From positions 1 through 64,000 of IMG/VR virus record IMGVR_UViG_3300046002_008717: DNA of 64,000 bases; one strand, 5' to 3'. This DNA is from a virus. Under the pieces are notes generated by a model. The model was not told where the DNA came from. It ran no database searches and saw only the letters and a program-made list of their open reading frames with translations. Positions 1-64,000 of this stretch are shown one piece after another. The position numbers were made by a program, and so were the translations under genes. Within the stretch, counting starts at the first letter, position 1; the number at the start of each line of letters is the position of its first letter.

Positions 1-56
1 AAATGATCTATAAAACGTTAAAAGTATATTATGTAAATATTTACGTTTTTTTAATA

Positions 57-64
57 GATATATA
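57..64 (+). promoter_or_regulatory. Putative late promoter motif GATATATA
   Basis: Same octamer recurs a short distance upstream of virion gene starts (613, 5711, 20460, 52088, 57278, 63232). Confidence 0.5.
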
Positions 65-102
65 TGTCTCTATAATACAAATTAAACTAAAAAAATTAAA
101 TT

Positions 103-495
103 ATGAAAAAAACATTATTATTGATTGCACTATTATTCGGTACTGCAATATTTGCACAAGGTGGCGACATTGTAGCAGTTCCGACATTATGGGATACTAT
201 AGTTACTATATTCGTTCCTGCAATACTAGCTCAAACTTTAGTACTTTTTGCTGATGCTAAAAAATATTACAGTAGTGAAATCTGGTCTTGGTCTATTTTC
301 TTTGGTACAAAGATTAAACCATTCCTTATTACTACATTTGGTGGGGTAGCACTATATGTAATATTACAATTAGTACCTACCACACAGCCATTTATTGAAA
401 TTTTCGTTGGATCCCCTATCGCTTCATATAGCGCTGCTGCTTTATTTGGTGCTGCTGCTGCAATCGTTGATGGATTTACAAAGAAAAGTAAATAA
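103..495 (+). CDS. Membrane protein with signal peptide (possible lysis/holin-like protein)
   Basis: MKKTLLLIALLFGTAIFAQ signal peptide followed by about three hydrophobic segments and a basic C-terminus; function not identifiable. Confidence 0.55.
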   Translation: MKKTLLLIALLFGTAIFAQGGDIVAVPTLWDTIVTIFVPAILAQTLVLFADAKKYYSSEIWSWSIFFGTKIKPFLITTFGGVALYVILQLVPTTQPFIEIFVGSPIASYSAAALFGAAAAIVDGFTKKSK

Positions 496-537
496 TACTA
501 AAAAGATATAAATTCTTTAAATAGATATATATTAAAT

Positions 538-565
538 AAAAAAGGAGCCTTCAGGCTCCTTTTTT
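538..565 (+). terminator. Rho-independent terminator
   Basis: aaaaaaggagcc-ttca-ggctcctttttt perfect hairpin with T tract. Confidence 0.9.
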
Positions 566-612
566 ATTGTAGAAAACTTTTTTATAACCATACTTTAAAA
601 AATTAGTTTTTT

Positions 613-620
613 GATATATA
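613..620 (+). promoter_or_regulatory. Putative late promoter motif GATATATA
   Basis: Follows the terminator and lies 22 nt upstream of the fibre ATG at 643. Confidence 0.6.
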
Positions 621-642
621 CATAAATAAGATTTTAGATCAG

Positions 643-2400
643 ATGGCATATAGAATAATACTAAGAAAAGATACATCGACAAAATGGGCAAAGAATAATC
701 CAGTTTTATTGGACGGCGAACCTGGCTACGAAACAGATTCTCGTATGATGAAAATGGGAGATGGTATTACTCCCTGGGCATCACTAAATTATTATATAAC
801 TGGACCAACTGGTGCTGCTGGTATAGGAATTACCGGATCATCAGGAGCAACTGGTGCTACAGGAATAGGAATAACAGGAGCAAACGGAGCAACTGGAAGT
901 GCAGGATCATCAGGAATAGGAACGCCTGGACCTACTGGCGCGGATGGTATAGGTATTACTGGTCCTACTGGAGCTACAGGTGCTGATGGTATAGGTATTA
1001 CTGGTCCAGGAATGATAGATAAAACAAAAACAGAATTAGATGCTTTAATATTAGCTAATGGATTAATACCAGGTACAACTTATCAAATATCAGGGGTTCA
1101 TCCAACTCTTTATGATGATGGAACTACATCGGGGACTACTATATTCTTAACCGCACTTACTATAAATGAGCTAAGTAAGGAAGGATATGGTGAGTTTTGG
1201 AATCCAAAATATGATACTAATTTCATTTGGAATAATAGAGGTACATGGGTTGCAACACTTATTGGAGGGATTAAACCAGATAGGGATGAGCCGATCACTG
1301 GTGATAATGGTGCAACCGGTGATTTATTTGGTAATTTCTATAGTAATAAATTTGTACCGACTAGTGGTACTTGGTCTACAGTAACTATTATTACCGGAAA
1401 CTATTCGGGTTTTAGTGCAAGCGTATCATCAATTACATTACCTGCATATAGCATCGGAAATAAAGTAATATGGGGTGGGTATACATGGACAAATTTAACA
1501 GGTAATATAGGTACGTATACCGATGGATTTCTATTGGATAATGTAAATTGGTTAAAGGATACATATGATACGATAAACTATAATAGAGTTATCGATACTA
1601 TAGAATATGACCATATAACTGATAGAATTAAAAGAAGAAGGGATGTATATAAAAACGATGTTTCTGATGATGATGGTGTTATCTCCCCTATAAAAGCATT
1701 CATGTTCGGAAATTCGCTAGTTAGTAAAAATATAGTAACTGGTGATTCATTTGTGGATAATATCAATTTCGATGGAAGCTACTTCACCGATAATATATTT
1801 ACCGTCTCTTATTTTGAAAGTAATATGATAGTTGGCGGTTTAGCCAGAGTACAAAATAATATAGTTACTAATAGTTCCATTAACACCAATATATTAACAG
1901 ATAATTCAAGAATATCGGATAACACTATATCTAGTTATTCGAATATTTCTGATTGCTTACTTAGTAATACCACTATTATAGAATTTAATATGGTTTTAGA
2001 CAGGAGTTATATACAATATAATACGCTGAGCGGAAATTCATCAATAAAAGATAATTTTTTACAGGGAAATAGTGGTATAGATAGCGACATACTTAGAAAT
2101 GCAAATATAGTCTCAAATAAGTTTTATAATAGTTATTTCTTTTATCATGATTTTACAAGCTGTAATATATACGAATGCTATTTCTATAGCAGTGAAATAG
2201 ATAGTCAAATCTGGACATCAAAAACCATGGGATATTTAACTATGGAAATAGGTGGTGGTAGCTTTAGTACAAATTTAAGTGCGGCAACCATAATATTTGG
2301 ATCTTATCCTAAAACAATATATAAAAGGCCGGATGGATCATTTAGATTAAGATATTATGATAATTCAGATACACTTACAATTACTACAATTACTACATAA
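643..2400 (+). CDS. Tail fibre/receptor-binding protein: Mtd-like N-terminus, collagen-like G-X-T repeat, beta-helix C-terminus
   Basis: [12 protein letters not shown]...[13 protein letters not shown]...KMGDG..W..L N-terminal motif; [12 protein letters not shown] repeats; Asn/Ser/Ile-rich periodic C-terminal half. Confidence 0.8.
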
Positions 2401-2418
2401 AAATATAATTTATACGAA

Positions 2419-4251
2419 ATGGCATACAGAATAGTATTAAGAAGAGATACATCAGTAAATTGGGAAGAAAACAATCCAGTATTACTATCAGGTGAACCCG
2501 GATATGAAACAGATTCACATATGATGAAGATGGGTGATGGTATTACTCCCTGGGCATCATTGGATTATTATATTACTGGATCAACCGGTCCAATAGGAGC
2601 AACTGGTGCTAACGGTATGGGTATTACTGGAGCTGCAGGTGCTGATGGTATAGGAATTACCGGACCTACTGGAGCTACTGGTGCTGATGGTATAGGAATT
2701 ACCGGATCGGGAATTATAAATAAAACAAAAATAGAATTAGATGCTTTAATATTATCTAATGGATTAGTAGCAGGAGCTATTTATAAAATAACTGGTGTTC
2801 ATCCAACTCTTTATGATGATGGAACTACATCAGGGACTACTATATTTTTACAAGCTCTTACATCGAATACACTTTCCAAAGATGGACACGGTGAATTTTG
2901 GAATCCAAAATATAATAATACATTGTCTGGTTTTGGTATATGGAGCAATAGAAGTACATTAACGAGTGGATATGGTGCAACAGCGGTTGGCATTTTTATT
3001 CATAATGAAATTATTACTGCAAGCACCGGTGCAACAGCTAATATGGTTTGCGTTCCTTTTTCATCAGCACTTTCAGAAAGATATAGTTATGTTGCTATTA
3101 CTGATCCAATTGGAGATTGGTCGATAGCAACCAGTATTACTGGGAATACATCCGGTGCTACATTAACGATTTCTAGTTATACCCCAGCAAATTATAACAT
3201 AAATGATAAAGTTATTTGGGGTGGATATTCATGGACTAATGTTAATGGAAATATAGGTTCAGCTTCTAATGTTTTAAGTTTAGATGCAGAATGGACCAAA
3301 GACATATATTCTATTACTGATTATAATAGAGTCATAGATGTTATTTCATATGATTATATTAATGATTTAATTGTTAGACGACTGGAGGTTGAAGGCAATA
3401 ATGAAGTTACTACTAGCAAAGAAAATATTGATCATTTAAGTTCGCAATATGGATTATCATTTGGTAATGAACCAATAAATGTGTTTATGTGGGGAAATGT
3501 AACTCTATATAATGGGATTTTTAATAATAAATGCGATAGCAGTTACTTTGAATGTATTAACTTCCAGGGAAGTTATATAAATGGCAATACCATTAAAACG
3601 AATAGTGCTTTTTATAATAATTTAATTATAGAATCAAGTTATTTAGAGTATTTAGAAATAAAAGATGTTAGTTATATCTATGGTAATATTTTATTAGGAT
3701 CGACCATACGGGATACGCAGATAATTGATCATAGTCGTATTATATCAAATAGCATGACAAATTCCGGCATATATTCTCAATCGATGATTAATAATGGAAT
3801 TATTAATAATAATACTATATACATAGGTGAAATTGGTTCAATTATAAATAATAATGGATCCATTGAAAATAATTTGGTATGGCAAGGTTCCATTAAAAAT
3901 AATCATATTAAGCAAGGAGGAATTAGTGGATGTGATTTAAAAATAGGACATATTGAAAATTTAATATTAAATTTATCTACAATAAGTAATACCGCGTTAT
4001 ATACGGAATCGTATATAAGTAATAGTATTTTTAATAATAGTTCAATAGAATTAGGTTTACTGAATCCATTATCTACAAAAACGATTACTAATCTGATAAT
4101 GGAAACGTCTGATATTATCGTTGATATCTCATTAGCCACATTAATATTTGGGAGTTATTCTAAAACAGTTTACCAAAGACCCGATGGAACTGTAAAAATA
4201 AGATGGTATAATGATAGCGATGTTCTTGCTATAGGAGATATAACAGATTAA
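2419..4251 (+). CDS. Tail fibre/receptor-binding protein, paralog of 643..2400
   Basis: Same N-terminal motif, collagen-like repeat, shared [19 protein letters not shown] block and similar C-terminal IFGSY.KT.Y.RPDG. Confidence 0.8.
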   Translation: MAYRIVLRRDTSVNWEENNPVLLSGEPGYETDSHMMKMGDGITPWASLDYYITGSTGPIGATGANGMGITGAAGADGIGITGPTGATGADGIGITGSGIINKTKIELDALILSNGLVAGAIYKITGVHPTLYDDGTTSGTTIFLQALTSNTLSKDGHGEFWNPKYNNTLSGFGIWSNRSTLTSGYGATAVGIFIHNEIITASTGATANMVCVPFSSALSERYSYVAITDPIGDWSIATSITGNTSGATLTISSYTPANYNINDKVIWGGYSWTNVNGNIGSASNVLSLDAEWTKDIYSITDYNRVIDVISYDYINDLIVRRLEVEGNNEVTTSKENIDHLSSQYGLSFGNEPINVFMWGNVTLYNGIFNNKCDSSYFECINFQGSYINGNTIKTNSAFYNNLIIESSYLEYLEIKDVSYIYGNILLGSTIRDTQIIDHSRIISNSMTNSGIYSQSMINNGIINNNTIYIGEIGSIINNNGSIENNLVWQGSIKNNHIKQGGISGCDLKIGHIENLILNLSTISNTALYTESYISNSIFNNSSIELGLLNPLSTKTITNLIMETSDIIVDISLATLIFGSYSKTVYQRPDGTVKIRWYNDSDVLAIGDITD

Positions 4252-4266
4252 AAAAATAAAAATATA

Positions 4267-5703
4267 ATGATAATATATTCACCAAAAACAGTAAATGATT
4301 TACAAGCAAATTCAGAGGGAATAATAGATGGGGTAGTTCCAAATTCTCTCAATTTAACAATAATAGGTACACCGTACAAACCTCTAGGATTAGCATTACA
4401 ACCACCAATAATATTAGCAACTTCAAGCGGGATACATACCAGTACTATTTCAAAAGTTATATATGATTTTACATTTAATGAATCGGGTCAAAATGATCAC
4501 ATAACTACGCTAGCATTTAATGATTTGGAAGGAATTGTTAGTAATTTTTTTCCTAGCAACATGACAGGTCTAACTACATTATCATTACCCTTATTAAGTA
4601 TAGTGATGGGAGATTTCAAGCCACAATATTTACCGTTACTTACAACTTTAAATATAAATTCATTAGAAAATATAGTTGGTAATTTTAATCCAAATAATAT
4701 GAATATATTAACTACGTTAAGTGCTCCTTCATTAAAAAGAATATATGATATAAATATCACTAGCATCCCATTATTGTCAACTTTAAGTTTACCAATGTTA
4801 ACTACTTTACATAATTTTAATAATACATTACCCATAACAACATTAGATTTATCGAGTTTAACAACATGTAATATATTTTCACCAACTTTAAATAATCTAA
4901 CTACATTAAGTCTAGATAATCTAACTACATGTAAAACGTTTGAACCTATTTTTGGTTTAGTAACATCACTGACCATGAATTTATTAGATGCAACGTCTTC
5001 TTTTGGCCCGAGAGGAGATTCTATAACATCACTGGTTATGACATCGCCAACATTGGTAAACTTTCATCCTATGTATATGAATGCATTAGCAACATATACA
5101 AATACAACGTTATTAAATCTTAGTGGTTATTTTTATATGTCGGGGATGAATGCAATGACGTATCTCAGTTTTACTAATCTAACTACGATAGTAAAAGAAT
5201 TCTATCTTCAATATGATTTTCCATTATTGAATTCTATCGATTTTCCTATGTTAGCAAGTGTTGGTATATTTGAATTCACAAATCTTAATAGTTTAACAAT
5301 CATAAATTTACCCAGTTTACAAACAGCAACTAGAATAGCTATTTCTAATATGCCACTATTAACTACAATTAGTCTTCTCTCGTTAGTATCAGTAGGCGGC
5401 ACAATAACAACATCGGTTACACCTAATATAGAAAGTATAAATATTGGTACTATAGGTACGCTTAAAAATATCGGAGGTAATATATCGTTTACTGATATAA
5501 AGTTAACATTAGTATCGGTTGAACACATATTAGGAGTACTTGCATCATTAGATGGTACAAATGGAACTACCACTTGGGGTACAGGAAGAACCTTAAATAT
5601 ATCAGGAGGTACTAGTGCAGGTTTAGCTTCGTTATCATCACAAGGAATAATAGATAGAAATGTTATAATTGCTAGAGGTGGTACAGTAACAATGAATGCT
5701 TAA
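4267..5703 (+). CDS. Leucine-rich-repeat (receptor L-domain-like) protein, probably virion-associated
   Basis: Repeated LTTLSLPLL / LTTLNINSLENIVGNF units of about 22 aa; follows the fibre genes in the same operon. Confidence 0.65.
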   Translation: MIIYSPKTVNDLQANSEGIIDGVVPNSLNLTIIGTPYKPLGLALQPPIILATSSGIHTSTISKVIYDFTFNESGQNDHITTLAFNDLEGIVSNFFPSNMTGLTTLSLPLLSIVMGDFKPQYLPLLTTLNINSLENIVGNFNPNNMNILTTLSAPSLKRIYDINITSIPLLSTLSLPMLTTLHNFNNTLPITTLDLSSLTTCNIFSPTLNNLTTLSLDNLTTCKTFEPIFGLVTSLTMNLLDATSSFGPRGDSITSLVMTSPTLVNFHPMYMNALATYTNTTLLNLSGYFYMSGMNAMTYLSFTNLTTIVKEFYLQYDFPLLNSIDFPMLASVGIFEFTNLNSLTIINLPSLQTATRIAISNMPLLTTISLLSLVSVGGTITTSVTPNIESINIGTIGTLKNIGGNISFTDIKLTLVSVEHILGVLASLDGTNGTTTWGTGRTLNISGGTSAGLASLSSQGIIDRNVIIARGGTVTMNA

Positions 5704-5722
5704 ATATAAAGATATATAAGAC

Positions 5723-6871
5723 ATGGAAAATAAAATGATGAATTTCGAGGAATTCGAGAAAATTAATGAATCTATAGACATAGATTCTATACAAAAAATA
5801 ACTAATCTTGATAGAGATATTGTAAAAAATTCTATATCTAATTTATCAGTGGGTAAGGAATTATCACAATTAGACAAAAATGATATTAAGGTATTACAAG
5901 GTATAGTTGCTGTAGTACCAGATGGTATTTATGGAGCTAAAACTAGAAGTGCGGTTAAGAAATATCAGGAATCAACATTAAAAATGTCAGATTCAGATCC
6001 GATTAAATCTAAAAGACCTGATGGTATATGGGGTCCGGAAACAGCAAAAATAGCATTTCCTGACAAAGCCAATACAGAAAAATCTTCAAAAATAGAAAAT
6101 ACTAAAAAGCCTAAAGAAAAAAATCAAAAAACTTATTTATTCTTCAATGGTAATAAATTGGATTTTATAGAAAATGGTAAAATAGTAAAAACGTGGAAAG
6201 CAATATCAGGTAGAACATATTATCACTGGAACGTAAAGCCTGAGATATGGGAAAAAAGATATACTATTTCACCAGTAGAATTATCAAAAGTAAAGCAGGA
6301 AGGACCAATACCTCAGGGAAACTATACGCTAGGTTCTACTCAAACTAGACCGACCGATGATAAGTGGAGAACTGATCAGGAATACATTAAAAAAACATTA
6401 TCGGAAGTTACAGTAGCTGGTTTACCTGGTGCAAATTTTCAGCCAGATACCCACGAATTCTACGATAATACACCATTATCACTAATGGCCTGGGGTAACT
6501 GTAGATGGGCAATTATACCAAATAAAGATACTAATACCTATGGAAGAGGAAGTTTCTATTTGCATGGTGGAGGAACTCCTGGATCTATAGGATGTATAGA
6601 TCTAGTAACAGAATCACCAGAATTTCTGAAATATTACGAAGCATGGAGGAAAAAAACGGGAAATAGTACAATAGCATTAAAAGTTGATTATTCAACTTTT
6701 AATAAAAATGTACCTATTGACGTAGCATCACAACCATATAAAATGATATCGCCTAAACGACCTGATAAAATAACATGGTATAACGAAACAGATTCGGTAA
6801 TAAAAGATACACTAACTAAGAATAAAATACGTATAAGATATCCGGAAACTTTGAATGCTAGGAAAATATAA
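5723..6871 (+). CDS. Peptidoglycan-binding protein with Tlde1/DUF2778-like L,D-transpeptidase-fold domain
   Basis: IKVLQ...PDGIYGAKTRSAVKKYQ and PDGIWGPET PG-binding motifs; GPIPQGNY and GRGSFYLHGGGTPGSIGCI (HxxxxxxSxGC) catalytic motif. Confidence 0.75.
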   Translation: MENKMMNFEEFEKINESIDIDSIQKITNLDRDIVKNSISNLSVGKELSQLDKNDIKVLQGIVAVVPDGIYGAKTRSAVKKYQESTLKMSDSDPIKSKRPDGIWGPETAKIAFPDKANTEKSSKIENTKKPKEKNQKTYLFFNGNKLDFIENGKIVKTWKAISGRTYYHWNVKPEIWEKRYTISPVELSKVKQEGPIPQGNYTLGSTQTRPTDDKWRTDQEYIKKTLSEVTVAGLPGANFQPDTHEFYDNTPLSLMAWGNCRWAIIPNKDTNTYGRGSFYLHGGGTPGSIGCIDLVTESPEFLKYYEAWRKKTGNSTIALKVDYSTFNKNVPIDVASQPYKMISPKRPDKITWYNETDSVIKDTLTKNKIRIRYPETLNARKI

Positions 6872-6938
6872 TTTTTTTTACTCGAAATTTTATTTTATTT
6901 TTGCATAAAAATATAAATGCAACATCAAATAAATTAAA

Positions 6939-9002
6939 ATGAGCGAAGAAAAACCTAAACCCCCTTATAACAGTAGTAATTCAGATAATACTGGATCCAA
7001 TGATCCAGTATATAAAAAATCACAAAACAAAACTCCATTTCTAGATCAATACTCAACAGATCTTACGTTTATGGCTGCTAACGAAGAACTCGATATTATA
7101 ATAGGAAGAGATGAGGAAATAGAAAGGGTCTCACAGATATTATCAAGAAGGAAAAAAAATAATCCAATTTTAATAGGAGAACCGGGTGTTGGTAAAACTG
7201 CAATTGCTGAGGGCCTTGCTATAAAAATAATACAAAGAAGAGTTTCTAGAGGATTACTTAATAAGAGAGTGCTTATGCTAGATTTGGGTTCATTAGTAGC
7301 AGGAACCAAATATAGAGGACAGTTTGAAGAAAGAATTAAATCTATATTAGAAGAATTAAAAAACAATAAGGATATCATAATTTTTATAGATGAAATACAT
7401 ACCATGATAGGTGCTGGTGGATCATCTGGATCCTTAGATGCATCTAATATGTTTAAACCTGTTTTATCCAGAGGGGAAATTCAGTGTATAGGTGCTACTA
7501 CGTTAAATGAATATAGACAATATATAGAAAAAGACGGAGCTTTAGAAAGAAGATTTCAAAAAGTAATAATAAATCCACCTAGTGCAGAAGTTACTATAGA
7601 TATATTAAACAACGTAAAAAGTAAATACGAAGAGCATCATAATGTTACTTATACTCAAGAGGCTATAATAAACTGTGTAAAGCTAACCGAACGCTATATA
7701 ACGGATCGAAATTTTCCAGACAAAGCTTTAGATGCTTTAGATGAAGCGGGCAGTAGAACGCAACTACATGATGTTAAAATACCTAATAGCATAACTAAGT
7801 TAGAAAAAGATTTAACGATTCTGGAGGTAAATAAAAAAGCATCAGTTAAAAAACAGGATTATGAAAAAGCTGCTAGTTTTAGAGATGAACAGAAAAAAAT
7901 GGAAATCACTCTAGAAAGAGAATTAAAACTATGGGAAGAAAAGCTAAAGGATAAAAGAAAAATAGTAGATGGCGATAAAGTAGCAGAGGTCGTTTCCATG
8001 ATGTCAGGTGTTCCTCTTAAGAAAGTATCGGAAGGGGAAAATACGAAACTTGCAAATATGGATGCCATATTAAAAAGCAAAGTTATCGGTCAAGATCATG
8101 CAATAGAAAAAATAGCTAGATCTATATTAAGAAATAGGATGGGATTAAAAGATCCAAATAAACCAATCGGATCATTTCTTTTTTTAGGTCCTACTGGTGT
8201 GGGTAAAACACATCTAGCAAAAAAACTAGCTGAATATATGTTTGGCGATAGTGATTCTTTGATAAGAGTGGACATGAGCGAATATATGGAAAAATTCGAT
8301 GCAACTAAAATGATAGGATCTCCTCCTGGATACGTTGGTCATGAAGATGGTGGTCAATTAACAGAAAAAGTTAGAAGAAAACCATATTCAATTATACTTT
8401 TCGACGAAGTTGAAAAAGCTCATCCTGACATATTCAATATATTATTACAGGTTTTGGATGAAGGACATTTAACAGACGGAGCAGGAAGAAAAATCGATTT
8501 CAAAAATACTCTTATTATATTAACATCAAACGTAGGTCAAAGAAGATTACAAGAATTTGGATCGGGAGTAGGTTTTTCTACAGCTAGTAAAAACACACAA
8601 AAAGACATTGAAAATGAAATGCTGTTAAAAAAAGAATTGGAGAAAAAATTTCAACCTGAATTTATAAATAGATTAGATGATATCATATACTTTAAAAATT
8701 TAAACCAGGAAGATATACTAAAAGTACTAAATATAGAATTAGGAAAAACTTTACCTAGATTGGAAGATATGGGTTATAAAATTATAGTAACACAAGATCT
8801 TAAAGAAAAAATAGCAAACATTGGATTTGATCCTAAATTTGGAGCTAGACCATTAAAAAGAATAATACAAAAATATATAGAGGATACGCTAGCTGATCTT
8901 ATGGTTCAAAATAAACTACCAGCAGGATCTACAGTAACTCTATCATACGACAAAACAAAAGAAAACACATTACAATATCCAGTTAAGATTAAAATAAAAT
9001 AA
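6939..9002 (+). CDS. clpC: ClpC-like AAA+ unfoldase lacking the N-terminal Clp-repeat domain
   Basis: Two Walker A motifs (GEPGVGKT, GPTGVGKT), IFIDEIH, LERRFQ, UVR-type QDYEKAASFRD, GSPPGYVG, VGF loop, FGARPLKR. Confidence 0.9.
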   Translation: MSEEKPKPPYNSSNSDNTGSNDPVYKKSQNKTPFLDQYSTDLTFMAANEELDIIIGRDEEIERVSQILSRRKKNNPILIGEPGVGKTAIAEGLAIKIIQRRVSRGLLNKRVLMLDLGSLVAGTKYRGQFEERIKSILEELKNNKDIIIFIDEIHTMIGAGGSSGSLDASNMFKPVLSRGEIQCIGATTLNEYRQYIEKDGALERRFQKVIINPPSAEVTIDILNNVKSKYEEHHNVTYTQEAIINCVKLTERYITDRNFPDKALDALDEAGSRTQLHDVKIPNSITKLEKDLTILEVNKKASVKKQDYEKAASFRDEQKKMEITLERELKLWEEKLKDKRKIVDGDKVAEVVSMMSGVPLKKVSEGENTKLANMDAILKSKVIGQDHAIEKIARSILRNRMGLKDPNKPIGSFLFLGPTGVGKTHLAKKLAEYMFGDSDSLIRVDMSEYMEKFDATKMIGSPPGYVGHEDGGQLTEKVRRKPYSIILFDEVEKAHPDIFNILLQVLDEGHLTDGAGRKIDFKNTLIILTSNVGQRRLQEFGSGVGFSTASKNTQKDIENEMLLKKELEKKFQPEFINRLDDIIYFKNLNQEDILKVLNIELGKTLPRLEDMGYKIIVTQDLKEKIANIGFDPKFGARPLKRIIQKYIEDTLADLMVQNKLPAGSTVTLSYDKTKENTLQYPVKIKIK

Positions 9003-9006
9003 AAAT

Positions 9007-9042
9007 AAAAAAAGCTAATGATTTATATCATTAGCTTTTTTT
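9007..9042 (+). terminator. Rho-independent terminator
   Basis: aaaaaaagctaatgat-ttat-atcattagctttttt hairpin just after clpC. Confidence 0.85.
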
Positions 9043-9094
9043 ATAAATTAAGGTATTTTTTACTTATTGTTATATATAGAAATAATAAATAAAA

Positions 9095-9313
9095 ATGATT
9101 ACCAGCAATAGCGAAAATAATACAGAGAAGCAAACTATACTTAATGAAAATATGTTTCTCAAGAATAAAATAATATATTCCATAGGCTCATTAGAAACTA
9201 TTAATTATATACTTAATGATAGTGAAAATATACACGAAATGTCAGATAAAAAACTAGAGCATCTAAAAACTACTATAAATAGAGCATTAGAAAATCTCAG
9301 GGATATAACTTAA
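9095..9313 (+). CDS. Hypothetical protein
   Basis: 72-aa ORF preceded by a GTTATATATA late-like motif; convergent with GT7. Confidence 0.5.
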   Translation: MITSNSENNTEKQTILNENMFLKNKIIYSIGSLETINYILNDSENIHEMSDKKLEHLKTTINRALENLRDIT

Positions 9314-9966
9314 AGAGTTACACTTATAAATTTTGAATACTGAGAAAGTTTTTTCTCTCCTATTTTTTTATATTCTAATGTAGATAAACCATCTCCCATT
9401 ATATACTCATGCGTTGGATTTTTTTGAAATAAAGCTAGTCTTTCCAAATTCTTATAGTACGGTGCTCTATTAATTATTCTTTCGTGATCTAGAGATGAAT
9501 ATCTACAATTTTTTCTGGAAACCGGTACATCCATTATAAGACACCTATGTAATACATCATCATCTTCTGCACCCCATCCCCAATACTCGTTGGCATACCC
9601 GTTTATTTTTTTAAAGCTTGATTTATCAAATATGGTAACGCCCCCAAAATATCCCTCATATGGTAATTTATAACCGAATTGTTCAGCTTCGGAAGCTAAA
9701 TGAGTAGGGCAATCAACATAACTATAATCTGAATCTACAGGTAGCATATCAACATCATGGAAAGCAAAATAATCAAAATCTGATGCTAATTCAAATCCAA
9801 TATTTAATAATTTACCTCTATTGAAATCTTTATTATCCCCCTGATTTATTACAAATATATTAAATTGTATGCCATCTTCCTTCATAGATTTTTCCATATG
9901 TGGTATGAATTTTTTAAGATGTTCTTTTCTATCTCTGTATGGGACAATAATAGCTAATTTTTCCAT
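9310..9966 (-). CDS. GT7 family beta-1,4-galactosyltransferase-like protein
   Basis: KLAIIVPYRDR, FNRGKLLNIGF, FHDVDMLP, YFGGV, NGYANEYWGWGAEDDD; start moved to MEKLAII at 9966. Confidence 0.92.
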   Translation of the reverse strand: MEKLAIIVPYRDRKEHLKKFIPHMEKSMKEDGIQFNIFVINQGDNKDFNRGKLLNIGFELASDFDYFAFHDVDMLPVDSDYSYVDCPTHLASEAEQFGYKLPYEGYFGGVTIFDKSSFKKINGYANEYWGWGAEDDDVLHRCLIMDVPVSRKNCRYSSLDHERIINRAPYYKNLERLALFQKNPTHEYIMGDGLSTLEYKKIGEKKLSQYSKFISVTL

Positions 9967-9980
9967 AATATAGTTTATTT

Positions 9981-10047
9981 TTTTTAGTTTGATATTGGTA
10001 ATTAGTTTCATTAATAATGAAACTATACGGTCACAAAATACTAATAT
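9981..10047. promoter_or_regulatory. Back-to-back GAAAC-N18-TAnnAW promoters for GT7 (-) and the GT11 operon (+)
   Basis: Inverted repeat gtttcatt-aat-aatgaaac; + strand GAAAC 10019-10023, N18, TAATAT; - strand GAAAC 10009-10005, N18, TAAAAA. Confidence 0.55.
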
Positions 10048-10074
10048 GTATAGAGGATTTTAAATAAATTAATA

Positions 10075-10866
10075 ATGATAACATTTAATAGAATAGGCTA
10101 TATGGGAAGATTGGGAAACCAAATGTTCCAAATGGCATCAACCATAGGGATAGCAAGAAAACTTAACTATGATGTAAAATTCCCATCAGAAAACTTTATA
10201 AAAGGATCAGGATATGAATATAATGGGTGCGATTTAATCGAATGTTTTGATATACCGGAAATTTTAATAACATTAAGAGATTTTATACAAATTATTTCTG
10301 GGTATACAGAAAAAGAATTTACATACAATTCAGAATTATTAAATATATCAGATTATACCAATATAAATGGATATTTGCAAACAGAAAAATATTTTATTGA
10401 TATAGAGGATGAGATAAGAAAGATATTTACATTTAAAGCCAATATACGAAATATAGGAGATGCAGTAAAAATAGAAGATGGATCACACGTTTCCTTACAC
10501 ATAAGAAGGGGAGATTATTTAAATTCAATGGACTATCATCCCGTGCAAGACCACGATTACTTTAAAAATACAATGTCGGAATTTAGCGACGATCAGAAAT
10601 TTTATATTTTTTCGGATGATATCGAATGGTGTAAATCTAAATTTATTGGAGATAGATTCAGATTTATAGAAACAGGTAGTCCTTATGTCGATATGTACAT
10701 AATGTCAAAATTTAAAAATCACATAATAGCTAATAGCTCATTTAGTTGGTGGGGAGCTTGGCTATCAGGAAGAGATTCAAAGGTAATTGCGCCAAAAAAA
10801 TGGTTTGGCCCAGCAATAAACAACGATACAGCAGACATATATTGTAAAAATTGGATAATAAAATAA
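10075..10866 (+). CDS. GT11 alpha-1,2-fucosyltransferase
   Basis: GRLGNQMFQ, GYLQTEKYF, VSLHIRRGDY, IFSDDIEWC, IIANSSFSWWGAWL, APKKWF. Confidence 0.93.
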   Translation: MITFNRIGYMGRLGNQMFQMASTIGIARKLNYDVKFPSENFIKGSGYEYNGCDLIECFDIPEILITLRDFIQIISGYTEKEFTYNSELLNISDYTNINGYLQTEKYFIDIEDEIRKIFTFKANIRNIGDAVKIEDGSHVSLHIRRGDYLNSMDYHPVQDHDYFKNTMSEFSDDQKFYIFSDDIEWCKSKFIGDRFRFIETGSPYVDMYIMSKFKNHIIANSSFSWWGAWLSGRDSKVIAPKKWFGPAINNDTADIYCKNWIIK

Positions 10867-11495
10867 TGAAAATAGGTGTAGTATTTTTCCATAAGAATCT
10901 AAATAAGATATACAGGAAAGAATGGATAGAAAAATGTATAGATTCGATTAAAAATCAAACTTATAAGAATCTAGTATTATACGAGATTGATTACGGAAAT
11001 TCTGAAACTAACCTAACCGGATGTAACAATTTCTTTTCTTTAGAAAAAGAAAATTATGCAGATGCTATGAATTTCATAATAACAGAAGCATTTAACGATG
11101 GGTGTAATTATGTATTCAATACAAATATGGATGATATATTTACATTGGATAGAATAGAGAAACAATTGGAATATTTAAATAAAGGATATGATCTGGTAAC
11201 ATCTGATTTTATGTATATTGATGAAGATGATACATTTAAACAGAACATGATACATTCACCTTATAATTATCTAATAAAGGAGCATCTTAATAATAACCAT
11301 AACATAATAGCACACCCATCAGTTGGATATAGCAAAAACTTCTGGGATAATAATAAATATGATATTACTAAAACACCAGAGGAAGATCTGGATTTATGGA
11401 GGAGAGCAATTAATAATGGATATACATTCTATATAGTTCCTGAAATATTACTATTATATAGAATACACGGAACACAAGTATCAAATAAAAACTAA
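10866..11495 (+). CDS. GT2 family glycosyltransferase
   Basis: CIDSIKNQT, NMDD...RIEKQL, HPSV, EDLDLW, LLYRIH; TAATG overlap gives start at 10866. Confidence 0.8.
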   Translation: MKIGVVFFHKNLNKIYRKEWIEKCIDSIKNQTYKNLVLYEIDYGNSETNLTGCNNFFSLEKENYADAMNFIITEAFNDGCNYVFNTNMDDIFTLDRIEKQLEYLNKGYDLVTSDFMYIDEDDTFKQNMIHSPYNYLIKEHLNNNHNIIAHPSVGYSKNFWDNNKYDITKTPEEDLDLWRRAINNGYTFYIVPEILLLYRIHGTQVSNKN

Positions 11496-11501
11496 ATAAG
11501 T

Positions 11502-12113
11502 ATGTTAAAATTAAATTTTCCTCTAGTTAAGGAATGGTTCGAAGTAGATGGGGATAATACAAAATTACTAGAATATGATCTAGACCAAAATTCAAAAATA
11601 TTGGATCTTGGTGGATATAGTGGTGTATGGATAGACAAGATGATAGATAAATATGACCCGTTTGTTTATGTAATAGAACCTGTTGATTATTTTTATAATC
11701 ATCTAAATATCAGATTTTCTTCTAATCCGAAATTCAAAAGCCTTAATGTCGGTGTTGCTAAAGAATCTCATGATGGTATAATATATCTAGATAACGATTC
11801 CACGTCTATGCATGTTAAAAACGGGAATGCAAAAAAGGTTAGATTCGAAACAATAGAAAATATATTGGAATCATTCGAATTGGATGAAGTAGATTTATTA
11901 CAAATAAATATAGAGGGAGAAGAATACGAATTATTAGAAACTCTAATATCAAATGGAATGTTATCTAAATTTAAAAATATACAGGTACAATTTCATATGG
12001 GTATGCAGGATTATGATCAGAGAAGAAAAAATATACAAACTGGGCTTATTAAAAATGGATTTACCTTATTATTCGAATATCCATTTATATGGGAAGGTTG
12101 GGGTAAAAAATAA
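11502..12113 (+). CDS. FkbM family methyltransferase
   Basis: ILDLGGYSG, IEP, DLLQINIEGEEYELL, IQVQFH. Confidence 0.85.
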   Translation: MLKLNFPLVKEWFEVDGDNTKLLEYDLDQNSKILDLGGYSGVWIDKMIDKYDPFVYVIEPVDYFYNHLNIRFSSNPKFKSLNVGVAKESHDGIIYLDNDSTSMHVKNGNAKKVRFETIENILESFELDEVDLLQINIEGEEYELLETLISNGMLSKFKNIQVQFHMGMQDYDQRRKNIQTGLIKNGFTLLFEYPFIWEGWGKK

Positions 12114-12116
12114 AAT

Positions 12117-12845
12117 ATGGACTTCACTTTCGGTATAGTCACTGCAGGAAATAGATACAATATAGATCTTATAATAAAAAGTATAAGATTACTAAAGATT
12201 GAAAGATACGAAATAATTGTAATAGGTGGGGATGAAATAGTGGGTAATGATGTGATACATTTAGAATTTCCTGATAATATAAAAGGGGATTTATCAATAA
12301 AGAAAAATAGAATAACTGATGCTGCAAAATACGAAAATATAGTTTATTTACATGACTATATAATATTCGATATAAATTGGTATAATGGGTTTCTAAAATT
12401 TGGTAACGATTTTGATGTATGTATGAATAAAATAAATAATACAGACGGAACCCGATATAGAGATTGGTGCTTATGGAAAGATGATGCTGACTTTTATACT
12501 AGACCTTTAAATTATCTGATACCATATGATATGAAAAATCTATCGGGAATGATGTATATTTCAGGAGCTTACTGGGTTGCTAAAAAAGAATTCATGGCTA
12601 AAAATAGACTTAATGAAAAATTATCATGGGGTCAAGGTGAAGATGTTGAATGGTCATTAAGGGTAAGAGATAACACAGCATTTAAAATGAATATACATTC
12701 AAAAGTTAATTTATTAAAATATAAGGATAGGATTTTCAATGAAATTTCGGAAACTGAAAGAATTATTTTAGATGCTATCCCATTTTATATAAATACAAAA
12801 GCATACGAGCTTCTTATAAATAATCATTTATCGCAATGGATATAA
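12117..12845 (+). CDS. GT-A fold (GT2-like) glycosyltransferase
   Basis: FTFGIVT, YEIIVIG, KKN...AKYENIVYLHDY, WGQGEDVEWS. Confidence 0.75.
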   Translation: MDFTFGIVTAGNRYNIDLIIKSIRLLKIERYEIIVIGGDEIVGNDVIHLEFPDNIKGDLSIKKNRITDAAKYENIVYLHDYIIFDINWYNGFLKFGNDFDVCMNKINNTDGTRYRDWCLWKDDADFYTRPLNYLIPYDMKNLSGMMYISGAYWVAKKEFMAKNRLNEKLSWGQGEDVEWSLRVRDNTAFKMNIHSKVNLLKYKDRIFNEISETERIILDAIPFYINTKAYELLINNHLSQWI

Positions 12846-13636
12846 TCAACAAAGGAATAACTTTTGGTATAATAACAACCAAAGAAACACAATCTTATCT
12901 TGATATCATAATAGATACCATAAAAAAACAGCAAATACCCAATAATCTATATGAAATAATAATAGTTGGTAATTGTGATATAATAGACATAGAAAATACA
13001 ACGGTAATCCCTTTTGATGAATCGGTAAAGCATATGTGGATAACCAAGAAAAAAAATACGATAACAAATAACGCAAAATTTGAAAATATAGTTTATCTGC
13101 ATGATTATATTGCATTATGCAATGGATGGTATAATGGATTCTTAAATTTTGGATTTGATTGGGATATATGCATGAACCCAATATCGAATTTAGACGGTGG
13201 ATCCAGAATATTAGATTGGATGGGCTTACCTGATGATAATATTTACGGAAACGTAGTTCTGCCATATCACTATAAGGGATCTAGTGGAATGTACATACCT
13301 GGTTATTATTGGATAGCTAAAAAAAATATAATGTTAGAATTCCCACTGAATGAAAATTATTTGTGGGGAGAAGGTGAAGATATAGAATGGAGTAAAAGAG
13401 TACTTGGCGGATTTCCTCCTCCGTGGTTAAAATCTCGTAATGATATACTAAATAATCACGTAGCTATAAAAAAACATAAATATGTTATAAATACAGAATC
13501 AAGAGTTTTTTCTTTTAAATATAAAGAATCGCATATAAATTTTTTTAATAAATATGATTTACACAGTGGCGACGAATCTAGACCTTTAGCATCGAATACA
13601 GAAAATTATGAATATTTAAAATATAGGAAATCATGA
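12836..13636 (+). CDS. GT-A fold (GT2-like) glycosyltransferase, tandem paralog of 12117..12845
   Basis: ITFGIIT, YEIIIVG, KKN...AKFENIVYLHDY, WGEGEDIEWS. Confidence 0.75.
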   Translation: MDIINKGITFGIITTKETQSYLDIIIDTIKKQQIPNNLYEIIIVGNCDIIDIENTTVIPFDESVKHMWITKKKNTITNNAKFENIVYLHDYIALCNGWYNGFLNFGFDWDICMNPISNLDGGSRILDWMGLPDDNIYGNVVLPYHYKGSSGMYIPGYYWIAKKNIMLEFPLNENYLWGEGEDIEWSKRVLGGFPPPWLKSRNDILNNHVAIKKHKYVINTESRVFSFKYKESHINFFNKYDLHSGDESRPLASNTENYEYLKYRKS

Positions 13637-14985
13637 AGTTGATAATATTTGATTTGGACGGAGTATTAGTAGAAGCAAAAAATATACACTTTGTTGCTTT
13701 AAATAAAGCACTAGGTGAAAAATATGCTATAGAATGGAATGAGCATTTATCCATATATGACGGTTTAAAAACAAATCAGAAATTAGAAATGCTTACTATC
13801 AGAAAGGGACTTCCTGTAGAAAGCTATAAAAAAATATGGAATGATAAACAAAAATACACAGCTGATGCATTAGCAGATTTGAAAGAATCGGAGGATTTAA
13901 AAAAATGTATAAATAGTTTATTGGAAGATGGGTATAAACTTGCTGTTTGTTCCAATAGTATAAGAAAGACTGTACTAATAGTTCTTTCTAAATTAGGAAT
14001 AATCGGAAGTTTTGATCTTATACTATCAAATGAGGACGTAAAGAATAGCAAACCTCATCCAGAAATATATTGGAAAGCAATGTCAATGCTGGAATGCCTA
14101 CCTGAGGAAACACTTATAGTAGAGGATTCTCCATATGGTTTACTAGCAGCATCCCGTAGTAGAGCAGAAATAATGAGGGTAAAATCGCCAGATGATGTAA
14201 CGTATATTAATATAAATAAATATATAAAAAAAGAAAAAATGAATAATATACCTAAATGGAAAGATGAGAAACTTAATATACTTATACCAATGGCAGGTGC
14301 GGGTAGTAGATTTGAGAAAGCTGGATATACGTTTCCCAAACCATTAATAGAAGTAAAGAATAAGCCAATGATACAAGTTGTCGTTGAAAATTTAAATATG
14401 GATGCCAACTATATCTATATAGTACAAAAAAGCCACAGAGAAAAATATAATCTAGATACTCTTCTCAATTTAATTACACCAGGATGTAAAATAGTGGAAG
14501 TTGACGGAATAACCGAGGGAGCAGCATGTACAAGTTTACTGGCCAAAGAATATATTAATAACGATTCACCTTTATTTTTTGCAAATTCTGATCAATTCGT
14601 AGAATGGGATTCTAATGAATTTATGTATAAGATGAACGAAACAAATGCTGATGGCGGAATTGTAACATTCAACGCTACCCATCCTAAATGGTCATTCGCT
14701 AAAATGGATCAAAGCGGATTGGTAACGGAAGTTGCAGAAAAAAATCCAATATCAGATATAGCAACGGTTGGCTATTATTATTGGAAAAAAGGATCAGATT
14801 TTGTAAAATATGCAGAAAGAATGATAGAAAAAAATATAAGAACAAATAATGAATTTTATGTATGTCCCGTTTTTAATCAAGCAATAGAAGACAAATTAGA
14901 AATACGAATATTCAACGTTAAGAATATGTGGGGATTAGGAACGCCAGAAGATCTAAATTACTATCTAGAAAATTATACAAAATGA
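13633..14985 (+). CDS. HAD phosphatase fused to a sugar nucleotidyltransferase-like domain
   Basis: FDLDGVL, KPHPEIY, IVEDS (HAD); LIPMAGAGSRF...PKPLI, EKNPIS, GLGTPEDL (NTP-transferase). Confidence 0.85.
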   Translation: MKLIIFDLDGVLVEAKNIHFVALNKALGEKYAIEWNEHLSIYDGLKTNQKLEMLTIRKGLPVESYKKIWNDKQKYTADALADLKESEDLKKCINSLLEDGYKLAVCSNSIRKTVLIVLSKLGIIGSFDLILSNEDVKNSKPHPEIYWKAMSMLECLPEETLIVEDSPYGLLAASRSRAEIMRVKSPDDVTYININKYIKKEKMNNIPKWKDEKLNILIPMAGAGSRFEKAGYTFPKPLIEVKNKPMIQVVVENLNMDANYIYIVQKSHREKYNLDTLLNLITPGCKIVEVDGITEGAACTSLLAKEYINNDSPLFFANSDQFVEWDSNEFMYKMNETNADGGIVTFNATHPKWSFAKMDQSGLVTEVAEKNPISDIATVGYYYWKKGSDFVKYAERMIEKNIRTNNEFYVCPVFNQAIEDKLEIRIFNVKNMWGLGTPEDLNYYLENYTK

Positions 14986-15617
14986 TTTATACATTCGGAA
15001 ATAGCCATTCCCATCTATTTACTGGATCACAACCAGGAAAATCTGGATTCGGTGAAAGTAAAAATGAGAATTTTACGAGTTTTTCATTAGGTCCAGTTAT
15101 AGCATACAATTTTATGGAATCCCATTATTCCAAAATATTAGAGGTTTTGGAATTAATTAAATTTGAGAAGGAAAATGATCATATTATGTTAATAGTCGGT
15201 GAGGTTGACTGCAGATGGCATTTACCATATCAGGCATCTATACAGGGAAGATCTAATGAATCAGTTGTTGATGAATGTATAGATAGATTATTTTCGGTTT
15301 ATATGGATCTAAAAGATAGAGGATATACCATAATAGGATGGGGTGGTCATCCATCAACAACAGATGGACATAATGACGATCCGAATCAACCAGTATTTGG
15401 CGATTGCGTAAATAGAAATAATATAAGCAGATATTGGGATAACGCTCTTAGAACTAAATGCGAATCTAATAATATTGAATATATCTCAATAATGGATAAT
15501 TTAATAGATGAAAACGGATTAACTAAAATGGAATATTTTATAGATTACTGCCATCTTGATACACTGAAAACATATCCACTATACATAAATAAATTTAAAA
15601 ATTTAAAAATAATATGA
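14982..15617 (+). CDS. SGNH/GDSL-like hydrolase
   Basis: FGNSH, GEVDCR, DYCHL; ATGA overlap with upstream stop sets start at 14982. Confidence 0.6.
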   Translation: MIYTFGNSHSHLFTGSQPGKSGFGESKNENFTSFSLGPVIAYNFMESHYSKILEVLELIKFEKENDHIMLIVGEVDCRWHLPYQASIQGRSNESVVDECIDRLFSVYMDLKDRGYTIIGWGGHPSTTDGHNDDPNQPVFGDCVNRNNISRYWDNALRTKCESNNIEYISIMDNLIDENGLTKMEYFIDYCHLDTLKTYPLYINKFKNLKII

Positions 15618-16333
15618 ACGAAAAATATACAGAATGGTCTGATTTAATTAATATAATATACGAAAGCAGCGGTATATTATTCGAAGCTGGAAGATGTCAC
15701 CCTGAACATAATGGTCTATCGATATCAGGAAATCTACCGTTTTCCATAAGCGAATATGAATTTAATTATATTAAAAATTTCATAATAAAAAATGATCTAA
15801 AAAATGGCTATGAGCTTGCCACTGGAATAGGTATATCCACAATAGCTATAGGATATGCACTAAGTAAAAATAACGGAAAGTTAATTACAGTTGATTCGTA
15901 TATGGAGGAGGAAATACAGAATCAACCTATTGATAATACAGGGCTAAGCTTTTCGAATACGGGATTTTGGAGAAACTCCATGTTATTCAAGTCGATGGGA
16001 TTAGAAAATGTTATACCATATAAAAGATCAAGCCCGGAGTGTGAAGATATACTCGATACTGAATTTAATAATGATATAGATTTTGCATTTTTAGATTGCC
16101 CTAAAGATGCTAACGATTTTGTTAGAGATGCAACCATATTAAAAAATAGAATAAATAGGGATAAGTTTGCAATATTTGTTCATGATACGCATTGCTTTGA
16201 AAGGGAATTTCTTCTTCTATCAAAGGAGATTTTTGGAATAGAAGGTATATTTATATTTGACTTCAAAGATAGCCTTGATAATCAAATTAAACAAAAATTT
16301 CAACTTGGACTAATAACAAATATAAAAATATGA
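15614..16333 (+). CDS. Class I SAM-dependent methyltransferase
   Basis: YELATGIGIST, LITVDSY, IDFAFLD, FVHDT. Confidence 0.75.
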   Translation: MNEKYTEWSDLINIIYESSGILFEAGRCHPEHNGLSISGNLPFSISEYEFNYIKNFIIKNDLKNGYELATGIGISTIAIGYALSKNNGKLITVDSYMEEEIQNQPIDNTGLSFSNTGFWRNSMLFKSMGLENVIPYKRSSPECEDILDTEFNNDIDFAFLDCPKDANDFVRDATILKNRINRDKFAIFVHDTHCFEREFLLLSKEIFGIEGIFIFDFKDSLDNQIKQKFQLGLITNIKI

Positions 16334-16770
16334 TACTGATATCACATAGAGGAAATACAAATGGTATAATGGGATCATGGGAAAACGAGCCAACATATAT
16401 AGATCTAGCATTAAGTAGAGGATTTGATGTTGAAATTGATGTTTGGTATAAAGATAAATTTCTTTATCTAGGACACGATAAACCAGATTACGGGGTTGGT
16501 ATTAATTGGGTAAGCGAAAGAGCAAATAATTTATGGATACATTGTAAAAATATAGAAGCATTGATTTATTTAAAATCTGTTAATAACTCAGAACTAAATT
16601 ACTTTTGGCACGAAACAGATAAAGCTACATTAACATCAAATGGTTCAATATGGGCATACCCAGGAAATCAACCAATGATAGGTAGTATTTCAGTATTACC
16701 CGAATTATATAATGATGCTACCGATCAATGTAGTGGTATATGTAGTGACTTTATAGAGCGTTATAAATAA
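16330..16770 (+). CDS. GDPD/PLC-like phosphodiesterase
   Basis: LISHRGN, ENEP, GFDVEIDVW, LGHD, WIHCKN, GICSD. Confidence 0.75.
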   Translation: MILISHRGNTNGIMGSWENEPTYIDLALSRGFDVEIDVWYKDKFLYLGHDKPDYGVGINWVSERANNLWIHCKNIEALIYLKSVNNSELNYFWHETDKATLTSNGSIWAYPGNQPMIGSISVLPELYNDATDQCSGICSDFIERYK

Positions 16771-16797
16771 TGAAATTTTATAATTTATTTAACTATA

Positions 16798-17529
16798 ATG
16801 AAAATGAAAAAAACTATTACGCTAAATTTAATAGCAACTAATAAATATACGATTTTTTTAGATCAAATTATAGAATCTGCAGTAAAATTTTTTATGACCG
16901 ATTCGCTTTTAAAGTTTATAATTTATACCGATTCATTGGATATAGAAGAAAAAGAAAATCTAAAAGTTGTTCATATAGAACATGAAATATGGCCGGGACC
17001 AACACTTAAAAGATTTCATTATTTCTGTAAAGGTGAAAGCTTGATAGAAGAATCAGATTTTTCTTTTTATGTTGATGTTGATAGCACATTCACAAAAGAA
17101 ATTACATCCGATATATTTGGTGGCATAAGAACAGATTGCATCATAGGAACATTGCATCCAGGATTTTATAATAGTATAGGAACACCAGAAAGAAATCACG
17201 AATCTACCGCATGCATACCATACGGGAGCGATAATTTATATTATTGTGGAGGATTTTTTGGGGCAGATTCTGCTTCTTTTATAGAGATGTCAAAAAAAAT
17301 AAGTGGCAATATAGATTTAGATCTTGATAAAAATATAATTGCAATCTGGCATGATGAATCGCATTTAAATAAATATTTTTTTGAAACCCCGCCTGATATA
17401 ATATTGGGTATCGGTTTTACGTGCCCAGAAGAACAGATTCATGATAGGATAATATTATATGGCCAGCCAAGCATAGTATTTATTAACAAAGGATCCGATG
17501 AAAAAAGAAATGAACTTAGAAATACATAA
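16798..17529 (+). CDS. GT6 family (ABO-type) alpha-1,3-GalNAc/Gal transferase
   Basis: IATNKY, WPGPTLKRF, DVD, GTLHPGF, PER...STACIP, YYCGGFFG, AIWHDESHLNKYF. Confidence 0.92.
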   Translation: MKMKKTITLNLIATNKYTIFLDQIIESAVKFFMTDSLLKFIIYTDSLDIEEKENLKVVHIEHEIWPGPTLKRFHYFCKGESLIEESDFSFYVDVDSTFTKEITSDIFGGIRTDCIIGTLHPGFYNSIGTPERNHESTACIPYGSDNLYYCGGFFGADSASFIEMSKKISGNIDLDLDKNIIAIWHDESHLNKYFFETPPDIILGIGFTCPEEQIHDRIILYGQPSIVFINKGSDEKRNELRNT

Positions 17530-17539
17530 ATTATAAAAA

Positions 17540-19255
17540 ATGTTAGATTTAAAACAAACAACTATAATTATACCCATAAAGATAGAACATCAAGATAGGT
17601 ATAGAAATGCAAAGACTGTCTTAAATTTTATGAATACCCATTTCGAAACTAATGTATTCATATACGAATCCTCCGATAATGGAATAAGTAGATTAGATTT
17701 CTTAGATGAACTTACAAATCTAAAAATAAAAACATGGATAATAAAAGACGAAGATTCTTTTCATAGAACGAAGTATTTAAATATAATGCTCGATGAAATA
17801 GAAACTGATGCGGTAGCTAATTATGATATTGATATCTTATTGGAGCCAACAAATCTATATAACTGTCAAAATTTATTAATATACAATAAAGCTGATGTTA
17901 TATTTCCATACGGGTACGGAAATAACCAAATACAGATACTAGAAACATTTAACTATCCAGGATTTGCAGAATCCGGATATAATTTAGATTATATTAAAAA
18001 ATCTGACAAAAAATTAAATCATACTTCAGAATGCGGGCATTGTGTAATGTTCAGAACCTCAGTATATAGGGAAGGATTCGGTGAAAATGAAAACTTTATA
18101 TCATATGGACCTGAGGATAAGGAAAGAATGGATAGATTTAAAAAAATGAAATATAATGTTAGATGGATGCCAGGTGAAACTGTCTATCATTTAGAACACT
18201 ATAGGGGAAATGATAGCTGGCAAACAAATCCGTACTATCGATCAAATTGGGAAATATTTGAAAGATTGAAGGGATTATCATATGGGGAGCTAATGGATTA
18301 TTACATAAATCAGATATATCAAAAAAAATATAATACAATAGGAACACAAAAAAAAATTCTAATAACTGGTGGAAATGGTTTAATAGGAAGAGCTTTTTCT
18401 GGAGATGTACGTAAAATAGGATCAAAAAATTGTGATTTAAGAAATCCAAGTGAAGTAAAAGCATTTATAGAAAAAGGAGAATATACTGGGATAATACATT
18501 GTGCTGCTAAAGTTGGTGGTATACAAGGAAATCTAGATAGACCTGGTGAATTCTTTTATGATAATATAATGATGAATACTAACGTTATAGAAGAAGCAAG
18601 AAAAGCAGGAATTAAAAAATTAATATTTTTTGCTTCTACCTGCGTTTTTCCTGATTCAGTTGAATATCCGCTTAGCCCTGAAAAAATACATAATGGGAAT
18701 CCACATCCATCCAATTATGCATATGCATTTGCTAAAAGAATGGGAGATGTGCAAATACAAGCATATAAAGATCAATATGATCTTGACTATTTTACTGTAA
18801 TCCCAGGTAATGTATATGGTCCAGGAGATATGTACAATCTTAATGATGCCCACGTAATTCCGGCATTAATACATAAGATGTATTTAGCTAAATTGAATGG
18901 AACCGAATTTAAAGTATGGGGAAGTGGTACTCCATTAAGAGAATTTATATTCTCAGAAGATGTTGCAAAACTTACTATGCTACTATATGATAATTATACG
19001 GGTAGAGATCCGGTTATACTATCAACATCAGAAGAAATATCGATTAGAGAGGTAGTTCTTTTAATAGCGGAACTTATGGAATATAAAGGATCAATAATTT
19101 TCGATTCATCTAAACCCGATGGTCAATATAGAAAACCTAGCGATAATTCAGTAATAACAAATATGTTTCCGGATTTTAAATTTACACCAATTAGAGAAGG
19201 TTTAAGTAAATCTATAAATTGGTTTATCGAAAACTATCCAAATGTTAGACTATAA
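17540..19255 (+). CDS. fcl: Fusion of a GT-A (GT2/GT7-like) glycosyltransferase and GDP-L-fucose synthase
   Basis: N-half FHRTKYLN, NYDID, ENFISYGPED; C-half ILITGGNGLIG, HCAAKVGGI, YAFAKR, NVYGPGD, HVIPALI, VWGSGTPLREF, KPDGQ. Confidence 0.88.
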   Translation: MLDLKQTTIIIPIKIEHQDRYRNAKTVLNFMNTHFETNVFIYESSDNGISRLDFLDELTNLKIKTWIIKDEDSFHRTKYLNIMLDEIETDAVANYDIDILLEPTNLYNCQNLLIYNKADVIFPYGYGNNQIQILETFNYPGFAESGYNLDYIKKSDKKLNHTSECGHCVMFRTSVYREGFGENENFISYGPEDKERMDRFKKMKYNVRWMPGETVYHLEHYRGNDSWQTNPYYRSNWEIFERLKGLSYGELMDYYINQIYQKKYNTIGTQKKILITGGNGLIGRAFSGDVRKIGSKNCDLRNPSEVKAFIEKGEYTGIIHCAAKVGGIQGNLDRPGEFFYDNIMMNTNVIEEARKAGIKKLIFFASTCVFPDSVEYPLSPEKIHNGNPHPSNYAYAFAKRMGDVQIQAYKDQYDLDYFTVIPGNVYGPGDMYNLNDAHVIPALIHKMYLAKLNGTEFKVWGSGTPLREFIFSEDVAKLTMLLYDNYTGRDPVILSTSEEISIREVVLLIAELMEYKGSIIFDSSKPDGQYRKPSDNSVITNMFPDFKFTPIREGLSKSINWFIENYPNVRL

Positions 19256-19260
19256 GTAAT

Positions 19261-20244
19261 ATGAAAAGAAGAGCACTAATAACAGGAATAAATGGGCAAA
19301 CTGGTAGTTACCTAGCCGAATTTTTAATTAAGAAAGGATACGAAGTATTCGGAACGATTAAAAGAAATTCAATAGCAGAAAATCAAACAATTAGATTAGA
19401 TAGCATATATGAAGAAATAAAAAATAATTTAATATATGCTGATCTATTGGATGTTCCATCGTTATTACATGCTCTTAAAATATCAGATCCCGATGAGGTT
19501 TATAATTTAGCAGCTCAATCCCACGTTAAAATATCATTCGATCAACCAGTATATACTGCGCAAGCTACAGGAATAGGCACATTAAATTTATTAGAAGCTA
19601 TTAGAATATGGAATCCAAAAATTAAAATGTATCAAGCTTCGTCATCGGAAATGTTTGGTAATTCAGTAGATACCGATGGCTATCAGAGAGAAACAACACC
19701 AATGAATCCAGTATCCCCATATGGGTGTGCTAAAGTTTTTAGCTATAACATATGTAGAAATTACAGAAACTCGTATGATATGTTTATTACTAATGGTATA
19801 CTATTCAATCACGAGAGCCCGCGTAGGGGTACAAATTTTGTCACTAACAAGATAGTAAAGTGTGCAGTGGAGATTAAGCTTGGTTTATCGAAACAACTCG
19901 TATTAGGCAATCTAAATGCAACTAGAGATTGGGGTCATGCTAAAGATTACGCTGAAGCAATGTGGTTAATGTTGCAAGAAGATAAATCAGACGATTACGT
20001 TTGCTCCACCGGTATATCGCATTCTGTATTGGAATTAGTAAAATATGTTTTTGAAAAACTTGATTTGAATTGGGAATCATACGTGATTACGAATGAAAAA
20101 TTTCTAAGGCCCGAAGAATTATGTAATCTAAAAGGTGATTCTAGCAAACTGAGAAACAAAACAGGATGGAAACCAACATATGATTTTGAAACTATGTTAG
20201 ATGAAATGATGAAACACTGGGTTACTTTTTATTACGAAAAATAA
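19261..20244 (+). CDS. gmd: GDP-mannose 4,6-dehydratase
   Basis: ALITGINGQTGSYLAE, YNLAAQSHV, YQASSSEMFG, SPYGCAK, ILFNHESPRRG, RDWGHAKDY. Confidence 0.96.
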   Translation: MKRRALITGINGQTGSYLAEFLIKKGYEVFGTIKRNSIAENQTIRLDSIYEEIKNNLIYADLLDVPSLLHALKISDPDEVYNLAAQSHVKISFDQPVYTAQATGIGTLNLLEAIRIWNPKIKMYQASSSEMFGNSVDTDGYQRETTPMNPVSPYGCAKVFSYNICRNYRNSYDMFITNGILFNHESPRRGTNFVTNKIVKCAVEIKLGLSKQLVLGNLNATRDWGHAKDYAEAMWLMLQEDKSDDYVCSTGISHSVLELVKYVFEKLDLNWESYVITNEKFLRPEELCNLKGDSSKLRNKTGWKPTYDFETMLDEMMKHWVTFYYEK

Positions 20245-20248
20245 AAAT

Positions 20249-20407
20249 ATGAGAGATTTAAATGAAATCGAAAAAGAATTTATATGCAGACGGTGTTGTA
20301 TATTTTTAAATACTGTAGATTTAGAAGATAGTAAATGTCCAGCGTGTAAAACAGACGGAGACATTTTTCTAAACGATTTGATAGATGATAGCGACGAATA
20401 TATCTGA
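20249..20407 (+). CDS. Small zinc-ribbon protein (52 aa, not in ORF track)
   Basis: MRDLNEIEKEFICRRCCIFLNTVDLEDSKCPACKTDGDIFLNDLIDDSDEYI, with CxxC...CxxC, between gmd and the terminator. Confidence 0.65.
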   Translation: MRDLNEIEKEFICRRCCIFLNTVDLEDSKCPACKTDGDIFLNDLIDDSDEYI

Positions 20408-20424
20408 TACTAGCATATTAATCC

Positions 20425-20459
20425 AAAAAGTCATAACTTTTAGTTATGACTTTTTTTTT
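20425..20459 (+). terminator. Rho-independent terminator ending glycosylation cluster 1
   Basis: aaaaagtcataact-ttt-agttatgacttttttttt. Confidence 0.88.
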
Positions 20460-20467
20460 GATATATA
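20460..20467 (+). promoter_or_regulatory. Putative late promoter motif GATATATA
   Basis: Abuts the terminator, 17 nt before ATG 20485. Confidence 0.6.
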
Positions 20468-20484
20468 CAATAAAAATAAACATA

Positions 20485-21762
20485 ATGGGAAAAATATTAT
20501 CATTTGGTGATTATCAAAAAATATTCGAAGCAGATGAGGATACACAATCATCAAATGCAGCTGAACAATTAACTAATGCTTTCTATCAGGTATATACCGG
20601 TCTTATATCAGGTATAGATGGCGGATATAGTGGTGTAATAGATGATCTTAATACAATAAGCAATGAGAAAGATGTTACCAAAAAAGGTGATAGAATGTCA
20701 GAGGTAATTAATAATATGTTAAATAAAATAAATTCGACATATAAATCCCAAATTAGCAGTGATGTTAATAAATTTACCGATGCATTAAAGAAATCTTATA
20801 CAGATTTAAGCAATTCTGAAGATGGTAAAAAATCTCAAGAATCTATAAATGATAAAATATCAGGACTTATAACAGCATATGTTAAAAATCTAGTAGATAT
20901 AGTTAATAAAAATAAGCAAAATACCGATATAAAGGATACTAGCGTTAAAGAATCTCTTAATACGGAAGAACAAGATCATATATACGAATCACAATTATTC
21001 GAAAAAAATCTATTCAATGAAGAAAGAGGGGAATTAGTAAAAACTATAGATCCTAAGCTTGCTCAAGTTAAACAGATACAAGATAATTCTACAAGTCCAG
21101 CATTGAAGACTGCAGCAAGTACAGCATTTAATGATCTAACCAAAATAGAGGCTGAATTAAAAAGTGATGATACATGGACTACGAAAAACAGAAGAGAAAG
21201 AAGAGAAAGACTAGCAGAAATCCCTACTGAAATTGATGCTATCAATAAAAAAATGAATGATGCTAATATAAATTACGTAATTCAAAGTAATATAGATAAA
21301 AACATATCAAAAGGTATACAAGATCTTTTGGGTACTGTAAGTATTATAAATACCAAAGTAGCAGATCTTATCAAAAAACAATCAGAAGCAGAAGCTAAGA
21401 AAAAAGACGATGATACTAAGAAGGAAGACGGTAGTACTAAAGAAGGTGATTTTAAAGAAATAATTTCGGGAAATATAGATAAGGATAATCTTCGTAAGGT
21501 AGGAAAAAATAGGGACTCTATACAAAAATTTCAAAAAACTTTTAATACGTTATTTACAAATGAGCAAATAAAGGATGATGGACTATACGGTAAAAATACA
21601 GAATCTGCAGTATTAAAAACAGCAAAAATGATTAGCGGTTTAATGGGAGAAGACATTACCAAAGGTACAGAAGATGGTAAAAAACTTACACCTGAATTAC
21701 AAAAAGCCATTAGCAAATTTATAGCTAATAAGGACAAGATAAAAGAATTAATAATAAAATAA
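20485..21762 (+). CDS. Helical protein with C-terminal PG-binding-like motif; putative internal head protein
   Basis: N-terminus MGKILSFGDYQKIFE; C-terminal IQKFQ...KDDGLYGKNTESAV; start moved to 20485 because the track's start lies inside the terminator. Confidence 0.55.
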   Translation: MGKILSFGDYQKIFEADEDTQSSNAAEQLTNAFYQVYTGLISGIDGGYSGVIDDLNTISNEKDVTKKGDRMSEVINNMLNKINSTYKSQISSDVNKFTDALKKSYTDLSNSEDGKKSQESINDKISGLITAYVKNLVDIVNKNKQNTDIKDTSVKESLNTEEQDHIYESQLFEKNLFNEERGELVKTIDPKLAQVKQIQDNSTSPALKTAASTAFNDLTKIEAELKSDDTWTTKNRRERRERLAEIPTEIDAINKKMNDANINYVIQSNIDKNISKGIQDLLGTVSIINTKVADLIKKQSEAEAKKKDDDTKKEDGSTKEGDFKEIISGNIDKDNLRKVGKNRDSIQKFQKTFNTLFTNEQIKDDGLYGKNTESAVLKTAKMISGLMGEDITKGTEDGKKLTPELQKAISKFIANKDKIKELIIK

Positions 21763-21763
21763 A

Positions 21764-22408
21764 ATGATAAAAGATTTTCATAAATTTTCAATATCTGAGG
21801 ATGATGGCTATAAAGAAAATACAGTCATTAAAAAAAGGGATACCGGACAAAGCTCAAAAGATAGCTATTTTATTTTTTTAACAGAAACATTAAATTGTAT
21901 TGCTGAGATGGTAAATATAATATCTCAATACGATAACAACATTACCAAAAACATAAGCGAGCAAGAATATAATTTAGGTAAATCTTTAAAAAAAGATAAA
22001 AATTCTCATAAAAAATTATGGGATGAATTATTAAAAATAGGTTCAGTATTAATTTCTAAAAAACCAACAACCAATCCTGTAGATCAAATAGTAGATAAAT
22101 ATAAGGAATCTCTAAAAGAATTAGAGGATCAAGAAAAGAGCGGTAAATTAAGTCCAGAAAAAGCAATCGAAAATAAAAAAGCATTGCACGATGAAGCTAA
22201 TAAACACCTAAAAGACGGAAAAAGTGTATTTTATAAAAAAGCACCGAATGCTTTATTGCATTACAATGAAGCAATAATTACATTTGCAAAAGGTGCTTCT
22301 ATTGAAATCGATAATATGGAAAAAGAAAAAGAAGATAAAGATAATAAACATAATAGATTATCCGATGTTACTTTTGCCGTTTCTAATATACTAACTAAAA
22401 ATAAATAA
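21764..22408 (+). CDS. Hypothetical charged helical protein; putative internal head protein
   Basis: N-terminus MIKDFHKFSISE resembles the T4 capsid-targeting leader. Confidence 0.5.
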   Translation: MIKDFHKFSISEDDGYKENTVIKKRDTGQSSKDSYFIFLTETLNCIAEMVNIISQYDNNITKNISEQEYNLGKSLKKDKNSHKKLWDELLKIGSVLISKKPTTNPVDQIVDKYKESLKELEDQEKSGKLSPEKAIENKKALHDEANKHLKDGKSVFYKKAPNALLHYNEAIITFAKGASIEIDNMEKEKEDKDNKHNRLSDVTFAVSNILTKNK

Positions 22409-22409
22409 T

Positions 22410-23255
22410 ATGGATATAATATCAATAAATGAAGGATTTTTATCAGATGTTAAAGCATTTTTATCAGGAGAAGGTGAGAATAGTGGTAAAAAAGCATTAA
22501 GCAACGAAGAAGTACATTCAGAAAATTATATGTATTCCGCTGAATTATTGAGAGGATCCATAATTACACTAGCTAATAAATTAGATAATATATTGGCTGG
22601 TATCAATAGGGATGATAGAGATGCAGCAAAATCATCAATATCAGAAATAATTGGATTTTTAAACGAATCATTTAAGAAACTTCAGGAGATAATAGATAAT
22701 ACCAAAACCGGCTCGAATAAAGAAAAAAGAACAGTAATCGACGAGATATCAAATAAGATTAATATCTATAATAGGCCAGGTGGTATAATAGATAAATGGA
22801 AAAGCGAATACTTAACTGCAAATCACATTACGTCCTCATTTTTAGACAAGGGCAGATCATTAATGGAAGAAGCAAGATCTCTTATGAATGATGTTGAAAA
22901 TGTCAAAAAACTAGAGAATAGTATTAAGGACATGGATATGAGAAGCGTTATAAAAAGGGGGGCTGATAAATATAACGGAAAAAAAGAAGAAAAGGTCAGA
23001 AAATATGATCCTGACCAAGATCCAGAGATAGTAAAAAAATACAGAGAAAAATTACATAAATTATTAATAACGAATAATGAAACCGGTCCATATACATCAA
23101 AAGATGATGAGAGTACAAAAGCTGCACAAAATATACTGGGAAGTGTAACAGGGGAGGTTTATGGAAATAATGGAACCAGAAATTTCGATCAATATCAGGA
23201 TGATATAAACGTATTAATAAATAATCAGGAAAAAATTAATAAGCTATTAAAATAA
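22410..23255 (+). CDS. Hypothetical charged helical protein; putative internal head protein
   Basis: N-terminus MDIISINEGFL; same operon as the previous two. Confidence 0.45.
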   Translation: MDIISINEGFLSDVKAFLSGEGENSGKKALSNEEVHSENYMYSAELLRGSIITLANKLDNILAGINRDDRDAAKSSISEIIGFLNESFKKLQEIIDNTKTGSNKEKRTVIDEISNKINIYNRPGGIIDKWKSEYLTANHITSSFLDKGRSLMEEARSLMNDVENVKKLENSIKDMDMRSVIKRGADKYNGKKEEKVRKYDPDQDPEIVKKYREKLHKLLITNNETGPYTSKDDESTKAAQNILGSVTGEVYGNNGTRNFDQYQDDINVLINNQEKINKLLK

Positions 23256-23299
23256 AAAACGTTAAAGTTTTAAAAATATGAAACCATTTCTCATTTCAT

Positions 23300-23400
23300 A
23301 GCTAAGATAATTATCTAATGGGACCCGGCGATGAATACTATTACTATATAGTAATCTAAGAGGGTTTAATTTATATTCACTAGTTGAACCATAAACTTAT
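23300..23400. repeat. Intergenic 101-nt element, copy 1 (candidate structured ncRNA/leader)
   Basis: 99/101 identical to 61821-61921; contains palindromes agataattatct and attactatatagtaat. Confidence 0.9.
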
Positions 23401-23420
23401 GTTCAACACTAGACTAACAC

Positions 23421-23449
23421 GAAACAAAACCACATTTTTACAGTACTAT
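23421..23449 (+). promoter_or_regulatory. GAAAC-N18-TACTAT promoter for the uvsX/replication operon
   Basis: Matches the recurring bipartite motif; 26 nt upstream of the uvsX ATG. Confidence 0.6.
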
Positions 23450-23475
23450 TAAAGATATAATATAATAACTTTAAT

Positions 23476-24657
23476 ATGGCTAAATCAACAGTAAAAGAAA
23501 AAGTGTCAGGTACTTTTTCATTCCTTGCACTAGATAAGGAACTTTCTAAAATACCCGGATTCGAAACAGGATCAATATTAACAACAAATACATTTAGTGA
23601 AGTTACCGGATGGATCTCAACTGGTTCGTATCTTCTTAATGCACAGATATCTGGATCTCTATTTGGTGGTATACCTAATAATAGATCATTTGGTATAATG
23701 GGTGATCCCGGTACAGGTAAATCTTTCGTATGCCTTAATGTAGTTAGAGAAGCACAAAAGGATGATTACTATGTAATATATTGCGATACCGAAGGAGCTG
23801 TTGATAAAACGGGGGCACTTAAATTTGGTATTGATCCGGATAAAATGAGATACCAACCTATACAAACGGTTTCACAGTTTTTAACTTTCGTTACTAATCT
23901 ATTAGATCTAGTTAAAAAAGCTAGAGCCAGAGGTGAGGAACCAAAAATTTTGGTTGTAGTAGATTCATTAGGGATGCTAAGTACAGATAAGGAATTGGCA
24001 GATGCGATAAAAGGTCACAATGCTGCAGATATGGGGGCAAAAGCAAAAGAACTTAGAAAATTATTCAGAGTAATAACATTAGATTTAACTGCTGCTAGAA
24101 TTCCTTTATTGTGTACTAATCATACTTACTCAGGTGGAGGATTTATGCCAACTAAGGAAAGTTCAGGAGGAGATGGTCCTATTTTTGCTATGTCCGTAGT
24201 TTCTTTTCTATCTAAAGCACAGTTAAAAGACGGTGCAGGTACTAAAACAGGGATAGTAGTAACATCGACATTAAAGAAAAGTAGATTTACTATACCGGAG
24301 CAAATAAAATTTCATATATCATTTGCAAATGGTATGAATCCATATGTAGGTTTAGAAAATTATGTATCTTGGGAAACTTGCGGGATAGAAAGAGGTAAAT
24401 ACGAAGAAGTTAAAAATGCAGAGGGCAAGAAAGAACAAGTCTTTAAATCAAGCGCAACGTCTCAAAGATGGGGTATTAGACATTTAGGAAAAACCGTTGC
24501 ATCTACCCAATTATTTACTGCAGAAGTTTTTACTAAGGAAGTACTAGAAGCTTTAAATGAAAAAGCAATAAAACCTAAATTCAAATTCCCTGATTTAACT
24601 GATCATTCTGAACTTCTTGGTGTATTTGATGATGTTGAATTTGACGATGCCGAATAA
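23476..24657 (+). CDS. uvsX: UvsX/RecA-like recombinase
   Basis: WISTGSYLLNAQISGSLFGGIP, GDPGTGKS Walker A, YCDTEGA, VVVDSLGML, TNHTY. Confidence 0.92.
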   Translation: MAKSTVKEKVSGTFSFLALDKELSKIPGFETGSILTTNTFSEVTGWISTGSYLLNAQISGSLFGGIPNNRSFGIMGDPGTGKSFVCLNVVREAQKDDYYVIYCDTEGAVDKTGALKFGIDPDKMRYQPIQTVSQFLTFVTNLLDLVKKARARGEEPKILVVVDSLGMLSTDKELADAIKGHNAADMGAKAKELRKLFRVITLDLTAARIPLLCTNHTYSGGGFMPTKESSGGDGPIFAMSVVSFLSKAQLKDGAGTKTGIVVTSTLKKSRFTIPEQIKFHISFANGMNPYVGLENYVSWETCGIERGKYEEVKNAEGKKEQVFKSSATSQRWGIRHLGKTVASTQLFTAEVFTKEVLEALNEKAIKPKFKFPDLTDHSELLGVFDDVEFDDAE

Positions 24658-24925
24658 TACTAAATTTAAATATATTCTAGGTTTATGGAAAACCTTACCT
24701 GATTATCCATCAGGTGAGGATCTTCTATATGAAATTAAAACATATCTTATTAAAGAAAAAAAACCAGATGGTGATTTTTCAATTCAAACCATGAATTCCA
24801 TATTTGGATCGGGATGGAAAAATACGAAACATAATGAGATCATTGATGAGTTAATAAATAAAGGAGAAATAATAGAAACCAAAAAAAGTACAGCTGATAA
24901 GATATGGTACAAGATAAAGAAATAG
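24647..24925 (+). CDS. Hypothetical protein (possible winged helix)
   Basis: ATG at 24647 overlaps the uvsX end; IIDELINKGEIIE...WYKI resembles a wHTH wing. Confidence 0.55.
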   Translation: MPNNTKFKYILGLWKTLPDYPSGEDLLYEIKTYLIKEKKPDGDFSIQTMNSIFGSGWKNTKHNEIIDELINKGEIIETKKSTADKIWYKIKK

Positions 24926-25050
24926 AAAATGATCTTAGAAAAATACCAAACGATACAATATCAGAAAAACTTAGAGTATCGTTAGATGAAATGATGAGAA
25001 TTTATAAAGAGGAATTAGAAGAAGAATTAAAAACAGAAAATATAAAATAA
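24904..25050 (+). CDS. Small acidic protein (48 aa, not in ORF track)
   Basis: MVQDKEIENDLRKIPNDTISEKLRVSLDEMMRIYKEELEEELKTENIK fills the gap and is TAATG-coupled to the helicase. Confidence 0.55.
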   Translation: MVQDKEIENDLRKIPNDTISEKLRVSLDEMMRIYKEELEEELKTENIK

Positions 25051-26348
25051 TGGATTTAACCCACTCGGAAAATGTAATACTTAGGAATATACTAGATAAT
25101 CCTACATACCTAGATACATGTAAGAAAGATTTCTTTAAAAATGAATCGTTAGGATTAATGTTCGAATCAGCTAAAGATTTCTGGGCAAAATATCACCAAA
25201 TTCCTTCAGGTGAGCAGATGGTCGAATCATTTAAGTTAAAAGGAACTAATAATGTTGATAAGAATGAGATTATGTCTGTATATGAGATAGACATAAGTAA
25301 ATATGATGATAAATGGTTAAAGGAAACAACTGAATTCTTCGTTGAATATAAAAACTTAACTAAATCTGCTGTTGATGGATTAAAATATATCCAATCTACC
25401 CCAGTATCATCAGAAAATATCAAAACTGTTATAGATACGTTTAAAAATATAATAGTAGATAGAAACAATATCGACTTCACATTCGACGAAGGCTTGGATT
25501 TCTTTAATCCAGAAAGTCATAAACAATTAAGTTATAATACATTCTCTAGCGGATATCCATTCGTAGATACTGTACTCGGTGGTGGTTTTTCTTCTAAATC
25601 TCTGTATGTATTTATGGGTATGCCAAAAGTTGGTAAAACACTTTGGCTAGGTAATATAGCTGCACAAGCAGTTAAAGGTGGGCATAATGTTGCTGTATTA
25701 TCTATGGAGATGTCAGATAGAAAATACATAAAAAGACTTGGTGCTAATATATTAGGAATTCCGGTATCAGAGTATGGAGCTATAGCAGAAGATACAGAAG
25801 CTATGAAAAAGAAAATAGCATCTATTGCTTATGATAATCTAAAAATACCTGGACATTTGGAAATTAAAGAATTTCCTACTTCTCAAGCATCCGTAAATGA
25901 TATAGAAAGATATCTTAGAAAAATGGAAGAGATTAGGGGTGTTAAATTTAAGATAGTTATAGTAGATTATATTAATATTATGAAAAACTGGAGAAATCCA
26001 AATACCGAAAATACCTACATGAAAATTAAGCAAATTGCTGAAGATTTAAGAGGTATGGGTCAAATGAATAATTGGGCAGTAATTACTGCAACGCAAACAA
26101 AACAGAGTGAATTTGATTCGTCTGATCTTAGCATAAATTCAGCTGCTGAATCCTCTGGATTGGTAGCAACTGTAGATGGTTTATTTGGTATTATACAGGA
26201 TCCTATTATGTATATGGATAAAGAATACAAGCTAAAGATATTAGCAAATAGAGATGATGGTTATAAAAATGCATATCAAAAATTTGATGTTGATTATAGA
26301 TACATGAGAATAAGTGAAGATACTAATAGTCCAATGCACGTAGAATAA
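25050..26348 (+). CDS. gp41: Replicative DnaB-family helicase, T4 gp41-like
   Basis: SSGYPFVDTVLGGG, GMPKVGKT, LSMEMS, IKEFPT, IVDYINIM, IAEDLRG, TATQT. Confidence 0.92.
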   Translation: MDLTHSENVILRNILDNPTYLDTCKKDFFKNESLGLMFESAKDFWAKYHQIPSGEQMVESFKLKGTNNVDKNEIMSVYEIDISKYDDKWLKETTEFFVEYKNLTKSAVDGLKYIQSTPVSSENIKTVIDTFKNIIVDRNNIDFTFDEGLDFFNPESHKQLSYNTFSSGYPFVDTVLGGGFSSKSLYVFMGMPKVGKTLWLGNIAAQAVKGGHNVAVLSMEMSDRKYIKRLGANILGIPVSEYGAIAEDTEAMKKKIASIAYDNLKIPGHLEIKEFPTSQASVNDIERYLRKMEEIRGVKFKIVIVDYINIMKNWRNPNTENTYMKIKQIAEDLRGMGQMNNWAVITATQTKQSEFDSSDLSINSAAESSGLVATVDGLFGIIQDPIMYMDKEYKLKILANRDDGYKNAYQKFDVDYRYMRISEDTNSPMHVE

Positions 26349-26349
26349 A

Positions 26350-26856
26350 ATGAATATTATGATGATCAAAGAAAATACAGAAGAAAATACAGAAGAAAAT
26401 ATCGAGCCTATTGAAGTTCCTAAAAAACAATTGGGCGATAAGATATTTGGTGCACATAATAATCCTACGAAAGATAATGACTATAATGATAGTTTTGAAT
26501 TAGATCAAAATCATATTATGCTAGTAGAATCGTATGATGAAGAAGAATATATGCATCGGAAAAAACTCGAGGAAGTAGTGCACGAAGCTTTTCAAGGATC
26601 CAGATGGATACCACTTAATTATAAAAAGAAAATACCGAAGGATCTTATACCTCATTTATTTCAGGAAATACTAGAAAAATTGGAACTTACCGAATATTCA
26701 TTTTCTGAAAAATTCGTTTCTATATGTGATTATATACAAATACCATACGCTAAAGCTTATGAGATATCCCCCATAAAATATAAAGAAATGATTATAAATG
26801 AATTAGAAGTAAAATATAGCATACTTACTAAAAAAAAGATAAGAAGACTCTTTTAA
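26350..26856 (+). CDS. Hypothetical protein; C-terminus resembles T4 gp33 late-transcription coactivator
   Basis: FVSICDYIQIP...YKEMIINELE...IL...RLF; resemblance is by eye only. Confidence 0.4.
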   Translation: MNIMMIKENTEENTEENIEPIEVPKKQLGDKIFGAHNNPTKDNDYNDSFELDQNHIMLVESYDEEEYMHRKKLEEVVHEAFQGSRWIPLNYKKKIPKDLIPHLFQEILEKLELTEYSFSEKFVSICDYIQIPYAKAYEISPIKYKEMIINELEVKYSILTKKKIRRLF

Positions 26857-26862
26857 TTAATT

Positions 26863-27981
26863 ATGGAAAAACATATAGTTTTAGATAATCCGACAGTTAA
26901 TAGAGTTTGGTTTATAACTGATACCCATCTTGGTTTAAAGAATAATTCGGATGACTGGATAAAAATAATGCATGAATATTTTCATGGATGGTTTATACCA
27001 TTAGTCAGAGCAAATTATAAAAAGGGTGATATATTAATGCACTTAGGAGACGTATATGATTCCAGACAAAGTATAAATCTGAAAGTATTAAACTTAGGTA
27101 TAGAAGTTTTTGAAATACTATCAAGCATTTTCTCCGATGGTATTTATATAATAATAGGAAATCACGATATTTGGGGAAAGGCTACAAATGATATAAATTC
27201 ACTAAAATCTTTAAAGTGGATACCTAATGTAAATATAATAGAAGAGCCTTTAAGCATAAAATTTAATAATAAGAATTTTATGCTTATGCCTTGGAGAAAA
27301 AATACGGAAACCGAAGGAGAAACATTAGACAATACAACACCTCATGATATATTATGCTGCCATTGCGATATAAGAGGACTTAAGTTTAATAGATATAGCG
27401 ATGTAGAAAAAGGTCAGGATAAATCGATGTTTAAAAAATTTACAAAAGTATATTCTGGACATATTCATTATGCACAGAAGATTGATAACATCAGTATGCT
27501 GGGATCGCCATATCAGATAACTAGAGCAGATATGGATAATACTAAATCCATAACACTATTAAATCTATCCGATATGAAAGAAATAGTGTTTGTTAATGAT
27601 TTCTCACCCCGATATATAAAAATAGATTTCGAGGATATTCTAGAAGCAACACCAGCTCAATTAAACAATACGTTCAATAATAATTTTATTGATGTAATGA
27701 TAGATCCAGCTATAGCATTAAAGGCTCCGTTAAATATATTAACCGATTTATTAACTACCCAAAGATCATTAAGTTTCCATCCTCAAAATAAGAATGAGAT
27801 AGTTACACTATCGCAGAGAATGATGGATCCTGATAATAAACAATTTGATGTATTAGATTTCATAATGACCTATGTTAATAATTTAGATTATTCTGAAGAT
27901 GTAAAAATGAAAATAATAAAAAGCCTATCAAATTTACATAAAATAGTAATAGAACAGGATCAGGATAAAAAATTGATATGA
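26863..27981 (+). CDS. gp47: Mre11/SbcD-like recombination nuclease, T4 gp47-like
   Basis: DTHLG, LGDVYD, GNHD, SGHIH, GSPYQ. Confidence 0.92.
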   Translation: MEKHIVLDNPTVNRVWFITDTHLGLKNNSDDWIKIMHEYFHGWFIPLVRANYKKGDILMHLGDVYDSRQSINLKVLNLGIEVFEILSSIFSDGIYIIIGNHDIWGKATNDINSLKSLKWIPNVNIIEEPLSIKFNNKNFMLMPWRKNTETEGETLDNTTPHDILCCHCDIRGLKFNRYSDVEKGQDKSMFKKFTKVYSGHIHYAQKIDNISMLGSPYQITRADMDNTKSITLLNLSDMKEIVFVNDFSPRYIKIDFEDILEATPAQLNNTFNNNFIDVMIDPAIALKAPLNILTDLLTTQRSLSFHPQNKNEIVTLSQRMMDPDNKQFDVLDFIMTYVNNLDYSEDVKMKIIKSLSNLHKIVIEQDQDKKLI

Positions 27982-29642
27982 AGATAAACAATATAGAATG
28001 GAGAAATATAGCATCTTACGGAAATAAAAAACAATCTTTAGTTTTTCCTGATGATGCATCATTATTTCAATTAACCGGCGAAAATGGAGCAGGTAAATCA
28101 ACTATTGCAAATGCTATTAGTTTTGGATTATATGGAAAAATAGAGGGAAAAAAACTAGGGCAAATCCCAAATCGTATAAATGGACATGCTTGGGTTAAAA
28201 TTGAATTTGAAAATAATAATAAAGTAATAACAGTCGAAAGAGGATTAGAACCATCCATATTTGAAATAACTGTAAATAAAATACCATACGATCAAGCTGG
28301 ATGCAGAAATGTTCAAGAATACCTGTCAGAGGACTTAATAGGCATCCCATACTACGTATTTAATAATACTATATCATTATCAGTGAATGATTTTAAATCG
28401 TTCCTTAAAATGACTCCTACTGATAAAAGAGCTATCATAGATAAGATATTTGGTTTCAGCATACTTAATCAAATGAGAGAAATACTCAAAGGTGAAGTTA
28501 AAAAAATAAAAGAAAGTTTAGATATATTGGGTGGAAAATTATCATCTACCCGAGGAATGATTGGTAAATCATTAACAGAGATGGAAATACTACTGAGAGA
28601 CATAGAAAACGAAAGCAGTGTAAATACCATTAAATTAACGGGGGATCTTAATAATTTTAGAAAACTTAAAGATATACATTCCGATAAAATATCGGATTTC
28701 AAAAAAATAGAAAATGAAATTAAAGAACTTGTATTTTCGGCTAATCTAGATCTTATGGAAAAAAGAGGGATATTACAAGAACTTAATAGAAAAATGAAAG
28801 TATATGAATCTGATATCTGTCCAACATGTAATTCCGAGCTTACTGGTGAATTTCATGAACATATAAAAGATCAATTGATTATAGATAACAAATTTTCATC
28901 TGATGAATTAAATGAATTAGAAAAATCATTAACGTTGCTCAAGGAAAAAGAATCATTGATAGGTATTCAAAAAATAGAGATAACAGAAAAAGGAAATAAA
29001 ATAGAATTAAAAATAAGAGAAATCTTAAGAGAATTAGAGATTCTAAATTCTAATAAAAATAAAAGTCAAGTAGATTCATTAGAAAGAATCATTAGAAAAT
29101 TAGAGGACGATAAAATAGAAATCGATAGTGACGTATATAAAACAACTGAAAAAAATAGCTGGATAAAAACATTGGATGATGTACTTGGCGAAAAAGGAGT
29201 AAAACAAATGGCTATAAGAACCATATTGCCCTCTTTAAATTCAGAGATAAATGAATTGTTATTGGAGATGAATTTACCACATCAGGTAACATTTGATGAA
29301 GAATTTAAAGCTACTCTATATCACATGGGGATGGAAATTCCTATGGAAACTCTAAGCACGGGTGAAATGAAAAAAGCAGACTTTGTTGTTTTGATAGCTA
29401 TAATGAAATTAATGAAATTGAAATTTAGCTCGATTAATTTATTATTTCTAGATGAGTTATTTAGTTCAGTCGATCCTGGCGGTGTTTCTTCCATATTAAA
29501 TATACTTAAATCAAACTCAAGAAAAATGGGACTTAATGTATTTGTAATAAATCATGCCCCAATGACACATGAGATATTTGATTATAGAATAAACATTAAA
29601 AAAATAAATGGATTTTCTACCATGGAATTTGATGATATTTAA
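27978..29642 (+). CDS. gp46: Rad50/SbcC-like ATPase, T4 gp46-like
   Basis: GENGAGKST, coiled coil with CPTC zinc hook, LSTGE signature, LFLDE, VINH. Confidence 0.93.
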   Translation: MKINNIEWRNIASYGNKKQSLVFPDDASLFQLTGENGAGKSTIANAISFGLYGKIEGKKLGQIPNRINGHAWVKIEFENNNKVITVERGLEPSIFEITVNKIPYDQAGCRNVQEYLSEDLIGIPYYVFNNTISLSVNDFKSFLKMTPTDKRAIIDKIFGFSILNQMREILKGEVKKIKESLDILGGKLSSTRGMIGKSLTEMEILLRDIENESSVNTIKLTGDLNNFRKLKDIHSDKISDFKKIENEIKELVFSANLDLMEKRGILQELNRKMKVYESDICPTCNSELTGEFHEHIKDQLIIDNKFSSDELNELEKSLTLLKEKESLIGIQKIEITEKGNKIELKIREILRELEILNSNKNKSQVDSLERIIRKLEDDKIEIDSDVYKTTEKNSWIKTLDDVLGEKGVKQMAIRTILPSLNSEINELLLEMNLPHQVTFDEEFKATLYHMGMEIPMETLSTGEMKKADFVVLIAIMKLMKLKFSSINLLFLDELFSSVDPGGVSSILNILKSNSRKMGLNVFVINHAPMTHEIFDYRINIKKINGFSTMEFDDI

Positions 29643-29685
29643 TTAAAAATATTTAGAATATATAGATAAAAGGTATATTCTAAAG

Positions 29686-30642
29686 GTGAAAAATAATATC
29701 GATAAAAGAACGAGAAATATAGGAGCATATGATAGTGAGGGTAATCTACTATCAATAGCTGAACAAAAAAACAAAAAAAACCTAACCCCTCGACAGGATA
29801 AGAATAGAATAATAGTATCCAAAAATAAAATACCTGAATTAACTAATATACCATATACTAGTTTTGTAACGGGTATCACTGGATCAGGTATATTTAATAT
29901 CGGATTATTAGCTCCCAGATTAGAAATACCTAGAGATTATACACCAACAACCATAGCAGGAACAAACAAGGAAATAATAGATACACCTAATACGTATCTA
30001 TATTTCTTTATTATGTATGATAATCAAAATCTTTCTGGAGGCTTGGAAAGTATATTAAAATCTTACAGCGTCATAAAAACTTTAAGCTATATTACAATTA
30101 AGGATTGTTCAGAAATGTTAAAAATGCATTATACTAATATTGTACCATTAACTAAAGAACAATACGATTTGGATTCATATGAGCATTATACATATACAAA
30201 TGCATCTAATACGCCTTTAATTATTAGATATGCTGAAATCTCCATAATTAAACAAATAACACCGGGAAGACTTGATGATATACCATTGGGATATCCAGAT
30301 TTTGATTCAACCGCAGACGGAGTATTGACAAGAAAAGGCCCATTACCTGCACCGCCTTATACCGATTTTAGCACCGCTACAGGAGCAACTTTTAACGTGA
30401 GTATTATACCAGGGGAAAGTATTTCATTTAAAGATACGACAGTTAAAACACCATGGCAATTTGCACCAACCGGATGGGGCTGGGTATTTGGTCCAACTGC
30501 ATCTCCAACTGGAAGTAATCTACAAAATCCAATTGTTACATACGGGGCTACTGGGATATATACTGTAACATTAACTGCATATAATGCAGCTGGTCAAACA
30601 ACAAAAACGAAAAATAATTTCGTAATAGTAACATCAATTTAA
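29686..30642 (+). CDS. Virion protein with C-terminal PKD domain
   Basis: ISFKDTT...WGWVFG...SNLQNPIVTY...GIYTVTLTAYNAAG; GAATATATA motif upstream at 29656. Confidence 0.7.
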   Translation: MKNNIDKRTRNIGAYDSEGNLLSIAEQKNKKNLTPRQDKNRIIVSKNKIPELTNIPYTSFVTGITGSGIFNIGLLAPRLEIPRDYTPTTIAGTNKEIIDTPNTYLYFFIMYDNQNLSGGLESILKSYSVIKTLSYITIKDCSEMLKMHYTNIVPLTKEQYDLDSYEHYTYTNASNTPLIIRYAEISIIKQITPGRLDDIPLGYPDFDSTADGVLTRKGPLPAPPYTDFSTATGATFNVSIIPGESISFKDTTVKTPWQFAPTGWGWVFGPTASPTGSNLQNPIVTYGATGIYTVTLTAYNAAGQTTKTKNNFVIVTSI

Positions 30643-30645
30643 ATT

Positions 30646-31392
30646 ATGTCAGGATTTTTAGAAAAATATAATACGGACGAAGTTTTTTTAAGACTATTAA
30701 TAGTTTCTATGCTACGATCATTTAACGATAGACTTACTTATATCCAAATTAATGATCAACAGGAAGAACTAGAAATATACGTTCCTTTTTATTTTAGTTT
30801 AAGCGGGGATGAAGCATTTATCCAAGATTTTTACATAGAATATAAAAATTGTACAACCGATGAAATTAAGGCGGAGGGAAATTATGATATCTTGCCAAGA
30901 GGAATAGTATCATATCAATCCAGCGAGATTAACATAGAAGCATTAACTAACAAGTATGTTAGAATGTCATATACAAAAGAGGATAAAACAGGAGAAATGA
31001 AAACATTTTCATCACATGTTAATTCGATACCGCTAGTTGTAACTTTTAATGTTGCCATGAAAACCGACAGTTTACTAGATGCATTTAAATTATATGAGAA
31101 TGTTTTGGTTACTTTTTTCAAAACATATTCATTCAGTTTCGAATATGGTGGAATGCGTATAGTATCACAAATAGGATTCCCAGAATCGTACGAAGTTATA
31201 AAACAGTTAGAATTTACATACGAAGCTCAAGAATTTACCCAATTTAATTTCGTAGTAAGCGTAGAAACATATCTCCCTACTAAAGATTTAACAACAGAAA
31301 GATTCAGAGGCAATCTAATGCAAGGTGGGATTAAAATGGAACCTATCATTCCGCCTCACCCAATAGATAAGACTAATGGGGAAATTCTATAA
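30646..31392 (+). CDS. Tail terminator/sheath stabilizer, T4 gp15-like
   Basis: IYVPFYF, ILPRG, IPLVVTFNV...D...L.E.VL..F pattern and size. Confidence 0.6.
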   Translation: MSGFLEKYNTDEVFLRLLIVSMLRSFNDRLTYIQINDQQEELEIYVPFYFSLSGDEAFIQDFYIEYKNCTTDEIKAEGNYDILPRGIVSYQSSEINIEALTNKYVRMSYTKEDKTGEMKTFSSHVNSIPLVVTFNVAMKTDSLLDAFKLYENVLVTFFKTYSFSFEYGGMRIVSQIGFPESYEVIKQLEFTYEAQEFTQFNFVVSVETYLPTKDLTTERFRGNLMQGGIKMEPIIPPHPIDKTNGEIL

Positions 31393-31516
31393 TCTATTTA
31401 TAATTAATCATTATTAACATTTTATTTTGAATATATAGTATTAAGAAAACTATATAAATATGTGATCCGCGTTTAATGTAAATGCATATTAATACATATA
31501 AAAAAATAAATTATAA

Positions 31517-32290
31517 ATGGGATTTAGAATACAATTAAGAAGAGATACCGCTGCTAAATGGATTACTAATAATTCGATTTTAGCTGATGGGGAAATAGGT
31601 TATGAAACTGATACAACATATGCTAAAATAGGAGATGGTAATACACATTGGGTAGATCTTACGTATTGGAATGCAGGACAAAGTGGTAGCGACTTAACCG
31701 TTAAAAAAATGGGAACGACTATACTATTCCCAACAAAAACCCTTGATTTTTCTAATGAGTTTTCACTGGAACCAAATGGATTAAATAGTGTATTTGTAGA
31801 TTATACAGGAAGTACAGTTAATATATTTGATAGTTTTGGAAATGGAGCTACAGGAGCTACCGGAATGTATTTGAAAGGATCAAAAATTTCATCAGTTGAT
31901 AAATATACAACAATCACGCCAATAACTATTCCATATTTTTATACAGACGTTAGTATAGTTGCCGGATTATTAACTGCTGTTATTAATAGTAAGGGTCCAG
32001 ACGGTTTAGCATTAGATGGGATTGGTTGGAATTATAATCTAAATATAAGTGGTAATAATCTAATAATAACACATAACAGTGGATTACTTCCTATTGGATT
32101 AGCAACACATGCTACCAATGGCAGTAATATTTTTATAAAAAGCCCGGTTGGTATATCATCAACACAATTTTCACTTGCATCAAGTACAGATCATAACCAA
32201 TTTACTATATATGGTATAAATAGTATTAATACTGGTGCATCATTAAATTCAACTGTAAAAATAATATGGACATTTGGTAGCTCTATATAA
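31517..32290 (+). CDS. Fibre-associated protein with Mtd-like N-terminal domain
   Basis: RIQLRRDTAAKW...ILADGEIGYETDT..AKIGDG.THW..L. Confidence 0.75.
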   Translation: MGFRIQLRRDTAAKWITNNSILADGEIGYETDTTYAKIGDGNTHWVDLTYWNAGQSGSDLTVKKMGTTILFPTKTLDFSNEFSLEPNGLNSVFVDYTGSTVNIFDSFGNGATGATGMYLKGSKISSVDKYTTITPITIPYFYTDVSIVAGLLTAVINSKGPDGLALDGIGWNYNLNISGNNLIITHNSGLLPIGLATHATNGSNIFIKSPVGISSTQFSLASSTDHNQFTIYGINSINTGASLNSTVKIIWTFGSSI

Positions 32291-32313
32291 TATTAAAAAA
32301 ATTATCCATAATT

Positions 32314-35300
32314 ATGAATTTTAATAATTCACTTATATTTCCTCCAAAACTTTTTCTTGGTATAATATTACCAAATCAAACTACAGTGGTTGGAACTTAT
32401 TCAGATCCAACTAATCCGTATAACGGCTTTCCGTATAGATGGAGCATAGTTTTAAATATAGATATACAACAACATTCTAATCCAAATACACCAACCCCTT
32501 ATTTATATGATGTAAATGATATAATAGTTGGTATGTGGATAGGACAAACTAATGGTAATTCATTTAAAATAGTTGGAATAACATCAACTCTTGGATCAGA
32601 AGAAATAACATTAATAATAGAGGATACTGATTTTATGAATCTGATATCATCACCAGATCAAATAGGAACCAATGGGCCATTAGAATCGTCACCTACAGTA
32701 ATTTTTAATTTAAATGATTTAGGTGAACCTATATTTGATCCATTACAGAATCAAAGCAGTCAATTACCAATTTATAGTTATTGGGTAAATGATTTAGAAT
32801 CAAGATTTAGATTTAGAAATTATTATCAAAGTTTTTTCTATATAGATCCAGGTAGCAATACTAGTGGAATCACTGGTGGAGATCCAGTATATCTTTCTCC
32901 CGAATCTACCTTTATAAAAGTGGATTCAACATCACAAGATGATATAGATAAGCTTTTTGGTTATGCATCTAGCGGAAATCTTCCATATCCAGGACATCTT
33001 ACAGTTACCCCATCCGGTAGATATATGAGTGATCTTGTAGATCTAATAGGACCAACTGGTAGCGTATTATATTTAGATACTACTATAACAGGAACTAATA
33101 ATTTAAATTATATCAAACCTGCAACCGGACCAATTAAACCAGTTTATATAAAAATAGATAACAATAGTGCTATACTTATAAGTTCATCAAGTTCTGCATC
33201 AAGCGGGGGTGGAGTAGGAAGCGGTACATCAGGAACTAGTGGATCAAGTACAGGTATACCTGGAGATAATGGTACATCAGGGACAAGTGGAACTTCTGGT
33301 TTATCTGGAACTAGGGGAACCTCAGGTTCATCGGGTTCATCAGGAACTAGCGGAACTAAAGGAACCTCAGGTTCATCAGGAACCTCAGGTATAAATGGAA
33401 CTAATGGTTTATCCGGAACTAGTGGTATAAATGGAACAAGCGGAACTTCTGGAACTAGTGGTATAAACGGAACTAGCGGAACTGCAGGAACTAGCGGTAA
33501 TGATGGAACTAGTGGAACTTCTGGTTTATCAGGAACTAGCGGTATAAGCGGAACTTCAGGAACTAGTGGAGATTCGGGTTCATCTGGAACTTCTGGAACT
33601 AGTGGAGATTCGGGTTCATCTGGAACTTCTGGAACTAGTGGAACTTCTGGAACTAGTGGAACTTCTGGTGCTACCGGAACTAGTGGAACTTCTGGTGCTA
33701 CCGGAACTAGTGGAACTTCTGGTAATAACGGAACTAGTGGAACTTCGGGTTCATCAGGAACTAGCGGAACTTCTGGTAATAACGGAACTAGTGGAACCTC
33801 GGGTTCATCAGGAACTAGCGGAACTTCTGGTAATAACGGAACTAGTGGAACTTCTGGTAATAACGGAACTAGTGGAACTTCCGGTATAAACGGAACTTCA
33901 GGAACTAGTGGTGTTAATGGAACAAGTGGAACTTCTGGTTCATCCGGAACTAGCGGTAATAACGGAACTAATGGAACTTCTGGTTCATCAGGAACCTCCG
34001 GTGTTAACGGAACTAGTGGAACTTCAGGAACAAGTGGTAATAACGGAACAAGTGGAACTTCAGGAACTAGTGGTTCATCAGGAACTAGCGGAACTTCAGG
34101 AACTAGTGGTTCATCAGGAACTAGTGGAACTTCAGGAATTAGTGGTTCATCAGGAACTAGTGGAACTTCTGGAATTAGTGGTTCATCAGGAACTAGTGGT
34201 AATAATGGAACAAACGGTCTTTCTGGTGATAAATATGCAACTATATCAACTACAACATTAACCATAGCTACCGGAGTTCAATCATTAACAGTAGGATTAG
34301 GATTAGCATATACAACAGGACAATCATTAGTTATTGCAAATACTTCAATTAATAGAATGGAGGGTACTGTTGGAACATACAATCCTATTGATGGGGCATT
34401 AGTGGGGAACATTACTGTTATTTTTGGATCAGGAACATTTTCAGCATGGGAAGTCAATCTAGGAGGTGCACAGGGTGCAGACGGAAGTAGCGGTATTTCT
34501 GGTTCATCCGGAACTAGTGGAACTTCAGGCACTTCCGGTGCTAACGGAACTAGTGGAACTTCGGGTTCATCTGGAACTAGTGGAACTTCAGGCACTTCTG
34601 GTGCTAATGGAACTAGTGGAACTTCAGGCACTTCTGGTGCTAATGGAACTAGTGGAACTTCAGGCACTTCTGGTGCTAACGGAACTAGTGGAACTTCTGG
34701 CTCAGCAGGAACTTCTGGTTCAGCAGGTTCAGCAGGAACTTCTGGTTCAGCAGGTTCATCAGGAACTTCTGGTTCAGCAGGTTCATCTGGAACTTCTGGT
34801 TCATCTGGAACTTCTGGTTCATCTGGTTCTAGTGGTTCATCAGGTTCATCTGGAACTTCTGGTTCATCTGGAACTTCTGGTTCATCTGGTACTAGTGGTT
34901 CATCAGGTTCATCAGGTTCATCAGGTTCATCAGGTTCATCAGGAACTTCAGGAACTTCTGGTACTAGTGGAACATCAGGTTCGTCTGGTACTAGTGGAAC
35001 ATCACCTATTTTTCAACGTATTACAGTTGCCGATGCTGATTATACAATAAGTGGTAGTAATAATCAAATAATAGTATACACTTCAATTACAGCAAGAAGA
35101 GTAGTTACTTTGCCTGCTATCTCTACTATTGGCCAAGTTATACAAATTTTAGATGAGAGTGGTTCATTTAATACAACTAAAAGAGTTAGAGTAGAAAGAG
35201 CAGGTGCAGATACAATAGAAGGTGATAGCTATAATATACAGATATCACCATATTCTTCTGCTAGCTATACAAGTGATGGAGTTAGTAGATGGAGTATTTC

Positions 35301-37131
35301 GGGTAGACATCCTAGATTATCATCTGGTAATATATTGCTATCAACATTCACTGATTTAGGAACAGGATCTGTTACTTTAGGAAATAATGGATTATATAAT
35401 TTATTCACGAATATAAGTGGATTAGGTAATATAAGAACCTATGAAATTAATGGCGGTACATTTTCTCTAGTAGATGCTGCAACGAATTATATAGTCAGTG
35501 ATTATAATGGGGGTTCACCTATAATAAGATTAACTACAGATGTTACCATAATAGATGAGACTACTATATGCCCAATATACACCATATATAGATCAGGTAT
35601 AGAATTACATATAATCGATTGGGACCAATTAGGGCTTGCTCTCGTTAATAAACTACATCAATCTATAGTAAAAACACAAAGATATAGATTAGAATCTGGT
35701 TTAGGTGTAGGTGAAGTTGCCACAAGAAGAATTACTGTTGGCGGTGGAATTGTATGGATCGGAGCAAATAAATTCGCATTAGGTCCTTTTAATTCAACCA
35801 CTGACACAACTCATTTGGCATATCATGTTGGAGGCGTATGGACATATTCAGCAATCACGCAATATAATAATACACAATATGATAACGGAACAGATTTAGT
35901 TTCAGTATCACCTAATAAATATGCAGTAAATTACATATACAGAGGAGTTGAAATTGATAGTGAATGCTATGTAGTTTTAGGAGGTGGAAACTATACATTA
36001 ATAGAAGCACATGGTAGTACACCACCTATAAATTTACCAGAACTAATAACAAGCCATGCTGTGTTAGTTGGTAGAATAGTAGTAGAACAGGGTACAGATA
36101 CAGCACAACAAATAGATAGTGCATTTAGTGAAACTTTTGTAATTTCGTCAACTGCTATACATAATGATTTAAGTGGAATCCAAGGGGGTACTGGTGGAGA
36201 ATATTATCACCTACCATTAAACGTTTATAATAATGTTATTGCAAACGGTGGAATAGGAACACCAGGAACTTCAGGAACTAGTGGTTCATCAGGAACATCT
36301 GGTGCTAATGGAACTAGTGGAACATCAGGAACATCAGGAACTAGTGGTATAAATGGAACTAGTGGTTCATCAGGAACTTCAGGTATAAATGGAACTAGTG
36401 GTTCATCAGGAACTTCAGGTATAAATGGAACATCAGGAACTAGTGGTTCATCGGGTACATCTGGTGCTAATGGAACTTCGGGAACTAGTGGTTCATCAGG
36501 AACATCTGGTGCTAATGGAACTTCGGGAACTAGTGGTATAAATGGAACTAGTGGTTCATCGGGAACATCTGGTGCTAATGGAACTTCGGGAACTAGTGGT
36601 TCATCAGGAACATCTGGTGCTAATGGAACTTCGGGAACTAGTGGTTCATCGGGTACTTCGGGTGCTAATGGAACTTCTGGAACTAGCGGTTCATCAGGAA
36701 CATCTGGTGCTAATGGAACATCAGGAACTAGTGGTATAAACGGAACTAGTGGAACATCGGGAGCTAATGGAACTTCTGGAACAGCAGGAAGTAGTGGAAT
36801 ACAAGGAACTAGTGGTACAAGTGGAACTGCCCCATATAAATCATATATAATGACCACCGGAGCAACATATACATTTACCGATTTTAATACAGTGAATACA
36901 TTATCATTAAATAAAACTGTAAGTTCATCAACAACAGTTACTTTAAATCAAAGCCCTGTATTGAATGATTTCTATATAGTAAAAGATAGAAAGGGTGATT
37001 CAGTATTAAATCCAATTACAGTAGATGGAGGGATATATAATATAGATGGTAATGCAACTATTACAATATCTCAATCAAATAAGCCATCCCTAACATTTAT
37101 GTTCGAGGGTGAAGAATACATAATAATATAA
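32314..37131 (+). CDS. Long virion fibre with three Gly-Thr/Ser-Ser triplet arrays
   Basis: 1605 aa; GTS/GSS/GIN/GAN arrays separated by globular domains; C-terminal YIVKDRKG...NPITV..G...IDG fibre module. Confidence 0.8.
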   Translation: MNFNNSLIFPPKLFLGIILPNQTTVVGTYSDPTNPYNGFPYRWSIVLNIDIQQHSNPNTPTPYLYDVNDIIVGMWIGQTNGNSFKIVGITSTLGSEEITLIIEDTDFMNLISSPDQIGTNGPLESSPTVIFNLNDLGEPIFDPLQNQSSQLPIYSYWVNDLESRFRFRNYYQSFFYIDPGSNTSGITGGDPVYLSPESTFIKVDSTSQDDIDKLFGYASSGNLPYPGHLTVTPSGRYMSDLVDLIGPTGSVLYLDTTITGTNNLNYIKPATGPIKPVYIKIDNNSAILISSSSSASSGGGVGSGTSGTSGSSTGIPGDNGTSGTSGTSGLSGTRGTSGSSGSSGTSGTKGTSGSSGTSGINGTNGLSGTSGINGTSGTSGTSGINGTSGTAGTSGNDGTSGTSGLSGTSGISGTSGTSGDSGSSGTSGTSGDSGSSGTSGTSGTSGTSGTSGATGTSGTSGATGTSGTSGNNGTSGTSGSSGTSGTSGNNGTSGTSGSSGTSGTSGNNGTSGTSGNNGTSGTSGINGTSGTSGVNGTSGTSGSSGTSGNNGTNGTSGSSGTSGVNGTSGTSGTSGNNGTSGTSGTSGSSGTSGTSGTSGSSGTSGTSGISGSSGTSGTSGISGSSGTSGNNGTNGLSGDKYATISTTTLTIATGVQSLTVGLGLAYTTGQSLVIANTSINRMEGTVGTYNPIDGALVGNITVIFGSGTFSAWEVNLGGAQGADGSSGISGSSGTSGTSGTSGANGTSGTSGSSGTSGTSGTSGANGTSGTSGTSGANGTSGTSGTSGANGTSGTSGSAGTSGSAGSAGTSGSAGSSGTSGSAGSSGTSGSSGTSGSSGSSGSSGSSGTSGSSGTSGSSGTSGSSGSSGSSGSSGSSGTSGTSGTSGTSGSSGTSGTSPIFQRITVADADYTISGSNNQIIVYTSITARRVVTLPAISTIGQVIQILDESGSFNTTKRVRVERAGADTIEGDSYNIQISPYSSASYTSDGVSRWSISGRHPRLSSGNILLSTFTDLGTGSVTLGNNGLYNLFTNISGLGNIRTYEINGGTFSLVDAATNYIVSDYNGGSPIIRLTTDVTIIDETTICPIYTIYRSGIELHIIDWDQLGLALVNKLHQSIVKTQRYRLESGLGVGEVATRRITVGGGIVWIGANKFALGPFNSTTDTTHLAYHVGGVWTYSAITQYNNTQYDNGTDLVSVSPNKYAVNYIYRGVEIDSECYVVLGGGNYTLIEAHGSTPPINLPELITSHAVLVGRIVVEQGTDTAQQIDSAFSETFVISSTAIHNDLSGIQGGTGGEYYHLPLNVYNNVIANGGIGTPGTSGTSGSSGTSGANGTSGTSGTSGTSGINGTSGSSGTSGINGTSGSSGTSGINGTSGTSGSSGTSGANGTSGTSGSSGTSGANGTSGTSGINGTSGSSGTSGANGTSGTSGSSGTSGANGTSGTSGSSGTSGANGTSGTSGSSGTSGANGTSGTSGINGTSGTSGANGTSGTAGSSGIQGTSGTSGTAPYKSYIMTTGATYTFTDFNTVNTLSLNKTVSSSTTVTLNQSPVLNDFYIVKDRKGDSVLNPITVDGGIYNIDGNATITISQSNKPSLTFMFEGEEYIII
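33217..34227 (+). repeat. 9-nt-period array (ggaactagt/ggaacttct/ggttcatca) encoding G-X-Y
   Basis: Directly visible; boundaries approximate. Confidence 0.9.
34465..35004 (+). repeat. 9-nt-period G-X-Y array
   Basis: Directly visible; boundaries approximate. Confidence 0.9.
36256..36829 (+). repeat. 9-nt-period G-X-Y array
   Basis: Directly visible; boundaries approximate. Confidence 0.9.
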
Positions 37132-37134
37132 ATC

Positions 37135-38376
37135 ATGAGTTACATTTTAAATAACGAGGTAAGATTTTCAGATTCTCCTAACATAGATGCATTCGGTAGA
37201 CTAAGAACTTCAGAACCATATAATCTATTTAATAGTACATCAGTTATAACCGATGGTAGCATTGGATACGAAACGGTATTGGGTGGTGGTGCTACTACTA
37301 CATATAATCAATCTAAATCAGAGGTTCAATTTAATGTTACTGGTGGTACAGGAAGTATATGTAGGGAACAACATGGCTACAATTATTATCAACCGGGTAA
37401 ATCACAGTTGGTATTATTGACAGGTATATTTGGAGCTACTGTTTCTGATGTTACTAAAAGAATGGGATATTATAACAATGATGATGGATTATTTTTTGAA
37501 CTTGGTGCAACAGGAGCATTTGGAGTAACTCTTAGAACTAGTACAAGTGGTACACCAGTTAATATTTTTTATGAACAATCCACATGGAATATAGATACTT
37601 TAATTATCGGCAATCCATTAAATCCAAGTGGTATACATTTAGATGTATCAAAAACAAATATTTTTATTATAAATTTCCAATGGCTCGGTGTGGGTAGGAT
37701 CGTTTTTGGATTAGATCTTAATGGTATTATAATTCCGATACATCAAATTCTAAATGCTAATAATAAGACTGAGGTTTATATGAAGACCGGTAACTTACCC
37801 GTAAGATACGAGGTTATTTCCAGTGGTGGGACAGATTCAACATTTAAACAAATATGTGCAGCGGTCATCTCTGAAGGGGGTCAAGATGATTTTGGGTTTC
37901 TACATACTGTGAGTAATGCATTATCAACAAGAACATTTTCAACCAGACAATCTGTAATATCTGTTAGATTATCAAATAGTTTTTTTAGCCAAGCTAATAG
38001 AGTAAAAGCTCGTCCTTATAATTTCGAATTAGTTACAACAACTGCAACAGTAAATGCTTATTGGGAATTAGTTTTACAGAGGGGATATAGTGGTGAAAAT
38101 AGTTTGGGTGGTGCTCCTACATGGTTGGGACTAACAGGTTCTCCTTTTGACTATACAGTAACAGGCACAACTGTTACAGGTGGGACTATTATAGATTCAG
38201 GATTTATAAAAACATCATCACAAACCGGGGAGAGCGTATCAAGTGTAATAGTAGATCCTAAAATTTTTATGAGTATGGATAAATCAGGTACGATATCAGA
38301 CTGGTTACATTTAGTTATAACTCCTAGTACAAGTTCATCTTGGGCAGGTAAATTAACATTAAGAGGTGAGTATTAA
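37135..38376 (+). CDS. Virion structural protein (beta-rich, possibly lectin-like)
   Basis: DAFGRLRTSEP, YQPGKS, FQWLGVGRI, LPVRYE; sits between the two fibre genes. Confidence 0.6.
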   Translation: MSYILNNEVRFSDSPNIDAFGRLRTSEPYNLFNSTSVITDGSIGYETVLGGGATTTYNQSKSEVQFNVTGGTGSICREQHGYNYYQPGKSQLVLLTGIFGATVSDVTKRMGYYNNDDGLFFELGATGAFGVTLRTSTSGTPVNIFYEQSTWNIDTLIIGNPLNPSGIHLDVSKTNIFIINFQWLGVGRIVFGLDLNGIIIPIHQILNANNKTEVYMKTGNLPVRYEVISSGGTDSTFKQICAAVISEGGQDDFGFLHTVSNALSTRTFSTRQSVISVRLSNSFFSQANRVKARPYNFELVTTTATVNAYWELVLQRGYSGENSLGGAPTWLGLTGSPFDYTVTGTTVTGGTIIDSGFIKTSSQTGESVSSVIVDPKIFMSMDKSGTISDWLHLVITPSTSSSWAGKLTLRGEY

Positions 38377-38377
38377 T

Positions 38378-38620
38378 ATGAATAAATTTTCATATAACTA
38401 TAATGCCGATATACAACCCGAGGATATACATAATGATATATATAGCAAATTGAAGATATATGCAATTAATATAACATATAATATAGCTAATAATGATCTT
38501 GAAATAATATTCGATTTTAAATTAAATAGTGGACAAAGTAATATATTAGATAATATAATAAGATCACACCCCAAAAAAAAATTAAAAGAGATAATAAATT
38601 TTTACAAAATTAATAATTAA
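38378..38620 (+). CDS. Stand-alone paralog of the N-terminal domain of the next fibre
   Basis: FSYNYNADIQPEDIHNDIY...DLEIIFDFKL...Q..IL aligns with FSYFYNLAVQPENLYNNIF...DIEIVFDFSL...Q..IL. Confidence 0.7.
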   Translation: MNKFSYNYNADIQPEDIHNDIYSKLKIYAINITYNIANNDLEIIFDFKLNSGQSNILDNIIRSHPKKKLKEIINFYKINN

Positions 38621-38622
38621 AC

Positions 38623-41600
38623 ATGGCAAATTTTTCATATTTTTATAATTTAGCAGTACAACCTGAAAATTTGTATAATAATATTTTTACAAATCTTACT
38701 GTATATCCGACTAAGTTATATTATGATTTAATGACATTTGATATTGAAATAGTATTTGACTTTTCATTATCTGCTCCACAGCAGGTAATATTAGAGGATA
38801 CTGTTAATAATAGTCCTCCAAAAGATCCAAATGATGCGATATTTTCAGGTGTTATTGCAAATACTTATAATAAAGTAACAATAACACAACCTGCTAATAA
38901 TGCTAGTTTAACTATAAGCGACGGTAAAACACTTTCAGTACCATTAGATGCTTGGGTTTCCAATACAAATACAGGGGATCAAGATTCTACTACTTTATAC
39001 CTAGCAGGATTAACAGGATCTACATATTCAAGTCTTCAAGATTTACAAAATTTATTTCATTCAACCGGCTGGATAAACGGAGGTGATATCACTGATGCAG
39101 GTTCTGGTTTAATAACAGTAACAGGTGGACAGGGTGCGATACGAGGAATAGATAGTGAATTAGCTATTATATATTTTAGTGATTTTCCTGCATCAAGTCC
39201 TTCCGATGTTATATTAACGGATCTTAGTGATAATTATATTTATGTTGAGTATAATGCGGGTTCACCTAGAATCGTTGCTACTGATATTGCCAGAAATGAT
39301 AATAATACAAATTTTTTATTAGGTATTGTTTATAGAAATGCTTCCGTATTAAATGTTAATCAGGGAATTAGATTCGGGGTAAAAGATAAAAACCACGAAA
39401 GTTTGATTGGTTTACAAGGAGGTACTGCTGGAGAACATATTCATTTAACTGCAGCAGAATATGCATTAATAGGAATAGGAGGAACTAGTGGAACATCAGG
39501 TTCATCAGGAACCTCCGGAACTAGTGGTTCATCAGGAACTTCTGGTGCTAATGGAACTAGTGGTTCATCAGGAACTTCTGGAACATCAGGTTCATCAGGA
39601 ACTTCTGGTGCTAATGGAACTAGTGGAACATCAGGTTCATCAGGAACTAGTGGTGCTAATGGAACTAGTGGAACATCAGGTTCATCAGGAACTTCTGGTG
39701 CTAATGGAACTAGTGGAACATCAGGTTCATCAGGAACTTCTGGTGCTAATGGAACTAGTGGTTCATCAGGAACTTCTGGAACATCAGGTTCATCAGGAAC
39801 TAGTGGTGCTAATGGAACTAGTGGAACATCAGGTTCATCAGGAACTAGTGGTGCTAATGGAACTAGTGGTGCTAATGGAACTAGTGGAACTTCTGGAACA
39901 TCAGGAACTAGTGGTGCTAATGGAACTAGTGGAACTTCAGGTTCATCAGGAACTTCAGGTGCTAATGGAACTAGCGGTTCATCAGGAACTTCAGGTGCTA
40001 ATGGAACTAGTGGAACTTCAGGTTCATCAGGAACTTCAGGTGCTAATGGAACTAGCGGTTCATCAGGAACTTCAGGTGCTAATGGAACTAGCGGTTCATC
40101 AGGAACTTCAGGAACTTCAGGAACTAGTGGTGCTAATGGAACTAGTGGAACATCAGGTTCATCAGGAACTTCAGGAACATCGGGTGCTAATGGAACATCA
40201 GGAACATCGGGTGCTAATGGAACATCAGGTTCATCTGGAACTAGTGGAACATCGGGTGCTAATGGAACTAGTGGAACATCAGGTTTATCTGGAACTAGTG
40301 GAACTTCAGGTATAAATGGAACTAGTGGAACATCAGGTTTATCTGGAACTAGTGGAACTTCAGGTATAAATGGAACTAGTGGTTCATCAGGAACTAGTGG
40401 TCTTCCAGGTGATAAATATGCAACTACATCAACTACATCATTAACCATAGCTACAGGAGCTCAATCTTTAACAGTAGGATTAGGATTAGCATATACAACA
40501 GGGCAATCATTAGTTATTGCAAACACATCAGTTAATAGAATGGAGGGTACTGTTGGAACATATAATCCAACGAATGGGTCATTAACTGGAACCATCACTG
40601 TTATTTTTGGATCTGGTACATTTTCATCATGGGAAGTTAATTTAGGCGGTGCTCAGGGAGCAGATGGAAGTAGCGGTATTTCTGGTTCATCTGGAACTTC
40701 TGGTTCATCTGGAACTTCTGGTGCTAATGGAACATCAGGAACTAGTGGTACATCAGGAACTAGTGGTATTAATGGAACTAGTGGTTCGTCAGGTACTAGT
40801 GGTTTATCAGGTACTAGTGGTTCATCAGGTACTAGTGGTATTAATGGAACTAGTGGTTCATCAGGTACTAGTGGTTCATCAGGAACCAGTGGTATTAGTG
40901 GAACATCAGGAACTTCGGGTGCTAATGGAACATCAGGAACTAGTGGTATTAATGGAACTAGTGGTTCATCAGGAACTTCAGGTGCTAATGGAACATCAGG
41001 AACTAGTGGTATTAATGGAACATCAGGAACTAGTGGTATTAATGGAACTAGTGGAACATCAGGAACTAGTGGTATTAATGGAACTAGTGGTTCATCAGGA
41101 ACTTCAGGTGCTAATGGAACATCAGGAACTAGTGGAACATCAGGAACTAGTGGTATTAATGGAACCAGCGGAACATCAGGAACTTCAGGTGCTAATGGAA
41201 CATCAGGAACTAGTGGTATTAATGGAACTAGCGGAACATCTGGTTTAACGGGAACATCAGGAACATCTGGTTTAACCGGAACATCAGGAACCTCTGGTTT
41301 AACAGGAACATCAGGAACCTCTGGTTTAACAGGAACATCAGGAACCTCTGGTTTAACAGGAACCTCTGGTTCTAGTGGAACTTCTGGATTAACAGGAACA
41401 TCTGGTTCTAGTGGAACTTCTGGATTAACAGGAACTAGTGGAACATCAGGAACTAGTGGTCTTAATGGAACATCAGGAACTAGTGGTCTTAATGGAACAT
41501 CTGGAACTAGTGGTCTTAATGGAACATCTGGAACTAGTGGTTTAACAGGAACTTCCGGAACTAGTGGTTTAACAGGAACTTCTGGAACTAGTGGTTTAAC

Positions 41601-42873
41601 AGGAACTTCTGGAACTAGTGGTAGTGGTGCTGCTGGAAGTAGTGGTACATCGGGTACATCATCCGGAGGGGGTTATATATTTACTAACGATGGAGGTCTT
41701 ACTTCAACAGGAACAACACAAGGTACTGCATTAGCATTAACTGCTAAGGTAAATTCAATAACAACGGTCGCACTAGATTCTGGGGTTATATTACCAAGTG
41801 CAGTAACAGATGATTTTATAACAGTTATAAATCATGGCGTTAATATATTAGATGTATATCCAGCTACTGGTGAAACCGTTGAAGGAGGAGCTGCTAATAT
41901 ACCATTTTTACTATACCCCGGGCAAGCATTCAGGGCAGGAGTAAGCACTACTGGTGCTTGGGATGGTGTAGATGTTAATCCTTATGATGATGAGAATGGT
42001 ATATTATCGATGAGATCATTATCTACTAATCCATCTACACCACCAAGTGGGACTTTATATTTATACCCAAAATCAATAGGGGGAAGAATATTACCTACAT
42101 TTGCTGCTCCATCAGGATTGGAATCTTCATTACAACCCAATTTGGGTAGAAATAGATCTATTTGGTGGCAACCTCTGGGTAATGCAACTACTGTACCTAT
42201 TACAACAGGTATTGCTGCAGCTACTGCATTAGGTACTGCAACTACTAGAACTGTTGCAGTAACCAATATAGCTACTAGAATTAAACGTCTTGGGTATGTT
42301 TCTGCGACTACTCCTGCAGGATCTATGGCGGGTCATTATTGGAGTTCAGCAGGTTCACAATTTACTACTGGTAACGGATCAGGTTTAGGTGGTTTTACTT
42401 ACTTTGAAAGAATTGTTGTATCTGATGCAAGTGCAGTGTCCGGTGCCAGGATGTTCATAGGCATGACTTCATCAACAGCTGCAGCAACAAATGTGGAACC
42501 GAGTACTATAACTAACTGTATGGGATTTGGGCAATTGTCAACAGATGCAACACAGTGGTATTTCTTCTATGGTGGTTCTTCTGCTCAAACACCCATTGCT
42601 ATGGGTACTGGATTAGGTGCACCTACACTTACAAATACCGCTTGGGATATTGCGATATTTGCTTTTCCTGGCACTGCAGGTAAAATAGGATACGAGATTA
42701 AAAATCTTAGTACTGGAACTTCGGTAGAAGCTACATTAACATTAACAATAACTACTCAAATACCAGCATCGACCACATTATTATCGCCAAGAGCATGGAG
42801 AACTATTAACGCAACAACTGGCGTAGCAGTTGGATTAGATATTTGTTCAATGTATATAGAAACAGACCAATAA
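38623..42873 (+). CDS. Long virion fibre with two Gly-Thr-Ser triplet arrays
   Basis: 1416 aa; GTS/GAN/GLT arrays; shares a roughly 90-aa module with 32314..37131; beta-rich C-terminal head. Confidence 0.8.
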   Translation: MANFSYFYNLAVQPENLYNNIFTNLTVYPTKLYYDLMTFDIEIVFDFSLSAPQQVILEDTVNNSPPKDPNDAIFSGVIANTYNKVTITQPANNASLTISDGKTLSVPLDAWVSNTNTGDQDSTTLYLAGLTGSTYSSLQDLQNLFHSTGWINGGDITDAGSGLITVTGGQGAIRGIDSELAIIYFSDFPASSPSDVILTDLSDNYIYVEYNAGSPRIVATDIARNDNNTNFLLGIVYRNASVLNVNQGIRFGVKDKNHESLIGLQGGTAGEHIHLTAAEYALIGIGGTSGTSGSSGTSGTSGSSGTSGANGTSGSSGTSGTSGSSGTSGANGTSGTSGSSGTSGANGTSGTSGSSGTSGANGTSGTSGSSGTSGANGTSGSSGTSGTSGSSGTSGANGTSGTSGSSGTSGANGTSGANGTSGTSGTSGTSGANGTSGTSGSSGTSGANGTSGSSGTSGANGTSGTSGSSGTSGANGTSGSSGTSGANGTSGSSGTSGTSGTSGANGTSGTSGSSGTSGTSGANGTSGTSGANGTSGSSGTSGTSGANGTSGTSGLSGTSGTSGINGTSGTSGLSGTSGTSGINGTSGSSGTSGLPGDKYATTSTTSLTIATGAQSLTVGLGLAYTTGQSLVIANTSVNRMEGTVGTYNPTNGSLTGTITVIFGSGTFSSWEVNLGGAQGADGSSGISGSSGTSGSSGTSGANGTSGTSGTSGTSGINGTSGSSGTSGLSGTSGSSGTSGINGTSGSSGTSGSSGTSGISGTSGTSGANGTSGTSGINGTSGSSGTSGANGTSGTSGINGTSGTSGINGTSGTSGTSGINGTSGSSGTSGANGTSGTSGTSGTSGINGTSGTSGTSGANGTSGTSGINGTSGTSGLTGTSGTSGLTGTSGTSGLTGTSGTSGLTGTSGTSGLTGTSGSSGTSGLTGTSGSSGTSGLTGTSGTSGTSGLNGTSGTSGLNGTSGTSGLNGTSGTSGLTGTSGTSGLTGTSGTSGLTGTSGTSGSGAAGSSGTSGTSSGGGYIFTNDGGLTSTGTTQGTALALTAKVNSITTVALDSGVILPSAVTDDFITVINHGVNILDVYPATGETVEGGAANIPFLLYPGQAFRAGVSTTGAWDGVDVNPYDDENGILSMRSLSTNPSTPPSGTLYLYPKSIGGRILPTFAAPSGLESSLQPNLGRNRSIWWQPLGNATTVPITTGIAAATALGTATTRTVAVTNIATRIKRLGYVSATTPAGSMAGHYWSSAGSQFTTGNGSGLGGFTYFERIVVSDASAVSGARMFIGMTSSTAAATNVEPSTITNCMGFGQLSTDATQWYFFYGGSSAQTPIAMGTGLGAPTLTNTAWDIAIFAFPGTAGKIGYEIKNLSTGTSVEATLTLTITTQIPASTTLLSPRAWRTINATTGVAVGLDICSMYIETDQ
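39478..40410 (+). repeat. 9-nt-period G-X-Y array
   Basis: Directly visible; boundaries approximate. Confidence 0.9.
40645..41673 (+). repeat. 9-nt-period G-X-Y array
   Basis: Directly visible; boundaries approximate. Confidence 0.9.
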
Positions 42874-42887
42874 AAAAAAATAATAAT

Positions 42888-43211
42888 ATGAAATACTTTA
42901 TGACTCAGGGTGGCTATGTAGTAAACGAAAACGGTATAGTTATACCCATGGATGAAGATTCACCTTTATATCCAGATTACGCAACTTATGTATTAGGTGG
43001 TAATTCAGTGGATTTTACTGATTATATAACCTCAGAAGAAATAGAAGATTCTAAGATTAAAATTAGAAAAGAATATAGCTATAGAATATCTAATATAGAG
43101 GGATTTCAAGAAGCATTAGAAAGAAAAATATTAGATGGCACAGAAATACCACAAAATATACTGGATGAAAGAGAATCACTTAGAATAGAATATAGAGATA
43201 GAATTGGATAA
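42888..43211 (+). CDS. Putative tail-fibre assembly chaperone
   Basis: Small acidic protein directly after the fibre; IPMDEDSPLYPDY..Y...GN and C-terminal ERESLR pattern. Confidence 0.5.
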   Translation: MKYFMTQGGYVVNENGIVIPMDEDSPLYPDYATYVLGGNSVDFTDYITSEEIEDSKIKIRKEYSYRISNIEGFQEALERKILDGTEIPQNILDERESLRIEYRDRIG

Positions 43212-43215
43212 AATC

Positions 43216-43244
43216 GAAACAATTCATATTTACTTTAGTATAAT
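43216..43244 (+). promoter_or_regulatory. GAAAC-N18-TATAAT promoter
   Basis: Matches the recurring motif; 20 nt upstream of ATG 43265. Confidence 0.65.
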
Positions 43245-43264
43245 ACTTAAATATAAATATAAAT

Positions 43265-43540
43265 ATGTCAGAAACAGTAAAATTACCGGAAGAACTCGTA
43301 TTACAAATACAAGCATTAAAAGATGAATTAACGGAGAATATTATAAGAATAGGAAGATTAAATGTACAAAAATCTTTTTATGAAAAAGATTTAATAGCAT
43401 TAAATGAAGAATTATCATTTCTATATGATCAAGCAGATTTACTAAATACTAAAGAGTCAGATTTACAAAAATTGGTTATAGGTGAATATGGAAATGGCTC
43501 GTTAGATACAGGAAGTGGTTTATATACAAAAACCGAATAG
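43265..43540 (+). CDS. Small coiled-coil hypothetical protein
   Basis: 91 aa with heptad pattern ending EYGNGSLDTGSG. Confidence 0.65.
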   Translation: MSETVKLPEELVLQIQALKDELTENIIRIGRLNVQKSFYEKDLIALNEELSFLYDQADLLNTKESDLQKLVIGEYGNGSLDTGSGLYTKTE

Positions 43541-43552
43541 AAATATACACTC

Positions 43553-43590
43553 AAAAAAAAAGATAATATGTAAATATTATCTTTTTTTTT
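43553..43590. terminator. Bidirectional terminator between convergent operons
   Basis: aaaaaaaaagataatat-gtaa-atattatcttttttttt. Confidence 0.88.
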
Positions 43591-43591
43591 G

Positions 43592-45727
43592 TTATTTTAT
43601 TAAATGCTGAATTTGTTTTATAACACTTTCTCCCGTTATAGCTTTATGACATTCGAATTGTTTTTCCGTATTTTTATGCTCAGGACACCAATTCCAATCA
43701 CCTTTATCAAACTTAAAATCCGGATTATTCCAGCATCCGTGGCATACCGATTCATCTATAATTCTAGTACAATTACTAATAAACTCGTGATCTTTTTCAG
43801 TAAAATTTGAAATCATAACAACGTGTTTATTTAAAGCCCATGCTAACCAAGAAAGACCACTGGATAATCCTATAAAAAATTCGCTATGATGTATGCAATT
43901 CATAGTATTCGTAATTGATGTATCTTTTAATTGAGTTACGTTTTTTAAATTCCCCGGGGATTTCGAAATATTAATTATCTTATATCCTCTAGCTACTAGA
44001 TAATCAACTAATACTTGCCAACCGGTTTCATTATTCCATAATTTTAATCCTGCAGTTGATTCATTAGCAATCGTAATATATTTTTTGGCTGATGGATTTT
44101 TAAGCGGTATAAAATCAATTTTAGGTTTTATTTCTTTGAAATCTAATCCTAGTATATTTGTTGCTGTTTTCTGCAATGGTATAGTACTAGGTAAAACCGG
44201 TTCTTTTTTATCATCATAAAACCATCCGATTCTATACATAGCAAATAAATCATTTACTATTATGCTAGGATCAACGAATTCCAATTCAGGATATGATTTT
44301 TTAAATAATTTATTCCAGAAAGTTGATACTACAATATCACATTTATGCTTATTCTTAAATTCCAATACATATGGAATCCAGCATATAGTATCGCCCAAAG
44401 AACTAGATTCAAAAGATATAAATACTTTTTTATTTTCTAAATTCATAGAATATGAATATACCAATTCATTATTTTTATTTCTGATCTTAATTCTCCAATC
44501 TGTATAATATTCTCTTGAGAGTTTTGTCCACATATTTGGGGTCATTTCACAAGTATGATATAGCGTATTATCATCATAGAAATCTACAGTATATTTTTCA
44601 TCCACATTACCAATTATTTCAAAAAATGGATTATTAACGAAATGCATATTATATTTTAGAGGTGCAGATATAGAATTATAATTTAGATCTTTATTAAATA
44701 TATTTTTTTCTATTTGAGTATTTTCTATGTTAGCTATTAATAGATTTCTAGTATCTTCAGATGTATATTCTTTTTTTATTATATTAACAACAGAATACAT
44801 CTTTAACATTCTTTTACATATTATGCTCCAATCAAATTTAACTATATTTAGCTGCGTTTGATCCGCATAATATTTATAGTTATCAAGGATTTCTTTAATT
44901 GCTAATGTAACGGATTCAGTATTTCTTTCCACTATTATCATACCATTAATTTTCTGTGATCCCTCATATGTACCAACTACTGGTAATCCGCAAGCTACCG
45001 CTTCCAATAATGTTAAATTTGGATGTCCAGCTTCGAGTACAGATGGATGTAGAAAAATTGAGTGGCTTCGGTATAGTTCTAAAATATCATCCTCCACTAA
45101 ATTATTAGTAATCAATGTTAGTTTATCATATTCCAACAAATCTTTATGGTGTTCAAAAAATAATTTATTATTTTCAGGCCCAGCTATAGTTATTGGCAAA
45201 TCTAATTTTTTAGCTGCCTCTATTGCATATCTAAATCCTTTTCTATCAAATGATGAATCCCCGCCTATTCCATTATTTGCTATACATAATAACCTATGAT
45301 CATTTCTATATAATACAGAAGGATTAAAGTATCCGGTTTCTACCCCATGAGATAAATAGAAAAGTTTATCGGTTTCTTCAAAAAAATCTACAAGAAATTC
45401 TGCATGCGTGAAAGATATTACAGATCCCCGGATTGCTTCCAAATTTTGATCATATACAAATGTATTTTTACCGTAATATACAACATGATGATCATGCAGT
45501 GAAAATATATAAGGTATTCCTTTTTTTGCTGCTTCTATTGCTAAATTTGCAATATGTATATGTACTATATCAGTATTATTTATATCAACATCATTTAAAT
45601 ATTTAATGTCGCATTCGTTTCCTAATATTTTTAATTCCTTTGTATAATTCCATATAACTTTCTCTACTGCACCCCATCCATTCGGAGGAATTGATATCAT
45701 GCCTGGCGTTACCTGTGTTATTTTCAT
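43592..45727 (-). CDS. GT4-like glycosyltransferase fused to a TibC/AAH (autotransporter heptosyltransferase)-like domain
   Basis: N-terminal IPPNGWGAVEK, RKG, LEAVACGLPVV; C-terminal SSSLGDTICWIPY, FIGLSSGLSWLAWAL, CHGCWN...FDKGDWNWCP...FECHKAI. Confidence 0.85.
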   Translation of the reverse strand: MKITQVTPGMISIPPNGWGAVEKVIWNYTKELKILGNECDIKYLNDVDINNTDIVHIHIANLAIEAAKKGIPYIFSLHDHHVVYYGKNTFVYDQNLEAIRGSVISFTHAEFLVDFFEETDKLFYLSHGVETGYFNPSVLYRNDHRLLCIANNGIGGDSSFDRKGFRYAIEAAKKLDLPITIAGPENNKLFFEHHKDLLEYDKLTLITNNLVEDDILELYRSHSIFLHPSVLEAGHPNLTLLEAVACGLPVVGTYEGSQKINGMIIVERNTESVTLAIKEILDNYKYYADQTQLNIVKFDWSIICKRMLKMYSVVNIIKKEYTSEDTRNLLIANIENTQIEKNIFNKDLNYNSISAPLKYNMHFVNNPFFEIIGNVDEKYTVDFYDDNTLYHTCEMTPNMWTKLSREYYTDWRIKIRNKNNELVYSYSMNLENKKVFISFESSSLGDTICWIPYVLEFKNKHKCDIVVSTFWNKLFKKSYPELEFVDPSIIVNDLFAMYRIGWFYDDKKEPVLPSTIPLQKTATNILGLDFKEIKPKIDFIPLKNPSAKKYITIANESTAGLKLWNNETGWQVLVDYLVARGYKIINISKSPGNLKNVTQLKDTSITNTMNCIHHSEFFIGLSSGLSWLAWALNKHVVMISNFTEKDHEFISNCTRIIDESVCHGCWNNPDFKFDKGDWNWCPEHKNTEKQFECHKAITGESVIKQIQHLIK

Positions 45728-45737
45728 TGTTAATTAT

Positions 45738-46730
45738 TTATGTAAATTGTATAATCCCATTTATTATGGATCTAGCATTTATGTCTTTATCTAGAGTATA
45801 TGTTTTTGTAATTTCGATTTCATTATTAGAATCATAAACACTAATATCCAATACGTCATTATTTATAGTAAAATTTCTATATGCCCAATAGTTACATATT
45901 ATTATTTGATCCTCTACTATAATATCATTTATTTTAATTACTAAGTGTTTATTTTCATTTGAATTATTATGATAATATAATACAGGAATAGATGGATCTT
46001 TTATATTATATAGCAATTCGACAATAAAGTTCTCGATCCTTAATATATTAATTTCGCTTTTTGCAAAATACTCGCTCGAATGTTCATCTATAATTAAAAA
46101 ATCGGATTCATATTTTTCTAATTTATCCAAAAATGCCAATTCTAATGTAAATTCCATTTGAGTATTATACCATTCATCTATATTAGTTGGGAGTTCAAAT
46201 ACTCTATTAAAATAAGATGGTGTTATACCAAAAAATTGGGTTTCATAAACTAATGAATTTTTACTTCTATCCCTAGTTTCTGTTGTAAAATTTTTAGGTT
46301 TAAAGAAAATACACTTTTTGTTATTTAATATCATTTCATCAAGAAGGGAATTTAATAATAATACGTCACTAGATTCAAATACATTATCATTTTCACTAAA
46401 ATATACAAAATCGTATTTTTTAATCTCTGAAAATTTAAAAGCATTATACATATTCTGACATATTGGCAACCCGTGGCTTTGATTATATACTTTTATAAAG
46501 AAAGCATCTAAGCTGCTCCAATAATACGGTGAAATATCTCGGGGTGTCAATGTTTGATTTTTATCAAAAATATAATAATCTATCATATTTTGTATTTCCG
46601 ATGACACCGGATAATGGCTAACCACCATTATATCAAATCCTATATTTTTTAAAGATAATATTTCTCTCTTTAATATATTCTCTTTCTTAGCTGTATTAGG
46701 ATATGCACCTATTACTATTAATTTTTTCAT
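45738..46730 (-). CDS. Putative GT-A-like glycosyltransferase (unnamed repeated domain)
   Basis: IVIGAYPNT...VVSHYPV...DYYIFDKN and SEND motif; paralogous to domains in two neighbours. Confidence 0.55.
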   Translation of the reverse strand: MKKLIVIGAYPNTAKKENILKREILSLKNIGFDIMVVSHYPVSSEIQNMIDYYIFDKNQTLTPRDISPYYWSSLDAFFIKVYNQSHGLPICQNMYNAFKFSEIKKYDFVYFSENDNVFESSDVLLLNSLLDEMILNNKKCIFFKPKNFTTETRDRSKNSLVYETQFFGITPSYFNRVFELPTNIDEWYNTQMEFTLELAFLDKLEKYESDFLIIDEHSSEYFAKSEINILRIENFIVELLYNIKDPSIPVLYYHNNSNENKHLVIKINDIIVEDQIIICNYWAYRNFTINNDVLDISVYDSNNEIEITKTYTLDKDINARSIINGIIQFT

Positions 46731-48448
46731 CCTTTATGAAAAGTTTTATATTCCTTATCTATCAATGAATATCCATCAGCCTGAGTGGTAATTCTATTTT
46801 TCAATATACCCATATTAGTTCCACCGAATATTATATTAAAAAATGTATCCATACAATCCCATTTAGCTAATCTAAGTTTTTCCAATAGAAATTCTCTAGA
46901 TTTTAAAGGAAACATTATACACTGTAATCCTATTATTTTATTAGTAATAAATAATAAATTCTGGCCTGGTATTTCTTTGATTATATCTGATTGCTCCCAC
47001 CTAAAATCAAGTGTTTTTGTATCACCAAATGAAAAATACGTAATACCTTCTCTGTTCACTATATCGCACACCTCGTTAACTTTAGCAATAAAATCCATCA
47101 TTTCCGTTTCTATTATACAATCTCCCTCACATACCATAAGAAAATCTAGATCCTTATCAAATTCTGACATTATGCCAATTTTAAATGATTCAAAACATCC
47201 ATAATGTGAAGGTGTTAATGCCTTTCCGTATTCTGGATCGCCTATGCTATATTTTTCCATCCTTACATTATGTGGTCTTAATGAAGTATGCAATGGCGGT
47301 AATGAAGTATATACTGGATTTTGGTGCAAAACGTATTCTATACCATAATCAATTACATTTTCTAATGACTTTCTTGAATGTATTTCCCTATCATCATTAT
47401 TCGTAGTCTGTAGATGTAATAATTTAATTTTATGCTTTCTTTTATTGGTATTTACTAAATAGCAAGCTTTTTTTAGCTTATCTATGTTAGAATTATCAAC
47501 TTTTAAAGTAAATTTATTTTTTTCAGTTTTTATGCTTAAATCGAAAAAACTTTTACCCAAATTATATGAATACCAATTATTACCTTTCACTTTTATATTA
47601 TCTTCCTTGCCGTTTATAGTAACTATGATATCATCACTAAATGATGCTGCTATATAAAGTTCAAATGTATTATTTTCCGGATTCCAGACAACAAAATAAT
47701 TTGTTAGATCTAATGTTGATATTAGATCTATAGTTTCCCTACTATTTTTAAATAGCGTTATTTTGCCATCATTATTTGCTATATTATCAACAACTACGAT
47801 TTTATCCGAATCTTTAGAAAAATATTCATAATAAAATGTTTCTAAACAAAGACCCTTTAAATGTGAAGTTCTATCGATCCAATCTCGCTTGGAAATAAAT
47901 TTAGGTATGGTTGATAGATAAAAATCTAAATTCATATAGAAATATAATGTTTGATAACCGTTGAATGAATTTAGACGTAAATCTTCGAAATAAGCTTTTT
48001 TATTTAATTCGACCATTGATTTATCAAACTCTATTAAAACCTCTATGTCACCATCATTTAAAATAGAATCACCTACAAAAAAATGTATATTATCGTATCC
48101 TAATTGTTTCAAATATATAAAATTCTTATCAAATTGTCTTATTATTGAATATGTTACATCAAATGTATTAATGCCCTTACCTACTAGTTTAAAATTTTTT
48201 GTTGTATATGTTTGGTTTGAAAAGATATTCATTTTTTTGCTATCCAATATTTCTTGGAATGTGATTATATCGTTTTCATTATTATACAGCGAAAATGTAC
48301 ATATTTCTTGTATGCGTTCATCTATAGGTACTAATGATGTATAAATAACATCTTTACCAGTCTTTTTTAATTGCGATATACAATCTAGTACTATATTAAC
48401 TTTTTCTTCAGTATCTGCCCAAAAATTAACTACTATACAATTTTTCAT
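46727..48448 (-). CDS. Two-domain protein: repeated GT-A-like domain plus GT25-like domain
   Basis: N-terminal paralog domain; C-terminal HYGCFESF...LMVCEGDC...TQADGYSLID. Confidence 0.6.
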   Translation of the reverse strand: MKNCIVVNFWADTEEKVNIVLDCISQLKKTGKDVIYTSLVPIDERIQEICTFSLYNNENDIITFQEILDSKKMNIFSNQTYTTKNFKLVGKGINTFDVTYSIIRQFDKNFIYLKQLGYDNIHFFVGDSILNDGDIEVLIEFDKSMVELNKKAYFEDLRLNSFNGYQTLYFYMNLDFYLSTIPKFISKRDWIDRTSHLKGLCLETFYYEYFSKDSDKIVVVDNIANNDGKITLFKNSRETIDLISTLDLTNYFVVWNPENNTFELYIAASFSDDIIVTINGKEDNIKVKGNNWYSYNLGKSFFDLSIKTEKNKFTLKVDNSNIDKLKKACYLVNTNKRKHKIKLLHLQTTNNDDREIHSRKSLENVIDYGIEYVLHQNPVYTSLPPLHTSLRPHNVRMEKYSIGDPEYGKALTPSHYGCFESFKIGIMSEFDKDLDFLMVCEGDCIIETEMMDFIAKVNEVCDIVNREGITYFSFGDTKTLDFRWEQSDIIKEIPGQNLLFITNKIIGLQCIMFPLKSREFLLEKLRLAKWDCMDTFFNIIFGGTNMGILKNRITTQADGYSLIDKEYKTFHKG

Positions 48449-48454
48449 TTTTTA

Positions 48455-48871
48455 TTAATGCTCTAAGTTATTTCTCATCGTTATACACTCATTTATAAAT
48501 CCATTTCTTTCATAAAAATTAACTCTATCAGGAAAACATGAAAGTATAACCTTATAGCAACCAAGATCTTTTGCTTTTTTTATTAATGCATCTAGTAATT
48601 TGCTACCTATATCGTTTCCTCTATATTTTTCTCTAATAGCGACATCCTCTATTAAACCTGCTATTCCCCCGTTACGTATTAATTTATTTTCTATGTGTAA
48701 AATGCCTGTTCCTATTATATCATTTTCATGTTCAACCACTAACATATGGTTATTATTGGATAGAAAGCTATTAAGTGTAAAATCGCTTATTTCTGAAATA
48801 GACCAAACCTCTTTATATGTTTCTAATAGCCCATTATCTATATCCTCTTTTTTAAAATCTCTAATTATCAT
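48455..48871 (-). CDS. GNAT acetyltransferase, glucosamine-6-phosphate N-acetyltransferase (GNA1)-like
   Basis: IENKLIRNGG..GLIEDVAI...YRG..IG..L...L...A...GCYKVILSC......FYERNGF. Confidence 0.82.
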   Translation of the reverse strand: MIIRDFKKEDIDNGLLETYKEVWSISEISDFTLNSFLSNNNHMLVVEHENDIIGTGILHIENKLIRNGGIAGLIEDVAIREKYRGNDIGSKLLDALIKKAKDLGCYKVILSCFPDRVNFYERNGFINECITMRNNLEH

Positions 48872-50022
48872 ATGTATAATTTATATCCTTCTATTACTTT
48901 ATTAGCTACGTATTTTACCTCATCATCAGATAATTTCATATGCAAAGGTAATGATATTATTTCCTCGCTTATCCCATGTGAATATGGACAAGTTCCATAC
49001 CCATCGCTATACATTTTATAATGGGTATTATCTCTATAATGAACTCCTGGATATATGTTTTGTGTATTTAGATATTCCATGATTTTATTTCTATTTGGAA
49101 CTACAATCTGATATAAATGTCTAGATGAAACTATAGTTTCTTTACTAGTCTTTATAGATTTTATTGCAGTATTTTTAAAGAAATCATCATATAGTGAACA
49201 TATTTTTCGTCTTCTTATATTATCATCTTCCAGATATTTCAATCCAACTATTCCCATGGAAGCCATTATAGAATTTCCGTGATATTTATAACCAACATCA
49301 ACTAATTCATATTCCCATTTATAGCTTCCCTTATCATTGGTTCTTTGATACGTATCCTTGTCTATACCAAGCCAAGATAGTTTTCTTGCTACTGAATCAT
49401 AGTCATCATTTTTAAAACATATCATACCAGAATCAGCAGTTGGCAAATTCTTAACTGCTTGAAAGCTAAATATAGTAACGTCAGCATTATCACCTATATG
49501 AACAACATCCCCTTTATAATCTAATATTCTTGTCCCCGCCATATGTGCAGCATCCAGAATCAATTTGATCTTGTATTTTTTACATATATCTACAATTTTA
49601 GAATATTGCCCTGCATTTCCACCCATGCCTACAAATAAAACGGCTTTTGTTTTCTTTGTAATTCTTTTTTCTACTGATTCAGGATCCAAACATAAAAATT
49701 CATCCACATCAGCAAATATAGGTTTTAAATTCTCGTATAATATTGCATGATTGGTTGATATAAATGTTAATGGGGTTGTAATAATTTCATCACCATCTGA
49801 CCATTTATTAGCATCTTTCAATATCTTAACAGCCAGATGTAATCCGGAAGTATTAGAATTTAAAAAATGCGCATTTGGTAGATTTGTGTATTTTTTCCAA
49901 GCTTCCTCAAACTCTATAGTTTTATAACCTAATCCAGTCCATCCTTTATCTAAACATTCATTAATCTGTTCAGTAATTTCCTCGTTTCTAAAATAAGGAA
50001 CAAATAAATTTATATTATTCAT
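48868..50022 (-). CDS. DegT/DnrJ/EryC1/StrS sugar aminotransferase
   Basis: NSNTSGLHLA, GDEIITTPLTFIST, LDAAH, FSFQAVKNL, GVHY, ISLPLH. Confidence 0.93.
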   Translation of the reverse strand: MNNINLFVPYFRNEEITEQINECLDKGWTGLGYKTIEFEEAWKKYTNLPNAHFLNSNTSGLHLAVKILKDANKWSDGDEIITTPLTFISTNHAILYENLKPIFADVDEFLCLDPESVEKRITKKTKAVLFVGMGGNAGQYSKIVDICKKYKIKLILDAAHMAGTRILDYKGDVVHIGDNADVTIFSFQAVKNLPTADSGMICFKNDDYDSVARKLSWLGIDKDTYQRTNDKGSYKWEYELVDVGYKYHGNSIMASMGIVGLKYLEDDNIRRRKICSLYDDFFKNTAIKSIKTSKETIVSSRHLYQIVVPNRNKIMEYLNTQNIYPGVHYRDNTHYKMYSDGYGTCPYSHGISEEIISLPLHMKLSDDEVKYVANKVIEGYKLYI

Positions 50023-60633: not shown

Positions 60634-61188
60634 ATGGCAGGATTATCACACTATAACAATGGAATATCGGCAATCAATAAACAGGAGCCTGTTTATTTGA
60701 ATCAATTCGAAGTAAGTATAATACCTCCTGGAGTTATAGCGGGAGGTAAAATATTACTGGAGCATGTCACAAAAGTTAGTGGACTTTCTCTAGATAAAAA
60801 TCCAGGAATAATACAACAGAAATTTAAATTCGCTAAAAGGAATTATGCTGGTGGTAAACCTGAGAATACCTTTATGGATTTGAGTTTAAGTTTTAATGTC
60901 AATTTGGACGAATCTAATTCAATGTATGTTTTCAAAACATTAAGACAATGGTCGGATTTAATATACAATCCGCTAACTGGAGCAATGGGATTAAAAAATG
61001 ATTACGTCGGAACTATAGTCATATCGATATTTAATAAGCAGGGTGATGTATATAGAAGAATTACATGTAAAGATGCATTTCCAATTAAACCTATAACTCC
61101 GATGAATCTAAATTATACATCTACAGATCTATATAAAATAGATGATATGGTTTGGGCAGTTGATGTTTGGGAGGATCTATTCATATAA
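60634..61188 (+). CDS. Tail tube protein, gp19-like (copy 1)
   Basis: Follows sheath; EPVYLNQFEV, LRQWSDLIYNPLTG, DYVGTI, DAFP. Confidence 0.8.
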   Translation: MAGLSHYNNGISAINKQEPVYLNQFEVSIIPPGVIAGGKILLEHVTKVSGLSLDKNPGIIQQKFKFAKRNYAGGKPENTFMDLSLSFNVNLDESNSMYVFKTLRQWSDLIYNPLTGAMGLKNDYVGTIVISIFNKQGDVYRRITCKDAFPIKPITPMNLNYTSTDLYKIDDMVWAVDVWEDLFI

Positions 61189-61203
61189 AATAATAATAAA
61201 TAA

Positions 61204-61779
61204 ATGTCAGGATTATCACATTTTAACAATTCAAAAGCGGGAATACTTAATAGAGAACCAGTTTTTCTTAACCAATTCTCTCTTATTATAAATCCTCCAG
61301 CAGGAATACTGGATGCAGGAAAACAATTTAATGGAGAAAGTATACTTGCACAGCAAGTAAAATCCATAACAGGATTGGCTGTAGATATCACACCAGCACA
61401 AACAGTGGAGCAACATTATAAATTTGCTACCAGAAGATATGCAGGCGGTGAGCCATCTACTAGTGATATGGCGTTATCTATGGAATTTGAAGTCAATTTG
61501 AATGATAAGAATTCTATGGAAGTATATAAAATATTAAGACAGTGGTCAGATTTAATCTACAACCCTCTAACTGGAGCTATGGGATTGAAAACAGATTACG
61601 TTGGATCTATGCTTATTACTGTATTTAACAAAAGAGGTGATATATTTAGAAAAATTAGAATACCATCATGTTTCTTAAGTGAAGCTATAAACCCAATGGA
61701 TCTTGATTATGAAACTCCAGCTATTTATACAATAACTGCTTCATGGATATGCGATACGTGGGAAGATTTATTCATATAA
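61204..61779 (+). CDS. Tail tube protein, gp19-like (copy 2)
   Basis: Paralog of copy 1: EPVFLNQF, LRQWSDLIYNPLTGAMGLK.DYVG, WEDLFI. Confidence 0.8.
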   Translation: MSGLSHFNNSKAGILNREPVFLNQFSLIINPPAGILDAGKQFNGESILAQQVKSITGLAVDITPAQTVEQHYKFATRRYAGGEPSTSDMALSMEFEVNLNDKNSMEVYKILRQWSDLIYNPLTGAMGLKTDYVGSMLITVFNKRGDIFRKIRIPSCFLSEAINPMDLDYETPAIYTITASWICDTWEDLFI

Positions 61780-61820
61780 ACGTTAAAGTTTTCAAAATCC
61801 GAAACCTTATGTCAATTACA

Positions 61821-61921
61821 AGCTAAGATAATTATCTAATGGGACCCGGCGATAAATACTATTACTATATAGTAATCTAAGAGGGTTTAATTTATATTCA
61901 CTAGTTGAACCCTAAACTTAT
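61821..61921. repeat. Intergenic 101-nt element, copy 2 (candidate structured ncRNA/leader)
   Basis: 99/101 identical to 23300-23400, same orientation. Confidence 0.9.
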
Positions 61922-61959
61922 TATCTAACCCCAGTTTTTGAATAAAAGTAATAATTAAT

Positions 61960-61984
61960 AAAGACCTAATTTGGTCTTTTTTTT
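61960..61984 (+). terminator. Rho-independent terminator
   Basis: aaagacc-taattt-ggtcttt followed by a T tract. Confidence 0.75.
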
Positions 61985-62030
61985 ATGTATGGTTATATAT
62001 GTAATATAATAATAAAAATTAATATAAATT

Positions 62031-63059
62031 ATGCAATTAGACATATCACCAGAAGAAATATTGAAAAATAAAGAAATGCAAGGTGGTCTTATTTATGATG
62101 AAGAAATTATAAGTGAAACACCAAAGTCTGATCTAATAGAAACTACACAAGATATAAAGGAAAGTATAGTTTTGGATCCAGAAATAATTTCTGTACCAAA
62201 AGTTGAATCTTCTCTTCCTCCTTCATTTGAATTGGGATGGAAAAATATACCGTTACATATATTACCATCTCGCGGTATTTTTTATCCAGAAGGAACTAGA
62301 ATGGCAATATATCCAGCAGAAGTTAATGAGATACGACATTATTCTACAATAGATGAAGAAGATAGACTAGGTGTCGAAGAAAAACTTGGCTATATATTAG
62401 AGAGGTGTCTTAAAATAGATTTTCCTAATGCTGGTATAGTTTCATATAAACATCTAAAACAAGAGGATAGATTTTTTGTAATAATGGCAATACGTGATTT
62501 ATCGTTCGTTGTAGGTGAAAATGTAATATTACTTACACCCAATAAAAAATGTAAAGATACAGACGAGTGTCCATTTTCTAATGGTATAGAACTTAGAACC
62601 GGTGCTCTAGATTTTTATGAGCTTGATAAGAAAGTATTAAAATATTATAATCCAAAAACTAGAAGTTTTGTATTTAATGTTAAAAAAATTAATAAAAGTA
62701 TAGAAATGTTTATACCTAGTGTAGGAATAAATCAAGCGATTACTAATTTTATGGTATATGCAAATAATAATTCTATAGAAGTGGATGAGGGTTTTATAAA
62801 AATTGCTCCTTTCCTATTTGACGATTGGCAGAAAGTAACCAATACTAGTATACTTTTAGCATTCAGAGAATCTGATAATTGGACTAAAGAAGAATATAGT
62901 TTATATTTCGAATTATCAGAAATTATAAAAATCGGTACAAAACTAGGCATTAAACAAAGATGCCCAGTTTGTGATGAGGAGGTCACTGCCGATATTGCCT
63001 TTCCCTTTGGGCTCAGATCTCTTTTCGTTATTTCAGATATCTTTGGACAATTACTTTGA
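62031..63059 (+). CDS. Baseplate hub/tail assembly chaperone, T4 gp26-like
   Basis: LPSRGIFYP, P..V.E, DRFFVIMAIR, Cys pairs including CPVC; located between tube and tape-measure-like genes. Confidence 0.7.
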   Translation: MQLDISPEEILKNKEMQGGLIYDEEIISETPKSDLIETTQDIKESIVLDPEIISVPKVESSLPPSFELGWKNIPLHILPSRGIFYPEGTRMAIYPAEVNEIRHYSTIDEEDRLGVEEKLGYILERCLKIDFPNAGIVSYKHLKQEDRFFVIMAIRDLSFVVGENVILLTPNKKCKDTDECPFSNGIELRTGALDFYELDKKVLKYYNPKTRSFVFNVKKINKSIEMFIPSVGINQAITNFMVYANNNSIEVDEGFIKIAPFLFDDWQKVTNTSILLAFRESDNWTKEEYSLYFELSEIIKIGTKLGIKQRCPVCDEEVTADIAFPFGLRSLFVISDIFGQLL

Positions 63060-63231
63060 TATTAAATTCAGATTACGGGCGGAACATAAAGTTGATATGA
63101 TATGGATAGAAAATATACCATATTACGAATATCAAATATTTCTTGACGGCTTAAATAAAAAAATAGAAAAAGATAATATGGAAGCCCAATCCAGTGATGG
63201 TGTAAAAGAGCTGTTTAACTTTAAAAAATAA
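62971..63231 (+). CDS. gp51-like small hub/assembly protein, probably a frameshift extension of the upstream gene
   Basis: SLDNYF..KF.L...HK.....IEN.PYYE..I....L pattern; overlaps upstream ORF by 89 nt in the +1 frame; true start uncertain. Confidence 0.6.
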   Translation: MMRRSLPILPFPLGSDLFSLFQISLDNYFDIKFRLRAEHKVDMIWIENIPYYEYQIFLDGLNKKIEKDNMEAQSSDGVKELFNFKK

Positions 63232-63239
63232 GATATATA
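63232..63239 (+). promoter_or_regulatory. Putative late promoter motif GATATATA
   Basis: 7 nt upstream of ATG 63247. Confidence 0.5.
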
Positions 63240-63246
63240 TTGTTAT

Positions 63247-64000
63247 ATGGCAGCAAGTGATCCCAAATTAATAGCACAATTACTAGATCTTAGTAGAAGT
63301 GTTAGCAGTCTTACATTGGAAGTTAAAAAAAATACCAATGTAAATTCCTCATTGACAGAAATAAATGAGGACATAAAAGAATCCAATGATATAGGAAAGG
63401 TTGCGGACGCTTTAAAAAATATAAATATAAAAGACCTAAAATCTGAATTTGGTTCTTTATCCAAAAGTTTAAAGGATCTTGATTTTAATAATATAGCCAA
63501 AGAATTAAAAAATATAAATACTAAATCTGATGTTCTTAAAGATCTTGATATAAAAAAAATATCAGAGGGATTAAATGGATTAAAAAAATTAGATTTTAAA
63601 AACATAGCTAAAGATATAGGTAAAGACTTCGGTAAGGACCTTATTAAAAATGTTGATCTATCTAAAGGAATAGGCGGAATTAAGGATGTAGTTTCTGGAT
63701 CTATCGGAGGTATAGGTAAAAAATTATTAGGTGCATTTGAGAACGGTGGGGATGTAAAGAAAAGTGGCAATTATTTGGTCGGAGAAAAAGGTCCGGAAAT
63801 AGTTGATCTAAAAAAAGGTGCTAATGTTATATCAAATAGTAATTTATCAGGGCTTAGCAAAAAAATTAAAGATACCCCAACAGCATCAGAAATAGAGGAA
63901 AAAAAGAAAAACCTAATTAAAGAGGATCCTGAATATTTAAGAGATCCTAAATATTTAGCTGATGAAATTGAATATTACATAGATAGCTACGATAGGAAGA
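63247..64000 (+). CDS. Tape-measure-like protein, 3'-truncated by the window (not in ORF track)
   Basis: Open frame from ATG 63247 to window end (MAASDPKLIAQLL...); helical repeats LK.LDF.NIAK and AFENGGDV...YLVGEKGPEIV motif typical of tape-measure proteins. Confidence 0.65.
   Translation, partial: MAASDPKLIAQLLDLSRSVSSLTLEVKKNTNVNSSLTEINEDIKESNDIGKVADALKNINIKDLKSEFGSLSKSLKDLDFNNIAKELKNINTKSDVLKDLDIKKISEGLNGLKKLDFKNIAKDIGKDFGKDLIKNVDLSKGIGGIKDVVSGSIGGIGKKLLGAFENGGDVKKSGNYLVGEKGPEIVDLKKGANVISNSNLSGLSKKIKDTPTASEIEEKKKNLIKEDPEYLRDPKYLADEIEYYIDSYDRK

What the first reader, a model, noticed from the sequence alone, without database searches (positions are those of the whole stretch)
9310..20244. 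Histo-blood-group-like (H/A antigen) enzyme set with its own GDP-fucose pathway in one phage cluster
Seen: GT7, GT11, GT6, Gmd and Fcl within 11 kb, with GT7 and GT11 behind back-to-back promoter motifs. Known: beta-1,4-Gal transfer (GT7), then alpha-1,2-Fuc (GT11), then alpha-1,3-GalNAc/Gal (GT6) is the order that builds type-2 H and A/B antigens, and Gmd plus Fcl supply GDP-L-fucose. GT6 is already known from cyanophage P-SSM2, so single genes are not new; the ordered set with donor supply is the notable part. Inference: the phage makes an ABO-like glycan, possibly further methylated or phosphorylated by neighbours, on its virion or on the host surface.
Basis: partly seen in the sequence, partly recalled or inferred. 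Interest (0 to 1): 0.85.

Follow-up and report, generated by a model that had tools for sequence, protein, structure and literature searches.

The report
Phage fucosylated-glycan island, blood-group-like enzymes
A fragment of a very large aquatic phage carries one operon of about fourteen sugar-handling genes, including close relatives of the three enzyme families that build human H and A blood-group sugars plus the two enzymes that make GDP-fucose; most of this set is already present in published cyanophage genomes, and the sugar it makes and its target are unknown.

Summary
All five named genes are at the stated coordinates, with family motifs and catalytic residues intact. It has at least seven glycosyltransferase domains, two methyltransferases, a HAD-nucleotidyltransferase fusion, a GDPD-like and an SGNH-like protein, and "Fcl" is fused to a GT-A domain.

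The claim that the set is new is only partly right. P-SSM2 (published 2005) already holds Gmd, an Fcl homologue, GT11 and GT6 in one 12-kb cluster. Of 80 IMG/VR loci with GT6, 65 also have GT11, 35 Gmd and 33 Fcl.

The new parts are these:
- A soluble GT7 of 218 aa, about 37% identical to human B4GALT1, with no match in 50,697 deposited phage records.
- Its conserved divergent pairing with GT11 in 14 loci, including four complete phages of 348-434 kb.

GT6 is optional: two of those four complete relatives have it.

Residue-level reading allows Gal, then alpha-1,2-Fuc, then alpha-1,3-GalNAc. The many extra enzymes imply a larger, methylated glycan. All the enzymes look soluble, and no lipid-carrier machinery was found. 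I favour direct glycosylation of phage proteins, perhaps the collagen-like fibres in the same window; this is inference.

The scan flagged the same island type on several other genomes. Interest is moderate.

The parts
9095..9313 (+). 72-aa ORF, convergent with GT7; function unknown
   Evidence: No Pfam, NCBIfam or PHROG hit. Kept next to GT7 in 12 related loci at 37-48% identity.
9310..9966 (-). GT7 beta-1,4-galactosyltransferase-like enzyme, soluble, 218 aa (the longest ORF runs to 10011)
   Evidence: Pfam 7N and 7C. Human and bovine B4GALT1 E 1e-44 over the whole catalytic domain, with DVD, WGWGAEDDD, FNRGKLLNIG and the Tyr289-equivalent Tyr kept. 1396 homologues, most of 218-219 aa. No hydrophobic segment.
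10003..10025 (.). Perfect 23-bp palindrome between the divergent GT7 and GT11 genes: two back-to-back GAAAC boxes, or an operator
   Evidence: Relatives carry GTTCC-N7-9-GGAAC at the same place.
10075..10866 (+). GT11 alpha-1,2-fucosyltransferase-like enzyme
   Evidence: Pfam 118 bits. Motifs GRLGNQMFQ, HIRRGDY, FSDD and NSSFSWWGAWL. 38-43% identical to cyanophage GT11 genes.
10851..11495 (+). GT2 glycosyltransferase, overlaps the end of GT11
   Evidence: Pfam Glycos_transf_2. A GT2 sits in the same position in L004, L032 and L038.
11502..12113 (+). FkbM-family methyltransferase (probably a sugar O-methylase)
   Evidence: Pfam and TIGR01444. FkbM genes sit in the same position in L032 and L038.
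12117..12845 (+). GT-A-like glycosyltransferase, paralogue 1
   Evidence: 42% identical to the next gene. HDY and GEDxEWSxR motifs. A profile of the family hits the GT2-type enzymes RmlT and 6p61, E 2e-4.
12836..13636 (+). GT-A-like glycosyltransferase, paralogue 2
   Evidence: 61-64% identical to genes in L032 and L041.
13633..14985 (+). Fusion of a HAD domain (beta-phosphoglucomutase-like) with a sugar-phosphate nucleotidyltransferase; substrate unknown
   Evidence: 59% identical over its full length to the S-CAM9 'NDP-sugar pyrophosphorylase' and 81-83% to L032 and L041. It is split into two genes in L043-45, L057 and L059.
14982..15617 (+). 211-aa protein, possibly an SGNH esterase or acyltransferase
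   Evidence: FGNSHS motif near the N-terminus. An Atlas cluster named SGNH scores 0.95, but only 10-14% of its members carry the Pfam family. This is a lead only; Pfam gives nothing.
15614..16333 (+). Class I SAM methyltransferase (Methyltransf_24)
   Evidence: Pfam E 4e-5, 24.9 bits, just under the cut-off of 26.3.
16330..16770 (+). 146-aa GDPD-like (glycerophosphodiester phosphodiesterase-like) protein; travels with the HAD-nucleotidyltransferase gene
   Evidence: Invariant HRGN, EN, ExD and HD motifs. phrog_34507. The model has pLDDT 91. GDPD structures recur among weak Foldseek hits, with TMq up to 0.60.
16798..17529 (+). GT6 alpha-1,3-Gal/GalNAc-transferase-like enzyme, DXD type, minimal catalytic domain
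   Evidence: Pfam 108 bits. BoGT6a E 2e-39 and human GTA E 1.5e-24, with DVD, TLHPGF, YYCGGFFG and WHDES. 36% identical to the P-SSM2 GT6.
17540..18343 (+). GT-A glycosyltransferase domain, fused in frame to Fcl
   Evidence: phrog_15655. 336 stand-alone homologues. Model pLDDT 94. Foldseek hits K4CP, LARGE1, TarP and the WrtF fucosyltransferase. It is a separate gene in L032, L034 and L038.
18344..19255 (+). GDP-L-fucose synthase (Fcl/GMER) domain
   Evidence: Human GFUS E 1e-80 and E. coli Fcl E 8e-50. The Ser-Thr-Cys, YxxAK and DxHV catalytic motifs are kept.
19261..20244 (+). GDP-mannose 4,6-dehydratase
   Evidence: Pfam 386 bits. TIGR01472 gives 383 bits against a cut-off of 415. 47-58% identical to phage Gmd genes.
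20249..20407 (+). 52-aa ORF with CxxCC...CxxC, last gene before the terminator
20425..20455 (+). Hairpin terminator ending the operon, followed by GATATATA at 20460

Best explanation
The region is a phage glycan-assembly island. It consists of one roughly 10.3-kb operon (GT11 to the terminator) plus a divergently transcribed GT7.

Proposed steps:
1. Gmd and Fcl convert the host's GDP-mannose into GDP-L-fucose.
2. The GT7 enzyme makes a beta-linked galactose.
3. GT11 adds alpha-1,2-fucose to that galactose, giving an H-like unit.
4. GT6 can cap the same galactose with alpha-1,3-GalNAc (less likely Gal), giving an A-like end.
5. GT2, two paralogous GT-A enzymes and the GT-A domain fused to Fcl build the rest of the chain.
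6. Two methyltransferases, an SGNH-like protein, and the HAD-nucleotidyltransferase with its GDPD-like partner add or supply substituents.

The product would therefore be a larger, decorated oligosaccharide that may carry an H/A-like tip, not a bare blood-group antigen.

All the enzymes are predicted to be soluble, and no lipid-carrier priming enzyme or flippase is encoded. I therefore think the glycan is built in the cytoplasm directly on phage proteins. The Thr/Ser-rich collagen-like fibres in the same window are the best candidates.

Shown: gene content, motifs, conserved synteny. Inferred: donors, acceptors, order of action, target.
For: - Family assignment and catalytic residues.
- GT7 keeps B4GALT1 residues Phe280, Tyr286, Tyr289, Trp314, Glu317, Asp318 and His347.
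- GT6 has His and Gly at the two acceptor positions that PMC3516806 links to 2'-fucosylated acceptors, and small residues (Cys, Gly) at the GTA 266/268 donor positions.
- The DXD-clade enzyme PaGT6 makes A antigen from H trisaccharide (PMC3516806).
- A prophage GT11 makes 2'-fucosyllactose in vitro (PMC12748750).
- The divergent GT7|GT11 pair is kept in 14 loci, four of them complete genomes.
- GT11 accompanies GT6 in 65 of 80 viral loci.
- The genes between the conserved anchors vary from genome to genome, as in surface-glycan loci.
- No hydrophobic segment in any enzyme.
- No Bac_transf, Glycos_transf_4 or Polysacc_synt in four complete relatives.
- Two collagen-repeat fibres and a second sugar operon lie in the window.
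- Chloroviruses, with their own GMD and GMER, glycosylate their capsid using viral enzymes (PMC5408694).
Against: - No biochemical data exist for any phage GT6 or GT7 that I could find.
- The third GT6 acceptor position (three residues before the conserved Lys) is Phe by my alignment. It is Ala in GTA and Ile in BoGT6a, and Trp in the enzyme that rejects fucose, so the residue is ambiguous.
- GT7 residues aligned to the GlcNAc N-acetyl pocket (Arg359, Phe360, Ile363) read Asn, Leu, Leu.
- GT6 is absent from two of four complete relatives.
- The GT2 coupled to GT11 could make the Gal acceptor instead of GT7.
- Soluble transferases can also act on host lipid-linked intermediates.
- No UDP-Gal/GalNAc 4-epimerase or GDP-mannose synthesis gene was identified in the cluster.
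- The contig is only about 39% of a genome.
- No initiating protein glycosyltransferase has been identified.
Confidence: 0.45

Rival explanations
1. The same enzymes remodel the host cell surface during infection. They would act on the host's undecaprenyl-linked O-antigen or capsule intermediates, and the host's own flippase and ligase would export the product. The effect could be to block superinfection or to stop progeny from re-adsorbing to the infected cell.
For: - This is the published reading of the homologous P-SSM2 and S-SCSM2R clusters (PMC1079782; PMC12801897).
- Many bacterial O-antigen transferases are soluble or peripheral, so the lack of hydrophobic segments does not exclude it.
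- GT7-GT11 neighbours also occur in bacterial MAG contigs (L029, L030).
Against: - No priming transferase, flippase or polymerase in four complete relatives.
- The GT6 is a minimal catalytic domain of 243 aa. PMC3516806 places such enzymes in a clade separate from the bacterial ones that carry a C-terminal membrane-binding domain.
- The phage looks lytic and T4-like, and has large fibre genes of its own.
Confidence: 0.25
2. The family names mislead. The enzymes build a fucose-containing, methylated glycan whose linkages and order have nothing to do with H or A antigens. For example, GT7 could act on Glc or Xyl or on a different branch, and GT6 could transfer Glc or Gal to an acceptor without fucose.
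For: - At least seven GT domains and two methyltransferases.
- GT6 is optional.
- The best NCBIfam model for the GT6 is named 'family 6 glucosyltransferase', with 175 bits against a cut-off of 250.
- One cyanophage GT6 subgroup has different donor-site residues, QGC.
- The GT7 N-acetyl pocket is not conserved.
- The third GT6 acceptor position is Phe.
Against: - Conserved GT7|GT11 pairing and GT11-GT6 co-occurrence.
- The His/Gly acceptor signature and small donor-site residues of this GT6 match the enzymes that make A antigen.
- All characterised GT11 enzymes that I know of add fucose to beta-galactose (own knowledge).
Confidence: 0.25
3. The transferases hypermodify phage DNA bases with an oligosaccharide, as some phages do on 5-hydroxymethylcytosine.
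For: - Phage GT-A and GT-B enzymes put mono- to trisaccharides on DNA (bioRxiv 10.1101/2023.12.21.572611).
- All the enzymes here are cytoplasmic.
- Three complete relatives (G002, G003 and G004) each have a weak second thymidylate-synthase-like ORF of 259-262 aa.
Against: - No Tet/JBP dioxygenase was found, but that search also found nothing in the control genomes, so it says little.
- The strong thymidylate-synthase hits (270-283 bits) look like ordinary ThyA.
- No such base-modifying gene was recognised in or beside the cluster.
- That paper does not mention fucose among the DNA sugars (0 occurrences).
Confidence: 0.05

Closest known systems
Prochlorococcus phage P-SSM2 'LPS gene' cluster (AY939844, about 193.4-205.5 kb) and the epimerase-GT11-GT6 modules of other Kyanoviridae (Bellamy, S-CAM9, S-PRM1, S-8S5x)
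   Same: - Gmd (47% identity), an Fcl homologue (35%), GT11 (38%) and a DXD-type GT6 (36%) lie in one phage cluster with GT2 genes.
- GT11 and GT6 are adjacent in several cyanomyoviruses.
- The HAD-nucleotidyltransferase and the 146-aa partner are shared with S-CAM9 at 59% and 44% identity.
   Different: - No GT7: no tblastn hit in 50,697 phage records.
- No GT-A/Fcl fusion.
- The host is a cyanobacterium.
- The function there is also untested; it was called LPS synthesis in 2005.
E. coli O86 O-antigen genes (WbnJ GT2, WbnK GT11, WbnI GT6, with gmd and fcl), which make a blood-group-B-like unit (own knowledge, not checked here); Bacteroides ovatus BoGT6a and Parachlamydia PaGT6 (PMC3516806)
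   Same: A bacterial-type gene cluster that combines a Gal-forming transferase, GT11, GT6 and GDP-fucose synthesis. BoGT6a and PaGT6 make A antigen from 2'-fucosylated acceptors.
   Different: - Those clusters work on undecaprenyl-linked units and have a priming enzyme, Wzx and Wzy. None was found here or in the relatives.
- Most bacterial GT6 enzymes have NXN and a membrane-binding tail. This one has DVD and no tail.
- Those clusters have no GT7.
Chlorovirus (PBCV-1) autonomous capsid glycosylation with viral GMD and GMER (PMC5408694)
   Same: The virus makes its own GDP-fucose. Soluble viral transferases, some fused to other domains, and a predicted methyltransferase domain (A064R) build fucose-containing capsid glycans in the cytoplasm.
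   Different: It is a eukaryotic virus with different transferase families, and its glycan structures are solved. Here virion glycosylation is only inferred.
Vertebrate type-2 H/A pathway (B4GALT1, FUT1/2, ABO GTA)
   Same: The same three CAZy families and the same catalytic motifs. The GT7 is about 37% identical to B4GALT1 (my count). The Fcl domain is nearer to human GFUS (E 1e-80) than to E. coli Fcl (E 8e-50).
   Different: - The phage enzymes are soluble minimal domains without Golgi anchors.
- Acceptors are unknown.
- They sit among many other transferases.
Mycobacteriophage virion glycosylation (Freeman et al. 2023, cited in PMC12619734)
   Same: Phage-encoded transferases decorate capsid and tail proteins.
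   Different: Two transferases only, no nucleotide-sugar synthesis genes, and unrelated families.

Membership tests
CAZy GT7 (beta-1,4-Gal/GalNAc transferases) | Both Pfam halves (Glyco_transf_7N and 7C) above the gathering score | tested here: met
   87.3 and 83.9 bits against cut-offs of 27 and 23.
CAZy GT7 (beta-1,4-Gal/GalNAc transferases) | DXD metal motif, the WGWGxEDDD catalytic loop and the metal-binding His | tested here: met
   HDVDMLP, WGWGAEDDD and a His aligned to His347 of B4GALT1. These residues are invariant in 20 homologues.
CAZy GT7 (beta-1,4-Gal/GalNAc transferases) | Gal rather than GalNAc donor (Tyr at the B4GALT1 289 position) and a GlcNAc acceptor pocket (Arg359, Phe360, Ile363) | tested here: inconclusive
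   The Tyr is kept (PYEGYFGGV). The pocket positions read Asn, Leu, Leu in a gapped part of the alignment.
CAZy GT7 (beta-1,4-Gal/GalNAc transferases) | Type II membrane anchor and stem, as in the animal enzymes | tested here: not met
   218 aa, catalytic domain only; the highest 19-residue hydropathy is 0.59.
CAZy GT11 (alpha-1,2-fucosyltransferases) | Pfam above the gathering score, and the four family motifs including HxRRxD | tested here: met
   118.4 bits against 23.9. GRLGNQMFQ, HIRRGDY, FSDD and NSSFSWWGAWL.
CAZy GT6 (alpha-1,3-Gal/GalNAc transferases) | Pfam above the gathering score, the catalytic Glu in WHDES, and a DXD or NXN motif | tested here: met
   108 bits against 25. DVD and WHDES.
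CAZy GT6 (alpha-1,3-Gal/GalNAc transferases) | Signature for a 2'-fucosylated acceptor: His, Gly, and a small residue three positions before the C-terminal Lys | tested here: inconclusive
   His and Gly are present (TLHPGF). The third position is Phe by my alignment.
GDP-L-fucose synthase (Fcl/GMER) | Ser-Tyr-Lys triad plus the Cys and His needed for 3,5-epimerisation | tested here: met
   STC, YAFAKRM and DAHVIPALI align with human GFUS, E 1e-80. The NCBIfam equivalog score of 241 is under its cut-off of 500.
GDP-mannose 4,6-dehydratase (Gmd) | Full-length match to the Gmd models | tested here: met
   Pfam 386 bits over 1-332 of 332 positions. TIGR01472 gives 383 bits, under its cut-off of 415.
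Histo-blood-group H/A antigen synthesis system | A Gal-forming transferase, an alpha-1,2-fucosyltransferase, a GT6 and a GDP-fucose supply in one locus | tested here: met
Histo-blood-group H/A antigen synthesis system | The product is GalNAc-alpha-1,3-(Fuc-alpha-1,2)-Gal-beta-R | not testable with these tools
   This needs enzyme assays or glycan analysis.
Wzx/Wzy-type surface polysaccharide cluster | A priming phosphoglycosyltransferase and a flippase | tested here: not met
   No Bac_transf, Glycos_transf_4 or Polysacc_synt in this contig or in four complete relatives. The control genomes were found by these searches.

The most novel reading that the evidence does not exclude
Very large aquatic phages decorate their own collagen-like fibres with an oligosaccharide ending in a true H or A blood-group epitope. 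The enzymes (soluble GT7, DXD-type GT6, human-like Fcl) would be the nearest non-animal relatives of the vertebrate pathway. That would place a complete ABO(H)-type assembly line in the phage gene pool and bear on the proposed horizontal origin of vertebrate GT6.
Probability: 0.12. Interest if true: 0.8.

Novelty: new variant of a known kind. Interest (0 to 1): 0.5.

Why it matters
If the enzymes act as predicted, phages of environmental bacteria make H/A-like fucosylated glycans on their own, with a self-supplied donor.

This would give three things:
- A testable case of virion (or host-surface) glycosylation in very large phages.
- A set of small, soluble, anchor-free Gal, Fuc and GalNAc transferases of use in glycan synthesis.
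- A data point on where animal-type GT6 and GT7 enzymes occur outside animals.

The function of the homologous cyanophage clusters has been open since 2005, and this island is a compact version on which to test it. The gene set itself is largely already in public genomes, and the scan has flagged it repeatedly, so the surprise is moderate.

Tried and rejected
- DNA-level search of the 10.9-kb region against deposited phages: no match.
I used the search for related loci instead.
- Is the HAD-nucleotidyltransferase with the 146-aa protein a Fru-6-P to GDP-mannose route (PMI, PMM, ManC)? Not supported.
  - The best nucleotidyltransferase matches are generic (rmlA_long, archaeal GlmU, the uncharacterised 4EVW).
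  - The 146-aa protein is GDPD-like, not a cupin.
- Generic sigma-70 promoter scan: no enrichment over shuffles.
- G[GA]AAC upstream of genes: 6 of 34 genes, against a background of 10%. That is not significant, although five of the six show GAAAC-N17-18-TAnnAT or a near variant of it.
- GT11 against solved structures: no hit.
- Pfam at E up to 1 for the SGNH-like and GDPD-like proteins: nothing useful.
- Tet_JBP search: no hit, but the control genomes gave none either, so it is uninformative.
- I did not build a GT7 tree with animal sequences, because no referenced eukaryotic sequences were available to me.

Full report
**What the DNA is.** The window is the first 64 kb of a single 111,728-bp IMG/VR virus record. 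CheckV rates the record 39% complete. It encodes tail fibres, SbcCD, a DnaB-type helicase and a UvsX/RecA-like protein. The best UvsX matches are uncultured phages of 460-735 kb and Lak phages. Four complete relatives of 348-434 kb, three of them with terminal repeats, share the local gene order ClpB-like, 72-aa ORF, GT7 | GT11. The finding therefore lies on a fragment of a very large aquatic phage. G+C in the cluster (28-32%) matches its flanks, so nothing suggests a recent import.

**Check of the observation.** The genes run as follows:
- 9310-10011(-): GT7.
- 10075-10866: GT11.
- 10851-11495: GT2.
- 11502-12113: FkbM methyltransferase.
- 12117-12845 and 12836-13636: two paralogous GT-A-like genes.
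- 13633-14985: HAD-NTP_transferase fusion.
- 14982-15617: SGNH-like (a lead only).
- 15614-16333: Methyltransf_24.
- 16330-16770: GDPD-like.
- 16798-17529: GT6.
- 17540-19255: GT-A domain fused to Fcl.
- 19261-20244: Gmd.
- 20249-20407: a 52-aa zinc-ribbon ORF.
- 20425-20455: terminator.

The genes from GT11 onward abut or overlap by 4-16 nt, so they form one transcription unit. No protein in the cluster has a hydrophobic segment that would suggest a membrane span; only the HAD core exceeds 1.6 on the 19-residue hydropathy scale.

**Enzyme-level reading: GT7.** It matches human and bovine B4GALT1 at E 1e-44 across the whole catalytic domain. By my count of the printed alignment it is about 37% identical. 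It keeps DVD, FNRxKLLNxG, WGWGxEDDD, the metal-binding His, and Phe280, Tyr286 and Tyr289. Tyr289 goes with a Gal rather than a GalNAc donor. The three residues of the N-acetyl pocket are not conserved. Its homologues are 218-219 aa long and start at the Met that is residue 16 of the longest ORF here.

**Enzyme-level reading: GT11.** It has all four family motifs. A prophage GT11 has been shown to make 2'-fucosyllactose (PMC12748750).

**Enzyme-level reading: GT6.**
- It is a minimal, DXD-type enzyme (DVD). This is the clade that PMC3516806 defines by the P-SSM2 enzyme and PaGT6, and PaGT6 converts H trisaccharide to A antigen.
- It has the His and Gly that the same paper ties to fucosylated acceptors.
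- It has Cys and Gly where GTA has Leu266 and Gly268, and BoGT6a has Ala and Gly.
- It keeps the catalytic WHDES.
- The third acceptor position, three residues before the conserved C-terminal Lys, is Phe by my alignment. P-SSM2 has Ala there. This position is ambiguous.

**Enzyme-level reading: Fcl and Gmd.** The Fcl domain keeps the Ser/Tyr/Lys triad and the Cys and His used for epimerisation. It is nearer to human GFUS (E 1e-80) than to E. coli Fcl (E 8e-50). Gmd is a full-length match.

**The rest of the cluster.**
- The N-terminal 268 aa of the 'Fcl' gene fold with high confidence (pLDDT 94) into a GT-A transferase. The nearest structures are K4CP, LARGE1, TarP and the WrtF fucosyltransferase.
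- That domain and Fcl are separate genes in L032, L034 and L038. In L038 they abut, and the tblastn match runs across the stop between them. They are fused here.
- The two unnamed genes of 242 and 266 aa are paralogues with HDY and GEDxEWSxR motifs. A profile of them hits GT2-type structures.
- That makes at least seven transferase domains.
- The HAD-nucleotidyltransferase is 59% identical to a cyanophage S-CAM9 gene. The 146-aa gene is 44% identical to its S-CAM9 neighbour. These two, often with a member of the 242-aa transferase family, travel together in many viral contigs.
- The 146-aa protein has the HRG, EN, ExD and HD pattern of glycerophosphodiester phosphodiesterases, and GDPD structures recur among its weak fold matches.
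- I could not assign the activated substituent.

**Comparison with other genomes.**
- P-SSM2 already has Gmd, an Fcl homologue, GT2, GT11 and GT6 within 12 kb. These were described in 2005 as LPS genes (PMC1079782).
- Several cyanomyoviruses have epimerase-GT11-GT6 in a row.
- IMG/VR holds 457 stretches that encode GT6 relatives.
- Of the 80 best GT6 loci, 65 have GT11 within 10 kb, 35 have Gmd, 33 have Fcl and only 4 have GT7.
- The GT7 has no tblastn match in 50,697 deposited phage records. It does have 1396 relatives in the large protein collection and 232 stretches in IMG/VR.
- It also has relatives in bacterial MAGs, including Parachlamydiaceae, Planctomycetota, Verrucomicrobiota and Flavobacteriaceae.
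- Full-length orthologues sit divergently next to GT11 in 14 loci. The order GT11-GT2-FkbM and the ending GT-A, Fcl, Gmd are kept, while the middle genes differ between genomes.
- GT6 is present in two of four complete relatives.
- The conserved core is therefore GT7|GT11 with GDP-fucose synthesis. GT6 is an optional addition.

**Regulation.** A perfect 23-bp palindrome lies between GT7 and GT11, and relatives have GTTCC-N7-9-GGAAC at the same place. GAAAC-N17-18-TAnnAT, or a near variant of it, precedes the GT11 operon, uvsX, the second sugar operon (starting at 52004 on the minus strand) and two other genes. The late-type GATATATA appears only after the terminator. The sample is too small for statistics. 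It hints that both sugar operons are expressed with the replication genes.

**Target.**
- Four complete relatives encode no Bac_transf, Glycos_transf_4 or Polysacc_synt.
- The window has two collagen-repeat fibres of 1605 and 1416 aa and a second operon with GT4, GT9-like, DegT and GNAT genes.
- I favour cytoplasmic glycosylation of phage proteins, as chloroviruses do with their own GMD and GMER (PMC5408694). Host-surface remodelling stays a serious rival.
- DNA glycosylation is unlikely.

**Verdict.** The GT11-GT6-Gmd-Fcl set is already in published phage genomes. The soluble GT7, its conserved pairing with GT11 and the GT-A/Fcl fusion are the new variant. The scan has flagged the same island type on several other genomes, and one follow-up there reached a similar verdict. 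The product is probably a complex methylated fucosylated glycan that may end in an H/A-like unit. None of this is shown biochemically.

Noticed in passing
L050, L053, L062, L070-L106 (IMG/VR contigs): Many viral contigs carry three tandem genes that match only residues about 18-165 of the GT7. Earlier first-reader notes on other genomes say a LamG domain is inserted in the catalytic fold of such genes.
   Followed up: no
window 13633-14985, 16330-16770 and 12117-13636; L002 (S-CAM9); L043-45, L052, L057, L059, L125-126, L177-183: The HAD-nucleotidyltransferase (fused or split), a 146-aa GDPD-like protein and a transferase of the 242-aa family travel together in cyanomyoviruses and many uncultured phages. 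This looks like a self-contained 'activate and transfer' module. Its substrate is unknown.
   Followed up: partly
window 10003-10025: A perfect 23-bp palindrome with GAAAC half-sites lies between the divergent GT7 and GT11 genes. It occurs once in the window. Relatives keep GTTCC/GGAAC half-sites at the same place.
   Followed up: partly
window 10019-10047, upstream of 23476, upstream of 43265, upstream of 52004(-); genome 67392: GAAAC-N17-18-TAnnAT, or a near variant of it, precedes the GT11 operon, uvsX, a small ORF, the second sugar operon and one gene outside the window. It may be a shared middle-class promoter. The count is not significant.
   Followed up: partly
window 17540-19255; L032 905-1720 and 3-905; L038 5600-6412 and 4673-5599: The GT-A domain and Fcl are one ORF here. 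In relatives they are two abutting genes separated by a stop; in L038 the tblastn match runs across that stop. This is either a recent gene fusion or stop-codon loss.
   Followed up: partly
L013, L014 (Parachlamydiaceae genomes): GT7 homologues (42-44% identity) occur in Parachlamydiaceae. This is the bacterial family in which a DXD-type GT6 (PaGT6), similar to the phage enzymes, was characterised. No GT11 or GT6 lies within 10 kb of them.
   Followed up: no
window 20249-20407: A 52-aa acidic ORF with CxxCC...CxxC closes the sugar operon just before the terminator.
   Followed up: no
window 20460-23255: Three hydrophilic genes (438, 214 and 281 aa) follow a GATATATA motif. Homologues of the first follow Gmd in L034, L037, L038 and L108-L111 and lie further downstream in L113; the other two are found in fewer of these loci. 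No family was assigned.
   Followed up: no
window 6939-9002: A ClpB-like double AAA+ chaperone sits next to the island here, and a 697-aa ORF occupies the same position in L032 and L038. A 2025 paper (PMC12619734) describes large aquatic 'moraphages' that carry chaperones and several core glycosyltransferases and are predicted to infect Bacteroidota. I did not test whether this phage belongs to them.
   Followed up: no
G001 3798-4427 (the complete 430-kb relative): A second, more divergent GT6 copy lies far from the island.
   Followed up: no
window 43592-52004(-) and 32314-42873: A second sugar operon (two GT4-type genes, one with a GT9-like C-terminal domain, plus DegT and GNAT) is convergent on two collagen-repeat fibres of 1605 and 1416 aa.
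   Followed up: partly

What the first reader, a model, noticed from the sequence alone, without database searches (positions are those of the whole stretch)
23257..23412. Duplicated 101-nt intergenic element with its own promoter-like motif (copy 1; copy 2 at 61778-61921)
Seen: 23300-23400 and 61821-61921 differ at only 2 positions although they lie 38.5 kb apart in unrelated contexts (before uvsX; after the tube genes). Upstream, aaacgttaaagtttt and GAAAC-N18-TAAGAT are retained in both while the spacer has diverged. Inside are a 12-bp palindrome (agataattatct), a 16-bp palindrome (attactatatagtaat), and crossing complementary pairs GGACCC/GGGUUU and UGAAUA/UAUUCA compatible with a pseudoknot. 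Each copy is followed by a different hairpin (gttgaac...gttcaac in copy 1; terminator at 61960 in copy 2). I cannot match it to a known RNA family. Inference: a small structured phage ncRNA (protein or anti-defence decoy, ribozyme, regulatory leader) or a multi-copy DNA site such as an origin or recombination site.
Basis: partly seen in the sequence, partly recalled or inferred. Interest (0 to 1): 0.8.

Follow-up and report, generated by a model that had tools for sequence, protein, structure and literature searches.

The report
Duplicated uvsX promoter-leader cassette
The repeat is the promoter and conserved leader that normally sit in front of the recombinase gene uvsX in a clade of uncultivated huge phages; this phage holds a second copy behind its tail-tube gene, and comparison with relatives gives no sign of a folded RNA.

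Summary
23257-23400 and 61778-61921 are 92% identical, and the 101-nt core differs at 2 positions. A profile search finds only these two copies in the 111.7-kb record.

Copy 1 is ancestral. About 40 related huge phages carry a homologous module just upstream of uvsX, and it is single-copy in the complete 373-kb relative G005.

Copy 2 is a lineage-specific insertion between the tail-tube stop codon and its terminator. It is absent at that site in all 80 relatives examined.

The module has three parts:
- an imperfect-palindrome site, AAACGTTAAAGTTTT;
- a GAAAC-N18-TAAGAT promoter of a phage-wide class; the record encodes an ECF-like sigma factor, and I infer, without a test, that this sigma reads the class;
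- a transcribed block of about 65 nt, far better conserved (0.85 identity) than the promoter spacer (0.5) or the sequence downstream (0.36).

Rfam gives no match. RNAalifold finds no consensus fold.

Best reading: a regulated promoter-leader cassette. Its second copy, closed by the tube terminator, would make a transcript of about 150 nt. The function of the conserved block is not known. Moderate interest.

The parts
22410..23255 (+). Gene upstream of copy 1 (281 aa, function unknown)
   Evidence: ORF list. Only a sub-threshold SMODS hit, E=9e-4. Its stop codon lies 1 nt before the repeat starts.
23257..23271 (+). AAACGTTAAAGTTTT, an imperfect palindrome at the 5' edge of copy 1; likely a binding site for a regulator
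   Evidence: Identical in both copies. The core CGTTAAAGTT is present once or twice upstream of the uvsX promoter in several relatives. It also sits upstream of 13 small early genes in G006, 15 sites against 1 in the control.
23280..23308 (+). Promoter P1: GAAAC (23280-23284), an 18-nt spacer, TAAGAT (23303-23308)
   Evidence: Both hexamer regions are retained in the two copies and in about 40 relatives, while the spacers are about 50% identical. It belongs to the same class as GAAATC-N17-CTAAGAT in front of the gp55-like sigma gene. The class is enriched 10-70 nt upstream of ORF starts.
23305..23316 (.). 12-bp perfect palindrome AGATAATTATCT overlapping the -10 box and the expected start site; a possible operator
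   Evidence: Paired in 95% of homologues but without covariation. It is a perfect palindrome in 7 of the 13 element-bearing sequences collected through UvsX, this phage included.
23309..23400 (+). Transcribed core of copy 1. It holds ATCTAAT, GGGACCCGGCG, the 16-bp palindrome 23340-23355, ATCTAAGAG, and a terminal CC(A/C)TAAACTTAT motif
   Evidence: 98% identical to 61830-61921. The homologous block in relatives shows 0.85 pairwise identity within the closest subfamily, against 0.50 for the spacer and 0.36 downstream.
23379..23412 (+). Copy-1-only hairpin CTAGTTGAAC...GTTCAACACTAG, with no U tract
   Evidence: Fold results. Its 3' arm replaces leader sequence that copy 2 and the relatives keep.
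23421..23449 (+). Promoter P2 next to uvsX: GAAAC, 18 nt, TACTAT
   Evidence: Read from the sequence. Relatives have GAAAC-N18-TATGAT at the same place, about 28 nt before the ATG.
23476..24657 (+). uvsX (RecA-like recombinase)
   Evidence: phrog_97 E=3e-57 and Pfam RecA E=3e-12.
61204..61779 (+). Second tail-tube paralogue, upstream of copy 2
   Evidence: phrog_32623, phrog_45 and phrog_3629. 449 relatives found.
61778..61829 (+). Copy 2 regulator-site motif (61778-61792) and promoter P1' (GAAAC 61801-61805, TAAGAT 61824-61829)
61830..61955 (+). Copy 2 transcribed core (to 61921) plus about 35 nt of further uvsX-leader-like sequence that copy 1 lacks
   Evidence: 61905-61950 aligns with the leaders of L144 and L225. 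The whole segment is missing in 80 relatives, whose gap between the tube gene and the next gene is 69-94 nt in the 31 measured.
61960..61987 (+). Intrinsic terminator of the tube operon. It would also end a transcript started at P1', giving an RNA of about 150 nt
   Evidence: Terminator scan. A homologous terminator follows the tube gene in relatives. The predicted transcript was folded.
61992..62001 (+). Late-promoter-like GTTATATA motif before the next gene (62031-63059)
   Evidence: GTTATATAAT is conserved at this place in the relatives.

Best explanation
The element is the regulatory module of the recombinase gene uvsX in a clade of uncultivated 250-430-kb phages. The module has three parts. 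First, an upstream imperfect-palindrome site. Second, a promoter, GAAAC-N18-TAAGAT, of a phage-specific class that the phage's own ECF-like sigma factor probably reads (inferred, not tested). Third, a conserved stretch of about 65 nt at the start of the transcript, made of short linear motifs (ATCTAA repeated, CCC-GGG, CTAAGAG, CCCAAAC-type repeats). These motifs look like recognition sites for a protein on the DNA or on the unfolded RNA, not like a fold. In relatives the module is followed by a variable region and then by a second promoter of the same class directly before uvsX. In this phage the whole module was copied into the gap between the tail-tube stop codon and its terminator. There it forms a promoter-to-terminator unit that would give an RNA of about 150 nt. 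The same sequence also becomes the 3' end of the abundant tube mRNA. The near-identity of the core, beside diverged flanks, is best explained by gene conversion between the two direct repeats. Shown: homology, position, ancestry, promoter-class membership, selection on the block, and absence of a conserved fold. Inferred: the sigma dependence, the start site near 23315 and 61836, the protein partner, and any role for copy 2.
For: Copy 1 is homologous to sequence upstream of uvsX in G005 and G006. The same holds for 12 IMG/VR relatives and 30 metagenome contigs. The module is single-copy in the complete genome G005, by motif and by profile. No element lies downstream of the tube gene in 80 relatives, G005 and G006 among them. 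The promoter class is enriched before ORF starts: 10 of 44 sites in G005, against 1 of 31 in each of two controls. An ECF-like sigma (r2 plus r4_2) lies at 65.4-66.0 kb of the record. Identity profile: spacer 0.50, block 0.85, downstream 0.36. The block survives intact where genes have been inserted between it and uvsX (L248, L250, L308). All 10 upstream mismatches between the two copies fall outside CGTTAAAGTT, GAAAC and the -10 box. Copy 2 keeps leader sequence that copy 1 has lost. The terminator follows copy 2.
Against: There are no expression data, so promoter activity and the start site are inferred from motifs alone. The -10 box TAAGAT is unlike the usual CGT-type -10 of ECF promoters. 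Perfect palindromes are present in only about half of the homologues, so an operator reading is not general. Part of the homologue set was collected with a pattern that fixes the -35 and -10 boxes, which inflates their apparent conservation. The conserved motifs beside diverged spacers in copy 2 could predate the duplication, if copy 2 came from another lineage; they would then not show that copy 2 is in use.
Confidence: 0.6

Rival explanations
1. Copy 2 is a functionless by-product of recombination. A solo promoter cassette was left behind by the phage's recombination machinery, much as PeSL cassettes move about in T4-type phages. Gene conversion from the functional uvsX copy keeps it similar.
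For: Copy 2 occurs only in this phage among 80 tube loci and 30 element-bearing contigs. The region next to the module is a hot spot for tandem repeats and gene insertions in relatives. The sharp contrast of 2/101 against 10/43 mismatches fits a conversion tract.
Against: The regulator site, the -35 box and the -10 box are all intact in copy 2 although the spacers between them have diverged. The insertion spans a complete module and sits exactly between a stop codon and a terminator.
Confidence: 0.2
2. It is a replication origin of the T4 oriF/oriG type. A middle-class promoter makes a transcript that stays annealed as an R-loop and primes DNA synthesis. The downstream direct repeats serve as iterons, and this phage has two such origins.
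For: T4 oriF and oriG are elements of about 100 bp made of a middle-mode promoter plus an AT-rich downstream region, and oriE has 12-nt iterons (PMC3016281). Here a phage-class promoter is followed by a G cluster, AT-rich DNA and CCCAAAC-type repeats. These repeats are expanded into tandem arrays in relatives: about five 34-nt units in L115/L198, and 44-nt units in L269. The module lies beside the recombinase and helicase genes.
Against: T4 R-loop origins need no specific downstream sequence, whereas this block is strongly sequence-conserved. The cumulative GC skew of complete G005 rises monotonically, with no turn at the element. No initiator gene was identified.
Confidence: 0.12
3. It is a structured small RNA, ribozyme or decoy that depends on the hairpins and pseudoknot proposed by the first reader.
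For: Both predicted transcripts fold somewhat better than shuffles, z = -2.0 and -2.5. GC-rich islands stand in AT-rich sequence. Copy 2 has a promoter and a terminator.
Against: Rfam gives no match at the gathering threshold or at E up to 10. RNAalifold gives no consensus on 36 sequences, and the single-sequence folds differ between homologues. A scan of column pairs finds no covarying helix. One of the two differences between the copies breaks a proposed pair without compensation.
Confidence: 0.06
4. It is an RNA-level translational operator, like the T4 gene 32 leader. A protein, possibly UvsX or an ssDNA-binding protein, would nucleate on the 5' block and spread along the AU-rich leader. 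Copy 2, sitting in the tube mRNA 3' end, would titrate that protein late in infection.
For: Conservation is in linear motifs rather than helices. The leader is AU-rich with repeated motifs. Copy 2 lies inside a late transcript upstream of its terminator.
Against: A second promoter lies between the block and uvsX, so many uvsX transcripts would lack the block. In L250 the block is 1.7 kb away from uvsX, with genes on the opposite strand in between. There is no direct evidence for any RNA-protein contact.
Confidence: 0.08

Closest known systems
PeSL cassettes (promoter-early stem-loop) of T4-type phages (PMC2839356, PMC4122927)
   Same: A composite intergenic module of about 100 bp, with an AT-rich upstream part, a promoter and a G-run/C-run segment. 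It is repeated within a genome, borders sites of gene insertion and deletion, and brings its own promoter to a new place.
   Different: PeSLs carry sigma-70-like early promoters and number about 50 per genome in hyperplastic regions. This module has a GAAAC -35 box, is single-copy and tied to uvsX in relatives, and has two copies here. It also has a long sequence-conserved transcribed block that PeSLs do not have. Its stem-loop and terminator function is not supported.
T4 replication origins oriF(uvsY)/oriG(34) and the oriE iterons (PMC3016281)
   Same: A phage-specific (middle-type) promoter followed by AT-rich DNA within about 100 bp, next to recombination genes. Direct repeats lie nearby in relatives.
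   Different: The sequence downstream of the promoter is conserved in a sequence-specific way. There is no composition-skew signal. No replication data exist.
ECF sigma-dependent promoters (for example the Bacillus SigW type, TGAAAC-N16-CGTA; from general knowledge)
   Same: A GAAAC ('AAC') -35 motif, spacing of 16-18 nt, and an ECF-like sigma gene in the same genome.
   Different: The -10 box is TAAGAT/TATAAT-like, not CGT-like. The sigma-promoter pairing is not tested.
Terminated phage or bacterial small-RNA genes
   Same: Copy 2 has a promoter, about 150 nt of conserved sequence and an intrinsic terminator.
   Different: There is no conserved fold and no Rfam family. The ancestral copy has no terminator and reads into uvsX.

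Membership tests
   No hit at the gathering threshold in the window. No hit inside the element at E up to 10.
RNAalifold consensus is empty, 0.0 kcal/mol. No helix of 4 bp or more apart from the -10 palindrome.
   z = -2.0 to -2.5 for the predicted transcripts; -1.7 to -2.0 for the 113-nt core.
PeSL regulatory cassette | Strong sigma-70-like early promoter | tested here: not met
   The -35 position reads GAAAC, not TTGACA. The sigma-70 consensus scan does not call P1.
PeSL regulatory cassette | Many copies per genome, concentrated in hyperplastic regions | tested here: not met
   One copy in the complete genome G005 and two in this record.
PeSL regulatory cassette | Sits at the boundaries of gene insertions and deletions | tested here: met
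   Genes are inserted directly after the block in L248, L250 and L308. Tandem-repeat expansions occur in L115/L198, L269 and L283.
T4 oriF/oriG-type origin | Phage-specific middle-type promoter | tested here: met
   P1 fits the GAAA[CT]-N16-18-TAnnAT class, which is enriched before ORFs. Its timing in infection is not known.
T4 oriF/oriG-type origin | AT-rich downstream unwinding element without a sequence requirement | tested here: not met
   The downstream block is conserved in sequence, 0.85 against 0.36-0.50 in the flanks.
T4 oriF/oriG-type origin | R-loop formation or autonomous replication | not testable with these tools
   This needs experiments. GC skew in G005 shows no turn at the element, which is weak evidence against.
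ECF sigma-dependent promoter | -35 box with an AAC motif, 16-18-nt spacer, and the cognate sigma encoded in the genome | tested here: met
   GAAAC-N18 in both copies. Sigma70_r2 (34 bits) and r4_2 (41 bits) lie in one 208-aa frame at 65.4-66.0 kb of the record.
ECF sigma-dependent promoter | Transcription depends on that sigma | not testable with these tools
   Needs in vitro transcription or expression data.
Terminated small-RNA gene | Promoter and intrinsic terminator bracket a short conserved non-coding stretch | tested here: inconclusive
   Met for copy 2. Not met for copy 1 or for the relatives, where the transcript would run on into uvsX.

The most novel reading that the evidence does not exclude
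The conserved block of about 65 nt behind the GAAAC-N18-TAAGAT promoter is an undescribed protein-recognised control element for recombinase expression, or an R-loop replication start, in huge Bacteroidota-type phages. The second copy in this phage is then a stand-alone small RNA or decoy, or a second origin, driven by the phage's own sigma factor.
Probability: 0.2. Interest if true: 0.55.

Novelty: new variant of a known kind. Interest (0 to 1): 0.35.

Why it matters
It provides a defined promoter class and one clearly constrained non-coding block for a large, uncultivated clade of 250-430-kb phages in which no regulation has been studied. It also catches a whole regulatory module being copied to a new place in a phage genome, which is how T4-type phages are thought to reshuffle gene expression. 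If the block proves to be a protein-binding leader or an origin, it would be a handle on how these phages time recombination and replication. As it stands, it is a well-explained duplication with one open functional question.

Tried and rejected
- Rfam at the gathering threshold and at E up to 10: nothing in the element. Nothing either in relatives with long inserts.
- The exact 48-nt core in IMG/VR: no hit.
- The pattern GGACCCGG...GAGGGTTTAA in IMG/VR: 9 hits, all chance matches in coding DNA.
- BLASTN against INPHARED phages: only a 36-nt chance match.
- A small ORF (MGPGDEYYYYIVI): rejected. The ATG is absent in several subfamilies, and the stop codon and the substitution pattern are not those of a coding region (sequences).
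- A general operator or promoter word: the exact TAAGATAATTATCT occurs once in each of the complete genomes G005 and G006, and counts at up to 2 mismatches are no higher than the controls.
- Leader motifs elsewhere in G005: none.
- GC skew as a sign of an origin: monotonic.
- Palindromes as a universal feature: not conserved in all subfamilies.
Contexts of the closest tube-protein relatives were taken from IMG/VR and from the metagenome pattern scan instead.

Full report
OBSERVATION. The two stretches are as described. 23257-23400 and 61778-61921 align without gaps at 92% (family D13). Of the 12 mismatches, 10 lie in the first 43 nt and 2 in the last 101 nt (23333 G/A, 23391 A/C; Fisher p=1e-4). 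All 10 upstream mismatches fall between three words that stay identical: AAACGTTAAAGTTTT, GAAACC and AGCTAAGAT. The 12-bp and 16-bp palindromes are exact. The record holds only four palindromes of 16 bp or more, and two of them are these. BLASTN with short words and a profile HMM find no third copy in the 111.7-kb record. The record is rated 39% complete, so further copies cannot be excluded. The flanking genes are a UvsX-like recombinase (23476-24657) and the second of two tail-tube paralogues, which ends at 61779.

WHAT KIND OF PHAGE. UvsX finds its best matches among metagenomic huge phages. The tube protein has 449 relatives, some on contigs of up to 403 kb. Relatives with terminal repeats are 373 kb (G005) and 430 kb (G006). 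The DNA is 31% G+C. Early genes of G006 carry TAnnTTTG boxes, the Bacteroidota type of promoter box. That points to the host phylum, but this is an inference.

COPY 2 IS AN INSERTION. All 80 IMG/VR loci with a tube protein 75-82% identical were searched for the element, and none has it. The 31 whose gap was measured share one layout: tube stop codon, about 25 nt, an intrinsic terminator, a GTTATATAAT motif, then the next gene, in a gap of 69-94 nt. In the window the gap is 251 nt, and the extra DNA lies between the stop codon and the terminator. G005 and G006 are among the loci that lack it.

COPY 1 IS ANCESTRAL. The element matches DNA just upstream of uvsX in G005 (80% over 82 nt, E=4.5e-12) and in G006. 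Collecting uvsX loci from IMG/VR and scanning metagenomes with GAAAC-N16-21-TAAGATRATTATCT gave about 40 homologues, 36 of them distinct. All lie upstream of uvsX. In L248 and L250 genes have been inserted between the module and uvsX, and in L308 a forward gene follows the module with no uvsX in the stretch examined. More distant uvsX relatives (about 67% identity) lack the element. The exact -10 word occurs once in G005 and once in G006. The profile finds one copy in G005.

Copy 2 continues past the 98% core with about 35 nt that align with the relatives' leaders. Copy 1 has a deletion at that point, plus a small inverted duplication that creates its private hairpin. So the duplication is older than the near-identity of the core suggests. 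Gene conversion between the two direct repeats is the simplest way to explain a 2/101 core beside 10/43 flanks.

ANATOMY. The parts, from 5' to 3', are as follows.
- (i) CGTTAAAGTT, once or twice. Extended to 16 nt (AAAACGTTAAAGTTTT) it is a 14/16 imperfect palindrome. In G006 the same word occurs 15 times against 1 in the control. Thirteen of these sites cluster at 158-170 kb, at a fixed distance upstream of the promoter boxes of small early genes, in either orientation. It is most likely a regulator site.
- (ii) GAAAC-N18-TAAGAT.
- (iii) A transcribed block with ATCTAA repeated at conserved spacing, CCC(N)GGG(G), and CT(A/T)AGAG followed by CCC.
- (iv) A variable stretch with CCCAAAC(T)TTAA-like repeats. 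These are expanded into tandem arrays in some relatives: about five 34-nt units in L115/L198, 44-nt units in L269, and a duplication in L283.
- (v) A second promoter, GAAAC-N18-TATGAT (TACTAT here, 23444-23449), about 26-28 nt before the uvsX ATG.

PROMOTER. GAAA[CT]-N16-18-TA[AT][GA]AT lies 10-70 nt upstream of ORF starts at 10 of 44 sites in G005, against 1 of 31 in each of two controls. In the own record the figures are 4 of 23 against 1 of 10 and 0 of 10. One of those sites is GAAATC-N17-CTAAGAT in front of a gp55-like sigma gene. The record encodes an ECF-like sigma, with r2 and r4_2 in one 208-aa frame at 65.4-66.0 kb. An earlier first-reader note on this genome had proposed that this sigma reads the GAAAC class. 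I confirmed the gene and the positional enrichment, but not the pairing of sigma and promoter.

SELECTION. Mean pairwise identity in the closest subfamily (15 sequences) is 0.50 upstream, 0.50 in the promoter spacer, 0.85 in the block from +1 to the GAGCCC motif, and 0.36 downstream. Over all 36 sequences the figures are 0.42, 0.46, 0.64 and 0.30. The block also persists intact where it no longer adjoins uvsX. It is therefore a functional unit in its own right.

IS IT A FOLDED RNA? Rfam gives nothing. RNAalifold returns an empty consensus, and the single-sequence folds are weak (-4 to -20 kcal/mol) and differ between homologues. A search over all column pairs finds only the AGAT/ATCT palindrome, and it does not covary. 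The GGACCC/GGGUUU helix pairs in 22% of cells, UGAAUA/UAUUCA in 52% and the central hairpin in about 46%. GGGTTT is peculiar to this phage: relatives read CCCAAAC there. The predicted transcripts fold modestly better than shuffles, z = -2.0 and -2.5. Palindromes without a spacer cannot make stable hairpins, and they suit dimeric DNA-binding proteins better. They are perfect in only about half of the homologues, however.

MECHANISM. Most likely (0.6) this is a regulated, phage-sigma-type promoter whose first 65 transcribed nucleotides are recognised as sequence, either as DNA operators or as unfolded leader RNA. In this phage the duplicate makes a unit of about 150 nt closed by the tube terminator (61836-61987), and it also forms the 3' end of the tube mRNA.

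The rivals are:
- a functionless recombination remnant kept alike by conversion (0.2);
- an origin of the T4 oriF/oriG kind, a promoter-primed R-loop with iterons (0.12). It is attractive by layout (PMC3016281). Against it, the downstream sequence is conserved, which T4 origins do not need, and the GC skew of G005 shows no turn;
- a gene-32-like RNA operator or decoy (0.08);
- a folded small RNA (0.06).

COMPARISON AND NOVELTY. The nearest described things are the PeSL promoter/stem-loop cassettes of T4-type phages (PMC2839356; PMC4122927). These too are composite modules of about 100 bp that move promoters around and mark the boundaries of insertions and deletions. The present module fails two defining features of that family: a sigma-70-like early promoter, and many copies per genome. 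It works like such a cassette but is not a member. The conserved block has no described counterpart that I could find. The finding is a new variant of a known kind, of moderate interest.

LIMITS. There are no expression data. Part of the homologue set was selected by a pattern that fixes the promoter boxes.

Noticed in passing
L125 (G006:158000-171000): A 12-kb array of small early genes (50-160 aa). Eleven are each preceded by the same cassette: AACTTTAACG, 5 nt, ATCGT, about 20 nt, a TTATATTTGC box (Bacteroidota-type TAnnTTTG) and a GTAATTAAAATCA leader. In some of them the motif overlaps the stop codon of the gene before it.
   Followed up: partly
L115/L198, L269, L283, L235/L244 (between the conserved block and uvsX): The stretch after the block is hypervariable. 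It holds about five 34-nt tandem units in L115/L198, 44-nt units in L269, a duplicated ATCTTAGAG...CCCAAA unit in L283, and AAAGACTAG-type repeats in L235 and L244.
   Followed up: partly
L248, L250 (same record as L134), L308: Genes are inserted directly after the conserved block. L250 has 1.7 kb of opposite-strand genes before uvsX, L248 has opposite-strand coding sequence, and L308 has a forward gene. The block marks a boundary of insertions and deletions.
   Followed up: partly
L204 and L122: In L204 uvsX appears interrupted right after the GDPG of the Walker A motif: the match spans 1465 nt for 326 residues. L122 also has an over-long match. This could be an intron or a homing-endonuclease insertion. 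Rfam found nothing.
   Followed up: partly
window 60634-61188 and 61204-61779: Two tandem tail-tube paralogues, 76% identical over 172 nt (repeat family D12), both matching phrog_32623.
   Followed up: no
window 61992-62001, and the 31 tube-downstream gaps read among L013-L092: A GTTATATAAT motif sits 15-25 nt before the gene that follows the tube terminator in the relatives read. It is probably the late-promoter word of this clade.
   Followed up: no
G000:65400-66010 and 73250-73420 (beyond the window): An ECF-like sigma (r2 plus r4_2, in a 208-aa frame) and a second, r2-only (gp55-like) sigma. The second is preceded by GAAATC-N17-CTAAGAT.
   Followed up: partly
window 22410-23255: The gene upstream of copy 1 gives a sub-threshold hit to the SMODS nucleotidyltransferase domain (E=9e-4, 19.9 bits against a cut-off of 26.5).
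   Followed up: no
G000:100602-100639 (beyond the window): A 38-bp perfect palindrome with A and T runs on either side, probably a bidirectional terminator.
   Followed up: no
window 24875-24903: A further match to the promoter class (GAAACC...AGCTGATAAGAT) lies between uvsX and the DnaB-like helicase gene. An ATG follows the -10 box directly.
   Followed up: no
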